A DNA stretch of 64,000 nt, from positions 10,928-74,927 of the forward strand of contig JAUREO010000002.1 of NCBI GenBank assembly GCA_030827365.1, in the 5' to 3' direction. How positions within the stretch are numbered: position 1 is the stretch's first letter; each line of letters opens with the position of its first letter. This stretch comes from Poseidonia sp. GTDB lineage: Archaea > Thermoplasmatota > Poseidoniia > Poseidoniales > Poseidoniaceae. The notes below the pieces were generated by a model. The model did no database searches and was not told the origin of the DNA. It saw only the letters and a list, made by a program, of their open reading frames with translations. The translations under genes and the position numbers were made by a program. Below are positions 1-64,000 of this stretch, piece after piece.

Positions 1-608
1 GTAAGGGCAGCCGTACCTGCTCCCATCGAAGCTCCGTAGAGGCCAATATGTTGTGGCGAAACGCCCTTTTCATCTTGAAGCCAAGACAATGCAGCAAGCA
101 CATCTCGCCATTCTCTTTGACCTGCTGAAACCAACTCATCTTCGACTGTGCTCTGCCAGTGATCACGCAGGTCAATCATCAAGACATTGATTCCATTTTT
201 CGACAACATTCCAGCAGGTATGAGCACTTCGTGATTGGCTTTGCAGGAACGTATGCCGTGGATGAGAATCACCCATGGTGAATCTGTATCTTGTTCAACA
301 TACCACGCAGATATGCTGATTGGCTCATCTTTAAGATAGATTGTCGCATTTTCCCATGATTCCATGTAATATTGATCGATATTCGATACGATGGTGTCGT
401 TCCATTGATGGGTGTAGCTTTCGATATTTTCTGGATAAAGATGGGGTTCAAAATTTGCTGGAGTATTGTATGGGGCATGATTGGTACAATCCAAATCCGT
501 TTTTGCAATTTCAAAATACACATACAATCCGACTTGGTAATACAATGCTGGTGCTGCAGCTAAAAGCAATACCATCAAAGCTGGAAGGGCACGAAGTAGT
601 CGTTTCAT
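1..608 (-). CDS. secreted alpha/beta-hydrolase (peptidase/esterase-like), N-terminal part; continues beyond window start
   Basis: My own reverse translation from the ATG at 608 gives MKRLLRALPALMVLLLAAAP (signal peptide/TM). It also contains HGIRSCK and the GASMG nucleophile-elbow motif (GxSxG). The ORF is open to position 1. Its start overlaps the stop of the downstream psd gene by 4 bp. Confidence 0.55.
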   Translation of the reverse strand, partial: MKRLLRALPALMVLLLAAAPALYYQVGLYVYFEIAKTDLDCTNHAPYNTPANFEPHLYPENIESYTHQWNDTIVSNIDQYYMESWENATIYLKDEPISISAWYVEQDTDSPWVILIHGIRSCKANHEVLIPAGMLSKNGINVLMIDLRDHWQSTVEDELVSAGQREWRDVLAALSWLQDEKGVSPQHIGLYGASMGAGTAAL

Positions 609-1513
609 TCATCATCCTCCACATGATTTGGTACAAAAAGAATGCTTGAGCCGGCTTGTACAAATTCTCCTTTAGGATGTGAGGCATTTTTTTCCTCTGC
701 TGAAACCACGTTGGGAAGATAATCATCTGCTTTTACTCGAACATCGACTCTCGAACCAAGTCGAATCATGCCAATTCTCTGGCCCCGGCGAAGAGAAAAA
801 GGAGCGATGACCCAAGGAACGATTGTACGTGCTAATGCGCCGGAGATTTGAGATACCTCGAAACGTTCTCCTTCACCATTTTCAAACACATTTCGCACTC
901 GTTCATTGAATTCACTTTCTTTCTTAAACGCAGGCAAAAACGGGCCACGCTTGAGGCCTTTTCCCTTTCTATGTTCGGTGATGACCAGTTCTCCTTCGAT
1001 AGGGCTTCGGTTCACATGCACATCAAGTGGAGACATAAAGACTGCAATTCGCCACACATCAAGCTCTGATTCTTCGCCTTGAGGAACTTCTTCAAAAAGT
1101 TGTTCGGTTTCAAATCGAAGAGGATTGTCCGATGGTTGAGGGTACCAATCACCGGTCAATGAGTCACGAATGATGTCATCTTCATCTAATTCGGATTGAG
1201 ATGGTCGCCTACCCACTGCACGTTCTCGCTTGATGAACATCACATGTCCATCTGCAGGGGATAGAACAACACCTCGGTCTTTTGGAATTGGTCGGTCGGG
1301 GTCTCTCCAAAAATTTGCAAAGAATAACGATATCATGATACAAAGTACGCCAAAAAAAGGAACCAAACCTGCAACTGGGTCAACGATTGAGCCAACGATG
1401 AGGGCACTTATGCCCATACAACCAGTCGTCAAAACTGGCACTAAACCTCCAGGGGCTAATCCGCCCATTGCCTCACCAATTATGATTCCCAGGGGTCTTC
1501 TCCATCTGACCAT
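605..1513 (-). CDS. psd: phosphatidylserine decarboxylase proenzyme
   Basis: N-terminal TM segments followed by FWRDPDRPIP...VVLSPADGHV, the Psd signature FFRDPxR...SPADG. The downstream LGS segment (MIRLGSRVD) is a candidate self-cleavage site. An acidic insert is present. Confidence 0.7.
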   Translation of the reverse strand: MVRWRRPLGIIIGEAMGGLAPGGLVPVLTTGCMGISALIVGSIVDPVAGLVPFFGVLCIMISLFFANFWRDPDRPIPKDRGVVLSPADGHVMFIKRERAVGRRPSQSELDEDDIIRDSLTGDWYPQPSDNPLRFETEQLFEEVPQGEESELDVWRIAVFMSPLDVHVNRSPIEGELVITEHRKGKGLKRGPFLPAFKKESEFNERVRNVFENGEGERFEVSQISGALARTIVPWVIAPFSLRRGQRIGMIRLGSRVDVRVKADDYLPNVVSAEEKNASHPKGEFVQAGSSILFVPNHVEDDE

Positions 1514-2253
1514 GTTGCTGATGCCGCATTCTCTGATGGTTCGTCTTCGGGGGCTTCCTCGTCTGATGCGTTATCTTCTGTTGCATCTTCAGAACCTACT
1601 TCTTCTGATGAAACCTCGTCTTCTAAAGGTGCTTCTTCTTCAACGTCTTCTGATTTTTCTTCTTCGGTTGCTGCGTCGCCTGTACGTGCCTCAACGAGTT
1701 CTTCGACACGCTCGGTAAACGCTCGTCGCAAATGCTGTGATTTTCGTTCTGCTTCAACCGCACGTTCAATCATATCGTAACGGACTTTAATGGCCTTGTT
1801 CAAATCTTCAAAGAGTGCCATGTGGTCCATGTACCATGTATCTCTTGCTGACATTTCAGCAACTGCGAGTCGGAGGTCATTATCCAACTCCTCAGCAATT
1901 GAAAACACTTTACCGAGACGGTCTTTTTCTCGAGTGTACTTTTCTTCCATTTTCTCAAGTTCTGGCTCAAGATGTTCGACTCTTTTCAGTGAGGTCGTTG
2001 CTTTTCGTTCCAAGTCACGGAGTCGGACATCCTTTTCAGCGATAATGGATTCAAGAGATTCTTTTTCGATTTCCCGATCAATAATTTCTTTTTCGAGAAC
2101 TTCAATTTCAGCCCTTGCATCGACCAGTTCCTTTTCTTGGGTTTCGTATGCTGCGAACAGTTTCTGAAGTCGGTCGGTTTCTGTTCCAAGAGCGTCTTCT
2201 AACTCCTTAATTCGAACCTCATCGCTCATTGTGCCGTCTGTCATTTTGCTCAC
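1480..2253 (-). CDS. hypothetical coiled-coil protein with highly acidic C-terminal tail
   Basis: Long heptad-like charged stretch (EIEVLEKEIIDREIEKESLESIIAEKDVRLRDLERK). C-terminus is rich in E/D/S (EEEAPLEDEVSSEE...). Overlaps the psd start. Confidence 0.45.
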   Translation of the reverse strand: MSKMTDGTMSDEVRIKELEDALGTETDRLQKLFAAYETQEKELVDARAEIEVLEKEIIDREIEKESLESIIAEKDVRLRDLERKATTSLKRVEHLEPELEKMEEKYTREKDRLGKVFSIAEELDNDLRLAVAEMSARDTWYMDHMALFEDLNKAIKVRYDMIERAVEAERKSQHLRRAFTERVEELVEARTGDAATEEEKSEDVEEEAPLEDEVSSEEVGSEDATEDNASDEEAPEDEPSENAASATWSDGEDPWES

Positions 2254-2341
2254 CTCGGGCTACGCCTATTTATTATCCACATTGGCCTTACATATCAAGC
2301 CGACGCTTGAAGATGCCGTGTTGCTCTCGTATTTCCGACGT

Positions 2342-3307
2342 TCAAATTTTATCAGTTGCCGCTACCAATGCTCGAGCAATACCGACTTCACCCACTGAAT
2401 GACCTGCATCTGGAACGATGAGGAGTTCACTGTGGTTCAATGCTTTATGCAACTCCCATGCACTTCTTGCAGGGCATACAACATCGTATCGTCCTTGAAC
2501 AATGACGGTTGGAATATGGTTGATCTTTTCGATGTTGTTCAAAATATGGGCTTCTTCCACAAAAATTCCATTGATGAAGTAATGACATTCAATGCGAGCA
2601 AATGCAACTGCAAAATCCAAGTCTTCTGCTTTTTCAACATAACTTGGGTCAGGAAACAATCGACTGGTTGCCATTTCCCACCGTGTCCATTCACGGGCAG
2701 CAGCTCTTCGAACCTCGACATCAGCATTTGTCAATCGAGAATAGTAGGCTTGGATGAGGTCGTGTTGCTCTTGAAGCGGAATGTGGTCTCGGTAGGTCTC
2801 GAATGCATCTGGGAATATATGGCTAGCACCATCTTGGTAAAACCAATGCAACTCACTTTTTCGACACATAAAAATGCCCCTTAACACCAAACTAAGCACC
2901 CTGTCTGGATAATGTTGAGCGTAAATCAACGAGAGAGTGGAGCCCCAAGAACCTCCAAACACATGCCATTTTTCAAAACCGAAAAAATTCCTCAATAATT
3001 CGATATCACAAACAGAGGCGTGGGTATGGTTCTCCTCCAATTCGGCATGAGGGGTTGATTTGCCGCAACCCCTTTGATCAAATTGAATGATGTCAAATTT
3101 CTCTGGGTCAAAGTATCGTCTGTACGAAGGTTGACTACCTCCACCGGGTCCACCGTGTATCACGATGATGGGTAGGCCATCGGGATTTCCAGACCTCTCG
3201 TAATATAGAGTGTGGAGTGTTGATACTTCTAAAAATCCGGTCGTATGTGGCTCGATTTGAGGATAAAGAACCTCATCAATTGGCTCTGTTGAGATTTGCA
3301 TAATCAA
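2342..3307 (-). CDS. pip: proline iminopeptidase (prolyl aminopeptidase, S33 family)
   Basis: LYPQIEPHTTGFLEV...HGGPGGG and the catalytic GGSWGSTL motif. Overall Pip-like alpha/beta hydrolase layout. Confidence 0.85.
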   Translation of the reverse strand: MIMQISTEPIDEVLYPQIEPHTTGFLEVSTLHTLYYERSGNPDGLPIIVIHGGPGGGSQPSYRRYFDPEKFDIIQFDQRGCGKSTPHAELEENHTHASVCDIELLRNFFGFEKWHVFGGSWGSTLSLIYAQHYPDRVLSLVLRGIFMCRKSELHWFYQDGASHIFPDAFETYRDHIPLQEQHDLIQAYYSRLTNADVEVRRAAAREWTRWEMATSRLFPDPSYVEKAEDLDFAVAFARIECHYFINGIFVEEAHILNNIEKINHIPTVIVQGRYDVVCPARSAWELHKALNHSELLIVPDAGHSVGEVGIARALVAATDKI

Positions 3308-3367
3308 TGCAAGAGTGATGAGAACAAGTTTTTTTCTATCGTGGAGATATTTATTGAATAGTGATTT

Positions 3368-3997
3368 TTGGGATTTCTCATGGGTAACAAAAAGGCAACT
3401 GATGTCTTTTCAGATTGGGCAGCCATAGGCAAAGATGAGGGAATGGAACAAGGTCATAGTCCTTCAGTGAACAAAATGATTGATATGGCTCTTCCTTTGA
3501 TGAAGCCAAATTTTACCTTCATCGATATTGGTTGCGGAAATGGTTGGGTTGTTCGAAAATTTCAATCCAATGCTCAGTGTTCGAAGGCCATTGGCATCGA
3601 CGGAGCAAAAAATATGATTGATAAAGCCAAAAACATTGACCCAGAAGGTCATTATGTACACGCCCAATTGCCTCAGTGGTCCCCCAATGAGAATTTTGAC
3701 CTTGCCATGAGTATGGAATTCATGTATTATCTCCATCAACCACAAGAATTTCTTACAACGGTTTTTCGTGATTGGCTCAATTCAAACGGCTGGCTTGTTT
3801 TTGGTATCGACCACTACCTTGAAAACGAATCAAGCCACACTTGGCCAAAAAAATTAGGCGTACACATGACAACTTTGAGTGAACAAGATTGGAAAAATTG
3901 CTTGGAATCCATTGGTTTTCAACATGTTTCATCGAGCCGAACTGGAGCATCGGATGTATGGGCTGGAACACTTATTGTGATGGGTCAAAAGCCCTAA
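3368..3997 (+). CDS. class I SAM-dependent methyltransferase
   Basis: FIDIGCGNGW glycine-rich SAM-binding motif I. Size about 200 aa. Its 3' end overlaps convergently with the addA-like gene by 26 bp. Confidence 0.65.
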   Translation: MGFLMGNKKATDVFSDWAAIGKDEGMEQGHSPSVNKMIDMALPLMKPNFTFIDIGCGNGWVVRKFQSNAQCSKAIGIDGAKNMIDKAKNIDPEGHYVHAQLPQWSPNENFDLAMSMEFMYYLHQPQEFLTTVFRDWLNSNGWLVFGIDHYLENESSHTWPKKLGVHMTTLSEQDWKNCLESIGFQHVSSSRTGASDVWAGTLIVMGQKP

Positions 3998-6900
3998 GGC
4001 CTAAAGGTTCAGAGACGGGCCCGCAACGACGAATATCACCGATGAAAAATGGACAAGACCGACACTCTTTGTCTGATTCAAGTCGAGGGGGAGCCTCAAG
4101 AGTGTCTGAACTCACAAGCACTGATGCCCGCCAAGATAGATGTTCAAGAATATCGGTTTTGCTTTTCGTGTATTGTTCGTCACTAAGTTGTATCATTCGC
4201 CCTGATGCACCAACTAAAATTGAAGGAGGTAGGATTGTTCTACGTTGGCTCGGTTTCTTGTGCTGCTCGATGGATTCGAGGACTATTGAGTACATCGTTA
4301 ACTGCAATCTGTATTGCTCGAGGAGTTCAAGTTCAGCAGGGGTTACTGCTATTGAATTCTCTACGCTCTGCTTGTTTTCTTGTAACGGGTGAGCATCTTC
4401 TTTGTCATGGGAGAATTCATCGAGGCATCCTTTTGTTTTCAAATCAACAACTTGGAGATATCCATTGTTTTGTCCATCACGCAAGGCAATTGCTAAATCT
4501 ATCCGCCCTTCAAAAATCATCGAAATATCATCAATAATCGACATGATTTCTGAGCCATAGGGTGTTTCTTTTGTATGTTCAATACATGGTTGAGAAATCT
4601 TGTGAATGTGTCGGAAAGGCAACTCCGTTCGAACTGCTTCGACTGTGAAACCTTCGCACTCAATGCCTTGCAGGAGGATTCCTAATCGTTGTTGGGTCAT
4701 CAATGTTGAAATTTCTTTGACTCGTTGTTTTGTCGATGAAAACTTAGCGTCAGATGGTGAAATTCCAAATTCCAAAAGAACATCCGCAATGGTTGTTTCA
4801 TCCAGCAACTTACTTTCGTTTTCGATGAACCATTCATTCGATAAAGAGGGTGTGGAGTCATCATGTTTGCATGGATTTGGTAAACCAACTTCGAGCAGAC
4901 GATGCATAATCAGACCAAAATCTGTGGGATTCGGGTATACTGATTGTGATTCATCCCGTTGGCGAGTTCGAATGTTGAGTGGTTCAGTTTGCCATCCCAA
5001 TACATGACTGAGCCAATGCCTCCTTCGACAACGAAATGAACTATCTAGGTCAAAAACCGTTCCTTTGGTTTCAAAGTGCAAGTGTGGAATTTGTCTTGAA
5101 TGATCTTGAACATTGGATTCTTGTTGTAATCTCGAATACATGTCAAGTGTTTGTCGTAAAACCGATGTAGGTTGTGAAGTCGAAAAACAATCAGGGTGAT
5201 GATAGACCTGTAATGTTTGAAGAGTTGATTCTCGAAATGTCGATTGAATGAACAATTGAGCAGGATTGATGAATAAAGGCGATTCATCGACTGGGGCCAA
5301 AACCTCCGCCTCGAGATCGCCTTCGAGCAGCCAAGGGGAATCAGGATTGCCTCCATATTTTGCAACCTGTCGCATGGCATCAATCAACATATTTCCAAAG
5401 GAACGGACACTCGTGCTACGTTTAATTTTGAACTTTTGGCTTTCTTCATCGTACTCACTCGAGGAAGGTGAGCCAACCAAAATCAACCGCTCTTCGGCTC
5501 TTGTGAGTGCAACATAAAGTTGTCTTCGTCGTTCTGCGCGACCTTGTGCATCTTCAATTGCTTTCGTAAATTCCCAAAGCCCATCTTGAGGCCGTTCGTG
5601 GTCAGTCCATGGTTGAATTCGTCCAGCAACAATTTGTGGAGTCACGAGTACATTGTCACGTACAGATTGGGATGCATCTTGTTGCCCAGCACCAAACATA
5701 CCTGCTACGATGACAACTTTTGCCTGCAAACCTTTTGCCTTGTGGAGCGTCATAATTTGAACTGCGTTTCCAGATGAAGATGATTCAGCCGGTGGCCCAT
5801 CTTTACCTAATGCCTTCAATGAACGTATATGCCTTTGAGTTGCAAGGATGTTGTATCCAAAATTGGCTAATGTATCATTGAGCAACGTACACCACGCTTC
5901 AACATGATTTCGCTCAGACTCATTGGAATGGACGACAAGGAGGTCGGAATAATCCAAAAGATATGTGAAAATATCACTAAATCGCCCTTGCAATCGAAAT
6001 GAGTTTACATCACTGAATATCTTTTGAATCGATTTAGGAAAAATGTTTGATTCAAAACATGAAAATAATTGTTTATTCAATTCAGATGTGAATAGAGTAT
6101 TGATTTCATCGTCGCTGAGTCCAACGAGTGGCGACCGCAAGACACCGAACAAAGCCCTTCTTGATTCTGGATAGGCAATGAATTCAAGCATTGATAATAA
6201 TGGTTGAATAACGGGTTGGTGAAGTAATGCACCTTGTTTGTCAGAGACTGCTGGAATCCCACGATTGGAGAGTCGTTGAATCAAATCTGGAACATGTGTT
6301 CTTGCGTGAAAGAGAATCATAATATCTCGTGGTTGATATTCACATCGGTCTCCTATCTCTATCCAAATTTGATTCTCAGTATCCCATATCCTCGTATTTT
6401 GGCCAGATAGTAGAGACGCAACTCTTTGGGCAATGAGCTCATTTTCAAGTTGTTTGAGAGATGAACGAGAATCAAGAAATGGGTCAAAGCTGTCATTCAT
6501 ATCGATGCTTGCTGGTTCAGTTTGTGTTTGAATTGGAATGAGCCATTCAAGGTATCCGCCGTCATCCTCTCTTCCAGGACGCAAACGCTGGGCGTCAGCA
6601 TACCAATTTCCAACGATGGTTTCGTGTCGGGGTGAAAAAACATCATCAAACACATCATTCATGAATTCAAGCAAATGGGAACGTGTTCGATAATTGGTTG
6701 TTAAATCGATATGGCCTTCCCTCCGCCTTTGGACTCGCTCAAGGTCGGTCATGAAACTGCCTTCTTCATCATCTCTTGCAGCAACATGCACATAGGAAAA
6801 AGGTGCACTTTTTTTGCCATCGGAGTGTTTGTTTGTAAACGCCGTTCCTGATGCTCCATCGCCCACGGGCCTCGGATCTCTTCCATGGTCTTGTCTACGA

Positions 6901-8012
6901 ATTTCTGAAAAGCGTTCATCATCTTCTTCCATTCGATTAGCTTCTCGAATTTGTTCGACCATTGTTCTCATCACAGAAACTTCTGCTTGCCGAAATCGGT
7001 AGATGCTTTGTTTCATATCCCCGACAATACAAATGGTGGGCTCCCAATATCCAAGTGGTCCTTTGACCTCGTCTGTAGTTCGAGTACGGCGACCCCACAA
7101 ACGAGCTAACAACCTTGCATGACTCGGATTTGTATCCTGGTATTCATCGATGATGAATGCTCTAAATTGTCGTCGAAGTGTTTGGAGGATTCGGTATCGA
7201 TATTGTAGGTCTTTTCTACAATCTTCATTGTCGTGCAAGATTGTCATAGCCCTTGCAATGTGCATGTCAGTCCAGGGTTCAGAAGTCATTGAATCAAGAG
7301 CATCGACAGCCTCTCTCGGATAGATGTGGCGGCACATATCTGGGCAACGTGAAAGCAAGACGTCTGCGGAAAATCGTAAGACATCATCAAAATCATTGAA
7401 ACCATCCATGGCCTTTCGATGTGAATGAATTTGTTGCGTTCCTTTGTGAACAAAGAACAAATCTCGTAAAACATCCATCTGGAGTTCTTCACTTACATAG
7501 TGACCGAATCCTTGATGCTGATGAGGTATGTCTACATTCAATCCGTACAAATACGAAGATACTCCTGCAGGCATGAATGCATAACCATCTTCCGGTTGAA
7601 GAGTGAAAACACTTTTCGCCAGCAATAAAAAAATTGACGATTCTCGATCGAGCAAGTGCTTTTTAATGAGGTCAGATAAATCTGCCCCATCATCGAAAAC
7701 CTGTTTTTTGAGATCTTTATCGGTAAATCCCGATTCGCCTCTTTTAAAGAGGCCTGCCTGCCAGTCATCGCTCGGAAGCGTACCTCGAGGGAAGAATGTC
7801 GGTGTTTCACCTTCTTTAAGACTTGACAGGCTTGCAATGGATAAACACGCTCGCCAAATCCATCGAAGTTTAGCTAGCGGTTCTTTTTCAGGAGGATGTT
7901 CAACCAAAATATATGAGGTGATGCATCCGACTTTGAGTAAATGCCTGACCAACAGGAATGCACTGTGCAGTGTATCCCCTAAAATGGTCAACCCATTTGG
8001 TGATACGAACAA
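3972..8012 (-). CDS. AddA/RecB-like helicase-nuclease, C-terminal portion (UvrD motifs Ic-VI plus Fe-S PD-(D/E)xK nuclease); frameshifted relative to the 7900..8880 ORF
   Basis: UvrD-family motifs: Ic DTLHSAFLLVR, II IIDEYQDTN, III IVGDMKQSIYRFRQAE, V IMTLHKAKGLQAKVV, VI LYVALTRAEERLILVG. C-terminal nuclease motifs: GRIDLAIAL...VVDLKTKG, QLTMYSIVL and Cys cluster CRSCPFFIGDIRRC. The track start is a TTG. Confidence 0.7.
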   Translation of the reverse strand: MFVSPNGLTILGDTLHSAFLLVRHLLKVGCITSYILVEHPPEKEPLAKLRWIWRACLSIASLSSLKEGETPTFFPRGTLPSDDWQAGLFKRGESGFTDKDLKKQVFDDGADLSDLIKKHLLDRESSIFLLLAKSVFTLQPEDGYAFMPAGVSSYLYGLNVDIPHQHQGFGHYVSEELQMDVLRDLFFVHKGTQQIHSHRKAMDGFNDFDDVLRFSADVLLSRCPDMCRHIYPREAVDALDSMTSEPWTDMHIARAMTILHDNEDCRKDLQYRYRILQTLRRQFRAFIIDEYQDTNPSHARLLARLWGRRTRTTDEVKGPLGYWEPTICIVGDMKQSIYRFRQAEVSVMRTMVEQIREANRMEEDDERFSEIRRQDHGRDPRPVGDGASGTAFTNKHSDGKKSAPFSYVHVAARDDEEGSFMTDLERVQRRREGHIDLTTNYRTRSHLLEFMNDVFDDVFSPRHETIVGNWYADAQRLRPGREDDGGYLEWLIPIQTQTEPASIDMNDSFDPFLDSRSSLKQLENELIAQRVASLLSGQNTRIWDTENQIWIEIGDRCEYQPRDIMILFHARTHVPDLIQRLSNRGIPAVSDKQGALLHQPVIQPLLSMLEFIAYPESRRALFGVLRSPLVGLSDDEINTLFTSELNKQLFSCFESNIFPKSIQKIFSDVNSFRLQGRFSDIFTYLLDYSDLLVVHSNESERNHVEAWCTLLNDTLANFGYNILATQRHIRSLKALGKDGPPAESSSSGNAVQIMTLHKAKGLQAKVVIVAGMFGAGQQDASQSVRDNVLVTPQIVAGRIQPWTDHERPQDGLWEFTKAIEDAQGRAERRRQLYVALTRAEERLILVGSPSSSEYDEESQKFKIKRSTSVRSFGNMLIDAMRQVAKYGGNPDSPWLLEGDLEAEVLAPVDESPLFINPAQLFIQSTFRESTLQTLQVYHHPDCFSTSQPTSVLRQTLDMYSRLQQESNVQDHSRQIPHLHFETKGTVFDLDSSFRCRRRHWLSHVLGWQTEPLNIRTRQRDESQSVYPNPTDFGLIMHRLLEVGLPNPCKHDDSTPSLSNEWFIENESKLLDETTIADVLLEFGISPSDAKFSSTKQRVKEISTLMTQQRLGILLQGIECEGFTVEAVRTELPFRHIHKISQPCIEHTKETPYGSEIMSIIDDISMIFEGRIDLAIALRDGQNNGYLQVVDLKTKGCLDEFSHDKEDAHPLQENKQSVENSIAVTPAELELLEQYRLQLTMYSIVLESIEQHKKPSQRRTILPPSILVGASGRMIQLSDEQYTKSKTDILEHLSWRASVLVSSDTLEAPPRLESDKECRSCPFFIGDIRRCGPVSEPLGLRAFDPSQ

Positions 8013-8880
8013 ATAAGGTTACAAAAAATCTGTCAAGGTCTTCTTCATCAATCGTATCTAACATGATATCGTAGAGAAGTTCAACCGGCCCAGCATCATG
8101 TCCATTCCATTCAATATTCTGTTGTTGGGCTCGCCTGAGTAAATTTCGATGCGCTTCTTCTACAAACATCGATTTCGACATCAATCCTTGAATAACAACC
8201 TCTGCATTGGATTGTCCTCCCAAACGAATTGCGAGTCTATCTCTTGCTCCGAGAAATTCTTGTGGATTTTCGAGCAAACCAGCATTCAATGCATCATCAA
8301 CATGCCTTAGTCGCCAAACGCTACTCAACGTGTCTTGAATGAGAATTTTTGACATTTCTTCTGAAATTTGCTCTGATGGTGGAGTCGTAGCAACAATGTC
8401 AAGGTACGGTTGAATAATTTGATTTAGGAAACTGTCGATGGTCGAAATAGGTGCATTGTCAAGTTGTGAAAGCAACATTTCAACGTCCCCGCTCTGTTGA
8501 ATTCTCGGGTCGAACACACCATCGTCCTCATCTGAGGATGAAGTATCTCGTAAGAGCGACAACGCATCACGAATGCGGGCTTTCAATTCTGCCGCAGCTT
8601 TTCTTGTAAATGTGATTGCGACAACTTCTGAAGGAAGCAATCCGGGCCATTCTTCGACTGAGGTTCTCAATTTAGGCAGAGATGTCAACGAACTCGGAGC
8701 AATTTTGTTATCTCGTGGGCCAATTGGTGTAACGAGTGTGGAGCGTTGAAATGTGGATAAAAGATGTTGAATATATCGTTGGGCCATCACTGTGGTTTTG
8801 CCAGTACCTGCACCAGCATCAAGTGCAATGTGTTTGTCAACATCAAGACCAAGTCGTTGGCTATTGTTAAAATTGGTCAA
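7900..8880 (-). CDS. AddA/RecB-like helicase N-terminal portion (Walker A and motif Ia); 5' fragment of the frameshifted gene
   Basis: Walker A DAGAGTGKTTV and motif Ia VVAITFTRKAAAEL. The ORF ends at 7900. The downstream ORF in another frame carries motif Ic from about 7979, overlapping this ORF by 113 bp. Confidence 0.65.
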   Translation of the reverse strand: MTNFNNSQRLGLDVDKHIALDAGAGTGKTTVMAQRYIQHLLSTFQRSTLVTPIGPRDNKIAPSSLTSLPKLRTSVEEWPGLLPSEVVAITFTRKAAAELKARIRDALSLLRDTSSSDEDDGVFDPRIQQSGDVEMLLSQLDNAPISTIDSFLNQIIQPYLDIVATTPPSEQISEEMSKILIQDTLSSVWRLRHVDDALNAGLLENPQEFLGARDRLAIRLGGQSNAEVVIQGLMSKSMFVEEAHRNLLRRAQQQNIEWNGHDAGPVELLYDIMLDTIDEEDLDRFFVTLFVRITKWVDHFRGYTAQCIPVGQAFTQSRMHHLIYFG

Positions 8881-11800
8881 TCCATTTCACCTCCTGCAAG
8901 GTCAAAAAGAGTGCAAATATTATTGATTGGGCAATATGAACAATATGAGCCTGGAGTTGGATTGACGTGCCCTTGTGCGGCGGTTTGAAGCACTCTCAAG
9001 GCAGTTTGAATTCTCTCCTTCATCCACATTCGGAATGGTGTCATGGTTCGCTCTTCAAGTGTTGATATAGGATAGAACTTATTCAAAATCTGAGTTACTC
9101 TGCCAATACCTGCAAGAGACACATTCGAAGGGAATGCCGAGCCGTCAATTTCCACATAATGTTCTGACCATTCTCCGACCTCACTAATGCCAACGCCCAC
9201 GACTCTGTCGTTTGGATGAGTGATTTCCCACGCTCGAGCATACAACGCAAGTTGCAATTCCCGCATGAGACCTTTGAAATGTCTCTCTCCCACCTTGTTT
9301 GTTTTCGGACCGTTCACGGTTTTGATATCTCGAATGATGACATACCTTTGTGCTGGTCGAATTCCGTCTGAGTAGTCCATTGGAAATGGTTCAGTAAATT
9401 CTGTTTCGTTGAGAAAACCAATTTCGACCAATGCGTCTTCTAAGACTTCATCGAAAGTGATGAGGTCAACTCTATCGGCAAAACCATTGACACACAAGGA
9501 AACATCATCTTGCGTGATGATATTGACGTATCCAAGGTCATCTTGCGACACCGGCCATTCAACCGCAACCGGAGCAGAAGATGTGAGCGAGTAGGTTTGC
9601 TGTATAAGTTGACCAATGCTACCGCCAAGAGGCAGAAGTAGAGTGCCTTCCAAATGCTCTCGCCACGATTGGGGAGAAGCGCCGATAAGGCTACGACAAC
9701 GATGAACGGAAATGGCGTAATCTTGTTCAAGCCAAGTGACATGTTTTGCAAGATAGGACAAGGCGAGTTCCCACCCGTGTTCAACAGAGGGGATTGCACC
9801 ACAATGAAGTGGAAGTGGGGCGGATTGTTCATCACCATAAGCAACTACTCCATGACGCTCAAGGATATGAGCCAAAATTTCATGAATCATGTCACCTCTT
9901 TTCAATGGGTTGATGTCTTCCTCCAAATCTGATGGCTCATCTTCAAGATTCAAGAATTGTTTTGCCCATCCTTTTCTTGGACATTCTAACCATGCTTGAA
10001 TACGCGATGGTGACCATCGATTACGTTCAAGAGTACTTGTGATGATCCCGCTAAAGGGTTCCATCTCAGGCTGAATGAGGTGGGCAGGTGGCAAAGGGTT
10101 TGGGTCGATATATGGAGTAATACTCCTACTACCTCGAATTCCAAGATGTGGAAACGCTACAATTGCCGTGTCTTCTTTCTCCGCTTGCTTTAGATTCAGA
10201 CCGAATTTCAGGTCTGAAATTGATGTTCGTAAACTTCGAGAGTCCCAGTCCAACACTTCGCCTTTGGCCAAATTCTTCTTTGATGGTTGTCGTAATATTC
10301 GATCTTGATGCAGTTGTCGTTCTATTTGAGGCAAAAATGATTCAATGCTATTGAGTGGCTGTGAAGGTTCAAGGCCATACTTCAACTCTAAACCAAGATT
10401 CTGTCGAATGTTTCGTTGACGGATTCCATTCTTTTGGATGACATATCGTCCGTGATCTTGTCGAATGTGAAGGGGGCGGGGTGTTATCCAAGTCAATTTC
10501 TTTTTTTCATCATACCATTGCCCCCAATACGACGATGTGTCGGATTCAGTACCCAACTCCATCCATTCAAATGGAGTGGTGAGTTCAGACATTCCAGAAT
10601 GGCCAAGTTTAGTAAACCATTCTGAAAGTGGGGCGGAAGGTTCTCCACCTTCTTCCAAGCTTGTGTCAAAAATGACTACTTGGGGTGAGCAATTGAGCAG
10701 ATGACGCAACTGATGTCGTCCTTGCCTTATTCTTTGGTCGTTTGAGAAAAATCCCAACTCTTGCTTTGAATATTCATCTAACCAAGGTATTACAGGCTGA
10801 CGCATTGACCATGATTCCAAATCCAGATGGGTTAAAATCAGGAAGTCACACTCAAGCCCAAAGGCTTGGTCCGGTTGTAGCACACGAATTTTATTTGAAT
10901 TACTTGGCGAACCGGTCGTCTTTACGTGTGAGCAAATGTGAGTGAGTCGTTCAAAAAACCAATGAATTCCAAAATTATTGAGCGAGGATTGAGGAATGGT
11001 TTTTTCCAACTCTCGAACATTTGAAATCAATTTTTCTAAGCCTTGTATTTCTTGATGATGTTCAACTTGAGAGGAAAGAAGTCGACTCCAATCTATTTTG
11101 CATAAAAATTCTTCAAACCATGCAAAAACGTGAGGCGGGCTTTCAGGTAGTGGAAGTTGAGCAAGGGTAGCCGCCCCTTCAATATCAAGTTGGGCAATGA
11201 AATTATCCTCTGGGGATAACAATGGCCCCATGAGTCTTGCAAACGCAGCAAGTGCCCATTGTGTTTCTTCGATTTCCTTAGCGGTGATGACCTCATATTG
11301 ATTCTCTATGGGTTGCATTCTCTGCAGATTGGTTCGCCAACGAGCAAGGGCTCCAGGGCCACCAAGGAGGTGATGAATTGAGGAGCATTTCTCCAAGACA
11401 TGTTGGTGCAAACATGGACGCCAGTTGCTCACAGTGGGGTGCCTCAATTCAGGAAATATGTCGTCAAGAAGTGTGAGCGACCCTGAATGAAGTAGTCTCG
11501 AGATGTTGGCAAATGACCAAGCATGCACACCATAACCAATCCTTGCAATGCCTAATAATTGCTGTACGTGTGGTGTGTAGTGAAGTGAGATGCCTGGTTT
11601 ATCCAAATCAATTCCGCTCGGAGAAAGATGTTGTTGCCATAATGTTTGATGTTGATCACCGCAAGGATCGATGATAATGATTTCACCCTCGTGCTGTTGA
11701 AGATATTCAGCAACACATTGGCCGACCGACTCAAAAATATCCTTTTTATCTGATAGAAGCACACGCACGAATTTGCTCTCCCGACTTTTTCCAACCGATG

Positions 11801-12590
11801 TTTGCCAACCCGATTCATTTTGCTTTGGACGCTCTATGGCATGAAGGCCAAAGGGCAATGTTTCTTGTTCATCGTATGCTTGGTCAACAAGATATCGTCC
11901 GTGAAAACCAAGTCGAAACGACCCCTCTGCTATGAGTTGATGAACTGGAACCCATTCTGCTAGGTGCTGGAGAATGCTCGCCTGCATTGGGGTATAATCG
12001 GGTGGCTGGTTAAGGATGATGATACCGTCAATCAATTCTAAATGGAATGGTTTGCTCTTGAATTTTTTCAATGCTTGAAGAACATGAAGTTCAAGGAAGA
12101 AGGCGAATGTTCGCTGCATTTGTGATTCAAGAGATTGTAATTCAGTCACAATGTCATCAAATCCAGGATTTTCGCTCCAATTCCATGGCTGCTCACCTCG
12201 AAGAAGCACCTTGAGCGTTGATAGAATTCGTTGTGTCTTCGAAAACGACCAAGGATGTGCTCCACTGTGGAGAAGTGGGAATGCCAACTCTGATGCTCTA
12301 CCTTCAAGAAACGAATGAATGGATTGCAAGGTTGCAATGTCAAGTTCAATCACCGATGGCAACCTGAGATCGCTTGCCAATTGACGTAAGAGTCCACTGT
12401 AGGTCACATGATTACTTGGGTGAACAATTGAGCTTTCCCGATTCAATTGGTTCACGAATTGGTGTCGATGTTCACTCGTCGGATGTATGATGAGGACCCG
12501 TTCAAGTTCTCCGTTGAGCAGGGATTGTTTCAACCAGTGAGGGGCACCACGGCCTAACTCAACTGGTTCTGATGTAATCATTCTCTTCAC
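8877..12590 (-). CDS. AddB-like partner subunit with C-terminal Cas4/RecB-type Fe-S PD-(D/E)xK nuclease domain
   Basis: 1237 aa. C-terminal WSPSRIQAWLECPRKGW (N-terminal Cys of the cluster), GFADRVDLITFDE, YVIIRDIKT, QLALYARAW and CSYCPINNIC (CxxCx5C). No clear Walker A seen in the N-terminal region. ATGA overlap with the downstream helicase ORF. Confidence 0.6.
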   Translation of the reverse strand: MKRMITSEPVELGRGAPHWLKQSLLNGELERVLIIHPTSEHRHQFVNQLNRESSIVHPSNHVTYSGLLRQLASDLRLPSVIELDIATLQSIHSFLEGRASELAFPLLHSGAHPWSFSKTQRILSTLKVLLRGEQPWNWSENPGFDDIVTELQSLESQMQRTFAFFLELHVLQALKKFKSKPFHLELIDGIIILNQPPDYTPMQASILQHLAEWVPVHQLIAEGSFRLGFHGRYLVDQAYDEQETLPFGLHAIERPKQNESGWQTSVGKSRESKFVRVLLSDKKDIFESVGQCVAEYLQQHEGEIIIIDPCGDQHQTLWQQHLSPSGIDLDKPGISLHYTPHVQQLLGIARIGYGVHAWSFANISRLLHSGSLTLLDDIFPELRHPTVSNWRPCLHQHVLEKCSSIHHLLGGPGALARWRTNLQRMQPIENQYEVITAKEIEETQWALAAFARLMGPLLSPEDNFIAQLDIEGAATLAQLPLPESPPHVFAWFEEFLCKIDWSRLLSSQVEHHQEIQGLEKLISNVRELEKTIPQSSLNNFGIHWFFERLTHICSHVKTTGSPSNSNKIRVLQPDQAFGLECDFLILTHLDLESWSMRQPVIPWLDEYSKQELGFFSNDQRIRQGRHQLRHLLNCSPQVVIFDTSLEEGGEPSAPLSEWFTKLGHSGMSELTTPFEWMELGTESDTSSYWGQWYDEKKKLTWITPRPLHIRQDHGRYVIQKNGIRQRNIRQNLGLELKYGLEPSQPLNSIESFLPQIERQLHQDRILRQPSKKNLAKGEVLDWDSRSLRTSISDLKFGLNLKQAEKEDTAIVAFPHLGIRGSRSITPYIDPNPLPPAHLIQPEMEPFSGIITSTLERNRWSPSRIQAWLECPRKGWAKQFLNLEDEPSDLEEDINPLKRGDMIHEILAHILERHGVVAYGDEQSAPLPLHCGAIPSVEHGWELALSYLAKHVTWLEQDYAISVHRCRSLIGASPQSWREHLEGTLLLPLGGSIGQLIQQTYSLTSSAPVAVEWPVSQDDLGYVNIITQDDVSLCVNGFADRVDLITFDEVLEDALVEIGFLNETEFTEPFPMDYSDGIRPAQRYVIIRDIKTVNGPKTNKVGERHFKGLMRELQLALYARAWEITHPNDRVVGVGISEVGEWSEHYVEIDGSAFPSNVSLAGIGRVTQILNKFYPISTLEERTMTPFRMWMKERIQTALRVLQTAAQGHVNPTPGSYCSYCPINNICTLFDLAGGEMD

Positions 12591-12862
12591 CGTTTTCCTT
12601 GTCTTGAGTTACCGTTTGCAAGCCTTTATGAACATTGAGTGCTAAGTTTCTCTGTCCGGTGAACGAAGTTGATTCGGGGGCATTTAAATTTCAAAAATGT
12701 GCCCAAATATCTTATCTTTCATGGGTAATGTTAATTAACTGGTTATGGTTGAATTCAATTTCCGTGCGGCAAAAACTGACCATTTGTGCAAATTAAAGAG
12801 CCAAATAACATCATGAATGAGATTCATGTTTTGCGTGTGGAAAGTCAAGTGAAGTGAAAGAA

Positions 12863-14050
12863 ATGAGCGAAAAATGTAGTGAATGCGGGAGTGAGAACTT
12901 CCGAACAGATGATGAGAAAGCAGAATGTGTTTGCGAAAACTGTGGTTTTGTGATGCCAGCACCACAAAACAACGAGATGAATAATTCCTCAAATTTGTAT
13001 GGGGAACAACGAACCCATGAACGCGTAACATCAAGGGCGGACCTCGGAGGCACCTATCAGCGTACAAGAAGTCAATTTGACCACGCAGGTCAAAGAATCA
13101 ACCCCGCAATTCGACGAAGTTTGAATTATGGTAGCCAACGTACTCAGGAACGAGAACGAAATCCACAGCTTCGAGAAGTGAAAGAAGCCGTCACATACCT
13201 TGTTGGGGAAGATGCAATGTTGTCAATCGAACGAATTATTGATGCATGTATTCAACCTTATAGCGAGGAGGATGATGCAAAGATTCGCGCTCTTGAACAG
13301 TCTCGTCGCAAAGACAAAAACCTGAAGAATGTCGCTCAAAGTGTCAATCGTATCTCAGATGACTTCTTTTCAAAACGAGGTGACGAAAATCGTTCAACAG
13401 CAGGGCCCCTAAACAACTACTTACTCGCCATGGCCATTCTGGAGTGGGCCTCAAATCTAGGACTTATTCAACGTGTTCAACTCGATGGTCAACGTGAGTC
13501 CTTTGGTCTCCCAGAGGATTTGGTCAACAAGGCCAAACAAATCGTCGACAAGTGTTTGAAGGCCCAGATGCGACATGGCCTACGATGCAGTGGACTTCGT
13601 TTCATTGCTGACAGACATAACAAAGACCTAGTGGTCGCCAACCGTGATGATGACTTCACCGTTGCTTTGAAGATGCTCATCGAAGCATTATCGGACCACG
13701 GTATAGACGATGATATCCTTGAAAGCATGAACTATGACATCGAACAACGCATGAACATTCTCCAAGAAGCTTCACTCTATGGTCCATTGACCAATCATCC
13801 AGCCAAGAAAATCATGGCAATGCTAGTGTGCGTCTCCCTTGAGGCTCATGTTGGAAGCCACCGTAACCTCACACTCATTGCTGAGGAGGTATCCATGACT
13901 GCACAAGGCCTTACAAACTTCATTCGTATGGTTCGTGAGGATCGATCTTTATTGCCAATTGCGTATCTTGTTGCTGTTCTCGCACAACGAATTGCATCAT
14001 TAAACAACAACACAACAAATGATGATGCTGACATTTCTGAAGAAAAATAG
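12863..14050 (+). CDS. TFIIB-type zinc-ribbon protein, divergent TFB-like (no recognisable B-reader or cyclin signature)
   Basis: N-terminus MSEKCSECGSENFRTDDEKAECVCENCGFV matches the TFB/TFIIB Zn-ribbon CxxC-x15-17-CxxC. The rest is long and divergent. Track start is a GTG at 12854; I take the ATG at 12863. Confidence 0.4.
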   Translation: MSEKCSECGSENFRTDDEKAECVCENCGFVMPAPQNNEMNNSSNLYGEQRTHERVTSRADLGGTYQRTRSQFDHAGQRINPAIRRSLNYGSQRTQERERNPQLREVKEAVTYLVGEDAMLSIERIIDACIQPYSEEDDAKIRALEQSRRKDKNLKNVAQSVNRISDDFFSKRGDENRSTAGPLNNYLLAMAILEWASNLGLIQRVQLDGQRESFGLPEDLVNKAKQIVDKCLKAQMRHGLRCSGLRFIADRHNKDLVVANRDDDFTVALKMLIEALSDHGIDDDILESMNYDIEQRMNILQEASLYGPLTNHPAKKIMAMLVCVSLEAHVGSHRNLTLIAEEVSMTAQGLTNFIRMVREDRSLLPIAYLVAVLAQRIASLNNNTTNDDADISEEK

Positions 14051-14071
14051 GGTAAAAGTCAAACCACAGGT

Positions 14072-14980
14072 GTGAATCGAAGATTCATGCGAAGATGGCA
14101 AGTTGTTGCTCTCGGACTGATGCTCCTCATCGTTGTCCCTTCAAATACGGCCGCTCCTGTTGAAGAATTGGATGTTGGTTTCATCGTCGGTGGTCAATGG
14201 ACCAACGCCTCAAATTCATCAACTGCATCCGATTATTTTGTGGACTTACCCGCGCTGGTCGAAGATTACACGGCAACTTGGTGTACCAATTGTGTCGATG
14301 TTGAGCATGCATTAAATGAAATCCCTTCTCGATATCTTCAACAATACCATTTTCACAGAGCGATTGGAGAAACAGAAGACCCGTTTGGTTCTGTAGTTCT
14401 TGATGAGCGGTGGGAAGACCGTTACGGTCTTCGAATCCCGCCAACAGTTGTATTCAATGGATACCTCAAGAAAATCGGTAGTGTTGCCGATGGAGAATCA
14501 TTGAAGGACGATTATGATGAGTTAACCAATTCAACACCCCCTATGGATGAAGGGTCGACACAATTTGTCTGGACACCGGCAGGTGAATCAGGAATCGCCG
14601 CCTGGAATGTCGACATAAGTTCAAGTGTTCTTGCAAATTATTCCCTCGATGTTCAAGTTTGGTTTGTCGAAAGCGGGGCCACATTTGAAGAAGGGTCGAA
14701 TCAACTTGGATATTACCCTCATATCGTACGAGAAATTCATTCGTTAGGAAATGCTACAAATGGCACAGAAAATTTACCCATTCCAGTTGCGTTTGACGGT
14801 GATGATGTTGAAGTTCATTTGATGTACGAGTTCAAACCTATTGTTCTTGAAGTGTGTTGTGATGAACCGATAATTTCTGATGAAGATTCTACGGACAATC
14901 CATTGCCGTATCTCGGCCTCATCGAGATTTTTGCCATCATTGCCATCGTTGTGGCGCTAAAGTCTAAGCGGCTATTGTAA
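14072..14980 (+). CDS. secreted, C-terminally membrane-anchored thioredoxin-fold protein (WCxxC)
   Basis: Signal peptide-like N-terminus (VVALGLMLLIVVPSNTAAP). WCTNC redox motif. N-glycosylation-type NxS/T sequons. C-terminal hydrophobic anchor IEIFAIIAIVVALKSKRLL. Confidence 0.5.
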   Translation: MNRRFMRRWQVVALGLMLLIVVPSNTAAPVEELDVGFIVGGQWTNASNSSTASDYFVDLPALVEDYTATWCTNCVDVEHALNEIPSRYLQQYHFHRAIGETEDPFGSVVLDERWEDRYGLRIPPTVVFNGYLKKIGSVADGESLKDDYDELTNSTPPMDEGSTQFVWTPAGESGIAAWNVDISSSVLANYSLDVQVWFVESGATFEEGSNQLGYYPHIVREIHSLGNATNGTENLPIPVAFDGDDVEVHLMYEFKPIVLEVCCDEPIISDEDSTDNPLPYLGLIEIFAIIAIVVALKSKRLL

Positions 14981-15020
14981 TTCAATTGTCGATTTTTTAT
15001 CGAAAGCGAGTAGTCTCGAT

Positions 15021-17405
15021 TCACAAATCTTCAAATTGAATCCGGTGTCGTTGACCTTTAGGATTGTCTCTCAAATCTTCATGCAATTGCCACCGTCCTC
15101 TTTCGGCCTGAAGTGGCACATTTTCACGGTCGATGTAATTCCACCAACGGGGCGGTGCTCTTTCAGCACCTTGACGTTGTTGCAGTACATTCAACAGTTT
15201 GGCAATTTCAATTCTTGCGTCGGTACGATGTGGATGGCGCCTGATCATTGTAATGTTTTGTCCTTCATCGACTAAGAGTTCATATCCGAGCAGTTCAGCC
15301 ATTTTTTGGATGAAATTTCGTTCATCACCATCACGTATGGTGACTTTCAATTCAAAGTGTTGAAACCCTACCACTTGAGCATCATCTGTAAAGAACTGAA
15401 GTGTGGAATCGATTGGTTGAATATTCATGCACTCCCAGACTCGTGCAAAGGTTTCACACCATCGTCTTTCTCCATCCCTCACATCTCCACATCCATGCAG
15501 ATATGTTACGCGATTTTGGTCCCGGCCACGGAAAATATCAAATCGATTGTATGGAGGATCACGATGAATTCTCATGTTCCTGATGTATTCATGAATCATA
15601 TGACCTGGTTCAACATTTTCCTTATGTGCTGAATCAATCGATTGGTCGACCAATCTTTTCCAGGCAAGAACTGCTTCTCGATGTGTAAATTCTTCAAGTG
15701 TAGTTCGATGGACGTCCAATGATAAGGTTTCTCGATTCGCGAGTAATCTCCCGTGTTCAACAAATACTCGTTCGCCAAATCTTTCGACATACTCATGTTC
15801 ATCCCTAAATTGGGTCTGACGGGTTTTATCAATTGGTTGAGTTTCTCTTTGGTGAAACCAACGGGTTGTTCCAATTTCACGTTCATTTCTGTGGTGGCCA
15901 TGTACGTAATGGGTATTTTGATGAACGAATTGATCGAAGATTGGACTATCGATGCACTCAAAAAATTCTTTCTTATTTGTAGGTGTGAGAAGCAACGGAG
16001 GTCTCACCACGAGGTGTTGGCGAAGGCTATCTACTTGCTGTGATGAGATAGCATCATTGGTCATACCGAGCACCACAGAACCAATTGTATCTCCAATGGG
16101 CAATCTTCTTTGGCTTGCGCCATTGTGAATACATAATGAACCACTGTAACGTAATGTCGTGCCAGAACAATGAAGTGGACGCAAAACGTATGGTGCTCCG
16201 TGCGCACCATGCCCTAATTTCAATTCATAATAATGTCCAAAATTACCTTTGATGAGAATTCTTGAACGATACACAATTGCATTGTTGTCTGCTGCATTCA
16301 AGCAGCCTTGCAAAAATTGAATGGAAACGCCAAAGGGTGTTTCTTGGATGGGTGTTTCAACTTCATCACTAAACCAGGTGGCCTGAAATGCAGAAAAAAG
16401 TTCTCTGGCTGGATGGTCAACAGGATAGAAGCAAGCTGAAAGCACAAATGCGATATGAAGAGGTTGTTCCAAAACAGAAACCCAGCATGCTGATCCATCT
16501 TTCTTTCGACATCGGATTTTGATTTTATCTTTTGTAAAACGAATTGGATGCACTTGATTTTCGTCTTGGTGGTGTATGTTTGTTTCGAGATTCCATGCGT
16601 TAAACCAGGGCTCTGGAAACAATTGCTCAAGCCCGTCTGGTATGTTACGTATTGCATTTTTATAATGCTCAACGAAATTTTCGTCTCGGAAGTTTCGATA
16701 ATATGAATTGACATCGTAAGCCCATGCTTGAATACCCGAAGATAACTCAGTTCGCTCCATAGAACATGAGATGATACTACCAAGCCACCTCAACATAGCA
16801 TGAAACGATTCTTTTCCTGCTGAAATTGGTCGATGTCTTTGCAAAAATTCGGGATTCATGCTATGCGATAAGGCAGATGATGCAAGGAAAAATTGCTTAA
16901 GGTTCCATCCCATTCGTTGCTCCTGTTGGCATAATATCTTGAAAAGAAGGTGTGTTGGGGTGATTCTTGTCAATCTAAAGTGGTCAATATAGCAATCATC
17001 ACCTTGGATCGATACCACTGAGCCATCGTGAAGTGAAACTCCACGCCTCAACATTTCCTCTTGATGCCTTGTCAATGGCCCATTCGAAAATTTCAATTCA
17101 ATGATGTCCGAAAACTCTTCCTCGCTACATGGGAGTTCTGTAACCGGGTCTCCATGATTCGGGAGTTGAAACCAAGACAAGACATCCATTTCAAGCATTG
17201 GTGAGATTCTTCTCCATCTGGTAGGTGATTGCCTTGCATTGTTCATCAATCGAAGTATCTCGTTTTTAGTGTTCGGGTTAACTTCAATTTTCCACTCGTT
17301 AGTTTTCGATTTTGAACAAAGCGAGGTACATAATTCACAATACTCTTGGTCTTGTTCCCCATTTCGAACAGAACATAATTTACAGAGAATTTCGTCATGA
17401 TTCAT
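15021..17405 (-). CDS. large hypothetical protein with N-terminal Cys4 zinc ribbon and HGHHR motif
   Basis: 794 aa. CKLCSVRNGEQDQEYCELC zinc-ribbon-like start. Internal GHYYELKLGHGAHGAPY and YVHGHHRNEREIG, which resembles the ParB/Srx DGHHR motif. Many His/Cys. No Walker A. Confidence 0.5.
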   Translation of the reverse strand: MNHDEILCKLCSVRNGEQDQEYCELCTSLCSKSKTNEWKIEVNPNTKNEILRLMNNARQSPTRWRRISPMLEMDVLSWFQLPNHGDPVTELPCSEEEFSDIIELKFSNGPLTRHQEEMLRRGVSLHDGSVVSIQGDDCYIDHFRLTRITPTHLLFKILCQQEQRMGWNLKQFFLASSALSHSMNPEFLQRHRPISAGKESFHAMLRWLGSIISCSMERTELSSGIQAWAYDVNSYYRNFRDENFVEHYKNAIRNIPDGLEQLFPEPWFNAWNLETNIHHQDENQVHPIRFTKDKIKIRCRKKDGSACWVSVLEQPLHIAFVLSACFYPVDHPARELFSAFQATWFSDEVETPIQETPFGVSIQFLQGCLNAADNNAIVYRSRILIKGNFGHYYELKLGHGAHGAPYVLRPLHCSGTTLRYSGSLCIHNGASQRRLPIGDTIGSVVLGMTNDAISSQQVDSLRQHLVVRPPLLLTPTNKKEFFECIDSPIFDQFVHQNTHYVHGHHRNEREIGTTRWFHQRETQPIDKTRQTQFRDEHEYVERFGERVFVEHGRLLANRETLSLDVHRTTLEEFTHREAVLAWKRLVDQSIDSAHKENVEPGHMIHEYIRNMRIHRDPPYNRFDIFRGRDQNRVTYLHGCGDVRDGERRWCETFARVWECMNIQPIDSTLQFFTDDAQVVGFQHFELKVTIRDGDERNFIQKMAELLGYELLVDEGQNITMIRRHPHRTDARIEIAKLLNVLQQRQGAERAPPRWWNYIDRENVPLQAERGRWQLHEDLRDNPKGQRHRIQFEDL

Positions 17406-17435
17406 GCATTGTTGAATGCTATGACTCGGTATAAA

Positions 17436-18473
17436 CTATGACAAAATGGCTTGTTTGAGATGTACGAGGTCTTCATCAGTCATATGCAGATGGACAACGA
17501 ATCGAAGTCTGTGTTCCCCTACATCAAAGACATCTATGCCACGGTTTGAAAGATGGTTGACCCAAAATGTCGCTGGCTGTTCTGTGTTTACATACACCAT
17601 GTTGGTTTGAACAGTCGATAGATCGACATCAAAACCATCAGTTCCACTAAAGAAGGTTGCGATTTCTTTTGCTCGACGATGGTCTTCATCCAAACGCAAA
17701 ATATTGTTTTCAAGCGCATACAGTCCTGCTGCTGCTAACATCCCTGCTTGCCTCATTCCCCCACCGAACATCTTTCGCCAGCGGTGTGCATTTGAAATAA
17801 ACGATGTTGTTCCCAAAAGCACAGAACCCACTGGGGCACCAAGGCCTTTTGAAAGGCAAACAGAAACTGAGTCATAGTGTGCAGTCATGCGATCAACAGG
17901 TGTTTTAGTAGCAACACTTGCATTGAAAATTCGGGCTCCATCGATATGCGTTGCACATTCAAAGTCTTTTGCAACATGTGCAATACCATCGAGAACGCTT
18001 TGTTCATAACAAGCCCCTCCTCCAAGGTTTGCGGTATTTTCCACACAAACCAAACTTCCATTGGGATAATGGCTTTGTGATCCTGCTGACTTTCGAATTG
18101 CAGCACGAACTTGGTCGGATGTCATCAGACTCTTTTCACCGTCAACCAGTGAAATAGACGCCCCACATAAAGCTGCAAAACCCCCTCCTTCATATCTGTA
18201 AATGTGGGCGGTTTTGTCGCATACAATTTCATCTCCTGGTACAGTATGCGTCCGCAGTGCGATTGCATTCGACATCGTACCCGACGGAACAAATAATCCT
18301 GCTTCTTTTCCAAAAAGTGCTGCTACACGTTGTTGGAGTTCGATAACTGTCAGGTCATCACCAAGAACATCATCTCCAACACGGGCGTTCATCATCGCAT
18401 CTCGCATGGCTGAGGTGGGCTGTGTTACAGTATCACTGCGGAAATCAATTCTATCATTATTGAAATCCCGCAT
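17436..18473 (-). CDS. ltaE: low-specificity L-threonine aldolase (PLP-dependent)
   Basis: IDFRSDTVTQPT N-terminal signature. PLP-enzyme fold features (SGTMSNAIAL, lysine region VSVCLSKGLGAP). Start taken at the internal ATG (MRDFNNDR). Confidence 0.8.
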   Translation of the reverse strand: MRDFNNDRIDFRSDTVTQPTSAMRDAMMNARVGDDVLGDDLTVIELQQRVAALFGKEAGLFVPSGTMSNAIALRTHTVPGDEIVCDKTAHIYRYEGGGFAALCGASISLVDGEKSLMTSDQVRAAIRKSAGSQSHYPNGSLVCVENTANLGGGACYEQSVLDGIAHVAKDFECATHIDGARIFNASVATKTPVDRMTAHYDSVSVCLSKGLGAPVGSVLLGTTSFISNAHRWRKMFGGGMRQAGMLAAAGLYALENNILRLDEDHRRAKEIATFFSGTDGFDVDLSTVQTNMVYVNTEQPATFWVNHLSNRGIDVFDVGEHRLRFVVHLHMTDEDLVHLKQAILS

Positions 18474-18512
18474 GAGGAGACCACACACTTCTCATTCATC
18501 AATTCCTTGATG

Positions 18513-18878
18513 TTATAACAATGGTAACTCGCCTGTAATCGCGTCAATGTCGTCTTCGTATGAGGGGCCAATAGCGAGGACGGTGAAACTTCCTTTGGGA
18601 ATTTGAGTGTGGCCGGCGTCAATGGTTTTACTCGTGTGCAGTTTCAATTGGCGGGCTTTTGCTTGAAGTTCGGTCAAGTGTTGTTCATCCACTCCTTTCA
18701 GGCAAACTTTCTTTTGCCCCTGAGCCAACCATGCATCGACCATTTTTGGCGTAGATGAACCAGCAGAAAGCAGAGTTTGCACACTAGCATGGCCGACCTG
18801 TGCAGCAATTTTGCCTTTTTTCATCCCCAAACTATGGTTGATAACAAGAGCGAGTTTGATTGGACGCGCTTCAACCAT
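18513..18878 (-). CDS. pth2: peptidyl-tRNA hydrolase, archaeal PTH2 family (copy 1)
   Basis: KLALVINHSLGMKKGKIAAQVGHASV and C-terminal TVLAIGP match the Pth2 fold. Start set at MVEARPIK. The track extends to 18932. Confidence 0.7.
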   Translation of the reverse strand: MVEARPIKLALVINHSLGMKKGKIAAQVGHASVQTLLSAGSSTPKMVDAWLAQGQKKVCLKGVDEQHLTELQAKARQLKLHTSKTIDAGHTQIPKGSFTVLAIGPSYEDDIDAITGELPLL

Positions 18879-18928
18879 GCCTCCAATTTTGGGAGCCGTT
18901 AATCTGTGCAAGAAGGAGCGAAGGCCCA

Positions 18929-19306
18929 TCAATCCACCCCGTACAACTCAAGTTGAGAAAACAACTCATTAAGTGATGCTTTGTAAGCTGGCCCGACACC
19001 AAGAACGGTGATCGTATTTGGTGGAATTTCAGTTTTTCCAGCATCGCGGACAAGAGCATGGACAAGTCCTGCCTCCTCGCATTTTTCTTTCCAATACATA
19101 ATATCTACATCGTCAATTGCAGAAAGGCAAATTTTTCGAGAACCTGTGTTCCTCCACATTTCAAAAATTTGAGGAATTGACTTTCGTGCTTGAAGTGAAC
19201 AATCAACAGCTGCATGTGCACATTGAACTGCAACCTTACCCATCGACATTTCAAGGTCAGTACGCACGAGAAGTGCCATACTCAATTGGTCATCCGCGGA
19301 CAACAT
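18929..19306 (-). CDS. peptidyl-tRNA hydrolase, archaeal PTH2 family (copy 2, tandem paralog)
   Basis: MALLVRTDLEMSMGKVAVQCAHAAV...TVLGVGP. Same Pth2 architecture, different sequence. Confidence 0.7.
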   Translation of the reverse strand: MLSADDQLSMALLVRTDLEMSMGKVAVQCAHAAVDCSLQARKSIPQIFEMWRNTGSRKICLSAIDDVDIMYWKEKCEEAGLVHALVRDAGKTEIPPNTITVLGVGPAYKASLNELFSQLELYGVD

Positions 19307-19946
19307 ACACGTCCTCTACCATTTGAACATCCTCAGTAATTTCGGGAAGCGGTAACAAAAATTGTTGCATGGTATGACCGAACCAAACTACAAAACTCAT
19401 ATTGCCAATGACATGGAAGAAATCGTACATTAGACCAGAATAAAGTAGCGACAAAAAATCGATTGGTGTTGTGGAACTATCGACAAGGGAGAATGTTGTG
19501 ATCACATCAAACAGCACTGCAGATACTGCGGATAGAATCAGAAGAGATTTGAAATCAAGCATTTCATTGGTTTTGGAAACAAATGTTGCTCCAAGAAGGG
19601 CCACTGCTGACCATCCAAGTGCTTGGAATATCGTCCACCAACCATCGCCGATAAACACATTTGAAAGAAGTGTGACAAGAACTGCAAAACTCACGCCACG
19701 TTGAGCTCCTTGATGGGCACCCATGAGTAAAACGGCCAATGTGACAGGCTGAACATTAGGGAGTGGTTGAAACAATATCCGGCTAGCGACAATCACTAAA
19801 ACAAATGCTCCAAACATGAGTGATTGCATTTTTGAAGGCTTTGACATTGAAAAAAGAACGAACGCAAAGGATACGAAAAGAATGTCGAGCATGAGATCCG
19901 CTAATGGTGACAAGACTGGCCCATGGGTGCCAATAGCAGAGAACAT
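19290..19946 (-). CDS. polytopic membrane protein (5-6 TM), hypothetical; possibly ECF-transporter S-component-like
   Basis: Multiple hydrophobic helices (LMLDILFVSFAFVLF, AFVLVIVASRILF, SAVALLGATFV, ILSAVSAVLFDVI). No catalytic motifs. Confidence 0.4.
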   Translation of the reverse strand: MFSAIGTHGPVLSPLADLMLDILFVSFAFVLFSMSKPSKMQSLMFGAFVLVIVASRILFQPLPNVQPVTLAVLLMGAHQGAQRGVSFAVLVTLLSNVFIGDGWWTIFQALGWSAVALLGATFVSKTNEMLDFKSLLILSAVSAVLFDVITTFSLVDSSTTPIDFLSLLYSGLMYDFFHVIGNMSFVVWFGHTMQQFLLPLPEITEDVQMVEDVYVVRG

Positions 19947-19983
19947 GACAACCCGAGAAGATAATCGGACTTAGGCCTTACCA

Positions 19984-21660
19984 TCAAGATGCAAGCATCC
20001 AACGCAGAATTCCAGAATCTGGCATCGTCGTCTGGTCCGCAGAAATTGTTCCTAATGTGCCGTTTATTTTGAATTCCCAGCCGTTTCCTTCCACACCAGA
20101 AAAACTGACGATGAAGGTTCCAAAATGAAATTCTTCAATCTCGATGTCAATGTCATTTTGTTCTGCCATTGCTCTTGTCAAAGAGTACACGTTATCGTAG
20201 CCTGTGTAACCTCCGTCAACAATCTCGCCATTGGGCAATTCAATGATGACCACTTGGGTATCTTGCCAATCCGATGGCCAATCCGATGACCATTGCTCGA
20301 TATTTGATGTAGGTTGAAAGGCTTCTGGTTTGGAATCTTCCAAGAGAAGGATGATTTCTGGACTGAGTAATAAGATGCTGATCAGTATAGAAGTAAAAAA
20401 TAATCGAAGGGCCCAGATTTCAGAACCATGGACAATGAAATGACCACAAAGAAAAATGAAGGCAAAGAATGAAATGCCAATCAAGAGGTCATGATACCGA
20501 TAATCACTGTCTTCACCCGCTTCAAAGACCTCTGAGGAATAGAATTGAAGTATACCAAAATCATTTCCCATGACAAGAATTTCATGTATCGAGTCACCAA
20601 ACACTGGAGCTGCAGTTGAATATCCATCAAGTGTTGTATTGAAGGGTGAAGAATATTCTATGTGTCCTGAAGAATTCAGTGTCAAGATGAGAAGGCCTCC
20701 CTCCATCACATTTTGCGGCAACCAAATTCTTCCAATTCTGTCAACACCAATCTCTCCGTTTGAATGTGATGGCATTGAATCTATTTGTTTGCAATCCCCA
20801 CTACAATTAAAAATACGAACATACGAACTGTCAGTGGTCACTACAAAATCACCGATGAGTTTTGGGATGCCAGGTGAAGGACCACTTTCGTTGAGCAGAG
20901 AAATTGATTTAGATGAAGTATTAAAGAAAAAAACATTACTTTTTGCATCGGTTTGTACGTGGATCAATACACCACCGGACGTCAGAATTGGTGCATGCCG
21001 AATCAAACCTTCATCTACATGAAATGATTCTTTGGTTCCATTCTCAACATGCCATAAAGTGCCATTTTCATCACCAATCCAGTAACCATTTTCATCAACA
21101 GCGACTCCATTTCGCCACCCTAACCCAAGTTCAAATTCTTCGATTGTATGTCCGTCTGCAAGACAGAGAACGCTCAATCCGTTGCGGGTCGGAGCCACAA
21201 GTAGATCGTTTTGAATGACTGCTTGACCGGTGACTCCCCAATTTTGAACATAGGATTGATTCGTCCATAGAACATCACCGTTTGAGGTGTTGTGAGCGGT
21301 GATTTCTCCATTTGCCCATGGTACGATGAGCATTGAATCCCATGAACCACATTCTCCTTCTCCGGCTTGTACATCAATCAAGGGAGACATATCGTGCTGA
21401 ACAGAGTTGTTGTTGGTGTATTCCCATTTCACCTCTCCGTCATGATTAAGCGCAACGACCTTCGGTCGAGCATCATCACTCCAAAAACCGGATGAGCGGA
21501 CAAAAATTGTGTCATCCGAAATGACCGGTGCGGTCGTGATATAGCCATGATCAAATTCATATGTCCAATCAAGAGTGATTTCTTCAACGTCGATGGCTGA
21601 TGAAGGAAGGGAAATGAAGAACATAGCGATGAGCATGAAAGCAATCCTTCGAATGCACAT
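19984..21660 (-). CDS. secreted PQQ-like beta-propeller repeat protein with C-terminal TM anchor and cytoplasmic tail
   Basis: Signal peptide MCIRRIAFMLIAMFFISLPSSA. Repeated W-x-Y/T-N beta-propeller blades (GEVKWEYTNNN, GDVLWTNQSY). TM segments near residue 400 (ISFFAFIFLCGHFIV, LFFTSILISILLL). Confidence 0.5.
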   Translation of the reverse strand: MCIRRIAFMLIAMFFISLPSSAIDVEEITLDWTYEFDHGYITTAPVISDDTIFVRSSGFWSDDARPKVVALNHDGEVKWEYTNNNSVQHDMSPLIDVQAGEGECGSWDSMLIVPWANGEITAHNTSNGDVLWTNQSYVQNWGVTGQAVIQNDLLVAPTRNGLSVLCLADGHTIEEFELGLGWRNGVAVDENGYWIGDENGTLWHVENGTKESFHVDEGLIRHAPILTSGGVLIHVQTDAKSNVFFFNTSSKSISLLNESGPSPGIPKLIGDFVVTTDSSYVRIFNCSGDCKQIDSMPSHSNGEIGVDRIGRIWLPQNVMEGGLLILTLNSSGHIEYSSPFNTTLDGYSTAAPVFGDSIHEILVMGNDFGILQFYSSEVFEAGEDSDYRYHDLLIGISFFAFIFLCGHFIVHGSEIWALRLFFTSILISILLLSPEIILLLEDSKPEAFQPTSNIEQWSSDWPSDWQDTQVVIIELPNGEIVDGGYTGYDNVYSLTRAMAEQNDIDIEIEEFHFGTFIVSFSGVEGNGWEFKINGTLGTISADQTTMPDSGILRWMLAS

Positions 21661-21666
21661 GCTACT

Positions 21667-23697
21667 TCACTCTATCATTCGTTGAATTGCTTGCCTCAAT
21701 AAAGTGCTGACCTGCTTGCCATCTGCTCCACCAGCTGCTAGCATCACAACGCCCATCAATGGACCCATTGCACCCAATCCTTTTTCGAGAATGAAATCTT
21801 TTCTTTCAGCAAGAACATTATCAATAATTGTGGCAAGGTCATCGGCTGATGCGGGCGCAAGTCCATGCTGCTCACAATAGGCTTGAATAGACTCAAAGGA
21901 AGCATTCGAATCAGTTGAGAAATGGTGAACAACATTGTCTATGTGGTCACGAGCACATATATTCTTCTCGTGAAGTTGGGCTATGTGTTGAAGCAATTGA
22001 GAAGATTGGCCTTCATAATCGAGCATAAGTGCTGCCCAGAATTTAGGTGGTAGGTCTGCTAAATATTCAAAGAATTTGTCATCTTCTTCTCGTGAAAGCA
22101 ATTGTCGTGCCTGATCTTCTGAAATCCCGCTGGATTGAAGACGAGCGAAGCGTTCATCTTCGTCTGGAGGCAGATTGGATTTGATTTGATTCCAATGTTC
22201 AACATTGATACGATTTGTTTGGACATCAGTTTCGGGGTACATTCTCGAGCTTCCTGGAAGGGGGCGCATCGGGGTGGTTGTGCCATCTTCTGGTGCACCT
22301 TTTTTGACAACGACATTTCGGACCTCTTTTGGAATTCTATGCCATGCATGTTGTGCTCGATTTTTGACAGATTCCAAGGCGAGTACCGCCTGCCATGATG
22401 GTGCAAGACAAAGGGCAAACCCGTCTCCATCAGATAATTCGAGATGTTTGCGAACATCATCGACTTCATCTTGGGTGATACCATACGCAGGTAATTCATC
22501 TGAATGGAAAATCCCTTGAACGCCTGCTAATTTTGCGGCACCTGCTAATTCCCGTCCCAGCCGTGGCATTTGAGCACCACTCGCATCAATTGTTTTGGTG
22601 CCTAAATGGCCTGCGAGGTGTGGAAGTTTCAAACCCAACATGATGTTCTTTTGCCCAAGTCCTTTGACAACCATATCAGAAGTCGATGAAGAGAAACATA
22701 CCGACACATCCCTGGGTGGTTGAGAAAACAATGCAGAAACCATGTCCTTGACCTCCTGTTCAATTCCTTCATCATCTTCATTCCTATGCGCTGGTAACAT
22801 TGGTGCTTTTATTGAAGCACGAAGTGTATTTGCAAGTCGATAAAAATGCAGTTGCCTTGCCATCTCAAGTCGAATGATTTGGGGAATCCATTGCAAATCT
22901 TGACAACCTTTGATTTCAACTCTGTCCCCGCATCCAATTGAGACATTGAGGTCTTGTCGAATACTTCCAAGGCCTCGACGAACTCGTCTTGTTTGTCTTA
23001 GCACTTTTCCTAATCCTATTGCCGTCTCTTGAGCATGCTCAGGACTTTTTACATCGGGCGCCGTTGCGATTTCAATAAGTGGAATACCCAGTCGATCAAG
23101 ATTGTAGAGCACAATTGTTCCATCATCTGTTTTGATGGAGTCGAGTTTTCGTGCACTATCCTCCTCAAGACATATCACATCGATACCTACATCGCCTTGA
23201 GTGGTCGAAAGTATCCCATTTGTCGCAACAAGGGTTGTACGTTGAAATCCGCTTGTGTTGGAGCCATCAACCACTGTTTTTCGCATGGTTTGGAGCAGGG
23301 GCAAGGGTTGGGCTTGGAGCAATGCGGACACAGTCAAAGAGATATCAAGGGCTTGTTCATCAAGGGGAAGGGGTGGTGATTCATCGAGTTCAATGAGTCC
23401 CGCATTGGGAGATTGTACATATTCGAACGATCGTTTTCGGGCTTGTTCAAATTTTGCTGCAACATCGACTGAACCACTTTCTCCTTTTGGAGCACGAAGT
23501 CTGCGATGTGTTCGATACCACTCCGCAGGTACGCTATCTGCGGCCACATCAAATAACTCACCTCGCTGGCGCGAGTGAAGTTTTCCAGTAGCAAGTTGCT
23601 GATGAATTTCTAAACCGCACATGAATCCAAGTTCATCGCAATCGAGGAATTCGGGGGATGAAATGTCGCCACTTGGCTCACTCAATGCCCCCGCCAT
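21667..23697 (-). CDS. gatE: Glu-tRNA(Gln) amidotransferase subunit E (archaeal)
   Basis: N-terminal GLEIHQQL motif. Length about 670 aa. GatB/E catalytic core pattern and C-terminal YqeY-like tail. gatD is not in the window. Confidence 0.75.
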   Translation of the reverse strand: MAGALSEPSGDISSPEFLDCDELGFMCGLEIHQQLATGKLHSRQRGELFDVAADSVPAEWYRTHRRLRAPKGESGSVDVAAKFEQARKRSFEYVQSPNAGLIELDESPPLPLDEQALDISLTVSALLQAQPLPLLQTMRKTVVDGSNTSGFQRTTLVATNGILSTTQGDVGIDVICLEEDSARKLDSIKTDDGTIVLYNLDRLGIPLIEIATAPDVKSPEHAQETAIGLGKVLRQTRRVRRGLGSIRQDLNVSIGCGDRVEIKGCQDLQWIPQIIRLEMARQLHFYRLANTLRASIKAPMLPAHRNEDDEGIEQEVKDMVSALFSQPPRDVSVCFSSSTSDMVVKGLGQKNIMLGLKLPHLAGHLGTKTIDASGAQMPRLGRELAGAAKLAGVQGIFHSDELPAYGITQDEVDDVRKHLELSDGDGFALCLAPSWQAVLALESVKNRAQHAWHRIPKEVRNVVVKKGAPEDGTTTPMRPLPGSSRMYPETDVQTNRINVEHWNQIKSNLPPDEDERFARLQSSGISEDQARQLLSREEDDKFFEYLADLPPKFWAALMLDYEGQSSQLLQHIAQLHEKNICARDHIDNVVHHFSTDSNASFESIQAYCEQHGLAPASADDLATIIDNVLAERKDFILEKGLGAMGPLMGVVMLAAGGADGKQVSTLLRQAIQRMIE

Positions 23698-23747
23698 ACA
23701 CCTTGGAACACATCCCCCTTCATGAGAACGCCGATGGAGATGAACGC

Positions 23748-25883
23748 TTAAGCAAGACCAATGGTTTCGTAGCCCGATGGCCTGTATAGGCGTCCACCTG
23801 ATACGAGTTTATCGATAATTTCCTCTGCTTGCGATTTGTCGATGTTCAATCGATTGGCCTCGAGGAATACTTCGTTCAAATTTGCAAAGCCAGTGCCGCC
23901 ATCAATAGCAAACTTCTCAATGATTTCAAGGATACTTTGTTCCCTGTTTCTCGTCGTTGGTTTCTTGCCCGATTCCATTGTTGTAAGGTCACCACCAATG
24001 GATTCGTCTCTTGAATGCCTGAACAATCGAGTTGCACGGTCCATGTCTATTCGTTCGATGATTTTTGACAAACGAATTCGGGCACTCGCTTCTGCCAAAC
24101 GCGAAATCGCTTCGATATCACGTGCTGTCATTGTAATACTATCTTCTGCTTGACCTTTTTCGTGCCGTTTTTGAACATAAAATGCGATAAATTCTTCAAA
24201 CAATTCAATAGGCAGTTTAGGATGTATGTTTCTCTTCGCATAGGCAACATATTTTCTGAGGAAATCCTTGTGCAGTGTTGGAAACCCATTGTCGCCATGA
24301 ACATCTTCTTCACCAAAAGAGGTTGACTTGGTTGGGTCGGGTATTGAGCCTTCCTTGACGAGTATTTCGCTCGATGCTGCTCGCCTATTTTTGAGAATGT
24401 GCTCTGCGATTCTAGTATCGCTATCAAAATCGGGTGTATCTGTCATAACCCAAATGAGGTCAAATCGAGACAACAATGGAGGTTCAAGATTGATTTGACG
24501 CACAAGGGGAACTTCACTGAGTGGTTTGAAGCGTCCGGATTGAGGATTTGCTGCAGCGAGAACCGCACATCGTGTACTCAATGTCGCATTGATTCCTGCT
24601 TTGGCAATTGAAATTCGTTGTTGCTCCATAGCTTCGTGCATACTCGCTCGGTCTGAGTTTGACATTTTATCAAACTCATCGACGGCTGCAAGCCCCATAT
24701 CTGCTAAGACAAGAGCACCTGCTTCGAGTGTCCATCTGCCGTCTGCACTCGAATCTTGAACTGCCGCGGCTGTAAGGCCAGCTGCTGATGCTGACTGACC
24801 AGAAGTAAATCGACCTCTTGGAGAAATTTTTGCCATATAACTCAACAATTGAGATTTCGCTACACCGGGGTCTCCCATGAGGAGGATGTGAATATCACCT
24901 CGTATTCTTGTGGTATCTTTGTTCAGACCAGGAACACCACCAAACAATTGTAGTGCAAGTGATTCTTTGATGTGGTTCATGCCAAAAATCGAAGGAGCAA
25001 TCGATGCTTTGAGGATTTCGAACACATCGGGATTTGAAGCAATATCTTTGATTTGAATTTCTTCTGCCTCTGTCACTTTGATTTCTTCGAGTGCTACGCT
25101 GTGATGTTCAAGAGAATGTATGTTGAAGTAATAATCAAACAATGGAGTTTGTTTCCCTGCTTTTCGTTGAGAACGAATAAAAAGCACCCCGTTTGCCTTG
25201 ACCCTATCACCAGGGGTCACTCGACCAGTCAAATCTTGTTCTGCAATACACATTAATCGAGATGGTTGCAGACCTCCTCTCATTTGCTCTGGTAATTCTT
25301 GTAATTCCACAAATTGGGTGTTGATGAGCACTGAATGCTGGTGATGTAAGGTAAATCGAACTTGCCTACCTTCACCGCCACAACCACCATCGACACCACT
25401 ACACTGAAGTGGTTCGACTAGTTCTTGCTCGTTGTATTGGTCAACAATAGTTGGGTGACCGCACTTGTCACATACAAAGGTGGCCCTGTACAAACGTGGT
25501 CGCACTCCTGTTATTTTTGTGACAACGGTATCAAGTGAGATAAACAAGCCAATGTCATGAGCCCGAATTTCCGAAATTGGACGAATTTGTGTGCTTGGGA
25601 GATCCTGAATTCGAACAAATGGTTGTAGGTTACCATATCCGCTATCAAGTAAAATTTGGTTGAGGGCTCTATTTGCGGATTGGAAATTCGCATCTGGATG
25701 AGCAAGAATGTTTTGAGCAAAATCGTGGTCGAGACTTTCGATGACTCTGTAAGATACCTCAAGCGATTGGTTCTCCGGCCAAAGTTGAGTTAAGGTATGT
25801 ATTTGCTCCGCGTAGGTTTCTCTGAGCCAAGTCACCCAACGCCCTTCAAGGTCCGCTTCTTGAATTTCTGAAATACTCTTCAC
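23748..25883 (-). CDS. mcm: minichromosome maintenance (MCM) replicative helicase
   Basis: Zn-finger CDKCGH...CSGVDGGCGGEG, Walker A IHILLMGDPGVAKSQLL, Walker B CAVLAAANP and arginine-finger SRFDLIWV. 711 aa with no intein. Confidence 0.9.
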   Translation of the reverse strand: MKSISEIQEADLEGRWVTWLRETYAEQIHTLTQLWPENQSLEVSYRVIESLDHDFAQNILAHPDANFQSANRALNQILLDSGYGNLQPFVRIQDLPSTQIRPISEIRAHDIGLFISLDTVVTKITGVRPRLYRATFVCDKCGHPTIVDQYNEQELVEPLQCSGVDGGCGGEGRQVRFTLHHQHSVLINTQFVELQELPEQMRGGLQPSRLMCIAEQDLTGRVTPGDRVKANGVLFIRSQRKAGKQTPLFDYYFNIHSLEHHSVALEEIKVTEAEEIQIKDIASNPDVFEILKASIAPSIFGMNHIKESLALQLFGGVPGLNKDTTRIRGDIHILLMGDPGVAKSQLLSYMAKISPRGRFTSGQSASAAGLTAAAVQDSSADGRWTLEAGALVLADMGLAAVDEFDKMSNSDRASMHEAMEQQRISIAKAGINATLSTRCAVLAAANPQSGRFKPLSEVPLVRQINLEPPLLSRFDLIWVMTDTPDFDSDTRIAEHILKNRRAASSEILVKEGSIPDPTKSTSFGEEDVHGDNGFPTLHKDFLRKYVAYAKRNIHPKLPIELFEEFIAFYVQKRHEKGQAEDSITMTARDIEAISRLAEASARIRLSKIIERIDMDRATRLFRHSRDESIGGDLTTMESGKKPTTRNREQSILEIIEKFAIDGGTGFANLNEVFLEANRLNIDKSQAEEIIDKLVSGGRLYRPSGYETIGLA

Positions 25884-26057
25884 CTCGCCTTAGAATAGCA
25901 GTTGCCAACATCTTATGAACAATTCTCTTGTTCAAAGGCCCCCCCTTATTTCCGATGGAACTGAAATCGAATGATGGTGGTAGTGTTGAAATAAAATTCA
26001 CCGCATTTGGAATGATGCCGAAGTCAAATTCATATCAAAACGAGTTTTGTTCGATGT

Positions 26058-27068
26058 ATGCCCGCACATTCATTTGAACCCATCCAAGGTCAAATTGTGC
26101 GGTTTTCATTTGATTCCAAACAACTTCAAAACAAACTCGGTGACCCAACCACTCGCGAAGTGATGGTACATGTTTCGCCCGAAGCAGTCCAACTCATTCA
26201 ACAAGGACATCGCTTACCCGTTCTTGTCTACTTGGCTCCATTCACATCAAGTGCTCCTGCGAGGGCTGGTTGGAAAGCCTTCTCTGAATCTATACTTCAG
26301 AGGCATGAACGCCTCGTAAAAAAAGGGAAAATGAAACCAGTGTATCTCGTTCTCCCAGATACATTCACATCACTTGGGGGAAATCAATTCATCGATTCAC
26401 CTATATTGGGACATTGGTCAACATGGCTTTCCAATGACTTGCAAGAAGAAATGGCAAAACGTTTCAACACCAATGGACGATTTTCGATTCTCGGAAAATC
26501 TTCTGGTGGCTATGGGGCGATGATGAACGCTATGTTGTTTGGTGATAGGTGGCACGGTGTGGCGAGCCATTCAGGGGATGTGGGGTTTGATTTTATGTTC
26601 AAACACGATTTTTTTAATACCCTTCGTCGACTTGAAGCGTTTTCATCCATGTCTGAATTCGTGAATTCTACAAGAGTTTCCGATTCCATTTCCCATGATA
26701 CATTGCACGATTTGATGATGATAGCCTTAGCCGCAAGCTACTGCCCACCAAAGAGCAACGACCTTAACGACATTCAATTTCCAATCACTGGCGCTTACCA
26801 TACATTCGATGAACAAATCTGGCAGGATTGGAAACGATGGGATCCGCTTGAGATGGTGAAAACACATGGGCACCACCTCTCCAAACTGAGTGTCTTTTTC
26901 CTTGACTGCGGACGTTTTGACCAATACAACATTCATTTTGGCTCAAGATTACTAAGTCAAACATTAAACGAACTTGGTATTGAACACACCTACGAAGAAT
27001 TTGATGGCACTCATTCTAGTATCGACTACCGACTTGATGTCTCCCTTGCCTTATTGTCTCAAATTTGA
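26058..27068 (+). CDS. putative esterase (esterase D / enterochelin-esterase-like alpha/beta hydrolase)
   Basis: GKSSGGYGA nucleophile elbow (GxSxG). HSGDVGFD and DxxH distal motifs typical of PF00756-like esterases. Confidence 0.55.
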   Translation: MPAHSFEPIQGQIVRFSFDSKQLQNKLGDPTTREVMVHVSPEAVQLIQQGHRLPVLVYLAPFTSSAPARAGWKAFSESILQRHERLVKKGKMKPVYLVLPDTFTSLGGNQFIDSPILGHWSTWLSNDLQEEMAKRFNTNGRFSILGKSSGGYGAMMNAMLFGDRWHGVASHSGDVGFDFMFKHDFFNTLRRLEAFSSMSEFVNSTRVSDSISHDTLHDLMMIALAASYCPPKSNDLNDIQFPITGAYHTFDEQIWQDWKRWDPLEMVKTHGHHLSKLSVFFLDCGRFDQYNIHFGSRLLSQTLNELGIEHTYEEFDGTHSSIDYRLDVSLALLSQI

Positions 27069-27161
27069 TGTGGAAAGTGATTAAACAAGACTTGGCGTTT
27101 CGTCATTTCAGACTTGGAAACCATGCGGTTTCTTCATCAACGTTCACGATGTGGAAACACC

Positions 27162-28256
27162 ATGGGCGAACCTATGGAATACGCCAGTTCCGGAGTTGAC
27201 ATTGAGCTCGAGGGAAAGGCTGTCGCCTCGCTCATCTCATCGCTCGGGAAGAGTGTGAGAGCCCCTGGCACATTTGGTGCACCTGTGCCTGTTCCTGGAG
27301 GCTTTGGAGGCCTGATAGAATTTGGAGAATACTATCTCGCTCTCGCAACCGATGGCGTTGGAAGTAAACTACAAATCGCCTCAGAAGTCAATCGGTTCGA
27401 AAGTGTTGGCATCGATTGTATGGCGATGAATGTCAACGATTTATTGTGCGTTGGTGCAGAGCCCCTCGCGTTCGTGGATTATGTCGCTGTTCCAAAACCC
27501 GACCCTGAATTTCACAAACAATTAGGAGCATCGCTTTCCGAAGCCTGCCGATTGGCTCGAGTGACTTTGGCCGGCGGTGAAACTGCTTCGTTGCCCGACA
27601 TTGTCAACGAAGTTGATGTTTCGGGAACAGCATTAGGCTTTGTTGCCAAAGGTCAACAAATTACCGGCGAATTTATCCTCGAAGATGATGTCCTCATCGG
27701 ATTAGCATCAAACGGAATCCATTCCAACGGCTACTCTCTTGTTCGAGCGGTGATGAAGCGATATCAACACAATTATCTCGACGATCTTCCTTTCGATCGA
27801 ACACTTCCAAATGGTCAACAAGCCCTCTCCTTCGCAGATGTCTTCCTTATCCCCACAAGCATCTATTGTGACCCAATCGTCGATATGCTCAACTGCTCTA
27901 AAGAAATAGCCGGTTTTGAAAGAAGTGATGTTCACGGCTTGTGCCACATCACTGGTGGAGGTTTGACCAATCTATTGCGATTGCATCCAACGTTTGGTTG
28001 GACCATTGATTCTCCACTTCCTGTGCATGCTGAATTCGATTGGCTTCAACAACAAGGAGAAATCACGGACTGGGAAATGTATCGAACATTCAATATGGGC
28101 ATGGGCATGGTCATCGTTGTTTCACGAACTGTTGCCCAAGATATCCTTGAATGGCTGAATTCACGAGGCCACCATGCACAAATTGTTGGTGCTGTTCACA
28201 ACCAAGGCAAGCAAGTCACACATCTTCCAACGGGCTCCACATACGATGCGTATTAA
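27162..28256 (+). CDS. purM: phosphoribosylformylglycinamidine cyclo-ligase (AIR synthetase)
   Basis: YASSGVDIE...GGFGGL...LATDGVGSKL...GIDCMAMNVNDLLCVGAEPLAFVDYVA matches PurM N- and C-domain signatures. Start placed at the internal ATG (MGEPMEY). Confidence 0.85.
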   Translation: MGEPMEYASSGVDIELEGKAVASLISSLGKSVRAPGTFGAPVPVPGGFGGLIEFGEYYLALATDGVGSKLQIASEVNRFESVGIDCMAMNVNDLLCVGAEPLAFVDYVAVPKPDPEFHKQLGASLSEACRLARVTLAGGETASLPDIVNEVDVSGTALGFVAKGQQITGEFILEDDVLIGLASNGIHSNGYSLVRAVMKRYQHNYLDDLPFDRTLPNGQQALSFADVFLIPTSIYCDPIVDMLNCSKEIAGFERSDVHGLCHITGGGLTNLLRLHPTFGWTIDSPLPVHAEFDWLQQQGEITDWEMYRTFNMGMGMVIVVSRTVAQDILEWLNSRGHHAQIVGAVHNQGKQVTHLPTGSTYDAY

Positions 28257-28293
28257 TCGGTGCGGTCTTGAACTCTAATCGTTTCGCGTCTTC

Positions 28294-29655
28294 ATGGCCG
28301 ATGAAAAAAAGGATGAGTTTGAGGCTCATTGGCCAGGTCAACCTTGGATGGAAGGAAAGACCGTCATTCTGCTTTCAAACCAACAAGAGCGCCCATCGCA
28401 TATGCCTCGTGGCCCAGCGAAACGAGTCGGCCCCGGATTCATCAATCCAGCAATGGCACCTGCGAGAACAAGGTCAGTACTCCTGCTTGAAGATGCACTT
28501 TCCAACGAGTGGCTTACAGAGGGAGAGATGCCCATTCGTGCTCTTGATGCACTATGCAGTACAGGTGTCAGATTTCGGCGATGGAGAAATGAAATTCCAA
28601 AAGAATTACAGCCTCGGCTGAGAATTCACGCAAATGATTTGGATGAGTTCGCTCTTCGCTGGGCTCAAGAATCCAATCTACTTTACCCGCCGAATCATGT
28701 TTGGGATTTTGATGAAGAACTTTTTAATGACCACGAAAGAGTTCATGGAACACTCATCGAGGGCATTTTTTACATGCAAGAAGATGCCCGAATTGCATTG
28801 AATAAGGGTGCATATCAGTGGATTGACCTCGACCCATTTGGCTCCCCAATCACCTTCCTTGATGCTGCCATACAGGGTATAGGACGACGTGGTGTACTCG
28901 AAGTGACCGCTACAGATACAGCCGCCTTAACAGGTTCAAGTCCTTCATCTCAACGAAGAAGATACGGTGCAAAGGGCATTGTTGATGCATATGCCCATGA
29001 TGATGCCATTCGGACACTGCTTGGAGTCGTAGCTACAACTGCTGCAAAACATGACCGATTCATTGAACCAATTCTCTGCCTCTTTGATGGACATCATGTC
29101 CGGCTAAGTGTGCTTATTGTTCGTGGAAAAGAAAAGGCCTCAGAAATGCAAACCTCGATCGGATGGAGATTGCGTTACAAAGATGGTGGCTACATCTTCG
29201 TCGAACACCCCTCTCCAGAAGAACTCGTCAACGCAAGTGGACCCATGTGGATTGCCCCTCTGTGGAATCAAGCAATCACATCGAGATTGAGTGAGGAAAG
29301 GGCACTCAGCATCTGTTTTCCGAGTGAAAATGAAAAGAAACTTTTGAATCAAATGCATGGGGGATGGTCTGAAAACGACTGGGAATATTGGAGGCGAGAA
29401 ATCTGCCGAAGTGTTCGATTCATCCAAGATGCTGCTCCAATCATGAGTCACGACCATCTCCTCATCGACATTGACGATTTCGCAAAGAAACTCAAACTCA
29501 AACACATTCCGAAAATGGAGAGTATTTTGACTGCATTTAGGAATGCTGGCCATGAAACTGCTCGTGTTCCAGATGCGAATCCAATGATTGCGACCTTTGC
29601 TTCAATCGAACAATCAAAACAAATTCTTCGTGTCCTCGGCAAATCACATGAATGA
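28294..29655 (+). CDS. trm1: tRNA (guanine(26)-N2)-dimethyltransferase
   Basis: Trm1 signature IDLDPFGSPITFLDAA. SAM-MTase fold. Length is extended at the N-terminus relative to typical archaeal Trm1, so the true start may be at MEGKTVIL near 28348. Confidence 0.75.
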   Translation: MADEKKDEFEAHWPGQPWMEGKTVILLSNQQERPSHMPRGPAKRVGPGFINPAMAPARTRSVLLLEDALSNEWLTEGEMPIRALDALCSTGVRFRRWRNEIPKELQPRLRIHANDLDEFALRWAQESNLLYPPNHVWDFDEELFNDHERVHGTLIEGIFYMQEDARIALNKGAYQWIDLDPFGSPITFLDAAIQGIGRRGVLEVTATDTAALTGSSPSSQRRRYGAKGIVDAYAHDDAIRTLLGVVATTAAKHDRFIEPILCLFDGHHVRLSVLIVRGKEKASEMQTSIGWRLRYKDGGYIFVEHPSPEELVNASGPMWIAPLWNQAITSRLSEERALSICFPSENEKKLLNQMHGGWSENDWEYWRREICRSVRFIQDAAPIMSHDHLLIDIDDFAKKLKLKHIPKMESILTAFRNAGHETARVPDANPMIATFASIEQSKQILRVLGKSHE

Positions 29656-30426
29656 TGGGTCAATATCTGTGTCACTTTCTCCAACTATATCTTGAGGAGC
29701 AGAGAGCCTTGGTTGTGCATTGGCAAGGGATTGTTGCACACTATCTTCGATGGCACGGGCGTATTCGAGTAAGTCGTTGAGGGGGATGTCAATGTTTGTC
29801 ATGTCGCTTACCGCCTCAATAGCAACTGCTGCGGCTCTCGCATCGGGGTACAGTGGACTCGCTTCGGCGAGGAGGGCTGTAACATCAAGTCCCAATCGAT
29901 CACCTTCACTTAACAGAAACCCTGTAATTCCTGTCACAATTCCTTCTTGGATGGTGTTAATACCCAAACTTTTGAGTTGTTTTCTCGATGATTCGCTGGT
30001 CGAAACACCAAATAACTCACTTTCATTACTGTCCTTCGATAGTCTTGGAACACCATCGATGATAATGAGGCGTTCGAAATTTCCTTTGGTGTACCATTCG
30101 AGCACGGTCGAACCGAACATGACGTCCATTTCATTCTTGAATTGCAGTTGTGAAATGAAAACACCAAGTCCCTCAGTTTGATAGATTCGAACAGGATGTT
30201 TAGGAATTTCATCTTGAACAAGCGCAACGGCTGGAAAGTCTGCGTGCATGACTGTACCAAGTTGCCTCATATTGAGTGAATTGATCAAGTGAGCTGTGGC
30301 TATAGCCCCCACCTTTCCATCGGTGGTAAATCCACAAATGGCAACCCCGCCCGTTGCATTTGGGTCAGCGTCTTTTTGCAACATCAATGAATAACCCGGC
30401 ATCAGTGTATCCATTGTTCCACCCAA
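29644..30426 (-). CDS. PAC2-family proteasome assembly chaperone homolog (paralog 1)
   Basis: PAC2/DUF75-like: GVAICGFTTDGKVGAIATAHLI...ASPLYPDARAAAVAIEAV. The PDARAAA motif is shared with paralog 2. Confidence 0.65.
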   Translation of the reverse strand: MGGTMDTLMPGYSLMLQKDADPNATGGVAICGFTTDGKVGAIATAHLINSLNMRQLGTVMHADFPAVALVQDEIPKHPVRIYQTEGLGVFISQLQFKNEMDVMFGSTVLEWYTKGNFERLIIIDGVPRLSKDSNESELFGVSTSESSRKQLKSLGINTIQEGIVTGITGFLLSEGDRLGLDVTALLAEASPLYPDARAAAVAIEAVSDMTNIDIPLNDLLEYARAIEDSVQQSLANAQPRLSAPQDIVGESDTDIDPSFM

Positions 30427-30462
30427 TCCATCGTCAAAGTGGCTTATTCAAAAATTTGACCT

Positions 30463-33400
30463 CTAATCCTGCCACTCAGCCCAATCATCCCAGCCTTGTT
30501 CTCTGTACCACCAAACACCGAGTTCATCTTCATACCACTCAGTGCCATCCTCATCGATAGTGATGCCATCATCCGATGCCTCTTCTTGGTGTTCTTCAGG
30601 TTCTTCTTCTGATTCTTCGATGACATCGATTTGTCTTTTCTCGCCAAGACTGAAGTCGATACCTCGTTCTTCTGGTGCATCTTCACCAATGGTTTTTCCT
30701 TCTGCTTTCAGGGCATCAAGTGATTTTATCTCAACCTGTACATTCTCTCGGTCTTCGGGTTCATCAGTAGGTTGAACCATGTCCATTGCTTCTTCATACC
30801 AATCATCACCATCGTCTTCATCCTCACGGTCGGACCTTGCAGAAACAATCTTTGAAACAACGAGAATAACGACGACGAGCGCCAGTATTCCACCTCCAAC
30901 AGACAGCAATATGCTTTGAAGACTTGATGTCGATTCTGGTGTATCACTTGACTCTGGTGTATCGATGATAGGGTCATCAATATTCCAACGTAGTAAAGAG
31001 GCGGAAGAAGAGGTCAAGTCGGCTGATTCGGTCCATGTTGTTTGAATGGTGATTGTCGAATCATAAGACCCTCCAGAAGTGAGAACGACTGTTGTATCTC
31101 GGTTAAGAAGAATGGTCACCGTCTTCGTCTCATTGTCTTGAAGTGACAAGCCGTCTGCTGAAAACGAAACGCCGACAATATCCATACTTTCAATGACAAA
31201 TGAAACATCGACCGAAAATGGATTTGGATTCTCTAAACTACACTCATATGTTACCGAACTCGCACCCACTTCAAACGGAAGCGAAAGATCTGGGCAACTC
31301 AAGATGACATCGGTAATATCAGTTGGACTCCAATCTTCAGTCGTGTTGTTTTGATTGGAATCATCTGCGTAATTCAAGGTCACCTCAGCCGCCGTTTGTG
31401 AGTAAAATAGATGCTCTTCGAGACCTGTCAAACGAATCTCAAGCAATTGTCCGTCTTCAGCACTACCTGTAAGAAGCATGGTGCCTGATATCGAGGTAGT
31501 ACCCTCATCGTGGAGCGATCCGTCGGAAGATTTTCGTTTCCACTCAAGTGTGCCTGTCGATAGAAGTTCATCTTGAATTGACGGTGTAGATGTCAATGAA
31601 ATTTCGACAGCATATTGGCCATCAATGAGTTCTGATTCGGATGGCATTGATACATCGATTATTGCTCCACCAAGGACCATTAATTCTGAAGAAGTAGGTG
31701 CAAGAGGTTGCTCGGTTGGAACATCTTGGCCAGCAAATGATGCTTCAATGGTGAGTTGACCAAGCAATGAAGTTACTTCGGTGATGGTTGAAAAGTCCGT
31801 CAATGAAACGGAGCCAAACCCTGCATCATCGGTGACAAGGTCAACTTGATGTGAGCCTAAATCATGAGACAATGTAACTGTCACTTCTTTCGAGGCCACA
31901 ATACCTTCACTCGATTCGAGATTGATTTGAATTTCAAATGATTCGTCGAGGACAACAGTGTGTTGATCGGAAAGGTGAGAAGTGTTTGTTACGGAGATTG
32001 TCACTGTTGTATCTAAAACAACATCATTCCGTGGATAAATAGGTCCGACAGATACTACTGTCGTGGTGTAATTTCCATGTTCATCAGCACCAACAACGCC
32101 AAGGTAATATCCAGTTCCATCCACAAGCGTTTGTCCAGAAGCATCTTGGATGAGCTCAATACTGGTGACCGAACTATCCACGGTCTCTGCAACATTCATT
32201 CCGCTCACATTCGAGAATGATGATGTGCTTACAAAGATATGATACTCTTCCACACTCGAATTTCCTGCATCCCATGAGACGAGAATGGCACTCCCCTCAT
32301 CATCAGGGCGATCGCTCGCACTGACATTTTCTATCTGGCCAGGAGCAGGTGGAAAGGGAACTGTTACATTGAGAGGTTCGGAAAGATTGCTGACAATTCC
32401 GAAATCATGAATCGAACGAACGTAATAGGAATAGGTTGTGTTTGCTACGACATTGACATCAATGGATAGATTTGAGATTGTAGAATCATATGGCTGTGCA
32501 ACAGTGTCAACTGTTCCACCAAGTGGTGTTCGATACACAGCAAAATTCAACAAACCTTCACCGAAATAAGATTGGTTTTGCCATGCGATTTGAACCATTG
32601 TCGATGTCAGTTGGTCCAGCCTCAATACCGGTGTGGGTGGAACAACAAGATTTGGAGCTCCGTCCGAGTAAAGAATGCTAAGGGCGACTAAATTCACTGA
32701 ACCTTGTGCGGAACTGTTGAACGGCATATCAAATGAAAACGTCCCGTTTCCAAGAATCATTTTTTGATTCATTATGTTGGTAAGATTACCGATGATGTGT
32801 GGATTGATATCAACAATAAAATCGGCAGTGTATCGAATGGACATATTGCTCAGGACAAATGTTCCATTTCCGCTTGAGTCGTAGCTCATGTTGAATGTTG
32901 ACATTTTCACTCCGTATCCGTCGGTTGAATAGCTCCATCCATTTGATACCAATGAGAGAACGTTGGCGAGTTGATTTGACAAATCGGGTATTTGCAATGG
33001 TGAGGAGCCTGCCGCCCCGTTTCCAGCATACCCTTCGGCAGAGACATCCATATCTCCATTTTTGTCAATGTCGTACATCGCCCTGTGCCAAGTGCCAATG
33101 TAGACGCCTTTTTGATTTCCTTCTCCTGCAGCAACAACCTGATCTGTTATGCCATCGCCATCAAAATCGAGTGTTTGGACCATCGTTGGGTTCGTCCATG
33201 GTTCGAGATAAAATTCGGTGGAATTCAAGCTTGACTCGGTGACATGATGGCCGACGAGTTTTCCTTCTTTCGTTGCGGGATTGTTGTCGGTAATTCCTGC
33301 ATCTGGTATGAACACTGAAAATTGACCATCGCCATCGTGGTCAAAGATTCTTGCTGAAGTCAAATCCAAAGCTGATGTTTGTGTTGAAATTGACCATGTC

Positions 33401-34614
33401 GAGCCAGTATTGTTGGCGAAAACAAGGCCCTGTGGGCTTGAAGCGATGAAATCGATGTCTGAATCTCCATCAAGGTCACCGGGGATTGCTCCTGATGGTA
33501 AACCGTCAAAGACCACCGATGTCGGAGAAAGCCCAGTAGATGCTTGATAAATCACTTCAGTGCTGTGAACTTCAAACGAATTATCGGTCACGATGGCGGT
33601 ATAATCCGAATTAGGCCCGTCGAATTTCATGACATAGAGTGCGACGAGTGTAGCGGGGACCGCTGAATTGTTTTCGTTAATGGTGGCGTTCCCGTTCTGA
33701 CCAATAGCCGCAAACACGGTATTCCTAGCATCAAATTCTTGCAGTGCAACTTCGCCATTGTTTCGAATGGTGATTAAATCCGAGGCCCCATCTCCCGTGA
33801 GGTCTCCGACTGCAATGTCAATAATGGTTTGAGAAATAGAATTGTTAACCTGTTGGTCAAACTGACTGGTTGTTGTGTTGTACATATGAATACACAATTT
33901 GCCTGAGGTAAGGTTGACCGATGCAACATCTGCAAATCCATCGCCGTCAAAATCATCAGCAAGCACCCTATTACTTGCACAAGTCGAATTCGATGCGATG
34001 GAAGAAACACCTCCACTTGACATTGAAAACACATGGATTTCTGTTGATGTGCCGTTTTGTGCAAGTAAAACCACATCGTCAAGTGCATCTCCATCAACGT
34101 CGCTGGTTTGAATGTCTTTGACTTGACCAATTGGATAAAATCCGCCACCTACGTTTGATTGATATATCGTATCGAGGTTAATTGAATCGATGGTTAAGCC
34201 ATAAGGTAGGAAAATATCTGAAGAATTGGACATGGAATTGACTGTAGATGAAATTGTATCAACCACTGCTCCCCCATCAAACACATTTTGGTCGCCGATG
34301 GGACCGTACGAAGGGTCGGTAAAATTCCATTCATTTTGCCCATCTTCGTCGATATCGAGCCAAAGTTGGCCAGGTGATTGATAAGAAGATGTGGTTTGAA
34401 TCATGAATGTGGCATTCTCAACGGTGGTATTTCGCACGAGATTAATCGATACAGTCGTTGTAGTTTGACCACCCAAATCAAGTTGAAATTGGGCGGAACC
34501 GTCTGAAAAATTTACGATGCTACCTCCACCATCAGCATGTGCAGGAAGTAAAGGGAAAATGAATGCTGAAAGAACCATACATGTCAAAAAAGCCACTTTT
34601 TTTTGCCGGGACAT
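30463..34614 (-). CDS. giant surface protein with integrin-alpha-like FG-GAP/VCBS repeats, Ig/FN3-like region, C-terminal TM anchor and acidic cytoplasmic tail
   Basis: Signal peptide MSRQKKVAFLTCMVLSAFIFPLLPAHA. At least six D-x-D-G-D motifs (DVDGDALDDVVL, DFDGDGFADVASV, GDLTGDGASDLITI, GDLDGDSDIDFIAS, FDHDGDGQFSVFI, DFDGDGITDQVVAA). C-terminal TM ILALVVVILVVSKIV followed by an acidic W-rich tail. Confidence 0.7.
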   Translation of the reverse strand: MSRQKKVAFLTCMVLSAFIFPLLPAHADGGGSIVNFSDGSAQFQLDLGGQTTTTVSINLVRNTTVENATFMIQTTSSYQSPGQLWLDIDEDGQNEWNFTDPSYGPIGDQNVFDGGAVVDTISSTVNSMSNSSDIFLPYGLTIDSINLDTIYQSNVGGGFYPIGQVKDIQTSDVDGDALDDVVLLAQNGTSTEIHVFSMSSGGVSSIASNSTCASNRVLADDFDGDGFADVASVNLTSGKLCIHMYNTTTSQFDQQVNNSISQTIIDIAVGDLTGDGASDLITIRNNGEVALQEFDARNTVFAAIGQNGNATINENNSAVPATLVALYVMKFDGPNSDYTAIVTDNSFEVHSTEVIYQASTGLSPTSVVFDGLPSGAIPGDLDGDSDIDFIASSPQGLVFANNTGSTWSISTQTSALDLTSARIFDHDGDGQFSVFIPDAGITDNNPATKEGKLVGHHVTESSLNSTEFYLEPWTNPTMVQTLDFDGDGITDQVVAAGEGNQKGVYIGTWHRAMYDIDKNGDMDVSAEGYAGNGAAGSSPLQIPDLSNQLANVLSLVSNGWSYSTDGYGVKMSTFNMSYDSSGNGTFVLSNMSIRYTADFIVDINPHIIGNLTNIMNQKMILGNGTFSFDMPFNSSAQGSVNLVALSILYSDGAPNLVVPPTPVLRLDQLTSTMVQIAWQNQSYFGEGLLNFAVYRTPLGGTVDTVAQPYDSTISNLSIDVNVVANTTYSYYVRSIHDFGIVSNLSEPLNVTVPFPPAPGQIENVSASDRPDDEGSAILVSWDAGNSSVEEYHIFVSTSSFSNVSGMNVAETVDSSVTSIELIQDASGQTLVDGTGYYLGVVGADEHGNYTTTVVSVGPIYPRNDVVLDTTVTISVTNTSHLSDQHTVVLDESFEIQINLESSEGIVASKEVTVTLSHDLGSHQVDLVTDDAGFGSVSLTDFSTITEVTSLLGQLTIEASFAGQDVPTEQPLAPTSSELMVLGGAIIDVSMPSESELIDGQYAVEISLTSTPSIQDELLSTGTLEWKRKSSDGSLHDEGTTSISGTMLLTGSAEDGQLLEIRLTGLEEHLFYSQTAAEVTLNYADDSNQNNTTEDWSPTDITDVILSCPDLSLPFEVGASSVTYECSLENPNPFSVDVSFVIESMDIVGVSFSADGLSLQDNETKTVTILLNRDTTVVLTSGGSYDSTITIQTTWTESADLTSSSASLLRWNIDDPIIDTPESSDTPESTSSLQSILLSVGGGILALVVVILVVSKIVSARSDREDEDDGDDWYEEAMDMVQPTDEPEDRENVQVEIKSLDALKAEGKTIGEDAPEERGIDFSLGEKRQIDVIEESEEEPEEHQEEASDDGITIDEDGTEWYEDELGVWWYREQGWDDWAEWQD

Positions 34615-34748
34615 ATGCTTGCCTCGATTGGCTGACTGTATTTCTATTCAATATGCTTACGGTATCCTCAAAATTCTTCAAAATGCACAAAAATCTGTTT
34701 AGATTTATTTTACACAAGATTATCAATGAGATAGTGTAGTTTGGTACA

Positions 34749-35255
34749 ATGGCAATCCATCATCGAAATCGAATTCACATCTCAATTGGAGATGTTGTCA
34801 TCGATTTAGAAGGTTCAACCATCCAGGTCGACGAAGAATTTGACCTTCTGAAGGGTGACGATTCTTGGTCACACCTGATTGAAAAATTACGAGACGCAAG
34901 AGAACTTGCCGTGGAGGCTGCTGTTCGTGCAGTCAAAGATGTAGGCCTTCCTGAGCGAGGTTCTGCGTTCTTGGCACTGGTCAAAAAGTCTGCATTACAA
35001 CGCAAACCTGACCAAGTTCTCGGTGCGATTCACTATCTAAGGGAGGTTGAGGGGAAGTCCGACTGCCCTCCTCGTGTCATTGAAGATTTGTTTGAAGATG
35101 CAGGTCTTGAAAAACCAGGAAACCTTTCACTCTATCTTAACCGACTTCGAGAAAAAGAATACCTATGCATTCCAGACGGTGTCGAAGACAAAAACAGATA
35201 CGCAATACTTACACCCGAAGGCCGCGCCCACCTCGACAAGCGTTCGCTTGAATGA
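34749..35255 (+). CDS. hypothetical protein with C-terminal winged-helix-like region (possible transcriptional regulator)
   Basis: 168 aa. C-terminal LNRLREKEYLCIPDGVEDKNRYAILTPEGRAHL resembles wHTH recognition helix-wing (PadR/MarR-like). Weak assignment. Confidence 0.35.
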   Translation: MAIHHRNRIHISIGDVVIDLEGSTIQVDEEFDLLKGDDSWSHLIEKLRDARELAVEAAVRAVKDVGLPERGSAFLALVKKSALQRKPDQVLGAIHYLREVEGKSDCPPRVIEDLFEDAGLEKPGNLSLYLNRLREKEYLCIPDGVEDKNRYAILTPEGRAHLDKRSLE

Positions 35256-35264
35256 GGTGTAAGT

Positions 35265-35720
35265 ATGGTCATGTCGGGTGGAGGGCAAGGTGACCCTCGA
35301 GACGACCCTGATACTCACGAAGATGCGGAAGTGATTGATGCCTCCTATCAAAACCACAAGGGGGCGATTTTTCGCGGGGGGCGGCATTCAGGTTCAAATT
35401 TCAAAAGAGCCATTCTTGATGGTGCAGACCTTACGGGAGCAGATTTTACAAAATGTGACTTTCGAAAAGCATCGATGATAGGTGCGGACCTCATGAAATC
35501 CGCTTTTGATGGGTCGGATTTCCGTGGTGCTGATCTAAAAAAAGCAAGATTGAATCTATCGAATTTTCGAAATTGTCGACTTCAGGGAGCAGATTTGAGG
35601 GGTATTCGAGGAAAGTATGCAATTTGGCAAGATAGCGATTGGTGGAATGCCATTATCGACGATGATTTACGCAAAGCCCTTGCAAAAAAATGGCCGCGAC
35701 CTCAAGATTCTTCATCTTGA
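35265..35720 (+). CDS. pentapeptide-repeat protein
   Basis: Tandem A(D/N)LxG-type pentapeptides (GADLTGADFTKCDFRKASMIGADLMKSAFDGSDFRGADLKKARLNLSNFRNCRLQGADLRG). Confidence 0.7.
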   Translation: MVMSGGGQGDPRDDPDTHEDAEVIDASYQNHKGAIFRGGRHSGSNFKRAILDGADLTGADFTKCDFRKASMIGADLMKSAFDGSDFRGADLKKARLNLSNFRNCRLQGADLRGIRGKYAIWQDSDWWNAIIDDDLRKALAKKWPRPQDSSS

Positions 35721-36277
35721 AGTTCAAGGGTCACTTTCTGGTTCATAGCAAGTCTTGCTTGAGTATTGAGGATTGGCAAAACCGACATTGCAAAACATAG
35801 TCCAAGAACTGTGGACCATAGATACACAGTTGTCATATACGTGATTTGTAGCGATTGATTGAGACCTATTTTGGATTGACGGTAAATATCAAAACTTGTG
35901 ATAAACACAACACAAGTACCAAGGCCAACACCAACACCTGCAATTTTTGAGCCTACAGCATTGAGTTGACGTAACATCAAGCCCCCTACAATACTCGTGC
36001 ATCCCGCAATGCCGAGACCAACCGCTTTGTAAAGGAATGATGATTCTTCTTGATTGACTTTTTCAAATGCACGATAATCATCCAACGTTGTGTTTTCATC
36101 GGTCTGTCGGTTTGAATTTTTGAGTAGAGTATCAACCTCGGCATCACTCAAATCAGAGAAATGGTACATCAAGTTTGAATACGCAAAAAGGAGAAGTAGA
36201 ATTCCACCGATAACCATGAAAGTACCAATGTTCTTTGGTCCTTTCGTGTCTGGGCGTGGTTCAAACATTGGACTCAC
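35702..36277 (-). CDS. membrane protein (4 TM), hypothetical
   Basis: Hydrophobic helices (GTFMVIGGILLLLFAY, AVGLGIAGCTSIVGGLML, GVGLGTCVVFITSF, YLWSTVLGLCFAMSVLPIL). Confidence 0.4.
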   Translation of the reverse strand: MSPMFEPRPDTKGPKNIGTFMVIGGILLLLFAYSNLMYHFSDLSDAEVDTLLKNSNRQTDENTTLDDYRAFEKVNQEESSFLYKAVGLGIAGCTSIVGGLMLRQLNAVGSKIAGVGVGLGTCVVFITSFDIYRQSKIGLNQSLQITYMTTVYLWSTVLGLCFAMSVLPILNTQARLAMNQKVTLELQDEES

Positions 36278-36690
36278 TCCACAAGCAAGTGTTCAACCAT
36301 AGCCAAACGAAGTTCTTCGGGAATTGCAACTGGTTGAATGGAGATCATGTCCACACAAACAGTGGTTTGGGAAGATGACCAAACCATCGTTCCGAGTTGG
36401 TTGGTCATGCTGTACTCCCACACACAAGATGAAGAACCAATTTTTGACATCGAAATTTCGATGGTGATGATGTCGCCATATCGAATTGGTGCATGAAATT
36501 CAGAATCAATATGTTTGATAGGAAAGCCAACGCCAATATCATCCAATATCTGTTGATAGTTGTATGGAGTAAATTGCTCCCATGCATCCTCAAACAATCG
36601 ATGACATAAATCGTAAATTCGAGGATAATATGCAATTCCGGCTAAATCAATCATTGGAAAATCGATTTTACGGGTGCATTGAACAGCCAT
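36274..36690 (-). CDS. 4HBT-family (hotdog-fold) acyl-CoA thioesterase
   Basis: DLAGIAYYPRIYDLCHRLFEDAWE...GFPIKHIDSEFHAPIRYGD pattern typical of 4-hydroxybenzoyl-CoA thioesterase / YbgC-like hotdog proteins. 138 aa. Confidence 0.6.
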   Translation of the reverse strand: MAVQCTRKIDFPMIDLAGIAYYPRIYDLCHRLFEDAWEQFTPYNYQQILDDIGVGFPIKHIDSEFHAPIRYGDIITIEISMSKIGSSSCVWEYSMTNQLGTMVWSSSQTTVCVDMISIQPVAIPEELRLAMVEHLLVE

Positions 36691-36758
36691 GTGAAGTGCT
36701 CAAGGCGGTAGTGTATGAATGCTAGGGTTGAATCATATTTTCGTGCTACCCTGTGTGC

Positions 36759-36765
36759 TTATATT
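36759..36765 (+). promoter_or_regulatory. candidate archaeal TATA box for tRNA-Arg
   Basis: TTATATT about 24-30 nt upstream of the tRNA 5' end, matching the archaeal TATA spacing of roughly -26. Confidence 0.35.
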
Positions 36766-36788
36766 GGTCAGCCAATTCGGTGGAACGA

Positions 36789-36862
36789 GGCCTGTTAGGG
36801 TAGTCTGGATATCCTTCATCCCTGCGGAGGATGAGACCCGTGTTCGAATCGCGGACGGGCCG
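36789..36862 (+). tRNA. tRNA-Arg (anticodon GCG)
   Basis: Folded by hand. Acceptor stem GGCCTGT/ACGGGCC with one G-U. D-arm GGGT-AGTCTGGAT-ATCC. Anticodon stem CATCC/GGATG with loop CTGCGGA. T-arm CCGTG-TTCGAAT-CGCGG. Discriminator G. CCA is not encoded. One extra nt at the D/anticodon junction and a 4-nt variable loop. Confidence 0.6.
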
Positions 36863-36863
36863 C

Positions 36864-37859
36864 TCATTGGTCACCTTCATAGCCGCCAATCATCTTAATC
36901 TGTTCTTTAAGTTCGTTAATTTCAATCAATGCATTTTCACAAGGCATCTCGCCCCATCGGTCGGTATTATCGGACTCAAACCATGGATTTGACTCAAACA
37001 ATCGGCAAATGCTTTTCGCAAGCGAGGGATAGATGACTGCGGCTCGAAAAACAAAAAGACGATGATACCAAGATGGATGTTCTTTGATTTCAGATGGACA
37101 CTGGGCAAGAAATTCGACCGTTTGAAACAATTCATCAAATTCTTCCGAATGGGTGAAGTCGTTGGATGTGTCCTCGGAGATCGTGGTCCACCAATCTTGT
37201 CGGGGCTTTTGAAATTCAATTTTGTAGCCCGAAATACAAGGGTTCTGGAAATCTATTCGCCATTTCCAATTGTTTGTACCTTGAATGAGAATTTGGCTTT
37301 TGCCAAAATCAATCTCAGCATCGCATCGGTCGCTAAAAAATTTCTCCAAGACATCGGAAATTGGACTTTTCACATATCCATAAGTTCTCACCAATGCAAT
37401 TCTCAATGGGTGCAATTCCTCATGATGAAAAAAGACGTTGTCATTTAACAGACCTAAGACATAGGAGCACATGAAATCTATACCTGGTTGCATAGAGGTA
37501 TTACCAATTTGTATACACGCCTTGGTTGGTGATTGAACAAGTTGATTCAAGGGGTGGACTTCAACTGGTTCGAACGTTGTTCGAATGAAGGGGTTTCGTA
37601 AGGCATCAAGCCACGATTGCATGTTGATTCGGTAGAGGGCTAAATTTCCTTTGACAATCATCCTCATCTCATCTTGAAAATAAATTCGTTCTGAATTTCG
37701 CTCGATAATGTCCTTAAACAGTTCGAGCGACTTTTCGTAACTAACGACAACGCCTTCAAACTCTTCGAAGATTTCTTGCTTGGCGGTCTTGAACAAAGGA
37801 GTTGTGCTTTCTGCCCCGAACAACATATCGAGAATCGAATCTGACATATTCAAAACCAT
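36864..37859 (-). CDS. hypothetical protein
   Basis: 331 aa ORF with no motif I can assign. Ends 1 nt from the tRNA-Arg 3' end (convergent). Confidence 0.4.
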   Translation of the reverse strand: MVLNMSDSILDMLFGAESTTPLFKTAKQEIFEEFEGVVVSYEKSLELFKDIIERNSERIYFQDEMRMIVKGNLALYRINMQSWLDALRNPFIRTTFEPVEVHPLNQLVQSPTKACIQIGNTSMQPGIDFMCSYVLGLLNDNVFFHHEELHPLRIALVRTYGYVKSPISDVLEKFFSDRCDAEIDFGKSQILIQGTNNWKWRIDFQNPCISGYKIEFQKPRQDWWTTISEDTSNDFTHSEEFDELFQTVEFLAQCPSEIKEHPSWYHRLFVFRAAVIYPSLAKSICRLFESNPWFESDNTDRWGEMPCENALIEINELKEQIKMIGGYEGDQ

Positions 37860-37871
37860 TCGCCAGTGTAT

Positions 37872-38543
37872 TTAACCGTCGAGTCTCCAATCCACAATCT
37901 TCCATCCCTGCTCACGGGCATATTTTCGTAAACTGGATTCGGGGTTAACTGCAATTGGATGGCCGCACTCGCGCATAAACCATGAGTCGGCCATCGTGTT
38001 TCCGTACCCATAACAATTCCATAGCTTAGAATTTGACAATTCAGCATCACGTTGCATGATGGGGACCTTGCCCTTTCTGCGAGGAACCGACCAGCCGCGT
38101 TCAGAACCAGAAAGGCGGCCATTTCGCTCGCTTGGACCGCAGCCATATACCACATCGATGCCGAGCACCTTAGCCATTGCCTCTGCCATAGGAGCAACTG
38201 TTGCAGAAATGAGCACAAGTCTGTGTCCCTGTGCTTTGTGCCATTCAATACACTCTCGTGCTTCGCTTGGCACATACTTTGCTAACTTGTTTGTTGCAAG
38301 CTCAACGGACATCGTTTCAAGCACATCCCATGAAGCTAAACAGAAATGGCCTCGATTTCTTGCTGAATCATACAATGACCTACCACGTAACACATTTCCC
38401 ATGAAGCCTAAGGACCACATCATTGTACCAAGCGGAATTCGCCATGGGCGTTTTTTCGCAAGATGAGCGGTTAATGTTTTTTCGCTCGAGGCATTCAATA
38501 ACGTGCCATCAAGGTCAAAATAAGCGGTGATTACCTCGCCCAT
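37872..38543 (-). CDS. HAD-superfamily phosphatase (HAD-IB / phosphoserine-phosphatase-like)
   Basis: N-terminal DxDGT motif I (AYFDLDGTLL). Motif II S/T (VLISAT). C-terminal GxGxxDxxF-type motif IV (GYGNTMADSWF). Confidence 0.65.
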   Translation of the reverse strand: MGEVITAYFDLDGTLLNASSEKTLTAHLAKKRPWRIPLGTMMWSLGFMGNVLRGRSLYDSARNRGHFCLASWDVLETMSVELATNKLAKYVPSEARECIEWHKAQGHRLVLISATVAPMAEAMAKVLGIDVVYGCGPSERNGRLSGSERGWSVPRRKGKVPIMQRDAELSNSKLWNCYGYGNTMADSWFMRECGHPIAVNPESSLRKYAREQGWKIVDWRLDG

Positions 38544-38595
38544 TGAATAAACTCATCCATCACCACTACATGAGAAGAGCGGATGATTCAATGAT

Positions 38596-38907
38596 TCAAA
38601 CGTAATTATCGTGATTTGATTCTGCTTCGGCCATGCCATAGACACGGCGACCTGCACGGTGATCTTGCCACCAAGTAAGCCATTGCCCAAGATTCCTTGT
38701 GATGAAAAAGCCGACCTTTCGTGGTGTTAAGCCGTGGTTTCTCAGTTGTTGTTCATGATTCAAGTTTGCTACAATAGCCTGTGCAGTGCAACCTGGGTTC
38801 GCTGAAACAAATCGGATAATTTCATCCTTCAATCGTTGAAAGCGAGCCCGCTTCTGACCGCCTATGCCTCCGTTTTTTTGCATAGACCAAAAATCATAGT
38901 GAACCAT
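38596..38907 (-). CDS. small hypothetical protein
   Basis: ORF track extends to 39030. I start at MVHYDFW to avoid overlapping the upstream gene. No recognised motif. Confidence 0.3.
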   Translation of the reverse strand: MVHYDFWSMQKNGGIGGQKRARFQRLKDEIIRFVSANPGCTAQAIVANLNHEQQLRNHGLTPRKVGFFITRNLGQWLTWWQDHRAGRRVYGMAEAESNHDNYV

Positions 38908-38929
38908 TATCAAAGAATCGGGGGGATTC

Positions 38930-39355
38930 CTACTGGAATTCAACCGGTTGTGTCGTCTTCCAATTTGCTGTAGCGAGTTTCTTTGCTTTACCATCAGCGA
39001 TGATAGGATGGATATCATTAAGGCGCCCATGCATGCCTTGAACTTGGAATTTTACACGGAGTTCTGCAACACGGTCACGCATCAAAATCTCAACATGTTC
39101 TGGCTCAAGGTCGATGTGAGCGAGAAGCGTTCCTTCTACAGCACATAAAATTTGGAGTTGTTCGTTGGAGAAGACCATTTTTGGTCTAAAATTCCAATCG
39201 TCTGGGTGCAACATCCATACAGAAATATCAAGCGAAAGTGAATCTCGAATGTTAACTCGACTGATTTCGACTGTCTCCACCATACCGCTCAACCTATTCC
39301 AAAAGTCTTTGATTGATACACCTTTCTCTTTACATCGATGATTCATTTGTTGCAA
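38930..39355 (-). CDS. hypothetical protein
   Basis: 141 aa. Beta-rich, no assignable motif. Start uncertain. Confidence 0.35.
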   Translation of the reverse strand: MQQMNHRCKEKGVSIKDFWNRLSGMVETVEISRVNIRDSLSLDISVWMLHPDDWNFRPKMVFSNEQLQILCAVEGTLLAHIDLEPEHVEILMRDRVAELRVKFQVQGMHGRLNDIHPIIADGKAKKLATANWKTTQPVEFQ

Positions 39356-40523
39356 CTTCGGTTAGTGAAGGACGACCGATCAAGATTTGTATGGTCAATT
39401 CCCAGTCATTGCCGGGGTCTGGGTCTGGCATACCTGGAACAAATGAATCAGGGTCAGATTGGTCAGCACTCACAATCCATATCCATTCTCCAAGGCCATT
39501 GAGTGTAGCGTTCCCACGGAGCAATTCGAAAAGGAGTTGTTCCTTCGAGTCAGAAGAGTACAACGCATTTTCAGGTTGGATGTTGAATTCAAGTATTTCG
39601 ATTTCAGCCTTCGCAGATTCTTGGTTGGAGTAATTTCCTTCTTCTGTTTGTTTTGATGTTCGTAGACCATCATCCATGATTCGAAGAACGAGTGAAAAAT
39701 TATCATATGGTGGGGCAATATCTTGATCCAACTCGAGCAAGGCGCGAATTTCCATAATTCGACCAACCTCAGAAGGTGTCATATTGACTTCCCAAGATTC
39801 GCCTTGCTCAAGGTATTCATCCCAAGAATATTCGATGGTTTCGTAAATCCAAACAACCTCATAAAGTCGTTGGACAATGGAGATCTCAAATGTTCCATAA
39901 GAGCTCGCACCTTGTCCATCGCTTACAACGACACTACCTTTGAGAACGCCGGAAGAAGTAGTCGGTACAATGACCGTTGCTTCAGCAGCATCGACATCAT
40001 TTCTTGGGTCTGTATCCCCGTCGGTATCTTGAGTCCAATCAAGGTCCCAAGCAAACATGAGCTGTGCACCTTCTGGGTCATAGGTTGCAGATGCATCGAA
40101 AAGAATTGAATCACCAGCCCGTACTTGCTCGGGGAATGTTAGGTTAAGCATCGGAGCACCATTGACTGTGATAACTTGAGTGGATTCGTCGGTGCCACCT
40201 TGGTCGTTGGTCACCTTTACGGTCACAGTATACTGACCAAATTGGAGATAACTATGTGAAGTAAAGGCAGAAACTGTTTCGGCTGTTTGACCATCACCAA
40301 AATCCCATTCATATGAAACAAGCACACCCTCTACTGCACTTGACTCTCTGGCATCAAGTGTGACCATCTCGCCAACCTGAATCAATTGGGGATAGGCGAC
40401 GAGTTCTGCACGAGGATTGACTGTCGTATCCAAAATACCTGTGCAACCAGCAGTGACTTGGCAAAGCAGAAGAAGGGTGAACAACAGGCTTGAGGACTTC
40501 ATTCGTCCTATCGCTCGTTGCAT
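39330..40523 (-). CDS. secreted lipoprotein-like protein with two PKD domains
   Basis: Signal peptide plus lipobox-like LLLCQVTAGCTG. PKD signatures (VLVSYEWDFGDGQT...TVTVKVTNDQGG and MFAWDLDWTQDTDGD). Confidence 0.6.
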   Translation of the reverse strand: MQRAIGRMKSSSLLFTLLLLCQVTAGCTGILDTTVNPRAELVAYPQLIQVGEMVTLDARESSAVEGVLVSYEWDFGDGQTAETVSAFTSHSYLQFGQYTVTVKVTNDQGGTDESTQVITVNGAPMLNLTFPEQVRAGDSILFDASATYDPEGAQLMFAWDLDWTQDTDGDTDPRNDVDAAEATVIVPTTSSGVLKGSVVVSDGQGASSYGTFEISIVQRLYEVVWIYETIEYSWDEYLEQGESWEVNMTPSEVGRIMEIRALLELDQDIAPPYDNFSLVLRIMDDGLRTSKQTEEGNYSNQESAKAEIEILEFNIQPENALYSSDSKEQLLFELLRGNATLNGLGEWIWIVSADQSDPDSFVPGMPDPDPGNDWELTIQILIGRPSLTEVATNESSM

Positions 40524-40588
40524 GAATTTGCGTATTGGTTCTCCTTTCTAATAGTTCGTCTTCATCATGTCAAGGTGTCTTTGTTTTC

Positions 40589-40954
40589 TTACAAGTTGAC
40601 TTGATGCGAAATATCCCCAAGAATTTCCGCGTCCTCATATGGGTCATCAAGGTTTGAAACATCAACGATTTCGACTTCGTTGGTTGTCGAAAAATCTTCC
40701 ATTTCATTGCTGGCAAGAATCACATTGACATCTACTTCACCAACATCGTACTCGGGTGTTGCAACCTCAACTTTTTGTTCAATGGATGTATCATCATCAT
40801 CTTCGAAAAGGACCTCCGCTGATTGTTCAAATTCTTCTTTCATGTCATTAAACTGTTCTCGAAGCAAATCGTCTTCATCCAAAGGTTCGCCATCGCTCTT
40901 TTGCTTTGCTGACGAAAAAAATCGACGAAGCCAATCAGTTAGCGCCATGTTCAA
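40589..40954 (-). CDS. small highly acidic hypothetical protein
   Basis: 121 aa, rich in D/E (EEFEQSAEVLFEDDDDTSIEQ). No motif. Confidence 0.35.
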   Translation of the reverse strand: MNMALTDWLRRFFSSAKQKSDGEPLDEDDLLREQFNDMKEEFEQSAEVLFEDDDDTSIEQKVEVATPEYDVGEVDVNVILASNEMEDFSTTNEVEIVDVSNLDDPYEDAEILGDISHQVNL

Positions 40955-41006
40955 CCAAAATAGCTCCTCCTATGAGAATGATGTGAAGACTTGACTCAAT
41001 GGAAAA

Positions 41007-41867
41007 GTGCGTGATGTTCAAATGCCTGCACATCTCGTTGGATTCATGGGTGTTGATTTCTTTGAAGGTGAACGCGTGCTCGCGTTTGACTTAGAAACCA
41101 CTGGAATTTCCACTTCAAGAGACCGGATTGTCCAATATGCTCTCATTGGCTCAGATGTCGATGGTACCTCAATTCACTTGGACAAATTGGTTCATCCACA
41201 ACGCAAAATTCCGAGAGATTCAAGTGAAATCCACGGAATATTCGATGCAGATGTTCAGGATGCCGAGCCTTTTTCTCACCATTCAAAAAAACTTGCTGAA
41301 CTGATGAATGGTGCTATTATTGTGGGCCATAATGTCCGCCAATTCGACCTTGCTATGCTCGAACAAGAATTTCTTCGTCTCGGTCAACTTGCTCCGAAAC
41401 CTAAAGCAATTTTTGACACGCTTGAAATTGTAAGAAGACTCAAAGTTCCGCGGCCACACAATTTGGGAAGTCTGTGTCGCCGACATCATATCGATTTATC
41501 AAACGCCCATACCGCTGGGGCAGATGCTGCTGCAACGCTTCTGCTTTTTTGGCAACTCTCACTCGATTACGCCCCCATGTTTCGAAAATCCATTGAGGAA
41601 TTAGAACGCTGGTTTGCCCATGGTGATATCACAAATCAAGACGCTTCGGAATTAGGTCGAAGTCTTGATGATTTACCACTTGTCGACTCCGAAGGAAAAA
41701 TTCGCAGAGATGGAGACCAGCTCATCCTCGCTTTTGGCAGACATCGCGGCGAGGATGTAAAAATCGTAGCAAAGGATGACCCCGCCTATCTCCATTGGAT
41801 GTTATCGCCAAATGGATTAGATGATGAGCATATTCGAACTGTTATTCGAAATTACATCAATGCTTGA
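41007..41867 (+). CDS. DnaQ-like DEDDh 3'-5' exonuclease with about 110-aa C-terminal extension
   Basis: Exo I VLAFDLETTG, Exo II GHNVRQFDLAMLEQEF and Exo III HTAGADAAAT (H-x4-D). Extra C-terminal domain of unknown type (GRHRGEDVKIVAKDDPAYLHWML). Confidence 0.75.
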   Translation: MRDVQMPAHLVGFMGVDFFEGERVLAFDLETTGISTSRDRIVQYALIGSDVDGTSIHLDKLVHPQRKIPRDSSEIHGIFDADVQDAEPFSHHSKKLAELMNGAIIVGHNVRQFDLAMLEQEFLRLGQLAPKPKAIFDTLEIVRRLKVPRPHNLGSLCRRHHIDLSNAHTAGADAAATLLLFWQLSLDYAPMFRKSIEELERWFAHGDITNQDASELGRSLDDLPLVDSEGKIRRDGDQLILAFGRHRGEDVKIVAKDDPAYLHWMLSPNGLDDEHIRTVIRNYINA

Positions 41868-43018
41868 CCTTGATCTGAGATAGGATTCCATGGAAGTACA
41901 TCGCACCAATGGCCAACTCGAATTGAATCATTTCGCATCATGGCTGAAGAGATAAATGTGACACCTTTGTGCGAATCCCACATTTCTTCAAACGCTTCTT
42001 TTCCTCTTCCATCAAAATTCGCCGTAAAACGTTGGCCGGTTGGGAGAGGGTGTCCCTCGGTTGAGGATGGCTCACACAATTCAACAATCGCTACACCACT
42101 TGATTCATCGTAGCTATGGATGAGGACAACCATATCCATGAAGTCGCCCGAGTGCAACGTTCCAGTTGCTTGACGCCAATTCCACCAATGCGGGCACCAC
42201 GCCTTAAAATCGCAAAATCCTCCACAGGTTTCCTCTCCAGGAATTGCTGGAAGGGGTTGATCGGATATCTGTGTTGCTTCCCAAGCTGCGTACGCGTCTT
42301 CAAGAACGCTTGGTCCCGATGCTGGCCATTTTGAAGCCGTTTTTGTGTACCAACCTTCGGTACGAACTTCTGGGGCATTCGGATTATTGGCAAGTAATAT
42401 GTCTCTGTACATTCGGAGTTGACGATTGACTTCTTCCTTCAACTTCGTCTCTGGTGCATTTCCTGTTTTCAAATCTGCAACCAACCAACCAGTCATGTTG
42501 CCATCCATATCAACATCAGCGAGAAGTAAATCAAGTCGGCCCATGAGGCGACCATCGCGGGTTTTTAATTCTCCTTCTACAGCGATGACATGTTGTTGCA
42601 ATTTTTTCCACAAACCATAGGAAATTCGCTCTGGAGCAAGGCCTTTGACCCCGATATGATCAAGAAGCATGATGACTCCACCTCGCTGCTGTCGTTTTGC
42701 TTCAGTGAATTGTTCTTCTTTCCACATCGGACGGCGGGGAGTTGATAGAAAGACCGCTTTTTCTTCGTCCCATCGGTTTTGAAGCATCTGCAATGCACAA
42801 TCAGGAAACCACCCCATTTCCATATCTTCTTGGTCAGAAATGTCCATGTTGAGTAAATCTTCAATCGAAGCGTGAACGGCCGTTCCAAGCGATGCAGCCA
42901 TGCCCGCTTTGCGAGGGAAGCCTTGACGACTTAACCAATACATACGTGGACAAGTTTCGTATCTATTCCATGCAGAGGGCGAGAGTTGATGTTTTCGCTC
43001 CTCTTTGTCCTCGGTCAT
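41852..43018 (-). CDS. standalone Cas4/Exo5-like PD-(D/E)xK nuclease with four-Cys Fe-S cluster and C-terminal extension
   Basis: SPSAWNRYETCPRMYWL (Cys 1). GRLDLLLADVDMDGNMTGWLVADLKTG (D...D/ExK). QLRMYRDILL (QxxxY). CGGFCDFKAWC (Cys 2-4). About 120 extra C-terminal residues. 3' end overlaps the DnaQ-like gene by 16 bp (convergent). Confidence 0.65.
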   Translation of the reverse strand: MTEDKEERKHQLSPSAWNRYETCPRMYWLSRQGFPRKAGMAASLGTAVHASIEDLLNMDISDQEDMEMGWFPDCALQMLQNRWDEEKAVFLSTPRRPMWKEEQFTEAKRQQRGGVIMLLDHIGVKGLAPERISYGLWKKLQQHVIAVEGELKTRDGRLMGRLDLLLADVDMDGNMTGWLVADLKTGNAPETKLKEEVNRQLRMYRDILLANNPNAPEVRTEGWYTKTASKWPASGPSVLEDAYAAWEATQISDQPLPAIPGEETCGGFCDFKAWCPHWWNWRQATGTLHSGDFMDMVVLIHSYDESSGVAIVELCEPSSTEGHPLPTGQRFTANFDGRGKEAFEEMWDSHKGVTFISSAMMRNDSIRVGHWCDVLPWNPISDQGQALM

Positions 43019-43103
43019 GCTTGTTGGTCACCCTCAAGAATGATGAAGGCTTTGATTCTAAACTTAGGAAAGATTTGATACCTAAGGCGATCAAGCAACG
43101 ATT

Positions 43104-43904
43104 ATGGAAGGCCCAATTGTGAAACTCAACAAGCCGGTAAAAGAAAAAACATTGGTCATTACCTGTTTTCCAAGCATCGGCATGGTATCAAGCATCGTAG
43201 CTCACTACCTCATTGATAACCTCGAATTGGAATTTGTTGGCGGCGTGATTGATGACCGCCTCCCTCCTCTTGCTATCGTTAAAAATGGGGAGCCACTCCC
43301 TCCAATCCGGGCTTACAGTGGAAAACGAAAATGTTCGATTCGTGGGTGCGATGAAGTCATTCTCCTCATGAGTGAACTTGTTGTTCCCGACCCTCTTGTT
43401 CATCGATTAGTCTGGTCCATGTTAGAATGGTCGAAAGAAAACAATATCGAAGCGGGCGTTCTTATCGATGCATTCGCAAAAGATGGTTTGAGCGGTTCTC
43501 TCGATGGTTCTGAGCCTGTCATCAACTATGAGGATACTGAAGCTATCGATGTCATTGGTATCGGGGCAAATGAAACCACACGCGAACTTTTGTCCAGCAT
43601 GGGTATCCAATTAGCTGAAAGTGGCGTGGTTCGAGGAATGAATGGTGGATTGCTTGCTGAAGCCATGCGACGAGGCATCGATACCATGTCTTTGATGGTC
43701 GAAGCAGACCCTCGCTTTCCAGATGCCAGAGCTGCAGCCGCCCTCATTGAACATCTCAATCTCCTCCTACCAACCATTGACCTCGACCATAAACCACTCC
43801 TGCAAGAAGCAGAAGAAATCGAATTGTCCATCAAAGCGATGATGGAAGGAATGGATCTCAATTTGGAACACTCATCAGGACCAAATTCAATGCTCTACGG
43901 CTGA
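43104..43904 (+). CDS. PAC2-family proteasome assembly chaperone homolog (paralog 2)
   Basis: LVITCFPSIGMVSSIVAHYLI...EADPRFPDARAAAALIEHL. Same PDARAAA core as the 29644..30426 protein. Confidence 0.65.
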   Translation: MEGPIVKLNKPVKEKTLVITCFPSIGMVSSIVAHYLIDNLELEFVGGVIDDRLPPLAIVKNGEPLPPIRAYSGKRKCSIRGCDEVILLMSELVVPDPLVHRLVWSMLEWSKENNIEAGVLIDAFAKDGLSGSLDGSEPVINYEDTEAIDVIGIGANETTRELLSSMGIQLAESGVVRGMNGGLLAEAMRRGIDTMSLMVEADPRFPDARAAAALIEHLNLLLPTIDLDHKPLLQEAEEIELSIKAMMEGMDLNLEHSSGPNSMLYG

Positions 43905-44459
43905 AGACGTTCGAAAATACATCACGATATTGGCAATTCCAATGCCAAGGAGTATTATTGAGAACCACATCGGTGCAAGAAACAATGTGTCGTAAGGAAG
44001 ATGGGCGAAATCAAGTAGGGATTCACCTCTTGAAAAGCGGCCTCCGAGTGATGCAGTGAGTAATATTGTACCAACAGCAGTCATACCTATCGAAGCATGA
44101 GCAACAGCACTCTTCATGTTGGACCAAACTTCAAAACCAAACTTTTTCCTCACCATCAAAACGGCAATAGCAAGGCCAATGCCACTCATTGAAAGAAATA
44201 ATTTCGTTGCGAGAATAGAAGATTGAACATCATCTCCTGGACTTGACTGAATCCCTGAAAAAATGGCTAAGGGGGTCGCAAGTAAACCAAACACAAGGGC
44301 ACCATGAGCAATGGTATCAGCTTTTTTTATCAAGATCTCAAATTTCCAAATGTTCATCACACCAAGAACGCTGAGAAGAAAGCACGCCCCTGAAAGGGCA
44401 AATGCACCCACCACCATTTCAGTTCCAACCACATGTAATGTTGGAGGTGTTGGAAGCAT
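43887..44459 (-). CDS. membrane protein (5 TM), hypothetical
   Basis: Hydrophobic helices throughout. Last gene of a three-gene minus-strand operon; start and stop overlap with the upstream gene. Confidence 0.4.
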   Translation of the reverse strand: MLPTPPTLHVVGTEMVVGAFALSGACFLLSVLGVMNIWKFEILIKKADTIAHGALVFGLLATPLAIFSGIQSSPGDDVQSSILATKLFLSMSGIGLAIAVLMVRKKFGFEVWSNMKSAVAHASIGMTAVGTILLTASLGGRFSRGESLLDFAHLPYDTLFLAPMWFSIILLGIGIANIVMYFRTSSAVEH

Positions 44460-45451
44460 CAGAGTTCCCCTCCTTGGTCATCGTCTTCATCTTCTATGAA
44501 TAGGAAATTTTTCTGTTGGGTTTGACGTGGTGATGACATCAGTGTTGCGAGGGCGAGATAAAATCCACAAGAAAAGATGAGGAGTGAAATGGATTGAATA
44601 TACATTGCAGTATTGTCAATGTCGATGTTATCGTTCAAACTTGAAATTTGTAGCCAAGGGGTGGTCTGCTCGATGTCGTTTCCTTGTAATGTGACTCGCC
44701 ATTCTACAATGTCAGGGGATAATGTGGCTGGAATGACGATTTCCCAACGCTGTTCATCTTCTTGCTCGGCTACAAAACTATGGGTCTGCCCACCTTGTAA
44801 ACGCCATTCCACAAGCACACTCTCAACCTCGATGGTGGAAAGGACAAATGCAGTTTCCTCACCATTGTTTCGCTGTGTTGGGAGGATTGTGTTAGAATCG
44901 ATTCGTGGTAAGTTTTCGGGGACAGGTAACACCTCAATTTGTATGGGCTGGTCAGATATACCAAAGAATGGTGTGTCACTTTGTTGTGCCGAACCATGAT
45001 GAACAGATGCATAAAATGTGTAGATCCCACTGCTCGTAGGTGCTCGTAGCACCCATTCAACAGCGATACTTGAACCAGAATGTTGCACCTCAAGATAATT
45101 TTCGTTGCCTCCCCCTGAATGACTTATTGTGGTCCAATCTTCATCTTCAGGTGTGTCCTCAAAACCGGTGGTATCGGTAAGAAGAAAGACCCCGATGAGA
45201 CTCGTTTGAAGTTGGTCAAGATTGGATACTTCTACTCGAACTGAAGTTGGTAATCCTGCGTATGCCGTCGAAGTTTGTTCCAATGTAATTGTATAGGGAG
45301 ATGTTGCATTCAAATCTGCATCGCCATGGCACGCTCCGCCGCATTGCATGTCTTGCGTGGATGGGCCAACACCACCTGGATTGGCTTGAGAAAATGATGA
45401 AAGAATCAAGAGTCCGATGAAAAGAACAAGTGTCTTCGTTGAAGGTTTCAT
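44459..45451 (-). CDS. secreted protein with C-terminal TM anchor, hypothetical
   Basis: Signal peptide MKPSTKTLVLFIGLLILSSFSQA. Thr/Ser-rich beta region. C-terminal anchor ISLLIFSCGFYLALATLM followed by an acidic tail. ATGA overlap with the upstream gene. Confidence 0.45.
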   Translation of the reverse strand: MKPSTKTLVLFIGLLILSSFSQANPGGVGPSTQDMQCGGACHGDADLNATSPYTITLEQTSTAYAGLPTSVRVEVSNLDQLQTSLIGVFLLTDTTGFEDTPEDEDWTTISHSGGGNENYLEVQHSGSSIAVEWVLRAPTSSGIYTFYASVHHGSAQQSDTPFFGISDQPIQIEVLPVPENLPRIDSNTILPTQRNNGEETAFVLSTIEVESVLVEWRLQGGQTHSFVAEQEDEQRWEIVIPATLSPDIVEWRVTLQGNDIEQTTPWLQISSLNDNIDIDNTAMYIQSISLLIFSCGFYLALATLMSSPRQTQQKNFLFIEDEDDDQGGEL

Positions 45452-47949
45452 TGTGAAGCCCCCTTTCTAAACATCAAAAGAAAGACAACAACTCCTGCAA
45501 GAAGGATGACTGTTGAAAACAATATTGGGAGCATTGGAGTTTGTTCGGCTTCCAGTTGAACTTGGCTAAAATCAATGGTTTCAGATTGACTTTGTCCTGC
45601 TTGTAATTCTTGGTCGTTCACGACTGGAACGATAGAGAACGACTGCTCGATAGCCAGACTGCTCTGTCCATCAAAGGTGAGCCTACTCGTCTCGCCAATC
45701 AATCGGCCATCTTCATAAATTCGAAACAGTGCATCTGGACCATCCCATGCCCATGAAAGTGAAAATTTCTCTTGTGATTGCTCAAGAATGACATTTGAAA
45801 CTCTCGGGCCTTGGACAGACTGGAATGTTTGTTTTGTTTCTGACATTGCACCGGATGAATCTGTCACCATAAGTTTGACTTCAAAATTTGTAGGTGCAAT
45901 GATTTCCAAAACTGAGTCAGACCCGACAAAGCGACTTTGACCATCACCTGTATTAAGATACCAAGCAAATGAGACAAGACTGCCATCGGGGTCAAAAGAT
46001 GTTGATGCATCGTATCGTACTATTTCCCCAGTCCATACCACCTCGGACTGAATTTCGAAATCCGCCGTGGGTGGCGCATTTTGGATCATGAAGGTGAATT
46101 CAAATGTTTGTCCTTCATCGTCACCATCTGACAATTCTATCACTAATTTCCATTGTTGTCCTGGGCCAACTTTGGATGCCGGAACGACCATTTCATCATC
46201 GAGGGTACCATCACGAAATCCATTTCTATACCATGATATTGAATAATCAATGCTATCATCATCAGCGTCAAAAAACGAAATTGAAGGTACTAAATCCTGC
46301 TTGGCAATTGGCTGTTCTTCTAATTCAACTGCAACGGTTGGAATCGAATTAAGAATAAGCACGGAAGCCGAAGTTGTCACTTCACTCACATCTTCACCAT
46401 CCGATAGTACGACAGATGCACTCCATTGATCCCCTTTTTTGGTGTATTCGCTTGGTAAGGTTGTTGAAATTCCTGTGTCAACTGATGCTTCACCATTGTT
46501 CCACATGACCGAAAAAATGGAGATTGCATCTCCATCTGCATCCGTTGCTGCAAAATCAAACGTCAAGTCTTCGTCTGATGGATTTTCAATTGAACCAAGA
46601 GTAATACTCATGAGGTGTGGTGGAGAATTTTGAATGAGAATGAGGTCGGATGGAGTCCAATTCGACCAACCAAATCCGTCGAACACACGAACTATCGCTT
46701 GCCATGATTCGCCTTTCGTTGTGCTCGATGAAGGCAAAGTAGCACGTGTTTGCTCTTCAACTTCAACACCATCACGAAGCCAAGAAATTTGATGCTCTTG
46801 TTCGGTATCACCCTCTTCATCTGCGATGGTCCATGCGACAACAATGTCATCGGACGATGTTGGGGTTGAAGGCGTAACTGAAATCGAAGTTATCGTTGGT
46901 CCTGAGTTATTTGAACCAACAAAAACACTAGGGCTTGTCACTTCAACCGAATCAATGCCATCATCGAGAACAAGGACGGCTTCCCAAGTATCACCAATCC
47001 TTGTCGCAAGGCTTGGTACGGTCGTGAGGTTATCGAGACTGTCGATTCTTTGCCCATCAACTTTCCAAAATAAGGAGGATGAAATGCTATCACCATCATC
47101 ATCTGTGGTTGAAAAAGTGGCCAAAAGGTCATCTTCGGTTACTGGTTGGGTGGGTGAAATCACAAATTCGACGGCTGAAGGAAGAGTATTCGTGATAGTA
47201 ATGGTTGCCGAGGTTACACTTTGACCTGTATCGAACCCATCAGAAGGCGTGACCACAACAGACCACTGCTCGCCTCTGGTGGTTTGGGATGATAGCACCG
47301 TGGTTGTCGTAACACCTGTGACAAGCGAGCCATCTTTGAACCACTGAATGGTTGTTCCTGATTGCTCATCACCGTCGAGGTCAAAATAATCGTAACTGAG
47401 AACCAAATCGTCGCTCGTAGTAGGGTTCTCAGGACTGATGACAACATTTGAGACTGAAGGAGGATTGTTTGCATCAACAAATTCTGAAATCTGGACGGAT
47501 GCTGTCCCTTTAATGTCATTTTTATTGGAACCGCCACCATCTGCATTCAACACAGCGACACTGATGGTCACATCACCGCTACCGATGGTAGGTGCTGTCC
47601 AATCGACCTGCCAAGCGTTACGTTGGAAATCGTTGTGGGTTGCTGAGAGTTTATTCGTCGATATTTGAACCATCGTACCAGGATTGGACAATTCACCTTT
47701 GGTGACCTGCAGTGAAAAACCACCTGTTGAATGGACAGGATTGACCGAACTAATGTTGATTGTGTAAGTCGTACCAGCAACATAAGCCGAGGGATATCCT
47801 TCAAGTGTTGGCGTTAACAAAGATGATGGTGTGTGACACGAACACCCACTTGAACTGTTGAAAACACCATCATCCCTACTTTGGCTCAGCGGCGTGGCAA
47901 AAAGCGAAACAAGGAGAAGAGTAGAGAGCAGCAGCGTTCTAACCTTCAT
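45448..47949 (-). CDS. surface protein with at least 5 tandem Ig/cadherin-like (PKD-like) repeats of about 95 aa, C-terminal TM anchor
   Basis: Signal peptide MKVRTLLLSTLLLVSLFATPLSQS. Repeated SDDLVLSYDYFDLDGDE...WFKDG / DDLLATFSTTDDDGDS...WKVDG / SDDIVVAWTIADEEGDT...WLRDG / DEDLTFDFAATDADGDA...WNNGE / FFDADDDSIDYSISWYRNG blocks. C-terminal LPILFSTVILLAGVVVFLLMF. Start set at the internal ATG. Confidence 0.6.
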   Translation of the reverse strand: MKVRTLLLSTLLLVSLFATPLSQSRDDGVFNSSSGCSCHTPSSLLTPTLEGYPSAYVAGTTYTINISSVNPVHSTGGFSLQVTKGELSNPGTMVQISTNKLSATHNDFQRNAWQVDWTAPTIGSGDVTISVAVLNADGGGSNKNDIKGTASVQISEFVDANNPPSVSNVVISPENPTTSDDLVLSYDYFDLDGDEQSGTTIQWFKDGSLVTGVTTTTVLSSQTTRGEQWSVVVTPSDGFDTGQSVTSATITITNTLPSAVEFVISPTQPVTEDDLLATFSTTDDDGDSISSSLFWKVDGQRIDSLDNLTTVPSLATRIGDTWEAVLVLDDGIDSVEVTSPSVFVGSNNSGPTITSISVTPSTPTSSDDIVVAWTIADEEGDTEQEHQISWLRDGVEVEEQTRATLPSSSTTKGESWQAIVRVFDGFGWSNWTPSDLILIQNSPPHLMSITLGSIENPSDEDLTFDFAATDADGDAISIFSVMWNNGEASVDTGISTTLPSEYTKKGDQWSASVVLSDGEDVSEVTTSASVLILNSIPTVAVELEEQPIAKQDLVPSISFFDADDDSIDYSISWYRNGFRDGTLDDEMVVPASKVGPGQQWKLVIELSDGDDEGQTFEFTFMIQNAPPTADFEIQSEVVWTGEIVRYDASTSFDPDGSLVSFAWYLNTGDGQSRFVGSDSVLEIIAPTNFEVKLMVTDSSGAMSETKQTFQSVQGPRVSNVILEQSQEKFSLSWAWDGPDALFRIYEDGRLIGETSRLTFDGQSSLAIEQSFSIVPVVNDQELQAGQSQSETIDFSQVQLEAEQTPMLPILFSTVILLAGVVVFLLMFRKGASQ

Positions 47950-47974
47950 AGACAGAAAATCATGGTGGAGTTTT

Positions 47975-50200
47975 TTATTCTTCGTTTTGATTTGAGCCAA
48001 AATCAAACAATGTTGTTCGATTTGGCTTTGCTTCAACAGTTTGATTTGATTCAATTGCACCTGTACGAACGCCGGATGGATTCAATTCAATGCTGGATGA
48101 AAATCGTTGTTCATCCCAAATCTCTACCCCAAGTGTCTCAGCTTTCGCTCGTTTGGAACCTGCATTTTCTCCAGCGAGGAGGACGGATAATTTGCTTGAC
48201 ACACTACCGACCACCTTGCCACCATGCATCCGGATGAGGTCCTCAAATTCTTTTCGGCCTTGGCTTAGTGTTCCTGTAATACAAAATGTCATTCCATCAA
48301 ATACAGCACCTGCCGTTGAGGTCACGACTTCATTTTCGACATTGACATGCTTCATGAGTTCGACGATCATCGCCATTCGAACATGAAGACCGTCGCGAAT
48401 GTGCAAAGCCACAACATCACCTACGCCTTCAATGGCTTGCATTTGTCGAAGTGCTTGATTCTCAGAATACGGTTTTCCTTGTTCATCTTTCTGAGGGCCA
48501 AACTGTTCACTATCAGTCTCAGCAAACGCAAGTTCAACCCATTCTAAAAGGGATTGAAGTGATTGCAAATGTTTTGCGATGGCCATGCCAAGTTCTGGGC
48601 CAATTCCAGGAAGCCCGAGGGCATGAAGGAATTTTGAAAGGGTCATCGTTTTGGTTTTTTCAAGTTCACCAAGAACATTGAGAGAGGACTTTTCACCCAT
48701 TCGCTCAAGGCTTTGTAAATCATCAAGGGTCAATGTGTACAAATCTGCAATTGAAGAAATTTTGCCTGCTTCGAGCAACTGTTCAACTAATTTTTCGCCA
48801 ACGCCATCCATTTCCAAAGCACGACACCAGTACAATATTGCACGACCTGTTCGAGCGGTACATGCAAGGTTGATGCATTTGAGAAATGCACCTTCCAATT
48901 CCACTTCGCCTGAACAAGCTGGGCAAGTATTTGGAATTAGAATGTCAAATGATGTGGGAAGCTGCCCGTTAAATTGCGAACCATCGGCGTGAAATCGGTT
49001 GTTCAAATCATGCTGTGAAGCCTTACCTAAACTCGATTCTATTTTTGGAATCACGTCGCCCCTTCTGACAATTTTGACTTTGTCGCCAATGGCTAAACCA
49101 AGTCGTTCAATCTCTCCGACATTGTGCAATGTTGTGTTTTCAACGGTCACTCCTCCTACCCTTTGGGGAGCAATCTTCGCTACGGGGGTGATGTTACCAG
49201 TTCTCCCGGTTTGCCAAACAACATCGAGGAGAACAGAAGTGGCTTCTTCTGGTGGGAATTTCCAAGCAAGAGCCCACCTCGGGTGATGTGCTGTTTTTCC
49301 AAGTTGTTCTCGATACTGTAAATCATCGACCTTGAAGACGACGCCATCGATTTCGTATCTAAAACCTGAACGCTTCTTCTTCCACTCAAGCGTAACATCA
49401 CGCAATGCTTCAATGGATGTTTCAGGCATTTTAGAACGATGAATACTCCATTCTGCAGGCTCGATGGTTGAATGTTCGATAAGCCAAGCAAGCACTTCGG
49501 AATCATAGGTAAAATGTGGAGGTGCGTCGCTTTTCGTATGACGGAAGTGCTCCTTAGGAAATTGGGCATCGTAGGCATGGAATCGTAAATCCGCGGCGTC
49601 TGCTTTTCCAATTTCCAATTTCTGCCGCAATGCTCCAGCCGCAAGATTACGGGGATTTGGCGAAATGTGTTTGTATTTTGACTCAAAAATATCGAGCGGC
49701 ATCACCACTTCACCTCGCACATGAATGTCGATATTTGCATTCAATTGAATAGGAATGTTGGGTATTTTGAGCACGTTTCTCGTGACATCTTCGCCCCGTT
49801 CACCGCTTCCTCTCGTCGCTGCACGAACAAGACGGCCGCGTCGATATTCGATGGATAAGGCTGAACCATCGAGTTTGGGTTGTGCTAAGAAATTCAAAGC
49901 ACCATTTGTTGTCGTTCGAACAAAATGGGCAATTTCATCTTCGGTCGTTGCTTTATCCAAACTCAACATTGGAAACATATGGTCGACTTTTTGTGTGCCT
50001 GGGTCTATGTCTGCACCAACTCGGTTGAGTTGTGGATGCTCTGGAGAAAGTCTTTTGAGTTCATCCCATAGTTCATCGAATTCAGCATCTGTAATTTCAG
50101 TCTGGGCTTGATTGTAGTACAGATCGGAATGGTACGCAACTTGTTCTGCAAGCCATGAAATGCGCTCTACGACGGGCAACTGTGCGTCGTCTTGAGCCAT
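47975..50200 (-). CDS. ligA: NAD(+)-dependent DNA ligase
   Basis: Adenylation motif FLAQPKLDGSALS (KxDG). OB fold, Zn-finger Cys (CPACSGEVELEGAFLKCINLAC), HhH region and C-terminal BRCT (MTFCITGTL...GGKVV). Start at MAQDDAQLP. Confidence 0.85.
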   Translation of the reverse strand: MAQDDAQLPVVERISWLAEQVAYHSDLYYNQAQTEITDAEFDELWDELKRLSPEHPQLNRVGADIDPGTQKVDHMFPMLSLDKATTEDEIAHFVRTTTNGALNFLAQPKLDGSALSIEYRRGRLVRAATRGSGERGEDVTRNVLKIPNIPIQLNANIDIHVRGEVVMPLDIFESKYKHISPNPRNLAAGALRQKLEIGKADAADLRFHAYDAQFPKEHFRHTKSDAPPHFTYDSEVLAWLIEHSTIEPAEWSIHRSKMPETSIEALRDVTLEWKKKRSGFRYEIDGVVFKVDDLQYREQLGKTAHHPRWALAWKFPPEEATSVLLDVVWQTGRTGNITPVAKIAPQRVGGVTVENTTLHNVGEIERLGLAIGDKVKIVRRGDVIPKIESSLGKASQHDLNNRFHADGSQFNGQLPTSFDILIPNTCPACSGEVELEGAFLKCINLACTARTGRAILYWCRALEMDGVGEKLVEQLLEAGKISSIADLYTLTLDDLQSLERMGEKSSLNVLGELEKTKTMTLSKFLHALGLPGIGPELGMAIAKHLQSLQSLLEWVELAFAETDSEQFGPQKDEQGKPYSENQALRQMQAIEGVGDVVALHIRDGLHVRMAMIVELMKHVNVENEVVTSTAGAVFDGMTFCITGTLSQGRKEFEDLIRMHGGKVVGSVSSKLSVLLAGENAGSKRAKAETLGVEIWDEQRFSSSIELNPSGVRTGAIESNQTVEAKPNRTTLFDFGSNQNEE

Positions 50201-50240
50201 ATTTCTCCAACTCTTCAACCATTCTTGAACCCTTGCGCAC

Positions 50241-50819
50241 CTACTCAAGGAAGTTCAATTGGCCTGTTGATAGGTCATAGATGCATGTCACGATTTTGAC
50301 TTCACCGTTAGTCACTGCACGGGCGATAATGTCGGAATGTTTGGTCAACCTCTTCGCTGTTTGAATGGTTGAAGATTGCACCGCGTTGGTTGTATCATCT
50401 GCTTGTCCTTCAATGAGATGAGAGATATGCTCAACGAGGTGCAACAGATTTGGTGATTGGGGCGAATGCCCTTCCAAATGTTGCATGGTTGCCCCTATAG
50501 CACCACACATGGTGTGCCCCATAACAACGATGAGTGGGCAATTCAACTGGACAACTGCGAATTCTAAACTTGCAATTTGAGTCTCTGTTGCTATGGCACC
50601 TGCAGTTTTTACGACAAAAATATCACCAAACGACATGTCGAAAATAAAGGCTGGAATGGCTCTTGAATCTGAACACGTCAAAACACTCGCCAATGGATTC
50701 TGTCCCTGAACTTGCGTGCTTGAGGTCGCAGTTTCGAGATTAAAATTCGATTGTTGACTTCCAGTAAGAAACCGCTGGTGGCCATTCATGAGTTGTTCAA
50801 ACGCCTCGTCTGGACTCAT
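50241..50819 (-). CDS. beta-class carbonic anhydrase
   Basis: CSDSR and HTMCGA zinc-ligand motifs. About 190 aa from the internal ATG; the track extends to 50921. Confidence 0.75.
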   Translation of the reverse strand: MSPDEAFEQLMNGHQRFLTGSQQSNFNLETATSSTQVQGQNPLASVLTCSDSRAIPAFIFDMSFGDIFVVKTAGAIATETQIASLEFAVVQLNCPLIVVMGHTMCGAIGATMQHLEGHSPQSPNLLHLVEHISHLIEGQADDTTNAVQSSTIQTAKRLTKHSDIIARAVTNGEVKIVTCIYDLSTGQLNFLE

Positions 50820-50877
50820 GCTGGTGCCCTCCCCATCACTTCCTAAAGCAGAGAGTTGAAGAAAATTGAGGATGATT

Positions 50878-51507
50878 CTACTCCTCTTGGGAGAATGTTT
50901 CAGATTGTGTAAATCGTTCAATTCGATGTTTTGCTTTTTCTAAATCGTGATATTCTCCCCCGAGCGGCAGAGGTGCAAATGGACCCCAACCCTTTCGGAG
51001 CAGCATGATTCGAGAACGAGGTTGGCGTTTTGCAAGTTTTAGCCTACCCCATTCATACCGCTGTCCATCTGCAAACAGGTGGGTTGGAGTAATGGCGTAT
51101 CGTTTTGGAATCAAAAGAGAAATAAAATGGAGACCAAGAAGGACATCCCAAGCAATCGCATATCCAACGGGTGTATCAGATACGCTAAGTAACGCCCAAG
51201 GAAGAACCATCATTGCTGCCATTGAAAGTAAATTACCCCACTGACGGGCTAGCTCATGAACGCCTTCGCTTGACCAACTAAAAGATTCATTTGGCAACTC
51301 ACCTAAAATTGGTACATCTGTTCGTTGTTTGGTAAGCCAATATCCATCCCAAAGAACAATGATGGCAAGAACTGCAACACAAGCTGAGGCAACTGCATCT
51401 GTGGTCAATATGGAAATTGGGCTCACGTTTTTTCCCTCATCACGGGTTATCAAAAACGTCTCGTTTTTGAAGCGAGGAAAGGTCAAGTGCTTCAGCAGCA
51501 GAACCAT
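50878..51507 (-). CDS. membrane protein, hypothetical
   Basis: 3-4 TM helices. The ATG start at 51507 overlaps the upstream giant gene by 68 bp. An alternative GTG start at 51426 avoids the overlap. Confidence 0.35.
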   Translation of the reverse strand: MVLLLKHLTFPRFKNETFLITRDEGKNVSPISILTTDAVASACVAVLAIIVLWDGYWLTKQRTDVPILGELPNESFSWSSEGVHELARQWGNLLSMAAMMVLPWALLSVSDTPVGYAIAWDVLLGLHFISLLIPKRYAITPTHLFADGQRYEWGRLKLAKRQPRSRIMLLRKGWGPFAPLPLGGEYHDLEKAKHRIERFTQSETFSQEE

Positions 51508-54500
51508 CGCCCTTTCTTGCCCTCATCAACAGCAAAGCCACAAGAACGATGAGAAGAATTGCTGCGAGGAGTGTTAAACTTAGATTGTCTTCACTCTTGT
51601 CATTATCTTGACTTTCAAGGACATCAGGAATGCCATTTCCATCATCATCATCATCTTCGGTGAGTAATGTCGTTGCCCCTACTGGGCAATCGATGGTATC
51701 GGGTTGTCCGTCGCCATCAGTATCGAATGCTGCACAGGGATCGAGGGGGAAGTCGTCTTTTTCATCTGAAACTCCGTCGTCATCATCGTCCCCATCGTAA
51801 ACATCTGGCCCACACGACCGGCCATTTGCCGCATCAAACCATGTTGCTGCATCGCAAGATGATAGCCAATCTCTGTCCGTATCGAGAAGCGTAACTTCAA
51901 AGTCAACGCTCTTCGATGTGGTACTGCCAAGCGAATCAGATACTTCTACCACGAGAATATAGTACCCTGCTGAAAGGCCAGTCAAATGGTTTGTACTCGT
52001 GCCTTCCTGATCGTACACCTCAGTGCCTTGAGAATCCTCGACTGACCAACGAATGGTCAAGTCATCCACTTCATCAAGATCATCGCTTACCGTTATTTCG
52101 CCATGCAAAGACTCGGTTTCCATAATTCGTTGGCCAGGATAAGGCGACACAACGGTGACCACTGGTGCTTGATTTGGGGTGAGTGAAAGAATGATGATGT
52201 TCTCTTCCAATTCTTGAGGATTGAAGGTTGCTTCTTCGCTCGGATGACCTTCAGCTTTCGCTATGATTGAAATGGATGACACAATTTGGTCTTCTGTTTC
52301 GGTGTACTTTTGAACAAGCAATTCAATTGAAAGTCCTACACCATTAGCCTGCATAGTTTCATCGGTCAAACCATCAATTGACCATGTCATCATAGCAGGA
52401 ATGGGAGTTCCATCAAGCTGTGCCTCGACCAAGAACGTACTGAAGACCTCGACTTCTGCGCCTTCGGAGAGTGAGGTGGTTTCTATCTCGCTATCGAGAA
52501 TGGATAAATGAGAATGATAGGCTTGCACATCTCCTTCAATCGTCACATCTTCAATTCGAAGGTTGTACCGATCGGTTGCAATGGCAGTGCTTGCTGAAAT
52601 TGACACATCTCGCAAGAGCGCCGTAGCAGAATTTCCTTGTTCATCTTCATGGAATGAAATTCCAATAGCGTAGTTTTCTACCGTCGCATCAATCAATCGT
52701 ATGGACGAAGAAAATTTTCCATGTTCTACGTCAATTCCGGTTCCAACGCCTGAACCTGTTGCTTGAATGGAAGAGAGAAGCCCAGCAGATTCAATGATTT
52801 CAAGAGCTGGTGAACCTGTCAACATGAGGTCATGAATTTCAAATCCAACGCTCTCGTCAATTCGAATGACAGGGCCATTTGTTGATGTCGCATCAATATT
52901 TGAGAGGTGCATCGATTCATCAATTCCGTAAACCTCGATAAATGGAGATGAACCAGCGAAATCGTCAGTTTCAACATACGAAAGAGAACCTGCACTCGCC
53001 AAGAGTTGAATGCCTCTCGACATCGTACCTTCGAAATGAATGTTGGAGATATCAATTTCAGTCTGTTGAACAGACAATCCCACATCACCACAATCGGTCA
53101 TTGTCACATCGGTCATTCGAATCATAGCATTTGATGGATAGGCCATAACACAGGCAAGTCCTGCATTTGAAAATGAAGAATTGGTTATTTCAACTTGTGC
53201 TGAACTTCCCGATGCCACCACCATGAGGGATTCTGCACCAGAACGGGCGAATGTCGCACCGTTGGCGATGAGGGTACCCGATCCACCACCGACATGTATG
53301 GCCGGTGAAGTTTCAACAATCGAAGTACCTGTCAATTCAATGAGAGAACCAGCGGCAGTTCCTGTTTCAAGTCCACCCCAAGGGACACCGCCCCCTGTTG
53401 AAGACAGCATGGCTTGGCCAGCATCGAGTTGTCCATTGACAGTAATCGAAGCATCCGATGCAATTCGCAATTCAACACCATCGTTGATGGTAAGAATACC
53501 CGACATACCGATAGTAAGAGAATCAGTGAGGACATAAGGGCTCCATCGCTTTTCAAGGACGAGCCAATCGTTGAGTACACCTGTTGGTACTGTTGAAACC
53601 ATGAACGTATGGTCCAGTGAAGCATTGGTCTCCCATGAAATAAAATCGTTAAACGAACCATATTGCAAGGTAATGACTTTTCGGCCACCCCAAACTTCAC
53701 TCATCTCATCAACCACTCGAGCATTCAAAAAAGCGGTGACTTGACCAAACTCATCGGTTTGAGATGTCGCACCATCGATGGAAATAATCGCACCAGAAAT
53801 CGGTGTTCCTTTATCGAGTACGGTGACAAACAGGGATGACTTTAACGTAATTTTTGCACCTGTCCACGCTGTAATTTCTCCATCCACAAAACCATTCAAA
53901 AGGTCAATTTCACAATTGGGCTGAAGGGTCATGTGCCCTATGATGAACAACGATTCTGTTTGGCGCTTGCTCAAGCATGACCAGGTTACATCACCAACAA
54001 TATCGAACGGGCCATTTGACCCAGACACAAACGAGGAGGCCCCTAAACTCAACAAATCTGTTGTTAGCACAGCATGGGTTCCATACAATGTTCCACTACC
54101 TTCGATTTGTACACTAGAGCCGGATGGAACGATGACTTCAGTATTCACAAGGGTCAACTGGGCATTGGTTTGAATGGTTAAATCGCCTCCAAGCACATGG
54201 GCTTGTCCATCAGGTCTTGGTCCGAGAACAACCGATTGCCCACTTGAAATTGTCCAAGAACCTTGAGGAATGACTGGAACTTGAACACTTTGTCCACTCT
54301 GTCCACCATACAATGTTGTACGAACACCTGCACCAAAGTATGTCACATCTGCAACCGAGCCGGAACTCACCAAAGGCAGGTTTGCAGCCCCATTGCTGTT
54401 GCTCGTCATTTCAAAACCATGAACGACGATGTTTGCTTCGATGGGTGAACTGACCAAATCGGTGAATGTTATTGGAGTTTCAATCAATTGGTACGACGCA

Positions 54501-56131
54501 GTCGTTGAAATGGTGGGATTGAGATTTGAGCCGTAGTACAATGTACCATCACCGAGCGCATCGGCTGAATTTGGTGCAGTATTGATCGGTTTGAAAAATC
54601 GGATATTTGCTAAAGCACCGTTTTCAAGCAATAATGGTGTCTGATGCAATTCAGCAGTCCAATTTTCAATTTGAAGAGGGGCAGTTCCTTCAAATTCAAC
54701 TCCAGTGTCAGAGGATTGGGTGGTTAATTCTTGAATTTTAAGTCTTGAATTTTCAGCGTCGATTCCAACATCAACACCCTGTTTGACCGAAAGTTGTTGA
54801 CTATCCATCGTCGTGGAATCGACAACGAGTCCGGTACTCCAACCGCTGAAATCGAGGGATGTTGCCGACATGATGCTGTACCAGATGTACATGCCAGTCG
54901 ATGAATGGTCTTGAGAAGAATAAGGTTTCATGATGGTCGCACCATCCCAATCATGGATTCCTTGAACAAGGGATATCGCTCTGGAATTCGATGTGAGATT
55001 GAAAAATGAGTCTTGTACGATCGTCGTAGCACCCTGAGAGTCGAGTGCTGATTCTGTGGCTTCGATTGATGATTGTGATAGTGTCAAGGTGCCCGTACCA
55101 ACGATATCAATACCGCGAACTGCATTGCTAATGTCGAGTGCATCAAACTGAAACGGTCCATTTCCTGTCAATTGTATTGCTTTGGAAACATTGGTCATCG
55201 ACAGTTCACTAAAATCACAAGCTGAGGTACAACGAACATCCATAGCATATCGTTGTTCGGTTGTTGAGCCAGAAAACAACGCATCGTCTACAACGATTGA
55301 TTGTGCACCTGAAGCAAACAAAAATCGTTGGCCCTCAAACGCTCCTCGGTGGATTTCAATGTCATCAGAATCTCCTGCATCAATCGATAGCACCGTATCA
55401 AAACTCACAGAATCGTTCACTCGCATTTGCACCCCAGATTGACTGACATATCCAATCGTGGAATTGTAAACGCCCGATTGGTCGATGTCCAACACACCAG
55501 AAATGCCTTTGAATCCAATTCCAGCTTCGTGAATAGCAAGATTGGAAATTGAGGATTGCCCCTCGGATTGAACACCAATACTTACAGCAGAAAATGTTCC
55601 TTGGTCCAATGAAAGCATTCCAGAGGATTCGATGCGAACACCATCGAAATCCATGTATTCAATTTCAACTGAAGTTGCGGACACCGATCCGCCATCAATT
55701 CGGATTCCAATGTACGAATGATTCAAGTGAATGCTATCAAGTTGAGCAGTTCCTTCGACATACAATGCAGATTCAGCATTTGAAATTTGTATGTCATTCA
55801 GAAAGACCGAGCCACCTGGGGCAACATGTATGCCCGGCCACATACCTTGGCCTTGAGAACCGCCAGTCAGTGGGGGTTCAGATGAAAAAAATGTTGTGTT
55901 CGATGCTCGAAGTACGCCTTCAACAAGAATAGAATATGTCTTCGCATCGACGGTTGAAAAATCTTCGATGGTGAGTGTTGCTCCTGACGTAATTGTGAGG
56001 TTTCCTTGCATGGTATAATCATCTGCAGGCCAAGTCGTTGTGGTTGACACTGTTGTGTCTGCCGCTTGGATGGTCATCACAAAAATTGCTGACAGCATGA
56101 GGCCTGAGAGAAAAAGTGCATACCTTCTCAT
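51440..56131 (-). CDS. giant surface protein with right-handed parallel beta-helix repeats, TSP3-like Asp-rich calcium-binding repeats and C-terminal TM anchor
   Basis: Signal peptide MRRYALFLSGLMLSAIFVMTIQA. Long Gly/Ser/Thr/Asn-rich beta-helix-like periodicity. C-terminal DTDRDWLSSCD, DGDDDDDGVSDEKDDFPLDPC, DTDGDGQPDTIDCP and DDDDDGNGIPD, then TM LLAAILLIVLVALLLM. The track start at 56269 would run over the tRNA; I use the ATG at 56131. Confidence 0.65.
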   Translation of the reverse strand: MRRYALFLSGLMLSAIFVMTIQAADTTVSTTTTWPADDYTMQGNLTITSGATLTIEDFSTVDAKTYSILVEGVLRASNTTFFSSEPPLTGGSQGQGMWPGIHVAPGGSVFLNDIQISNAESALYVEGTAQLDSIHLNHSYIGIRIDGGSVSATSVEIEYMDFDGVRIESSGMLSLDQGTFSAVSIGVQSEGQSSISNLAIHEAGIGFKGISGVLDIDQSGVYNSTIGYVSQSGVQMRVNDSVSFDTVLSIDAGDSDDIEIHRGAFEGQRFLFASGAQSIVVDDALFSGSTTEQRYAMDVRCTSACDFSELSMTNVSKAIQLTGNGPFQFDALDISNAVRGIDIVGTGTLTLSQSSIEATESALDSQGATTIVQDSFFNLTSNSRAISLVQGIHDWDGATIMKPYSSQDHSSTGMYIWYSIMSATSLDFSGWSTGLVVDSTTMDSQQLSVKQGVDVGIDAENSRLKIQELTTQSSDTGVEFEGTAPLQIENWTAELHQTPLLLENGALANIRFFKPINTAPNSADALGDGTLYYGSNLNPTISTTASYQLIETPITFTDLVSSPIEANIVVHGFEMTSNSNGAANLPLVSSGSVADVTYFGAGVRTTLYGGQSGQSVQVPVIPQGSWTISSGQSVVLGPRPDGQAHVLGGDLTIQTNAQLTLVNTEVIVPSGSSVQIEGSGTLYGTHAVLTTDLLSLGASSFVSGSNGPFDIVGDVTWSCLSKRQTESLFIIGHMTLQPNCEIDLLNGFVDGEITAWTGAKITLKSSLFVTVLDKGTPISGAIISIDGATSQTDEFGQVTAFLNARVVDEMSEVWGGRKVITLQYGSFNDFISWETNASLDHTFMVSTVPTGVLNDWLVLEKRWSPYVLTDSLTIGMSGILTINDGVELRIASDASITVNGQLDAGQAMLSSTGGGVPWGGLETGTAAGSLIELTGTSIVETSPAIHVGGGSGTLIANGATFARSGAESLMVVASGSSAQVEITNSSFSNAGLACVMAYPSNAMIRMTDVTMTDCGDVGLSVQQTEIDISNIHFEGTMSRGIQLLASAGSLSYVETDDFAGSSPFIEVYGIDESMHLSNIDATSTNGPVIRIDESVGFEIHDLMLTGSPALEIIESAGLLSSIQATGSGVGTGIDVEHGKFSSSIRLIDATVENYAIGISFHEDEQGNSATALLRDVSISASTAIATDRYNLRIEDVTIEGDVQAYHSHLSILDSEIETTSLSEGAEVEVFSTFLVEAQLDGTPIPAMMTWSIDGLTDETMQANGVGLSIELLVQKYTETEDQIVSSISIIAKAEGHPSEEATFNPQELEENIIILSLTPNQAPVVTVVSPYPGQRIMETESLHGEITVSDDLDEVDDLTIRWSVEDSQGTEVYDQEGTSTNHLTGLSAGYYILVVEVSDSLGSTTSKSVDFEVTLLDTDRDWLSSCDAATWFDAANGRSCGPDVYDGDDDDDGVSDEKDDFPLDPCAAFDTDGDGQPDTIDCPVGATTLLTEDDDDDGNGIPDVLESQDNDKSEDNLSLTLLAAILLIVLVALLLMRARKGDGSAAEALDLSSLQKRDVFDNP

Positions 56132-56221
56132 GACAAGTTGTAGTCCCTTGTCCTTATCAAATTGAGGTCTTAGAGTCTTCAATCGAGGTCGACTTGTGGA
56201 AACTTGACGCAATTGTGGAAG

Positions 56222-56296
56222 TGGGCCCGCCCGGATTTGAACCGGGGTCTGACGGCCCCCAGCCGCCAAGTATAGGCCAAGCTAACCCACGGGCCC
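56222..56296 (-). tRNA. tRNA-Pro (anticodon GGG)
   Basis: Hand fold of the reverse complement. Acceptor GGGCCCG/CGGGCCC (7 bp perfect). T-arm CCCGG-TTCAAAT-CCGGG. Anticodon stem GGCGG/CCGTC with loop CTGGGGG. D-loop AGCTTGG. Discriminator A. CCA not encoded. D-stem is imperfect and the variable loop is 4 nt. Confidence 0.6.
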
Positions 56297-56307
56297 GAAT
56301 GTTAATC

Positions 56308-56511
56308 TTACAAACGTGCTGCACTGAAAGGTGCAACCTCAGTAATGAGGTCGATGTGACCAACATACATTCGGCGGCAACAATATCGCTTCAAACCGAT
56401 TCCGTCGAGTGCTTCTGCGACTTCTTTTCCTGCCGCAACAAGTTCGTTGAATTCTTCCCATTTGTGAGCAATAACGCCACCACAACTGAAACATCGTACT
56501 GGTATAATCAT
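56308..56511 (-). CDS. rpoN: DNA-directed RNA polymerase subunit N (Rpo10/Rpb10)
   Basis: MIIPVRCFSCGGVIAHKWEEF...RYCCRRM, the characteristic Rpb10 zinc-bundle. 67 aa. Confidence 0.85.
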   Translation of the reverse strand: MIIPVRCFSCGGVIAHKWEEFNELVAAGKEVAEALDGIGLKRYCCRRMYVGHIDLITEVAPFSAARL

Positions 56512-56520
56512 GCAATCGCC

Positions 56521-56955
56521 TCATCGGTAGGACTTTTGTTTCTTGCGGCGAGCACCGCGTCCAAGTTGGTGCTTCGGTTCTTTGCGTCGTGGGTCGTTGA
56601 CAAGGAGGCTACGGTCGAATCGAAGATATTCGTCTCGTAGGTCTTCATCAACGCCTTCTGCACCACCGTTGTAGTGCACAAGACCACGTGCAATTGCGGT
56701 TCGAATAGCATCTGTTTGACCCATGATTCCACCGCCTGAAGTGACGACACTAATATCCACTTTACCAAGTCGATTCATGGCATCAGCGATGATGAGTGGT
56801 TCCATGGTCTTTCGTCGTGCAAGTTCAGGTTGCATAATCTCAACCGGTTCGGAATTGATTCGAACGCGGCCTTGACCTGGCTTCACAGTTGCACGGGCAA
56901 CAGCGGTCTTTCGCTTTCCTGACATCTCAACGGACTTCTTTTTCTTAGCCATCAT
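56521..56955 (-). CDS. rps9: 30S ribosomal protein S9 (uS9)
   Basis: [23 protein letters not shown]...[21 protein letters not shown]...[13 protein letters not shown], with the C-terminal basic tail typical of uS9. Confidence 0.9.
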
Positions 56956-57470
56956 GCTTCACCTCCGTTCCATCGGTGTGAAGGAGCGCCAAGATGTTGA
57001 CTGACTTCACCGAGTAAGACGAATCGCTCTGGGTTTTTCCCTCGAATAGCTGAATCATCGCCACTTGTATGACCTGCTGGAAGGTCACCAGCCAAATGAC
57101 TTGGGCATCCGATTTCAACACGTAGGTTTCGGAGGGCTCTGCGACCGCTGCTCTTCTTTTGGTATGGCAACATACCTCGAACAGCACGCTTGAAAATCAT
57201 GTCAGGCATTCTTGGGAAGTATGGTCCCTTTCGTGCATGGTTAAGTTCATACTTTTCTTGGTATCGGGAGAAAACAGCGGTTGAGCGTCCTGAAATCATT
57301 GCCTTTTCAGCATTGATAACAACCACTTTGTCATCTCTGTCTTCTCTTGCAGCCTTGAGGAGGATTTCAGCCACAGTGGACGCTAATCGTCCCATGACAA
57401 CTCCTTCGGCATTGAATACATAAGTTGTTTCAGCCAAGGATAACCACCCCCGATCCTGTTGGGTTTTCAT
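56952..57470 (-). CDS. rpl13: 50S ribosomal protein L13 (uL13)
   Basis: [21 protein letters not shown]...[12 protein letters not shown] matches the uL13 core. The start overlaps the L18e 3' end by about 40 nt. Confidence 0.8.
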
Positions 57471-57795
57471 TCATTAGTTCACTATAGGTTAAACATCGAC
57501 CACCAGCGGCCTCAATCTTTTCACGTGCACCTGAACTTACACTGTAGGCGGCGATGGTATGGCTTTTGGTGACCTCACCTGACCCAAGGAGTTTGCCTGG
57601 AACGACCACGACTGAACCGTCGGGTGCGTATCTGCTTACTCTGCTTAGGTTTGGTTGCGCCCAATTCTTTCGACTCTTTTGGAGACGAACTGCCACATCT
57701 CGCCAAACAGCAGAACCGGTTTCACGAGACTGTGCCTTTAACTGATCGATAACCTCAACCAATTGCGCATTTGTCTTTCGTTCTGGGTTGCTCAT
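57430..57795 (-). CDS. rpl18e: 50S ribosomal protein L18e (eL18)
   Basis: TNAQLVEVIDQLKAQSRETGSAVWRDVA...VVVVPGKLLGSGEV...IAAYSVSSGAREKIEAAGG matches archaeal L18e. Confidence 0.85.
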   Translation of the reverse strand: MSNPERKTNAQLVEVIDQLKAQSRETGSAVWRDVAVRLQKSRKNWAQPNLSRVSRYAPDGSVVVVPGKLLGSGEVTKSHTIAAYSVSSGAREKIEAAGGRCLTYSELMNENPTGSGVVILG

Positions 57796-57888
57796 TTGAC
57801 TCCCTCGATGCTAGAAGCATGTCGCCGACCCCACTACCCATTAAGAAGTCACCGACGCGAAGAAGCGCTCTTTTTTATTGAAATACGC

Positions 57889-58365
57889 TTACTCGGGGAG
57901 ATATACTTCGCCCTTTGCATCAAGAATTTCAATGGCCAAATCTGACTTATTTGCTTCCTTGAGAATTTCATCGTGGACTTGGTCAGAGAAGTCATCAAGG
58001 GCTTCAAGTGAAGTGATTCCGCCAAATTCTTTGAGTTCGTCAATGAGATGATTCAAGACACAACTTACGCCATATGCATGGCCGACCCTAAAGGTATGGT
58101 CTACTTCTCCAGGCTCCATATCTTCAACTCTAAGTTGCAAAAGAACCGAATTCGAATACGAAAAGACGGCCCCGTAAATTGCCTCAATAATCTGTGCTGC
58201 TTCAAAGTCACCAAGTAACGATTGTGCTTCTGCAAGAGCGTGTCGGCTCGCTTCCTGATACTTGTTGTATGCTTGCAAGACATCTTGATTCTCAAGTTCC
58301 ATCGCTGATCCTACCATTGATTTCCAGTCATCCATGGTCAGCGGACAAAAGTTCCACTCTTTCAA
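57889..58365 (-). CDS. small acidic hypothetical protein upstream of rpl18e
   Basis: 158 aa (likely shorter; internal Met at MDDWKS or MELENQ). No motif. It occupies the position where rpoD usually sits, but it lacks RpoD features. Confidence 0.35.
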   Translation of the reverse strand: MKEWNFCPLTMDDWKSMVGSAMELENQDVLQAYNKYQEASRHALAEAQSLLGDFEAAQIIEAIYGAVFSYSNSVLLQLRVEDMEPGEVDHTFRVGHAYGVSCVLNHLIDELKEFGGITSLEALDDFSDQVHDEILKEANKSDLAIEILDAKGEVYLPE

Positions 58366-58413
58366 TGTTCGGCATGGAGATTCACAAAGGAATCTTAACC
58401 TGCGGTTTCAAAC

Positions 58414-61400
58414 TTAGATTGAGAAATCTGAGCCTTCGCCTTCTTGTTCACCAGCAAATCGCACGGAACCATCAGCTGCAACGAATTCGCCTGCTTTGGT
58501 TTGCTTTTCATACAATCCAATGCCATCGAATCGTTTGATTTGTCCTTCTTCACCAAGCGATCGGGTCAACGAAGTGGTGATGGTTGAAAGTGTTTCAACC
58601 GCTCTATCTCGATGGCTTGCATCGATGGTATGTTCGGAATATCGTGCTTCTTCGAAGATGGATAGGAAGGCATCCATTTGGTCTCCTGGCACCATGCCGA
58701 ATGCGGAGCGAACTGCAGCCTCGAATTCACGAGCAGTTTCGTACACCTTCTTCATGAAGCCATATTTCTTGAAGTGCTTGACAAGGTTCTTGTAGCAATC
58801 GAAAATGACAGCAATGTATTCGTTGCTGGCACGCAATTCAATGATTGCATCGGTAAGGATACCGTGAAGCGCCTGTACTTGACGACGTTCTTGAACTCGT
58901 TGATAGTACATCAATCCTGCAATCAACAAAGCCATGAGGATGATTGACATTGCAAGTAAATTACCCGGGCTAAAGAAATTGCTTTGTGCCGATACACTAT
59001 CTGCTTCTCTCCAATGAATTTCATGGGTGATGTTATCTTGAGATGGGGCGAAATAGGTTGAACCTGGATAATACGCAGTGATTCTCCAAAGTCCAATACA
59101 CTCTTCTCCGTCGCAGGTTTGTCCCGTAAACATCCAAGTGAAATCAGCAAGCCCTTGCTCATTGGTTCTCGACTTGTTGTTTGTGTTCGAAAGAATCCAT
59201 TGGTTGGTTGCGGAGTCGAAATATTCGTAGGCAAAGATGATTTCTTCATTTTCAACTGCGAGGTCAATTCGGTCTCGCAGTAACGCGACTTCACCAAAGA
59301 CTGGTGTACCTTCATCAATACCATTTGCTCCTGCATTACTCCATGTAGTCTTGACTTGGAGGTCAACTCTTGAACGAACGAGCACAGTAAGTTCCATCGC
59401 TGAACCATTGAGGGAATTTGAACTGTCTTTATCACAACCACCGGGAACGTTCACATCCGGCTCAAACGCTACACGTAGAGTTCTGAAACCTTCCAGTTTA
59501 CCACCAGTGGTTTCAACACCACGAAGTGTTGGGTTTTGGGATGGGTCCCCACTAAACCAAGTAATAGTTCCATCGAGGTCACTTGTTCGAATGGTAGCAA
59601 TTGGTCGAATATTTTCAAGTGGGTCGAGGTAAATATTGAGACACTTTCCTCCCACTGCTTGACCGTTGGTTTGAGCAAGGAATGCTTCCACGTGGAAAGA
59701 TTCTTTGAGGTAAAGCACTGGGTATCTTGAGCCATTTTCTGCGACATACTCATCGACACTTGACTTGAATGGTCCTACTTCTGTGATTTGAAGGGTTGAG
59801 TTTGAGAACACATCAAATTCGGTTTGAACTGTCTTGTTCTCGTACCTGTACGCATCGTTATTGTCGTATGAGGAATACACGACGGTTACCTTTGCCTTTC
59901 CAGCCATGACGTCTGAAAGTGGACAAAAGATTGAGAAGTACCCGTTCGGGTCAGTCATACCTGATTGACAGGCAACTGGGCCTGATTGACTGTTGATCAT
60001 CTCGTAATTTACACGAATCATTCTGTTGGTCAAGTTTGTTCCCAATTCATCTCGGAGTTGTCCCGTCACAATCATTGGCTTTGGCACAACTTCGCCAGTC
60101 ATTGGGTCGACTTCGCTCGTGTAGACGATTTGGTCGTCAACCGTCATGAGCGTTCGGCCAATGAGTGAAAATCCGTTTGCGTTGTGTGTCATCGTCAATC
60201 GGAAATGGTCGTTCCCAGGGATGCTCGTACATGGATCCCATGCACCTTGGATACCAAGGTAAGAGACATCGAGTTCTCGACATCCTTCGTTTGGAAGAGT
60301 TTCTTGGAACCTCAAAATCACATTCACAGGACCAAAGCCATCAGGAAGGAATGATTCGGGGTCGTCGCGTAGCAATTGTGGGTTGAGTGGGCTGATATTT
60401 GCCTTCATACAACCGATGGTTTCCTGAGGGTCAAGCACATTGTTACCGTTGGTATCTCGATCGGGAACTCCATCGCCATTTCCGTCATAATAACATAGGT
60501 GCGAGTTATCTGCTTGAGGTTCAGGTAGGGAAATCAATCCGGCAGCTGGTGCAAGTGTTGCAACAACTTGTCGGTGAGAGACACCATCGAAATCCTTGCC
60601 CTCGAAGATGACATCGACAAGGCCACCGTTTGGAGGTGATGAACCAGTGAGTGCTGAACCTCCAGAATCGCGTTCTATGGTCTTATTATCATCCGTGACC
60701 TGGGCAGTGAAATCCCATTTATCACCTGAACGTCGTAAATTCGGGTCGGAAGAAATCACTTGCATATAGGTTCTTGAAACAACCCAAACCGATTGAGTAG
60801 CGGCATTTCCTTTGAGCAGACTTGTTCCTGCATATTCAAATTGTAGCGTAAAGTTACCCAATTGGTCATTTGCCTTGACTTGGAAAGGAATTTCAAAGAA
60901 TCCGTTATCATCAGTGTAGTTCACACCGCTTCTACCGTCAAATGACCATGTCCAATTGATTGGGGCACTGCGTACTGGTTGAAGTGAGTTATCGACGAGT
61001 TTTGCTTGGATGCTCGTGTTAGTGTTTCGATACAATCGGGGCAACGAAGTGGTCAAGAAACTGGTTGTTCCAACCACGGTCACGTTGATGTACGCACCTG
61101 TTGGTGCAAGTGTTGAAGAGTTTCCAGTGAAATAGTATGCCGAATTCGTAAAGTCAACACGCATTCCATAGGTTCCTGCAGAGTATTGGCTGTACCAAGA
61201 CCAGTTGTAATCGTAGCGTGCTTCACCATTGACCATCTTTGGCGTTTGAGTGTATGCTGTTTCTCCAGCACCAAGGAACTGTCCGTTCTTGTCAGTATCA
61301 ACCTGCAATGCAATCGGGTCTTTGACCCAAGGTTGGTTGGTTCTGTTTGAAACTGAACCTATCACTTGAAGCGATTCGCCAGTGTTCATCTCAGGAACAA

Positions 61401-64000
61401 TTTCACATCGAACAACGCTGTTTGGATCTGTTCGGTCAACCGGTCCACAAGGTGGCAGACTGCTGTCGCCACCGTTCACCAAATGGATGAACCAGTGGGT
61501 CGAGTTCGATTGGTCAAGGAACGGTGCTAATTTTGCAGCCTCTCCTGTCAAACTTGCTATGTTACCATCCCATTGTGTTGGATAGGGTTTGTAAGCTGAT
61601 ACAGTAGCATAATCAATGCCATGTGCAGCAAGACCAGGTCCGTGGAACAATGTTGCCCAATCACCAAATGTTCCATCCCCATTGTTGATGGTCTTGTCGT
61701 AATAATACACTGGGCTCTTTCCATCGACAATCATTTGCCCATAGATGTTCATTCTGTGCATGACTCTGATGGAGAATGGTTCGGAAGCATCTCCGTACAG
61801 CCATGGGAATGGGTATTCGTAGGCGAGTTCTGGGGAAACCCTTGCAACAACCTCAATGTCACCTGCTGGCAAACTTGTGTTGGTGTAATTGTACACGAGT
61901 GTGTTCCCACTTGAATCCGTCACGACATTGTGCTTCTTGGTGGTGTTTTCCCATGCAATTTCTTCGTATGCACCAGGCAATTCACCTGCTCCATTGTCGT
62001 AGGTTGAATTCCAACGAACCTGCTTCCAAACACCGTTGACTCCAAAATCTTGTACGAATGTAAGTGATGCCCAACCCGAGGCATCTGTTCGATAACCATT
62101 GTTTCCAAGTCCTGTAAAGTTGGTTGGTTGAGTAATGTTTCCAAACAAACCACCAAAAATCGAGAATGTAATTGGCGCATGGACGATTCGGTTATCATAG
62201 ATACCTCGCTCCCAATCTGCTTCGTAGTGAGCCTTGAAGTCAAGCCAAAATGGTTGTTCATCGCTTCTAAAGTAAGTCCAAGCAGAATAATCAACAGTGA
62301 GATTTGCTTCAGCACCAACATAGTATGAAATCGATTCATTTCCATTGAAGGCGAACATTTCAGTCACTACAGCGTAGACTCTGTAGGTTGAGTTATCGCC
62401 GACCGTCAAATCTTCAGGGTAGAGGAATTGCCCAACCGAGAAGTTACCTTGATTGTTGGTCAACACATCTACGGTTTCTTTAGCAACCGTTCCATTGTTT
62501 GCCCATTCAATGATGACTTGAACTGGAAGTTCAGGAGCAGCTTCTAATTGAAGAGAAATAGGATTAATCCAATCGACATGGCCAGAAAAAATCGCTGGTT
62601 GTCGAGCATCCAACCACAGCGTGCTTGGAGCATTGAGTGAGATGTATGTCGGTGCCTTGTCGTCTTCATCGAGGATACAATCGTTGTCGGTGTCCCAATC
62701 GGAAGATTGAGCAGGCGTATAACAAGGAGACGATGTTTCACCTTCTTCCAAATGGTCATAGTCTCCATCCCACAATGTATCATTGTCATCATCATTGTCG
62801 ACTGCATCGGGTCCTGTTGAGTTACCTGATGGGTTGGCGAGTGCTTCTCCATCACCAAAGTCATCGTGGTCCCATGGATTCGTTGAATTTCGAGCAAACC
62901 TCGTTGGCCACAGAATAACTTCGTCCTTGTCGTGCATTCCATCTTGATCGTCGTCGACGTCAATGTCATCTCTCAATCCATCGTTGTCGTGGTCAAACGG
63001 CGCGACTTTGCTCACAAGCAGTTCTGCAGCATTTGTAAGTCCGTCACCATCCCAGTCATCGTCTTTCCAATTTACGATGCCATCGTTATCGTTGTCCCAT
63101 GTGTGCTGCTCTTCGCCCCAGAAACATCCTGCTTGAAGTTCTTGGTCCGCATCCATGACACCATTGTTATCATCATCGGGGTCTTCACCATCTGGAATAC
63201 CATCGTTGTCGTTGTCAACGTCATAGAGTGTTATCGCTCCGAGACCTTGACGCATCAATCCACGGTCCCAAACCGCTTGGAAGAATCCATCGTCATCAGC
63301 ATCAGCGTCGTTACCATCATCGTCATTATCAACACAATTGGTTCCAGAGAAGAAGTTGCCATTGTTTTGATTTGTGTCGTCATCGTAATCGTTGTTTGAA
63401 TCGACTTCGAAATAGTCCCAAATTCCATCATTATCGTCATCAACGTCATACCAATCATAGATAGAATCGTAATCATCATCAACATCGATTGTTTTGTTGG
63501 TGAAATCACCATCCACGTCTCCATCAACATCGTTCTTTAGAAGGTCGGCACCTAATTCGTCAGGGAAATCTGCATATTCTGCGGGACCATTGTCCGAATT
63601 CCACTGCCAAATTCCAGTTAACAATCCAATCCAAGTCACGAAAGCGTCTCTGTTGTCGAGCATTTGAGTATATGATAATGCTGAGTCGATGTTTCCATCT
63701 CCACCAAAGTCGTAGTGGTAACAACCTATTCCATTGACTGGAGCGCAACTCCAATTACCTGATGGGCCACCAGCGGTTGCACCTTCGTTCCAATTTGCAT
63801 CGGGTCGGGTGGAATATGGTGAGCCGAATTGTGCGTTGACGCCGTTTAGTGGCATTTTGTAAGCGATAGCATATGCATAACCACACACGAATCCTTGTGC
63901 AAGGTTTCCTGCGGTAAATCCACAAGTTGAGAGATTGTATGTGCCTCCCATTTTGATGTCGTTCACGTCAAGAACTCCATCGTTTGATTCGTCTTGGTCC
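58414..64000 (-). CDS. giant surface protein with TSP3-like Asp-rich calcium-binding repeats, C-terminal TM anchor and about 170-aa cytoplasmic domain; N-terminus lies beyond window end
   Basis: At least 15 DxDxDGxxDxxD-type repeats (DVDNDNDGIPDGEDPDDD, WDNDNDGIVNWKDDDWDGDGLTN, DHDNDGLRDDIDVDDDQDGMHD). Long Asn/Thr-rich beta region with many NxT sequons. TM LLAMSIILMALLIAGLMYY. The ORF is still open at 64000; the M at 63966 in the track is a GTG. Confidence 0.65.
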   Translation of the reverse strand, partial: DQDESNDGVLDVNDIKMGGTYNLSTCGFTAGNLAQGFVCGYAYAIAYKMPLNGVNAQFGSPYSTRPDANWNEGATAGGPSGNWSCAPVNGIGCYHYDFGGDGNIDSALSYTQMLDNRDAFVTWIGLLTGIWQWNSDNGPAEYADFPDELGADLLKNDVDGDVDGDFTNKTIDVDDDYDSIYDWYDVDDDNDGIWDYFEVDSNNDYDDDTNQNNGNFFSGTNCVDNDDDGNDADADDDGFFQAVWDRGLMRQGLGAITLYDVDNDNDGIPDGEDPDDDNNGVMDADQELQAGCFWGEEQHTWDNDNDGIVNWKDDDWDGDGLTNAAELLVSKVAPFDHDNDGLRDDIDVDDDQDGMHDKDEVILWPTRFARNSTNPWDHDDFGDGEALANPSGNSTGPDAVDNDDDNDTLWDGDYDHLEEGETSSPCYTPAQSSDWDTDNDCILDEDDKAPTYISLNAPSTLWLDARQPAIFSGHVDWINPISLQLEAAPELPVQVIIEWANNGTVAKETVDVLTNNQGNFSVGQFLYPEDLTVGDNSTYRVYAVVTEMFAFNGNESISYYVGAEANLTVDYSAWTYFRSDEQPFWLDFKAHYEADWERGIYDNRIVHAPITFSIFGGLFGNITQPTNFTGLGNNGYRTDASGWASLTFVQDFGVNGVWKQVRWNSTYDNGAGELPGAYEEIAWENTTKKHNVVTDSSGNTLVYNYTNTSLPAGDIEVVARVSPELAYEYPFPWLYGDASEPFSIRVMHRMNIYGQMIVDGKSPVYYYDKTINNGDGTFGDWATLFHGPGLAAHGIDYATVSAYKPYPTQWDGNIASLTGEAAKLAPFLDQSNSTHWFIHLVNGGDSSLPPCGPVDRTDPNSVVRCEIVPEMNTGESLQVIGSVSNRTNQPWVKDPIALQVDTDKNGQFLGAGETAYTQTPKMVNGEARYDYNWSWYSQYSAGTYGMRVDFTNSAYYFTGNSSTLAPTGAYINVTVVGTTSFLTTSLPRLYRNTNTSIQAKLVDNSLQPVRSAPINWTWSFDGRSGVNYTDDNGFFEIPFQVKANDQLGNFTLQFEYAGTSLLKGNAATQSVWVVSRTYMQVISSDPNLRRSGDKWDFTAQVTDDNKTIERDSGGSALTGSSPPNGGLVDVIFEGKDFDGVSHRQVVATLAPAAGLISLPEPQADNSHLCYYDGNGDGVPDRDTNGNNVLDPQETIGCMKANISPLNPQLLRDDPESFLPDGFGPVNVILRFQETLPNEGCRELDVSYLGIQGAWDPCTSIPGNDHFRLTMTHNANGFSLIGRTLMTVDDQIVYTSEVDPMTGEVVPKPMIVTGQLRDELGTNLTNRMIRVNYEMINSQSGPVACQSGMTDPNGYFSIFCPLSDVMAGKAKVTVVYSSYDNNDAYRYENKTVQTEFDVFSNSTLQITEVGPFKSSVDEYVAENGSRYPVLYLKESFHVEAFLAQTNGQAVGGKCLNIYLDPLENIRPIATIRTSDLDGTITWFSGDPSQNPTLRGVETTGGKLEGFRTLRVAFEPDVNVPGGCDKDSSNSLNGSAMELTVLVRSRVDLQVKTTWSNAGANGIDEGTPVFGEVALLRDRIDLAVENEEIIFAYEYFDSATNQWILSNTNNKSRTNEQGLADFTWMFTGQTCDGEECIGLWRITAYYPGSTYFAPSQDNITHEIHWREADSVSAQSNFFSPGNLLAMSIILMALLIAGLMYYQRVQERRQVQALHGILTDAIIELRASNEYIAVIFDCYKNLVKHFKKYGFMKKVYETAREFEAAVRSAFGMVPGDQMDAFLSIFEEARYSEHTIDASHRDRAVETLSTITTSLTRSLGEEGQIKRFDGIGLYEKQTKAGEFVAADGSVRFAGEQEGEGSDFSI

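What the first reader, a model, noticed from the sequence alone, without database searches (positions are those of the whole stretch)
3972..12590. AddAB/RecB-family helicase-nuclease operon inside an otherwise archaeal gene neighbourhood; both subunits carry Cas4-like Fe-S nuclease domains
Three minus-strand ORFs with ATGA-type overlaps encode two proteins. The first (1237 aa) is AddB-like. It has no obvious Walker A, and its C-terminal PD-(D/E)xK nuclease carries the CxxCx5C Fe-S signature (CSYCPINNIC) plus an upstream Cys. The second is UvrD-family, with helicase motifs I, Ia, Ic, II, III, V and VI all identifiable. It is fused to another PD-(D/E)xK nuclease with its own Cys cluster (CRSCPFFIGDIRRC). 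Canonical AddA has no Fe-S cluster, so a two-Fe-S-nuclease arrangement is unusual. Archaea normally rely on Mre11-Rad50-HerA-NurA for end resection. A bacterial-type AddAB/AdnAB-like machine here suggests horizontal acquisition, or a distinct end-processing or anti-phage role. The same window also holds LigA and a DnaQ-like exonuclease, so this locus looks like a mosaic of bacterial repair genes in an archaeal chromosome.
Basis: partly seen in the sequence, partly recalled or inferred. Interest (0 to 1): 0.7.

Follow-up and report, generated by a model that had tools for sequence, protein, structure and literature searches.

The report
Archaeal AddAB-type DNA-end helicase-nuclease operon
Marine Group II archaea (Poseidoniales) all carry a highly diverged two-gene copy of the bacterial AddAB DNA-break-processing machine, which is a real and conserved feature that shows these archaea use a bacterial-style tool where archaea are normally thought to use Mre11-Rad50/HerA-NurA.

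Summary
Window 3972-12590 (minus strand) encodes an addB-like gene (8880-12581, 1234 aa) followed, with a TTGA stop/start overlap, by an addA-like gene (3972-8880). The "third ORF" is not a gene. The addA-like gene is split by a 1-nt insertion near 7906-7912. That insertion is absent from four 99.8-99.9 % identical assemblies and from 80 other species, so it is an assembly artefact or a rare allele.

The AddA-like protein (1635 aa when intact) has all SF1A motifs and a PD-(D/E)xK nuclease. Its best matches are AddA, by HMM and by fold. The AddB-like protein has almost no sequence match to AddB. However, its AlphaFold model matches B. subtilis AddB and mycobacterial AdnA over nearly the full length, and profile comparison links it to genuine AddB.

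Both nucleases carry a conserved four-Cys "iron-staple" pattern, and AddB-like has no Walker A.

The operon is a syntenic core gene of Poseidoniales (302 species representatives) with native composition. Any transfer from bacteria was therefore ancient.

Double-Cys addBA operons also occur in uncultured bacteria, so that trait is unusual but not unique.

Verdict: a new, archaeal variant of a known machine. Its function is inferred, not shown.

The parts
8880..12581 (-). addB-like gene. It is 1234 aa from the ATG at 12581; the ORF listing extends it to the GTG at 12590, and the stop codon is 8877-8879. It encodes an inactivated SF1-helicase-like scaffold plus a C-terminal PD-(D/E)xK 'iron-staple' nuclease.
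12465..12482 (-). Degenerate P-loop position of AddB-like (IIHPTSEHR; P34 and R39 are invariant). There is no Walker A here.
   Evidence: none of 115 family members has an N-terminal [AG]xxxxGK[ST]. The bacterial Walker-A-less AddBs L087 and L088 read LVPTxRMAR at this position. The equivalence of position is inferred from placement in the sequence, not from a structural superposition.
8913..9983 (-). AddB-like nuclease domain with its four Cys ligands. These are C867 (9981-9983), C1214 (8940-8942), C1217 (8931-8933) and C1223 (8913-8915). The catalytic motifs are H900, E1008, D1036 (GxxDRVD), D1085-x-K1087 and Q1110...Y1114.
   Evidence: Conservation and coordinates. The spacing from the first Cys to the triad is 347 aa, against about 320 aa in B. 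subtilis AddB (C801/C1121/C1124/C1130; PMC3321194).
8877..8880 (-). TTGA overlap of the addB stop codon and the addA start codon. A GGAGGTGA element lies upstream, which suggests translational coupling.
   Evidence: addB and addA abut or overlap in 83 of 85 loci, and the other two loci end at a contig edge.
3972..8880 (-). addA-like gene. It encodes 1635 aa when intact. Here it is split into 7900-8880 (326 aa) and 3972-8012. It comprises an SF1A UvrD-type motor plus a C-terminal PD-(D/E)xK nuclease.
   Evidence: Pfam UvrD-helicase, UvrD_C and PDDEXK_1. NCBIfam best hit is addA_Gpos at 200 bits, ahead of addA_alphas at 150 and recB at 147. By sequence against the PDB, 3u44_A (AddA) scores E 3e-19. 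By Foldseek, 4ceh_A (AddA) scores E 1e-24, followed by RecB.
7900..7915 (-). Frameshift site. The window has a 1-nt insertion plus two substitutions (TATTTTGGTTGAA against TATTTAATTGAA), which creates the stop at 7900-7902.
   Evidence: The intact gene is present in L002 and L003, and the available parts are unbroken in L004 and L005, all with a 100 % identical AddB. The split halves P0425 and P0437 occur on only one NCBI contig.
8791..8814 (-). AddA-like Walker A, motif I (GAGTGKTT).
   Evidence: It is present in 117 of 118 full-length relatives.
4023..5030 (-). AddA-like nuclease domain with its candidate four-Cys set. These are C1284 (5028-5030), C1606 (4062-4064), C1609 (4053-4055) and C1619 (4023-4025). 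The catalytic motifs are H1326/E1330, E1419, D1461 (GRIDL), D1479-L-K1481 and Q1526...Y1530.
   Evidence: hhalign places the first Cys and the His motif in register with those of AddB-like (83.6 %). Fe-S binding is inferred, not shown.

Best explanation
This is a chromosomal, vertically inherited addB-addA operon. It encodes an AddAB-type heterodimeric helicase-nuclease of a Poseidoniales (Marine Group II) archaeon.

Inferred mechanism, by homology with B. subtilis AddAB:
- The complex binds a double-strand DNA end.
- The single active SF1A 3'->5' motor, in AddA-like, pulls the 3' strand through the complex and unwinds the duplex.
- The AddA-like nuclease cuts the 3'-terminated strand.
- The AddB-like nuclease, held by a four-Cys Fe-S 'iron staple' near the fork, cuts the 5'-terminated strand.
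- The dead helicase-like body of AddB-like serves as scaffold and possibly as a scanner for a Chi-like sequence.
- The product would be a 3' single-stranded tail for the archaeal recombinase RadA. Free linear (foreign) DNA would simply be degraded.

This version differs from the textbook enzyme in four ways:
- AddA is about 400 aa longer.
- AddA has its own probable Fe-S cluster.
- AddB has no ATP-binding site.
- Both sequences are extremely diverged.

Shown here: gene structure, domain content, motif conservation, fold similarity, operon and synteny conservation, and taxonomic spread. Inferred: complex formation, Fe-S binding, strand polarity, Chi regulation and the biological role.
For: Domains and motifs are established.

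AddA-like is closest to AddA by three routes:
- HMM: addA_Gpos scores 200 bits, above recB at 147.
- PDB sequence search: 3u44_A, E 3e-19.
- Fold: 4ceh_A, E 1e-24.

AddB-like is closest to AddB and AdnA by fold and by profile comparison:
- Foldseek: E 2.5e-18, TM about 0.55, over the full length.
- hhalign: to a bona fide alpha-type AddB and to a bacterial Walker-A-less AddB over 611 columns.

The gene order addB->addA, with overlapping or abutting genes, holds in 83 of 85 loci. Both catalytic motif sets are intact across the family.

Evidence for a core, housekeeping gene:
- 302 GTDB species representatives carry it. The best 80 are all Poseidoniales, including the original MG-II genome CM001443.1.
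- Flanking genes are syntenic.
- GC is 0.437 against 0.447 for the window, and codon usage lies within the range of neighbouring genes.
Against: - There is no biochemical or genetic evidence.
- Both proteins fall far below every curated AddA, AddB and RecB equivalog cut-off.
- The AddB-like link rests on a predicted structure of moderate confidence (pTM 0.56) and on hhalign probabilities of 84-94 %.
- The AddA-like model gave low TM scores (about 0.3) because it was truncated and has floppy insertions.
- Cys-cluster geometry could not be inspected, because no coordinates were returned.
- Some family members lack the AddA Cys triad.
- No Chi sequence, RadA interaction or expression data were available.
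- In this particular assembly the addA reading frame is broken.
Confidence: 0.8

Rival explanations
1. The operon is primarily an anti-virus or foreign-DNA defence nuclease rather than a recombinational repair enzyme. On this view it degrades linear invading DNA in a RecBCD-like way, or acts as a module of a defence system such as Gabija or UvrD-Cas4.
For: - The AddA-like helicase gives generic GajB (UvrD) PADLOC hits of up to 66 bits.
- UvrD-Cas4 fusions in bacteria and mesophilic archaea are linked to defence contexts (PMC5704561).
- The closest bacterial relative's operon (L090) sits next to a DruA gene.
- Bacterial RecBCD and AddAB do also destroy phage DNA (established knowledge).
Against: - The operon is present in essentially every Poseidoniales species sampled, at one fixed syntenic position among housekeeping genes. 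That is unlike a variable defence island.
- No methylase, restriction or other defence partner is conserved next to it.
- The PADLOC hits cover only shared helicase motifs and score far below the AddA HMM scores.
- The two roles are not mutually exclusive.
Confidence: 0.12
2. The two proteins do not form an AddAB-like complex. On this view AddA-like is a stand-alone UvrD/RecB-like helicase-nuclease, and the upstream gene is an unrelated large Cas4-family nuclease that merely shares an operon.
For: - AddB-like has no significant sequence match to AddB in the PDB or to NCBIfam AddB models. The only hits are Cas4 at E 0.027 and addB_alphas at 16 bits.
- Stand-alone UvrD-Cas4 fusions exist (PMC5704561).
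Against: - The AF2 model of AddB-like aligns with AddB and AdnA along the whole chain, not only in the nuclease domain.
- hhalign links its helicase-like 2A region to a genuine AddB that scores 888 bits on TIGR02786.
- The pair co-occurs strictly, with overlapping reading frames, in the canonical addB->addA order. The same order is seen in the bacterial relatives L087, L088 and L090.
Confidence: 0.05
3. The locus is bacterial contamination or a chimeric assembly, or the addA gene is a true pseudogene, so that the system is dead in this organism.
For: - The addA frame is interrupted in the window.
- Two hits carry bacterial MAG labels: L022 Verrucomicrobiales and L070 Flavobacteriales.
Against: - The same operon lies between the same archaeal genes in dozens of independent assemblies. 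MCM and GatE are within 10-15 kb.
- The 'bacterial' MAG contigs carry the same archaeal synteny, including MCM and GatE in L070, so they are mis-binned.
- Composition is native.
- The frameshift is unique to one NCBI contig. Assemblies that are 99.8-99.9 % identical are intact.
Confidence: 0.03

Closest known systems
Bacillus subtilis AddAB (PDB 3U44, 4CEH; PMC3321194)
   Same: - The gene order is addB->addA.
- AddA combines an active SF1A motor with a RecB-type nuclease.
- AddB combines a helicase-like but inactive scaffold with a C-terminal nuclease that carries a C...CxxCx5C 4Fe-4S 'iron staple'.
- It is the best fold match for both subunits.
   Different: - Sequence identity is only 10-17 %.
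- Here AddB has no Walker A, whereas B. subtilis AddB binds ATP there.
- Here AddA is about 400 aa longer, with insertions in the 1B region and after motif III.
- Here AddA carries its own conserved four-Cys set (CxxCx9C plus an upstream Cys).
- The host is an archaeon.
- Scores are far below the TIGR02785 cut-off.
Mycobacterial AdnAB (PDB 6PPJ, 7SJR, 9NP6; PMC13000450)
   Same: - It is a heterodimer of two UvrD-like-plus-nuclease subunits.
- The non-motor subunit AdnA carries the Fe-S cluster at the fork.
   Different: - AdnA retains nucleotide-binding motifs and binds AMPPNP, whereas AddB-like has none.
- The lead motor subunit AdnB has no Fe-S cluster, whereas AddA-like has the Cys pattern.
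Uncultured-bacterial addB-addA operons with Cys clusters in both subunits (L087; L088/L089)
   Same: - AddB lacks a Walker A (LVPTxRMAR) and has CxxCx5C.
- AddA has a C-terminal CxxCx6-7C plus an upstream Cys in an FCPAAYF-like helix.
- The gene order is the same.
- hhalign of AddB-like against L087 AddB gives 89.8 % over 611 columns.
   Different: - The proteins are of normal size (AddA 1256-1295 aa, AddB 1078-1110 aa).
- They are much closer to the canonical AddA HMMs (388-400 bits).
- Their context is bacterial (UvrC, Lgt, RNase E/G).
- They score only 94-102 bits against the archaeal AddA-like protein.
E. coli RecBCD (RecB and RecC)
   Same: - RecB is the second-best fold class for AddA-like.
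   Different: - There is no RecD-like second motor.
- RecC has no active nuclease and no Fe-S cluster.
- The recB HMM scores lower than the addA HMMs.
UvrD-Cas4 fusion proteins of bacteria and mesophilic archaea (Hudaiberdiev et al. 2017, PMC5704561)
   Same: An SF1 UvrD-like helicase is fused to a Cas4-like Fe-S nuclease of Pfam PF12705.
   Different: - Those proteins are described as stand-alone genes or as sitting in restriction-modification or Dcm/Vsr defence contexts.
- They have no AddB-like partner.
- Here there is an obligatory two-gene operon in a fixed housekeeping context.

Membership tests
AddA (helicase-exonuclease AddAB subunit A; NCBIfam TIGR02785 and TIGR02784) | The score reaches the curated equivalog cut-off. 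| tested here: not met
   The intact ortholog P0001 scores 200 bits on addA_Gpos against a cut-off of 707.65. It scores 150 bits on addA_alphas against a cut-off of 860.75. AddA models are still the best-scoring of all helicase families.
AddA | A complete SF1A (UvrD-type) helicase motif set, followed by a C-terminal RecB-type PD-(D/E)xK nuclease with D...DxK and QxxxY. | tested here: met
   Motifs I-VI are conserved at 90 % or more in 118 relatives. GRIDL, VDLKT and QLxxY are conserved across the deepest family members. Pfam hits are UvrD-helicase, UvrD_C and PDDEXK_1.
AddA | The fold matches a solved AddA better than other SF1 helicase-nucleases. | tested here: met
   The top four Foldseek hits are B. 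subtilis AddA chains (E 1e-24 to 2e-21), followed by RecB. TM scores are low (0.3) because the model is truncated and multidomain.
AddB (NCBIfam TIGR02786 and related; Pfam ADDB_N) | Sequence match to curated AddB models. | tested here: not met
   addB_alphas scores 16 bits against a cut-off of 486.5. There is no PDB sequence hit. A profile search found one bona fide AddB at E 6e-5.
AddB | An N-terminal UvrD-like four-subdomain fold that lacks the catalytic helicase motifs. | tested here: met
AddB | A C-terminal PD-(D/E)xK nuclease with the four-Cys 'iron-staple' pattern: the first Cys lies about 300 aa upstream of CxxCx5C. | tested here: met
   C867 is followed 347 aa later by C1214-xx-C1217-x5-C1223, with DRVD, IRDIK and QLALY motifs. 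Cluster binding itself was not tested.
AddB | A Walker A ATP-binding site near the N-terminus, as in B. subtilis-type AddB. | tested here: not met
   None of 115 members has it. This feature is also absent from the bacterial AddBs L087 and L088, so it defines a subtype rather than the family.
AddAB system | The two genes are adjacent and co-oriented (addB then addA), and they co-occur. | tested here: met
   This holds in 83 of 85 loci. The remaining two loci are cut by contig ends.
AddAB system | The proteins form a heterodimer with ATP-dependent helicase and dual-nuclease activity that is regulated by Chi. | not testable with these tools
   This needs biochemistry. A Chi search needs whole genomes with a known replication direction.
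RecBCD | A RecB-RecC-RecD trio with a second (RecD, SF1B) motor. | tested here: not met
   No RecD-like gene lies in the operon or the flanks. The recB HMM scores below the addA HMMs.
AdnAB | Both subunits retain nucleotide-binding motor motifs. | tested here: not met
   AddB-like has no Walker A and no motif II.

The most novel reading that the evidence does not exclude
An entire, globally abundant archaeal order has adopted a bacterial-type AddAB machine as a core DNA-end-processing enzyme. It would work with the archaeal RadA recombinase, and possibly with its own Chi-like genomic signal. It would either replace or run alongside Mre11-Rad50/HerA-NurA. It would also use a previously uncharacterised 'double iron-staple' architecture with Fe-S clusters in both nuclease domains.
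Probability: 0.4. Interest if true: 0.75.

Novelty: new variant of a known kind. Interest (0 to 1): 0.55.

Why it matters
End resection is described as RecBCD/AddAB in Bacteria and Mre11-Rad50 plus HerA-NurA in Archaea (for example PMC12977600). A conserved AddAB-type operon in all sampled Marine Group II archaea is a clear exception to that picture.

It raises three testable questions:
- How does a bacterial-style resection machine hand over to RadA?
- Do archaeal genomes carry Chi-like signals?
- What does a second Fe-S cluster do in the motor subunit?

Public annotations label the AddB-like partner only as 'PD-(D/E)XK nuclease family protein' or 'hypothetical', so the system is effectively unrecognised there. 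I found no paper in the searchable library that describes it.

It also adds a concrete DNA-repair example to the extensive ancient bacterial-to-MGII gene transfer documented by Deschamps et al. (PMC4122925).

Tried and rejected
- **Programmed frameshift or a true third gene at 7900-8012.** Rejected. Near-identical assemblies and all other species have one continuous ORF.
- **Recent HGT island.** Rejected on native GC, GC3 and codon usage and on order-wide synteny.
- **Bacterial or chimeric contig.** Rejected.
- **Sequence searches of AddB-like against the PDB, by phmmer and by profile.** These gave nothing beyond a weak Cas4 match.
- **Profile of the AddA-like nuclease domain against the PDB.** This gave only chance hits.
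- **Word-indexed profile search for AddB-like relatives outside the family.** This found a single marginal AddB.
- **PADLOC.** It gave only generic UvrD/GajB and Cas4 hits.
- **Rfam.** No RNA families were found in the window.
- **Sigma-70 promoter and terminator scan.** Results were below shuffle expectation, and the scan is not relevant to an archaeon.
- **afdb50 fold search.** The library was unavailable.
- **Papers not held.** Cromie 2009 and Yeeles 2009 were not available. The statement that addAB may have entered archaea is therefore known only second-hand, from PMC2887965.
- **Chi-like oligomer analysis.** Not attempted. 64 kb without a known replication direction has no statistical power.

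Full report
**What is in the sequence**

The minus strand of window 3972-12590 carries three long ORFs: 8877-12590, 7900-8880 and 3972-8012.

The first ORF has only a C-terminal PD-(D/E)xK hit (PDDEXK_1, 50 bits). The second and third ORFs together make up one UvrD-type helicase. The Pfam UvrD-helicase profile is split between them: positions 44-165 fall in ORF2 and positions 202-267 in ORF3. UvrD_C and a second PDDEXK_1 domain follow.

Comparison with a 96 %-identical ortholog (P0001, 1635 aa) places a frame change at about 7906-7912. Four other assemblies of the same population are 99.8-99.9 % identical over the 8.6-kb operon. They read TATTTAATTGAA where the window reads TATTTTGGTTGAA, and they encode an uninterrupted 1635-aa protein. 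The two halves (326 and 1311 aa) are on record from a single NCBI contig of 78,594 bp. The 'third ORF' is therefore a one-base insertion specific to this assembly. It is either an error or a rare allele, and it is not biology.

The real gene junction is a TTGA overlap, with a TTG start over a TGA stop. A GGAGGTGA element lies just upstream.

**Host and context**

- The flanking genes are archaeal: MCM, GatE, Trm1, two PAC2 genes, tandem PTH2 genes and a TFIIB-type zinc-ribbon protein.
- Named relatives are 'Candidatus Poseidoniales/Poseidoniaceae archaeon'.
- A scan of one genome per GTDB species found 302 species encoding a relative of the AddB-like protein. The 80 best are all Poseidoniales, from both Poseidoniaceae and Thalassarchaeaceae, and include the original MG-II genome CM001443.1.
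- Two hits are labelled as bacterial MAGs. They carry the same archaeal synteny, with MCM and GatE in L070, so they are mis-binned contigs.
- In 83 of 85 loci the AddA-like gene starts 0-51 nt (once 632 nt) after the AddB-like gene. The other two loci end at a contig edge.
- The surrounding genes are conserved in 51-72 of the 85 loci. These are a methyltransferase, an alpha/beta-hydrolase, phosphatidylserine decarboxylase and a beta-eliminating lyase.
- Operon GC is 0.437 against 0.447 for the window. GC3 and codon-usage distance lie within the range of neighbouring genes.
- A more distant copy (1164 + 1558 aa) sits on a 3.0-Mb contig with PTH2 and PSD synteny.

The operon is therefore an old, vertically inherited core gene pair of this archaeal lineage. 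It is neither a recent island nor contamination.

**The AddA-like subunit**

- All SF1A motifs are conserved at 90 % or more among 118 full-length relatives. They include GAGTGKT, DEYQD, GDMKQSIYRFRQA and YVALTR.
- The C-terminal nuclease keeps HRxxE, TE, GRxDL, DLKT and QLxxY even in the deepest members.
- NCBIfam ranks addA_Gpos first at 200 bits, then addA_alphas at 150, recB at 147 and PcrA at 89. All are far below their cut-offs.
- The best PDB sequence hit is B. subtilis AddA at E 3e-19.
- An AF2 model of the C-terminal 1200 aa (pLDDT 76) matches AddA chains first (E 1e-24), then RecB, then AdnA.
- An exhaustive HMMER scan of 1.8 billion representatives shows an isolated family of 1500-1720-aa proteins, scoring down to about 340 bits. 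There is then a gap to ordinary-sized AddA-like proteins at 121 bits or less. The hits examined sit in bacterial-type addB-addA operons.
- A crude NJ tree recovers the long family as monophyletic.
- The protein is about 400 aa longer than B. subtilis AddA. The insertions lie between motifs Ic and II and after motif III. They contain conserved but unexplained motifs.

**The AddB-like subunit**

By sequence it is nearly an orphan:
- PDB searches return nothing but a weak Cas4 match.
- A profile search returns 101 family members at more than 900 bits, then one genuine alpha-type AddB at E 6e-5.

Structure resolves the question:
- The AF2 model of residues 26-1225 has pLDDT 79 and pTM 0.56.
- Foldseek aligns it to B. 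subtilis AddB chain B along the whole chain, with E 2.5e-18 and TM 0.54-0.57. AdnA, UvrD/PcrA and RecC follow.

Profile-profile comparison adds sequence-level support:
- 93.5 % probability against the alpha-type AddB in the 2A-like region.
- 89.8 % over 611 columns against a bacterial AddB.

No member has an N-terminal Walker A.

**The cysteines**

AddB-like:
- C867 is followed 347 aa later by C1214-xx-C1217-x5-C1223.
- C867 is invariant, and CxxCx5C is present in 104 of 115 members.
- This mirrors the C801/C1121/C1124/C1130 ligands of the AddB 4Fe-4S 'iron staple' (PMC3321194).

AddA-like:
- C1284 is followed 322 aa later by C1606-xx-C1609-x9-C1619.
- C1284 is 96 % conserved and the triad is present in 107 of 118 members.
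- hhalign puts the first Cys and the following His motif in register with those of AddB-like, at 83.6 % probability.

In the characterised systems only one subunit has a cluster. That subunit is AddB in AddAB and AdnA in AdnAB (PMC13000450). The double pattern is therefore atypical.

It is not unique, however. About 6 of roughly 65 ordinary-sized (non-family) AddA-like hits have a C-terminal Cys triad. Two of their loci were examined: L087 next to uvrC, and L088/L089 next to lgt and RNase E/G. Both show the full four-Cys pattern in AddA and in AddB, together with a Walker-A-less AddB. Conversely, a few archaeal family members have lost the AddA triad.

Fe-S binding is inferred.

**Function**

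The most economical reading is an AddAB-type DNA-end-processing enzyme. It would have one motor (AddA-like) and two nucleases, one for each strand. An inactive helicase-like AddB body would act as scaffold and as a possible sequence scanner. The product would be a 3' tail for RadA, and free linear DNA would be destroyed.

A dedicated defence role is less likely. The locus is universal and sits at a fixed position among housekeeping genes. No defence partner is conserved next to it. PADLOC gives only generic helicase hits. As with RecBCD, the two roles can coexist.

I could not test whether Mre11-Rad50/HerA-NurA are present elsewhere in these genomes, or whether a Chi-like motif exists.

**Novelty**

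The standard account assigns RecBCD/AddAB to Bacteria and Mre11-Rad50/HerA-NurA to Archaea (PMC12977600). One paper cites Cromie 2009 for possible addAB transfer 'even into the archaea' (PMC2887965).

I found no paper in the searchable library that connects AddAB or RecB with Marine Group II or Poseidoniales. Automated annotation calls the helicase 'exonuclease V beta subunit' or 'UvrD-helicase domain-containing protein'. It calls the partner merely 'PD-(D/E)XK nuclease family protein' or 'hypothetical'.

Extensive ancient bacterial-to-MGII gene transfer is documented, at 29.7 % of genes (PMC4122925). That makes a bacterial origin plausible, but the direction of transfer was not tested phylogenetically here.

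I classify the finding as a new variant of a known kind. It is real, conserved and moderately surprising, and its mechanism is homology-inferred.

Noticed in passing
window 41852-43018 (-) and 41007-41867 (+): A stand-alone 388-aa PDDEXK_1/Cas4-like nuclease carries its own Cys set (YETCPRMYW ... CGGFCDFKAWC). It gives weak DruK and Cas4 PADLOC hits. It converges on a DnaQ/RNase_T-family 3'-5' exonuclease gene and overlaps it by 16 nt. This is a third 'iron-staple'-type nuclease domain in the same window.
   Followed up: partly
window 47975-50248 (-): A bacterial-type NAD-dependent DNA ligase (LigA) has adenylation, OB, HhH and BRCT domains. It sits in this archaeal chromosome next to a beta-carbonic anhydrase gene.
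   Followed up: partly
window 18513-18932 and 18929-19306 (-); 29644-30426 (-) and 43104-43904 (+): There are tandem, overlapping PTH2 (peptidyl-tRNA hydrolase) paralogs and two separate PAC2-family genes. The PTH2 pair is also present in the related loci L002-L005.
   Followed up: no
L022 (NZEQ01000040.1) and L070 (PAZG01000017.1): Public MAGs labelled Verrucomicrobiales and Flavobacteriales contain contigs with this archaeal operon and archaeal synteny, including MCM and GatE in L070. These are probable binning errors in the public records.
   Followed up: partly
L086 (ENA ERZ26167216 ctg495766, 3,002,195 bp), genes 6510-10004 and 10001-14677: A divergent copy of the operon (1164 + 1558 aa, about 31 % identity) lies on a 3.0-Mb contig with PTH2 and PSD synteny. 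The source may be a large-genome relative of Poseidoniales of unknown taxonomy. If so, the system predates the order.
   Followed up: partly
AddA-like protein, P0001 residues about 511-545 and 666-678 (window about 7245-7349 and 6846-6884, minus strand): Strongly conserved motifs of unknown role lie inside the lineage-specific insertions. They are RCPxxxRxxYP...EPWxDxHI, with invariant C512, and GRDPRPxGxG after helicase motif III. The AF2 confidence there is low.
   Followed up: no
window 51440-56269, 58414-63966, 30463-34614, 45448-48060 (all -): Several very large ORFs (870-1850 aa) carry beta-helix, FG-GAP, PKD and DUF4129 domains. They are probably secreted or surface proteins, and they make up a large share of the window.
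   Followed up: no
window 12680-12690 (minus-strand upstream region of addB-like): A TTTAAAT element lies about 100 nt upstream of the addB-like ATG, in the 260-nt divergent intergenic region shared with the TFIIB-zinc-ribbon gene. It is a candidate archaeal TATA box. This was not tested.
   Followed up: no

Follow-up and report, generated by a model that had tools for sequence, protein, structure and literature searches.

A Poseidoniales-restricted family of predicted zinc-ribbon proteins encoded in a conserved housekeeping gene cluster

The window, a 64,000-nucleotide stretch of the Poseidonia sp. genome, carries on its minus strand (15021..17405) an open reading frame with an ATG start, encoding a 794-residue protein that is the long member of a predicted zinc-ribbon family. 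The dN/dS ratio is 0.147 against a 95% identical orthologue and 0.125 against a 77% identical one, and the frame is therefore a real gene on which purifying selection acts. Exactly this sequence is in the public databases under accession MDA0715108.1, with the title 'hypothetical protein [archaeon]'. It is mildly acidic as a whole (pI 6.4), although its core domain has a pI of 9.0. A check of the sequence revealed no Walker A motif, SAM motif I or transmembrane segment (highest 19-residue Kyte-Doolittle mean, 1.36), in agreement with a preliminary description of this DNA.

Word-indexed homology searches returned the same 11 close relatives, and the distant ones were recovered solely by an exhaustive HMMER profile scan, which yielded 131 representative homologue clusters. 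The earlier designation of the protein as an orphan thus holds in the sense that no described family includes it, but not in the strict sense. Names were sampled for 20 of the 131 clusters and for all genome hits; the named homologues derive from Poseidoniaceae, Thalassarchaeaceae, Poseidoniales or metagenome-assembled genomes of marine Euryarchaeota/Thermoplasmatota, and every one of them is annotated as 'hypothetical protein'. The family is so far known only from the Poseidoniales (Marine Group II archaea), where genomes carry one to several paralogues; relatives of 430, 640 and 800 residues occur.

The gene lies in a conserved order: ltaE comes first, followed in some lineages by a short tandem paralogue, then the long paralogue and, beyond it, the genes for an exported WCxxC protein and for a protein with a TFIIB-type zinc ribbon, and AddB/AddA-like genes. 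The long paralogue occupies the same position, between ltaE and AddB/AddA, in loci of both Poseidoniales families with orthologues of 22-95% identity, and positional orthology together with the cluster was observed in loci L001, L017, L022, L023, L024 and L025. Inheritance is vertical, with positional orthologues traceable to about 22% identity, and the locus is a syntenic housekeeping cluster across the order rather than a defence island. The neighbours named in the preliminary description, a thioredoxin-like membrane protein and ltaE (Beta_elim_lyase, E 7e-100), are indeed present; its statement that the gene lacks obvious operon partners goes too far for a gene located in a conserved cluster.

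The exported or anchored neighbour (14072..14980, plus strand) has 302 residues and a thioredoxin-like ATWCxNC motif, which is kept in eight of eight sequences; both the N- and the C-terminal hydrophobic anchors occur in six of the eight, the window protein included. It adjoins the family gene in L001, L002, L017, L022, L023, L024 and L025. Next to it, also on the plus strand (12854..14050), is the gene for a 398-residue protein whose N-terminus carries a TFIIB-type zinc ribbon and whose remaining body is unmatched. The ribbon scores 26.3 bits with Zn_Ribbon_TF as a single sequence and 38.4 bits as a consensus (cutoff 29) and matches PDB entry 1PFT with an E value of 2e-6; judged by these profile and sequence matches, it is a genuine TFIIB-type ribbon. 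Homologues of this TFB-like protein adjoin the family gene in L001, L002, L017, L022, L023 and L024, and weakly in L018 and L020. The two genes are convergent and not co-transcribed, and the TFB-like gene is missing beside the family gene in L025. Upstream of the family gene, directly after the ltaE stop codon and 25-30 nucleotides before the ATG, a TTTATA hexamer (17430..17435, minus strand) resembles a TATA box. TTTATA or TTATATA is found at an equal distance in six orthologous loci (L001-L003 and L005-L007), among them L002 with 29% identity, and by its resemblance to the consensus this is presumably the gene's own TATA-like element.

Domain architecture was assessed from a confident AlphaFold model (pLDDT 83), an earlier model built on 12 sequences having been too poor for use (pLDDT 48.8), and residue conservation was counted over 75 family sequences that are 15-29% identical. 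The domains are given here from the N-terminus, all on the minus strand. A four-cysteine segment (residues 8-26, CxxC-x11-CxxC, CKLCSVRNGEQDQEYCELC; 17328..17384) opens the protein, and it is found at the extreme N-terminus in nearly all family architectures. Its cysteines are kept in 62 of 63, 59 of 60, 64 of 65 and 65 of 65 of the sequences covering those columns (at least 98% at all four positions), and the two conserved CxxC pairs conform to a predicted zinc ribbon. Residues 1-30 are modelled with pLDDT 72-91, and the secondary structure that DSSP assigns there is limited to single bridges at residues 7 and 15, as against the two beta-hairpin knuckles of a zinc ribbon. The preliminary description had recognized a zinc-ribbon protein and quoted motifs that are all present, with the four cysteines conserved; it placed the two CxxC pairs correctly and their spacing, as x13, incorrectly.

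An alpha/beta N-domain follows (residues ~80-185; 16851..17168; pLDDT 89-98), characterized by W78, present in 72 of 72 sequences, by a RG..L.DG...S...DG motif and by conserved G122, G128, D141 and P150. A helical region separates it from a beta-rich core domain (residues ~286-470; 15996..16550) that is common to all family architectures: profile positions 273-480 are the match shared by relatives of 430, 640 and 800 residues. Five consecutive strands and then helices make up the core in the model, and comparison of the N-domain with the core by hhalign gave no sign of an internal repeat (probability 0.1). The core bears the family signature G387-x2-G390-x2-Y393...G400-x-H402-G...C425...P436-x-G438-D439...D451 (16053..16247), in which C425, D439 and D451 are the sole invariant residues of the family (75 of 75 each), accompanied by G387 (74/75), G390 (71/75), G438 (70/75) and H402 (66/74, ~89%). 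The His/Gly-rich segment GHYYELKLGHGAHGAPY at residues 390-406, with its conserved GHYYELK..GAHGAP, is part of this core. The core is followed by a variable linker (residues 476-640; 15486..15980), largely of low confidence, with pLDDT below 50 at residues 502-505, 508-510, 521-538, 550-569 and 600-631 and with the highest omega of the gene, 0.26-0.39. The last element is a C-terminal alpha+beta domain (residues 641-745; pLDDT 82-98) with a PPxWW / RWxLxxDL tail (together 15024..15485), where R648 (57/60), G707 (57/58) and W754 (47/54) are conserved. The short paralogues lack it and match profile positions ~6-452 only.

Short and long paralogues occur in tandem in L018 and L024, with reading frames that overlap or nearly abut, a pattern typical of co-expressed subunits. 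In MGIIb the short paralogue is located elsewhere, and the exported WCxxC protein is not beside it. Within the window, a second and highly diverged paralogue of 331 residues (36864..37859, minus strand) retains the core signature only. It was detected with the family HMM (E 1.6e-6 to 2e-8), aligns to core positions 338-433 and keeps VKGN..YRI, ACIQIG, GID and LLND; it has no match in Pfam or NCBIfam.

The earlier view that the 794-residue protein has no assignable family is supported, Pfam giving a single sub-threshold hit and NCBIfam, PADLOC (E<=1), PHROGs and PDB sequences giving none. Also, the family consensus matched nothing in Pfam, nor did the core consensus in the PDB. The one Pfam candidate, DUF6195 (PF19695), is regarded as a chance match to residues 654-734 (E 0.0029; 18.3 bits, below the gathering cutoff of 25) seen in one of 75 members, a weak local likeness confined to the C-terminal domain. 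PDB sequence matches to SUMO2, EFCAB6 and a nine-heme cytochrome (E 0.2-9) were rejected. Ideas drawn from motifs and secondary structure, namely a kinase-like Gly-loop, an S4-like domain and PD-(D/E)xK, found no profile or fold support. Foldseek comparison of the model with the PDB gave a best E value of 1.9, and no domain can therefore be matched with any known fold for binding or catalysis. The family is linked to no described family or solved fold, and it is 'new' in that sense only. Like TFIIB/TFB-type proteins, it starts with a four-cysteine ribbon at the very N-terminus; however, alignment of the family ribbon with the TFB-like neighbour reaches an hhalign probability of only 3.6%, Pfam Zn_Ribbon_TF does not match it, and nothing downstream of it resembles the cyclin-fold TFB core.

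The preliminary description had drawn attention to an HGHHR string (residues 502-506; 15888..15902, minus strand), located within YVHGHHRNEREIG (residues 500-512), as a catalytic motif of the ParB/sulfiredoxin kind, pointing to a single-gene nuclease or NTPase in anti-phage defence, and had made this depend on the conservation of the string. The likeness to ParB/Srx-fold proteins (ParBc PF02195; DGHHR or DGQHR) consists of these five residues, in the window protein and its closest relative only, and they are the sole support for the proposal. The columns are filled in only 6-9 of 75 relatives, of which two carry His at 502, 504 and 505, and 55% identical orthologues have HPFRG--RN instead; the tetrapeptide GHHR occurs four times in the six-frame translation of the window, which is within chance. 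Whereas the ParB/Srx motif sits in a folded domain, HGHHR lies in a disordered (pLDDT <50) and relaxed linker. Neither ParBc nor any other ParB/Srx Pfam model matched the 75 members at E<=0.1 or the family consensus, and no ParB/Srx structure is among the Foldseek PDB matches. Since HGHHR is not conserved among homologues, the ParB-like reading is refuted. The suggested defence theme fares no better, PADLOC being silent and the locus a conserved housekeeping one instead of a variable island. The protein is neither a ParB/Srx enzyme nor a defence gene, and the chance that HGHHR nevertheless marks an anti-phage nuclease or NTPase is vanishingly small.

The function favoured here, with low confidence, is that of a binding factor of the cytoplasm that has a zinc ribbon, a small site for a metal or for catalysis, and a housekeeping role linked to DNA or transcription. 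The protein would bind nucleic acid or a protein machine, and docking to a partner or to DNA/RNA would be the task of the zinc ribbon together with the basic core domain. The cluster of H402, C425, D439 and D451 may bind a metal ion or form a small catalytic or ligand site. The long paralogue would form homo-oligomers, or hetero-oligomers together with the short paralogue if one is encoded next door, and its role could be tied to the neighbouring TFB-like and AddAB-like genes. The pI of the core, the genuine TFIIB-type ribbon of the neighbour, the tandem paralogues and the conserved TATA-like element are consistent with a binding factor; the absence of any such fold among the Foldseek PDB matches, the convergent orientation of the TFB-like gene and its absence beside the family gene in L025, and the mild acidity of the whole protein argue against it. 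Unrelated genes, such as ltaE, Pth2 and that of the exported WCxxC protein, also belong to the cluster, and the synteny may be inherited gene order with no functional linkage.

The same core residues could instead constitute the active site (His402/Cys425/Asp439/Asp451) of an enzyme (a hydrolase, peptidase or transferase, for instance) acting on a small molecule or protein unrelated to DNA; regulation or oligomerization would then fall to the zinc ribbon and the remaining domains. A few invariant residues amid strong divergence are typical of active or ligand sites, and here the invariant Cys and Asp pair and the nearly constant H402 are flanked by glycine-rich loops, in a signature that survives in the otherwise unrecognizable 331-residue paralogue. 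This possibility is rather unlikely, as no catalytic family is matched by sequence or by Foldseek against the PDB, and a His...Cys order that lacks a helix in between agrees with neither a papain-like nor a caspase-like fold. A His-Me/HNH-type site, considered for 'CIHNG' after a beta-hairpin, is ruled out, as H427 and N428 beside the cysteine are not conserved. In the model D439 and D451 lie at helix N-termini and may be capping residues, and all three invariant residues could be purely structural, in core packing and as helix N-caps. A partnership with the exported WCxxC protein, perhaps in a redox or maturation pathway peculiar to the lineage, is improbable. The ATWCxNC protein of about 300 residues does adjoin the family gene in the seven independent loci listed above, and in L023-L025 the two genes run in the same direction, 26-76 nucleotides apart; however, in the window and in L001, L002 and L022 they lie on opposite strands, the ATWCxNC protein is absent from the short, long and TFB-like context of L018 and does not accompany the MGIIb short paralogue, and no membrane component links an exported protein to a cytoplasmic one.

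The best fold-level matches found anywhere are viral, raising the highly improbable alternative of a domesticated viral or mobile-element protein, or of a family shared with viruses of marine archaea. The three top BFVD entries (A0A516MG04, A0A516M0H5 and A0A516LSW3) are unnamed viral proteins of 416-452 residues, lengths near that of the 430-residue architecture, and Foldseek assigns them probabilities of 0.91-0.96 over 390-490 aligned columns. The accompanying E values (5e-3 to 1e-2), TM scores (0.13-0.24), rmsd (~17 Å) and identity (~10%) are poor, so that homology is unproven for these entries, which also have no annotation. Moreover, a tblastn search of 50,697 phage genomes, with the window protein and two divergent family members as queries, gave no match, neither did PHROGs, and IMG/VR yielded no relative with close-family patterns, broad alignments being too divergent for pattern scans. 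The gene's constant chromosomal setting throughout the order points to long residence by vertical descent.

A bolder form of the binding-factor reading, and an unlikely one, is that long and short paralogues form an undescribed Poseidoniales-specific complex of new fold, in which the Cys/His/Asp/Asp site works with the lineage-specific TFIIB-ribbon protein and a horizontally acquired AddAB-type helicase-nuclease. If true, this would be an order-specific addition to the archaeal DNA-repair or transcription machinery in an abundant ocean group. The Poseidoniales rank with the most abundant archaea of the plankton and have yet to be cultured, and unannotated lineage-specific families are common in archaea. 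Genes that are order-wide and absent elsewhere may underlie the distinctness of the Poseidoniales. Being large, cytoplasmic and under purifying selection, and now having a confident structural model, the family lends itself to structural genomics and to heterologous biochemistry. The ParB-like defence nuclease is removed as a false lead.

Meheust et al. 2022 (BMC Biol 20:154, PMC9258230) described hypothetical protein families specific to the Poseidoniales in modules 32 and 71, and counted 199 lineage-associated families of this kind and 1,053 archaeal hypothetical families still unannotated. The lineage-specific hypotheticals of that study are short on average and often membrane or secreted proteins, whereas the present family is large (430-850 residues), cytoplasmic and multi-domain, has paralogues and is modelled confidently with no PDB match. 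It is likened to the families of modules 32 and 71 by traits alone: these are likewise restricted to the Poseidoniales, order-wide and devoid of Pfam/KEGG annotation.

The 794-aa zinc-ribbon protein is encoded by an ORF with an ATG start at 15021..17405 on the minus strand. It has a predicted mass of 93 kDa and a pI of 6.4, with a basic core domain (residues ~286-470, pI 9.0). All strings quoted in the preliminary description are found in it (CKLCSVRNGEQDQEYCELC at residues 8-26, GHYYELKLGHGAHGAPY at 390-406 and YVHGHHRNEREIG at 500-512), and, as reported there, it lacks a Walker A motif, SAM motif I and any hydrophobic stretch compatible with a transmembrane segment. The zinc-ribbon segment is likewise present, with a CxxC-x11-CxxC spacing rather than the x13 claimed. 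GC content stays at an unremarkable 41-47% across the region. Judged from its coding sequence this is a real gene, since dN/dS is 0.147 against a 95%-identical and 0.125 against a 77%-identical orthologue; all folded segments are at or below 0.20, the linker being the most relaxed (0.26-0.39). A TTTATA element occurs 25-30 nt 5' of the ATG, directly after the stop codon of ltaE, and a TATA-like element lies at equal distance in L001-L003 and L005-L007, orthologous loci among which L002 is only 29% identical. By its resemblance to the consensus it is a candidate archaeal promoter of the gene's own, which would yield a leaderless or short-leader mRNA. The exact protein is already deposited (MDA0715108.1, 'hypothetical protein [archaeon]'). 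Deposited versions of the L001, L005 and L006 orthologues (756, 741 and 725 aa) lack the zinc ribbon because they begin at an internal Met around residue 54; the upstream DNA of L001 and L005-L007 encodes the ribbon, starting from a GTG codon.

Profile searches connected the protein to no known family. The sole Pfam match, DUF6195, scored below threshold (18.3 bits, cutoff 25; E 0.0029), NCBIfam, PADLOC and PHROGs gave no match, and PDB sequences no meaningful one. A word-indexed homology search found only 11 homologues (29-95% identity), to which two further profile searches added none. An exhaustive HMMER search through 1.84 billion representatives recovered homologues, which the preliminary description had proposed to seek iteratively, as 131 clusters, 74 of them with E<1e-10. 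Pfam domains were absent from all ten distant relatives sampled, single scans of 75 aligned members (E<=0.1) revealed no recurrent family, with DUF6195 in one member only, and HMM consensus sequences of the family matched nothing either. The five GTDB genomes with a match are all Candidatus Poseidoniales MAGs; in 20 divergent clusters sampled, the named members are all called hypothetical and all belong to Poseidoniaceae, Thalassarchaeaceae, Poseidoniales or marine 'Euryarchaeota/Thermoplasmatota archaeon' MAGs.

From the 75-sequence alignment AlphaFold produced a model with a mean pLDDT of 83 (pTM 0.76), the one from 12 sequences being unusable (pLDDT 48.8). The 75-sequence model predicts a zinc ribbon and helix (residues 1-33), helices (44-79), an alpha/beta N-domain (~88-183, pLDDT 89-98), a helical region (185-277), a beta-hairpin/helix unit (288-343), a segment (357-467) with a long helix, five strands in succession (376-420), an invariant Cys and then helices starting at D439 and D451, a largely low-confidence linker (~500-640) and an alpha+beta C-domain (645-745). 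Foldseek, also suggested in the preliminary description, retrieved nothing better than E 1.9 among 350,542 PDB chains, and profile self-comparison of the family detected no internal repeats.

Conservation follows these domains. The ribbon forms the extreme N-terminus in nearly all architectures, its four Cys being kept in at least 98% of the sequences covering this end. The N-domain conserves W78 and an RG..L.DG...S...DG motif, and the C-terminal domain R648, G707 and a PPxWW tail. The core carries the signature G387-x2-G390-x2-Y/W393 ... G400-x-H402-G ... C425 ... P-x-G438-D439 ... D451, in which C425, D439 and D451 are invariant (75/75) and H402 occurs in 66 of 74 sequences. H427 and N428, adjoining C425, are not conserved in the 75-sequence alignment, which argues against an HNH/His-Me site in the core. 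The HGHHR motif, previously likened to the catalytic motif of ParB/sulfiredoxin-fold nucleases and NTPases, is already lost in the 12-sequence alignment, where the 55%-identical orthologues read HPFRG--RN; its columns are filled by only 6-9 of 75 sequences and it falls in a segment with pLDDT<50. This non-conservation refutes the catalytic reading.

Paralogues occur both in tandem and at a distance. The long paralogue of L018, L023 and L024 is directly preceded by a short one (555-580 aa), which consists of zinc ribbon, N-domain and core without the C-domain; the two reading frames overlap in L018 and L024. L018 has a different wider neighbourhood; both paralogues are kept there, along with a convergent Zn-ribbon gene whose alignment to the profile of the TFB-like neighbour is collinear but weak. 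At 13159-14922 of L018, a ThiF/E1-like gene lies between small ORFs of 79 and 71 aa without a Pfam match, which could be ubiquitin-like SAMP-type modifiers. Elsewhere, a 430-aa short paralogue of Thalassarchaeaceae is found between an AIR-synthase-like gene and Trm1, near MCM and GatE. Within the window, a 331-aa ORF (36864-37859, minus strand) carries another copy of the core domain that has diverged strongly (family HMM, E 1.6e-6 to 2e-8), retaining the Cys, Asp and LLND (VKGN..YRI, ACIQIG, GID, LLND) and having no Pfam or NCBIfam match. In Poseidoniales MAGs its product is deposited under the name hypothetical protein, and a HAD hydrolase gene adjoins the ORF.

The neighbours are as first described, with ltaE (Beta_elim_lyase, E 7e-100) upstream and, convergently downstream, a 302-aa protein with a thioredoxin-like ATWCTNC motif and N- and C-terminal hydrophobic anchors (14072..14980, plus strand). 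The window and L001, whose orthologue is 55% identical, share the order GatE, PQQ-repeat protein, 218-aa protein, PTH2, PTH2, ltaE, family gene, WCxxC protein, TFB-like, AddB-like and AddA-like. The frame from ltaE through the family gene to TFB-like/AddB/AddA is kept around 22-23%-identical members (L017, L022), the most divergent ones (L023, L024) and a Thalassarchaeaceae member (L025). The gene is thus outside any variable island, and the proposed single-gene defence role is refuted by this fixed position in a conserved cluster (L001, L017, L022-L025), together with the lack of a PADLOC match. The two PTH2 genes, the TFIIB-ribbon protein and GatE show the window to be archaeal. The PTH2 genes (archaeal peptidyl-tRNA hydrolase; 139 and 125 aa, 18513-19306, minus strand) overlap by 4 nt; the pair also occurs in L001, and in L017 and L022 both are present but with other genes between.

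The TFB-like gene (398 aa, 12854..14050, plus strand) keeps its place beside the family gene throughout Poseidoniaceae, and its products are homologous across loci by BLAST and HMM. It encodes a genuine TFIIB-type N-terminal ribbon (PDB 1PFT, E 2e-6; Pfam Zn_Ribbon_TF, 38.4 bits with the consensus), unlike the family's own ribbon at profile level. Its remaining ~350 residues matched neither a cyclin-fold TFB core nor any other family, and it is probably a lineage-specific TFB paralogue. AddA-like and AddB-like together make up a helicase-nuclease pair of bacterial type, which is conserved across Poseidoniales loci. The AddB-like protein (1237 aa, 8877-12590, minus strand) has a C-terminal PD-(D/E)XK domain with weak Cas4 matches in PADLOC (E 1.5e-4); a CRISPR reading was rejected, because Cas4 and AddB share this nuclease domain. 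The AddA-like gene (3972-8880, minus strand) consists of two ORFs that lie in different frames (7900-8880 and 3972-8012; junction near 7900-8140). The single-ORF orthologue of L001 aligns to both with overlapping query ranges (residues 1-325 and 257-1274), suggesting a frameshift with local duplication or an assembly artefact.

The family is therefore order-restricted, vertically inherited, multi-domain and cytoplasmic; it combines a zinc ribbon at the N-terminus with a Cys/Asp/Asp(+His) core, includes paralogues and keeps a fixed cluster position. We tentatively infer, at low confidence, a binding or scaffolding factor: ribbon and basic core would attach the protein to nucleic acid or to a partner machine, it may oligomerise, with the short paralogue where encoded in tandem, H402/C425/D439/D451 would form a metal or ligand site, and its role could lie in DNA- or transcription-linked housekeeping tied to the TFB-like and AddAB-like genes nearby. 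Held with only slightly less confidence, the main rival is an enzyme, of unspecified chemistry, that has the same four residues as its active site. Weaker is a functional connection with the exported WCxxC protein, whose ~300-aa counterparts are homologous across loci (32-67% identity, BLAST and HMM). A viral origin, also a weaker rival, is suggested by the only three proteins with high Foldseek probability at fold level, the top BFVD matches A0A516MG04, A0A516M0H5 and A0A516LSW3 (unnamed viral proteins of 416-452 aa; probability 0.91-0.96, but E only 5e-3 to 1e-2 and TM 0.13-0.24). Three different family members used as queries retrieved no relative from 50,697 phage genomes, nor did the close-family patterns from IMG/VR.

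The undescribed function anticipated in the preliminary description thus stands, while the ParB/sulfiredoxin-like catalysis and single-gene defence attached to it do not. As the profile and Foldseek searches made here tied it to no described family and no solved structure, the family is rated as new at the level of the protein family, and no new mechanism is claimed. A full-text literature search for Poseidoniales with 'zinc ribbon' returned no paper. Unannotated lineage-specific families like this one are common. In Meheust et al. 2022 (PMC9258230), 1,053 archaeal lineage-specific families were still unannotated. The closest described category is that of the Poseidoniales-specific hypothetical families of the same study (modules 32 and 71, 199 families), to which the present family is likened by category and not by family identity.

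Follow-up and report, generated by a model that had tools for sequence, protein, structure and literature searches.

A stand-alone Fe-S-type nuclease with a predicted OB fold lies tail-to-tail with a DEDDh exonuclease in Poseidoniales

The locus described here is part of a 64,000 nucleotide stretch of Poseidonia DNA, to which we refer as the window. It comprises a tail-to-tail gene pair, evident from the ORF list. An exonuclease gene, on the plus strand, converges with a nuclease gene on the minus strand. A small ORF, encoding a very acidic protein, is divergent from the exonuclease gene. The features, and two genes that provide context, are as follows.

40589..40948, minus strand: small, very acidic ORF (119 amino acids from the ATG at 40948; the ORF list starts at TTG 40954).
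41046..41867, plus strand: gene for a DEDDh (DnaQ/ExoX-like) 3'-5' exonuclease (273 amino acids from the ATG at 41046; RNase_T).
41076..41567, plus strand: DEDDh catalytic domain (residues 24-187 of the 286-residue ORF).
41721..41861, plus strand: ExoX-like C-terminal domain (residues ~239-285; a beta-hairpin, then three helices).
41852..41867, no strand assigned: overlap of the convergent 3' ends (16 bp; stop codons TGA and TAA).
41852..43018, minus strand: gene for a stand-alone Fe-S-type PD-(D/E)xK nuclease with a predicted C-terminal OB fold (388 amino acids; PDDEXK_1).
41879..42151, minus strand: predicted OB-fold domain (residues ~290-380; beta1-beta2-beta3-alpha-beta4-beta5).
42170..42988, minus strand: RecB/AddB/AdnA-like nuclease domain (residues 11-283; from motifs, Cys pattern and Foldseek).
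43104..43904, plus strand: gene of the PAC2 (proteasome assembly chaperone) family, a context neighbour (Pfam).
47975..50248, minus strand: LigA, an NAD-dependent DNA ligase, context in the same collinear block (Pfam domains and TIGR00575).

The original prediction, made from the DNA letters, had described the two nuclease genes as tail-to-tail, with 3' ends that overlap by 16 bp. This is correct, and the coordinates given for all three ORFs agree with the ORF list. The gene starts require adjustment. While the ORF spans stand as listed, the longest exonuclease ORF begins at GTG 41007 and encodes 286 amino acids. The start is most likely ATG 41046, since this codon specifies M14 of the longest ORF, which is an invariant alignment column. 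For the acidic ORF, the probable start is ATG 40948. Note that exonuclease residues are numbered, throughout, according to the 286-residue ORF. Spacing between the convergent 3' ends varies among related loci. There are overlaps of 15-21 bp in loci L001, L004 and L088, and gaps of 8-13 bp in L086 and L087. The idea that the 16 bp overlap is a conserved regulatory feature was rejected, because the spacing varies between +21 and -13 bp, and insertions interrupt it.

The exonuclease had been recognised as a DEDDh enzyme with all three Exo motifs, and our data agree. The protein exceeds the gathering cut-off for Pfam RNase_T (PF00929) with a score of 88.8 bits, against 24 required (E 7.8e-25). The motifs are formed by D28 and E30 (Exo I), D114 (Exo II), and H168 and D173 (Exo III). 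Each of these residues is invariant in an alignment of 34 homologues. In a structure model of the protein (pLDDT 81), the fold matches the exonuclease domains of DinG and PolC, DNA polymerase III epsilon, TREX2, RNase T, and ExoX. Assignment to a specific family is less straightforward. The TIGR00573 'epsilon subunit family' domain model is barely passed (71.6 bits for a cut-off of 71.5) and, in an NCBIfam profile search, the protein falls below every equivalog cut-off. We rejected the possibility that the protein is DNA polymerase III epsilon, and so a DnaQ orthologue, on the basis of scores for TIGR01406 (76.2 vs 222.7) and PRK05711 (75.2 vs 196). Orthology with ExoX was also rejected. Here, the PRK07983 score was 41.7 vs 202, and the match is limited to the C-terminal 47 residues.

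Within that C-terminal match, positions 172-218 of the 220 in the PRK07983 (ExoX) model align with exonuclease residues 239-285 (E 7e-11). Pfam ExoX-like_C (PF20600) gives 25.3 bits on the full protein and 27.8 bits, for a cut-off of 26.5, if the C-terminal 95 amino acids are scanned alone. The same region is modelled with pLDDT values of 81-89. According to the model, a linker of ~50 residues, partly disordered, joins it to the catalytic core. The exonuclease orthologue in MGIIb locus L088 has 195 amino acids and is without the ExoX-like C-terminal domain. We conclude that the domain is dispensable in one MGIIb lineage.

The convergent gene encodes a protein that passes Pfam PDDEXK_1 (PF12705) with 73.3 bits vs 22 (E 3.8e-20). 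Residues 11-276 cover the whole of this model (positions 1-247 of 247). The nuclease motifs are GRLD (D163), DLK (D182 and K184), and QxxxY (Q200 and Y204). All five of the residues named are invariant in an order-wide alignment. In addition, the protein has the cysteine pattern C23...C265-x3-C269-x5-C275. Across the same alignment C265, C269 and C275 are invariant, and C23 is missing solely from one sequence, which is truncated at the N-terminus. As judged from this pattern of ligands, the nuclease would be expected to bind a 4Fe-4S cluster. The protein aligns, motif by motif, with the nuclease of mycobacterial AdnA. Sequence searches of the PDB, using the nuclease or a nuclease profile, recovered AdnA marginally (E 0.01-0.02). 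A structure model (pLDDT 87, pTM 0.81) was then compared with known folds using Foldseek. The matches were AdnA (E 2e-6), Dna2, ACE1, AddB, Cas4 SSO0001, MGME1, and Exo5. Phage COG2887/PD-(D/E)XK nucleases are also structural matches.

The nuclease was initially labelled as a Cas4/Exo5-like Fe-S nuclease. Description as a four-Cys PD-(D/E)xK enzyme, of the RecB/AddB/Cas4/Dna2 superfamily, remains appropriate. Conversely, the family names must be dropped. Membership of the Cas4 family was rejected since the TIGR00372 score is 15.9 bits, for a cut-off of 65; the Pfam Cas_Cas4 model also had no match to the nuclease at E up to 0.01. Assignment as Exo5 was rejected because there was no Pfam Exo5 match at E up to 0.01, and the structural match (7lwa) has an E value of 1.3e-2. 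Nor did the nuclease arise by recent duplication of an AddA-like or AddB-like nuclease domain in the window; BLASTP detects no significant similarity to these. We conclude that the protein is an order-specific branch of PDDEXK_1, in the AddB/AdnA/Cas4 superfamily.

Both proteins had been noted to have C-terminal regions of unknown fold, and structural modelling was recommended. Folds can be given for both, and 'unknown' no longer applies. For the exonuclease, the region is ExoX-like_C. For the nuclease, we predict an OB fold. The strand and helix order in this part of the nuclease model is of the OB type, with domain pLDDT values of 85-94. Foldseek matches that fall within the C-terminal domain alone were Teb1 OB-B (E 3.8e-3), Mycoplasma SSB, HIN domains, and PriB. 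These matches have probabilities of 0.75-1.0 and E values between 4e-3 and 5e-2. With E values as high as 10 admitted, a Pfam scan of the isolated region came back empty, and PDB sequence searches gave no match for the domain. Residues F293, G322, G369, W371 and P379 are invariant in the order-wide alignment. Taken together, the predicted fold and the invariant aromatic residues, F293 and W371, suggest a module that binds ssDNA. A second metal site, formed by C315 and C372, was considered and rejected, since neither Cys is conserved in MGIIb. In the remote two-domain relatives P0337, P0367, P0348 and P0366, the Cys cluster is followed by a beta-rich tail, and these tails fail to align with the OB profile. 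The new detail of the locus is this predicted OB fold, fused to an order-specific Fe-S-type nuclease.

The small protein, divergent from the exonuclease, is indeed very acidic. It contains 30% D+E, has a net charge of -29 and a pI of 4.05, and is ~2 times as acidic as neighbouring proteins. There was no Pfam, NCBIfam or PADLOC match. Positional homologues, with an N-terminal MGLxDW motif in common, occur in Poseidoniaceae and L086, and are only 26-55% identical. At the equivalent position in MGIIb loci L087 and L088 there is no called ORF. The dN/dS ratio is ~0.2. Hence, this is a real, fast-evolving gene.

We examined distribution and inheritance. Relatives were found in 405 GTDB species genomes, and the best 80 of these are nearly all labelled Poseidoniales or euryarchaeote. 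There are hundreds of homologues at 55-70% identity. A search among 1.84 billion representatives indicates that the nuclease family is essentially confined to Poseidoniales. For both the nuclease and the exonuclease, dN/dS is 0.03-0.06, equal to values for the PAC2 and PKD neighbours. We conclude that purifying selection on both genes is strong. No copy of the nuclease was found in IMG/VR viral contigs, and those viral relatives of the exonuclease with alignments that span most of the protein are no more than 32% identical. Therefore, the notion of a magrovirus or mobile origin was dropped. In the literature on Poseidoniales nucleases, and on COG2887, we found no characterised close relative.

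A comparison of gene order in related genomes had been suggested with the original prediction. Of 89 related loci, 68 have the nuclease and exonuclease genes side by side and convergent, and this extends to loci where nuclease identity falls to 35-44%. The loci at 35-44% include those of MGIIb and the deep-branching L086 lineage. Note that ~30 kb around the pair is also collinear, and this includes ribosomal genes, LigA, PAC2, PKD, and TRM. For example, the window and MGIIb locus L088 have in common the order L18e-L13-S9-RpoN, LigA, PAC2, nuclease, exonuclease, PKD, 4HBT, a second PAC2, TRM, and AIRS. Where the flank of a related locus extends far enough, PAC2 is almost always found next to the nuclease, in divergent orientation. 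LigA passes TIGR00575 (549 bits for a cut-off of 444) and, in MGIIa, MGIIb and L086, is 0-3 genes from PAC2. The 64-kb window also contains AddAB-like genes and MCM. The two nuclease genes are tail-to-tail because this chromosomal region keeps its gene order across Poseidoniales (Marine Group II, MG-II). Extra DNA, of between 0.12 and 4.4 kb, is found between the two genes in at least 14 of the 89 loci, and such insertions break the adjacency in ~16-20% of species. In one inserted stretch that we checked, the DNA encodes a GAF-domain protein and hypothetical proteins. Given the wide collinearity, and the insertions, adjacency does not show functional coupling.

Our preferred reading, with a probability of about 0.65, is that the pair are two independent housekeeping nucleases of DNA metabolism, which would act on ssDNA ends with opposite polarity. 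Both are vertically inherited core genes and, in this reading, they form neither an operon nor a defence island, and are not left over from a CRISPR locus. Of the options raised initially, that of separate repair enzymes with a chance adjacency is the best fit, because the two genes are neighbours within long-range collinearity and insertions break the arrangement. The superfamily calls made at that stage also hold; the Cas4/Exo5 family assignment does not, and the defence option is unsupported. The two genes would be transcribed separately. By homology, the exonuclease, a bacterial-type DEDDh enzyme, would remove nucleotides from DNA ends, in the 3'->5' direction, by two-metal catalysis. By analogy, the nuclease, an 'iron-staple' PD-(D/E)xK enzyme, would bind ssDNA using its OB domain, and cut or degrade single-stranded 5' ends or flaps. 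The original prediction is not refuted by the test proposed with it. The genes are neighbours in most related loci, and both proteins score below the cut-offs for characterised orthogroups. The activities, including the polarity and substrates proposed for each enzyme, are therefore extrapolated from distant relatives. We infer that these enzymes have a role in repair, or in the processing of replication intermediates.

CRISPR adaptation modules recruit domains of both the Cas4 and the DEDDh type, and the pair could be the remnant of such a module (Cas4 and DnaQ) or an anti-virus defence module. The presence of ACE1 and Cas4 among Foldseek relatives of the nuclease is in keeping with this, as are the PADLOC matches. 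These are generic for the exonuclease (PDC-S48, and a CRISPR-associated 'DEDDh' model with E 7.8e-32) and weak for the nuclease (DruK, and Cas4 models at E 3e-4 or weaker, with the N-terminal motif only). However, each is a match to a single domain and, among the six neighbouring proteins scanned, PADLOC identified no defence system, and no other system component that might act as a partner. The TIGR00372 score, far short of the cut-off, also counts against a Cas4 origin. It had been noted previously that no cas genes or repeats are nearby and this is confirmed. A repeat search detected no CRISPR-like repeats in the window, there was no Rfam match in the window, and no cas domain was apparent among ~40 window ORFs scanned, or in related loci. 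The pair is thus without cas1, cas2 or a CRISPR array. Instead, it is a fixed core locus, in 405 species genomes, with LigA, PAC2, ribosomal protein and tRNA-modification genes as neighbours. The dN/dS values are like those of housekeeping neighbours, and there is no nuclease copy in IMG/VR. Vertical inheritance of a core locus, under purifying selection, with neither a PADLOC system nor a viral copy of the nuclease, leaves the defence option unsupported. We consider it extremely unlikely.

An unlikely, though more credible, proposal is that the enzymes cooperate. With one nuclease for the 5' ends of ssDNA, and the other a 3'-5' exonuclease, they would trim or degrade displaced strands, flaps or broken ends from both polarities, possibly feeding nicks to LigA. 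The predicted polarities would be complementary, and the convergent adjacency in 68 of 89 loci extends to MGIIb and L086. Maintenance of adjacency at 35-44% nuclease identity is also what a functional link would predict, and so counts against independence. Even so, convergent genes cannot be co-transcribed, and all other gene pairs of the region are equally conserved; the adjacency is therefore without specific signal. Insertion of up to 4.4 kb between the genes is tolerated, and the ExoX-like C-terminal domain was lost in one MGIIb lineage where the nuclease is intact. With respect to ligation, the LigA equivalog is close by, at a distance of 0-3 genes, in those loci of MGIIa, MGIIb and L086 that were examined, although PAC2, on the opposite strand, sits between LigA and the nuclease. 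MG-II is reported to have no ATP-dependent ligase, and to use the bacterial-type NAD ligase (PMC4153887), which is consistent with the proposal. So too is the role of ExoX, which in E. coli is one of the exonucleases responsible for 3'-5' excision during mismatch repair (PMC8744996). A parallel would be bacterial mismatch repair, in which RecJ/ExoVII and ExoI/ExoX form a redundant set. We judge a dedicated replication role to be improbable. Here, a DnaQ-like accessory proofreader would act alongside a Dna2/Exo5-like processor of long flaps, for Okazaki fragments sealed by LigA. The nuclease model aligns with Dna2 over 410-491 columns, and the exonuclease most resembles the exonuclease domains found in PolC and Pol III epsilon. 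The window also encodes MCM, and LigA is probably the sole ligase of MG-II (PMC4153887). Conversely, we detected neither a helicase domain nor, by inspection of the sequence, a clamp-binding motif, and the exonuclease scores far below epsilon and PolC equivalog cut-offs. Furthermore, archaeal PolB and PolD each bring a proofreading activity of their own. FEN-1 and RNase HII, listed for MG-II (PMC4153887), also argue against such a role. A broader and rather unlikely scenario would combine the nuclease, exonuclease and LigA. Trimming of ssDNA with two polarities, followed by ligation, would be specific to Poseidoniales, and would replace part of archaeal flap and end-processing in an order without ATP ligase. 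The acidic ORF might then encode a DNA-mimic regulator.

Independent housekeeping nucleases therefore remain our favoured explanation. The locus is not a new kind of system; the CRISPR and defence angle is unsupported, and conserved gene order accounts for the adjacency. Poseidoniales are among the most abundant archaea of the surface ocean. To our knowledge, they are uncultured and, hence, their DNA-maintenance toolkit is known from sequence alone. Alongside LigA and the AddAB-like genes of the window, the pair shows that several parts of this toolkit are of bacterial type. The order-specific Fe-S-type nuclease, fused to a predicted OB fold that lies outside domain databases, is a concrete, and cheap, biochemical target.

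How do these proteins compare with known systems? The nuclease is in the same Pfam family, PDDEXK_1, as mycobacterial AdnA/AdnB, Bacillus AddB, and COG2887 proteins. It has in common with AdnA, AddB and COG2887 the GRLD, D-x-K and QxxxY motifs, and the 1+3 Cys 'iron staple'. The nuclease domains of AdnA, AddB and Dna2, with phage proteins of the COG2887 type, are its nearest structural relatives, although sequence identity with solved or BFVD structures is just 10-19%. Unlike AdnA and AddB, the protein stands alone, without a helicase or inactivated-helicase body. The phage and COG2887 single-domain proteins that it matches are without a C-terminal OB fold, whereas one is predicted here. Cas4 proteins (TIGR00372/COG1468) resemble the nuclease at the level of superfamily fold and four-Cys Fe-S motif. 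However, the nuclease is ~180 amino acids longer, has the predicted OB domain and no cas context, and fails the Cas4 model. Archaeal solo-Cas4 family genes evolve vertically, as ordinary cellular genes, and the nuclease is likewise stand-alone, vertically inherited, and outside CRISPR loci (PMC5704561). The PD-(D/E)xK core is also common to Dna2, Exo5 and MGME1, eukaryotic nucleases that act on the 5' ends of ssDNA. Dna2 and Exo5 carry an Fe-S cluster, and the nuclease has the Cys pattern for one. Dna2 also joins its nuclease to beta-barrel or OB modules that handle ssDNA, and the Foldseek alignment exceeds 400 columns. Even so, the nuclease has no helicase domain, its domain order differs, and the likeness to these enzymes is structural only. 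For the exonuclease, the DEDDh core and fold are those of E. coli ExoX and the DnaQ family, including Pol III epsilon, the PolC and DinG exonuclease domains, and TREX1/2. It differs from ExoX and epsilon in that it is not an orthologue, contains a ~50-residue linker, and has an archaeal host. Nevertheless, the C-terminal domain of ExoX is homologous, over its whole length, to the C-terminal domain of the exonuclease.

The ORF list places three genes exactly where the original prediction had them:

40589..40954, - strand, small acidic ORF, divergent from the exonuclease
41007..41867, + strand, DEDDh exonuclease ORF
41852..43018, - strand, four-Cys PD-(D/E)xK nuclease ORF

As also described there, the two convergent genes share 16 bp at their 3' ends (41852..41867); their stop codons are TGA and TAA. 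The reported absence of CRISPR components nearby was borne out; the window has no CRISPR-like repeats, and scanning about 40 of its ORFs revealed no cas domain. No Rfam families were found.

The nuclease matches Pfam PDDEXK_1 across the full model (E 3.8e-20). Its GRLD (D163), DLK (D182/K184) and QxxxY (Q200/Y204) motifs, one N-terminal cysteine (C23) and three C-terminal cysteines (C265-x3-C269-x5-C275) agree with the enzyme type first proposed. The catalytic residues, together with C265, C269 and C275, do not vary within the nuclease family; C23 is missing from a single homologue, which is N-terminally truncated. The nuclease had also been called Cas4/Exo5-like, and this label survives at the level of superfamily fold. 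In Foldseek searches of the PDB, the nuclease domain finds AdnA (E 2e-6), Dna2, ACE1, AddB, Cas4 SSO0001, MGME1 and Exo5. Membership of either family does not survive: TIGR00372 scores 15.9 bits, against a Cas4 cut-off of 65, and neither Pfam Cas_Cas4 nor Pfam Exo5 gives a match. In BFVD, the nuclease domain resembles many phage 'COG2887/RecB family exonucleases' that consist of a single domain. No copy of the nuclease family was found in IMG/VR.

Both proteins were said to end in extensions of unknown fold, a description that now has to be replaced. In the nuclease model (pLDDT 87, pTM 0.81), the catalytic domain is followed by the order b1-b2-b3-alpha-b4-b5, which is OB-fold topology. A second group of PDB matches from Foldseek is limited to this C-terminal domain, namely Teb1 OB-B (E 3.8e-3), a Mycoplasma SSB, HIN domains and PriB. 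Pfam returns no family for it, even at E up to 10. We refer to a predicted OB fold, on the basis of the model and weak-to-moderate structural matches. No Pfam model covers this combination of nuclease and OB domains, and the characterised relatives compared do not have it. Note that remote PDDEXK_1/COG2887 relatives from other organisms (P0337, P0367, P0348 and P0366, one labelled 'bacterium') likewise continue beyond the Cys cluster, with a tail of 90-100 aa rich in beta strands. A nuclease-plus-barrel architecture may therefore be more widespread, although no alignment of these tails to the OB profile of the nuclease was obtained.

The exonuclease matches Pfam RNase_T (E 7.8e-25) and, as predicted, its Exo motifs are complete, with D28, E30, D114, H168 and D173 identical in all 34 aligned homologues. 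Since Met at ORF position 14 is invariant in the same alignment, translation probably begins at ATG 41046 and yields 273 aa. The C-terminal extension is ExoX-like. Residues ~239-285 match Pfam ExoX-like_C with 25.3 bits when the full protein is scanned, and the last 95 residues scanned alone score 27.8 bits (cut-off 26.5). The same residues match the final 47 positions of the NCBIfam ExoX model (E 7e-11). In the model (pLDDT 81), a linker that is disordered in part joins the DEDDh core to a beta-hairpin with three helices after it. In superposition, the modelled core fits Pol III epsilon, the exonuclease domains of PolC and DinG, TREX2, RNase T and ExoX. In two MGIIb loci (L088 and L089, 9189..9776), the orthologue is just 195 aa, without linker and ExoX-like C domain; the adjoining nuclease retains both domains, including the OB domain. 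Viral relatives covering most of the exonuclease are all at most 32% identical.

Where homologues are named, the label is Poseidonia, Poseidoniaceae, Poseidoniales or Thalassarchaeaceae, which places the window in a Marine Group II archaeon. The closest genome locus (L006, JAYNJV010000018.1, 'Candidatus Poseidoniales archaeon') is 98% identical, and nuclease relatives occur in 405 GTDB species genomes. Searching 1.84 billion cluster representatives with the nuclease profile gave only 184 matches at E up to 1e-3, mostly pieces of family members; just three clusters are full-length with both domains. After these comes a gap reaching to E ~1e-10, where matches have the nuclease domain in common only. 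Hence, the family is an order-specific, strongly diverged PDDEXK_1 branch. One locus (L026, NZEQ01000040.1), labelled 'Verrucomicrobiales bacterium isolate ARS100', has the complete Poseidoniales block of PAC2, nuclease (67% identity), exonuclease, acidic ORF and PKD, and so is probably a mis-binned archaeal contig. Database names for the two proteins are limited to 'PD-(D/E)XK nuclease family protein', 'RecB family exonuclease' and 'DNA polymerase-3 subunit epsilon'.

Against the closest genomes, dN/dS is 0.03-0.05 for the nuclease, 0.035-0.06 for the exonuclease, 0.04-0.055 for the PAC2 neighbour and 0.045-0.07 for the PKD neighbour. By this measure of sequence change, both enzymes behave as ordinary housekeeping genes. 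For the acidic ORF the value is about 0.2. Its predicted acidity is evident (30% Asp+Glu and net charge -29, versus 10-16% acidic residues in neighbouring proteins). Positional homologues are 26-55% identical and have an N-terminal MGLxDW motif in common; PEYDxGD and DPYExA patches are also present (40589..40948, -). It has no family match, and was not found in two MGIIb loci. The ORF is a real but fast-evolving gene; its product may be a DNA mimic, or may have no connection with the nucleases.

We sampled 89 loci with the nuclease. The exonuclease is convergent and within 120 bp in 68, and 0.12-4.4 kb separate the two genes in 14. Three loci extend 1.2 kb or more downstream and show no exonuclease there, and in four the contig end is too near to judge. 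Lineage-specific inserts of 0.4-4.4 kb occur at the junction in L037, L047, L074, L079, L051, L054, L048, L056, L072 and L084; the L047 insert (4.3 kb) has genes for six hypothetical proteins and one with a GAF domain. Convergent adjacency is kept at 35-44% nuclease identity, in MGIIb and a deep-branching lineage (3.0-Mb contig). The order in MGIIb locus L088 is L18e-L13-S9-RpoN, LigA, PAC2, nuclease, exonuclease, PKD, 4HBT, second PAC2, TRM and AIRS, which the window keeps over ~30 kb, with lineage-specific insertions. The 3' overlap varies among loci, from 21 bp to a 13-bp gap. Convergent genes cannot share a transcript. Hence, the pair is truly syntenic but, because its surroundings are equally conserved, overlap size varies and no transcript is shared, adjacency does not discriminate coupling from coincidence.

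Large predicted surface proteins (870-1850 aa; FG-GAP, PKD and beta-helix domains), all on the - strand, are interspersed with housekeeping genes at 30463..34614, 45448..48060, 51440..56269 and 58414..63966. They sit where the window has extra genes relative to L088. Two PAC2-family (proteasome assembly chaperone) paralogues lie 13 kb apart (29644..30426, -; 43104..43904, +), both positions being conserved in L088. Genes between LigA and PAC2 differ among related loci.

The window has other DNA-metabolism genes, including MCM and the following:

47975..50248, - strand, LigA, a genuine bacterial-type NAD-dependent ligase (TIGR00575, 549 bits; cut-off 444)
3972..12590, - strand, divergent bacterial-type AddAB/AdnAB-like helicase-nuclease pair
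8877..12590, - strand, 1237-aa protein of this pair, with C-terminal PDDEXK_1
7900..8880 and 3972..8012, - strand, AddA-like UvrD helicase with C-terminal PDDEXK_1, as two overlapping ORFs in different frames

The helicase N-domain profile runs on from one AddA-like ORF into the other, so the split would reflect a frameshift, assembly error or recoding. The stand-alone nuclease has no detectable sequence similarity to the nuclease domain of either the AddA-like or the AddB-like protein.

We favour two independent, vertically inherited housekeeping nucleases, with a probability of roughly 0.65. One is a DnaQ/ExoX-like exonuclease, of 3'-5' polarity to judge from distant relatives, and the other a putative Fe-S nuclease of the AddB/AdnA/Dna2/Cas4 superfamily. 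In the latter, ssDNA is probably held by the OB fold, and the PD-(D/E)xK site would cut 5' single-stranded ends or flaps. The main rival, which we consider unlikely, is a cooperating pair that trims ends of both polarities, perhaps feeding LigA. Such a pair would resemble bacterial mismatch repair, where exonucleases of 5' and 3' polarity, ExoX among them, are redundant (PMC8744996). In those MGIIa, MGIIb and L086 loci that were examined, 0-3 genes separate LigA from the PAC2-nuclease-exonuclease block, and MG-II is listed with a bacterial-type NAD-dependent ligase and without an ATP-dependent one (PMC4153887). The conserved adjacency fits cooperating and independent enzymes alike. Less likely again is a role at replication flaps; we give this little weight. 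A defence or CRISPR-derived role is highly improbable, and PADLOC reports generic domain matches only and no defence system.

The CRISPR-related attraction of the locus is not upheld, and independent housekeeping nucleases would hold nothing surprising to a specialist. What is new is the fusion of an otherwise familiar enzyme type to the predicted OB domain. Archaeal solo Cas4-family genes are described as inherited vertically, under selection of an ordinary kind (PMC5704561), a pattern matched by the pair described here.
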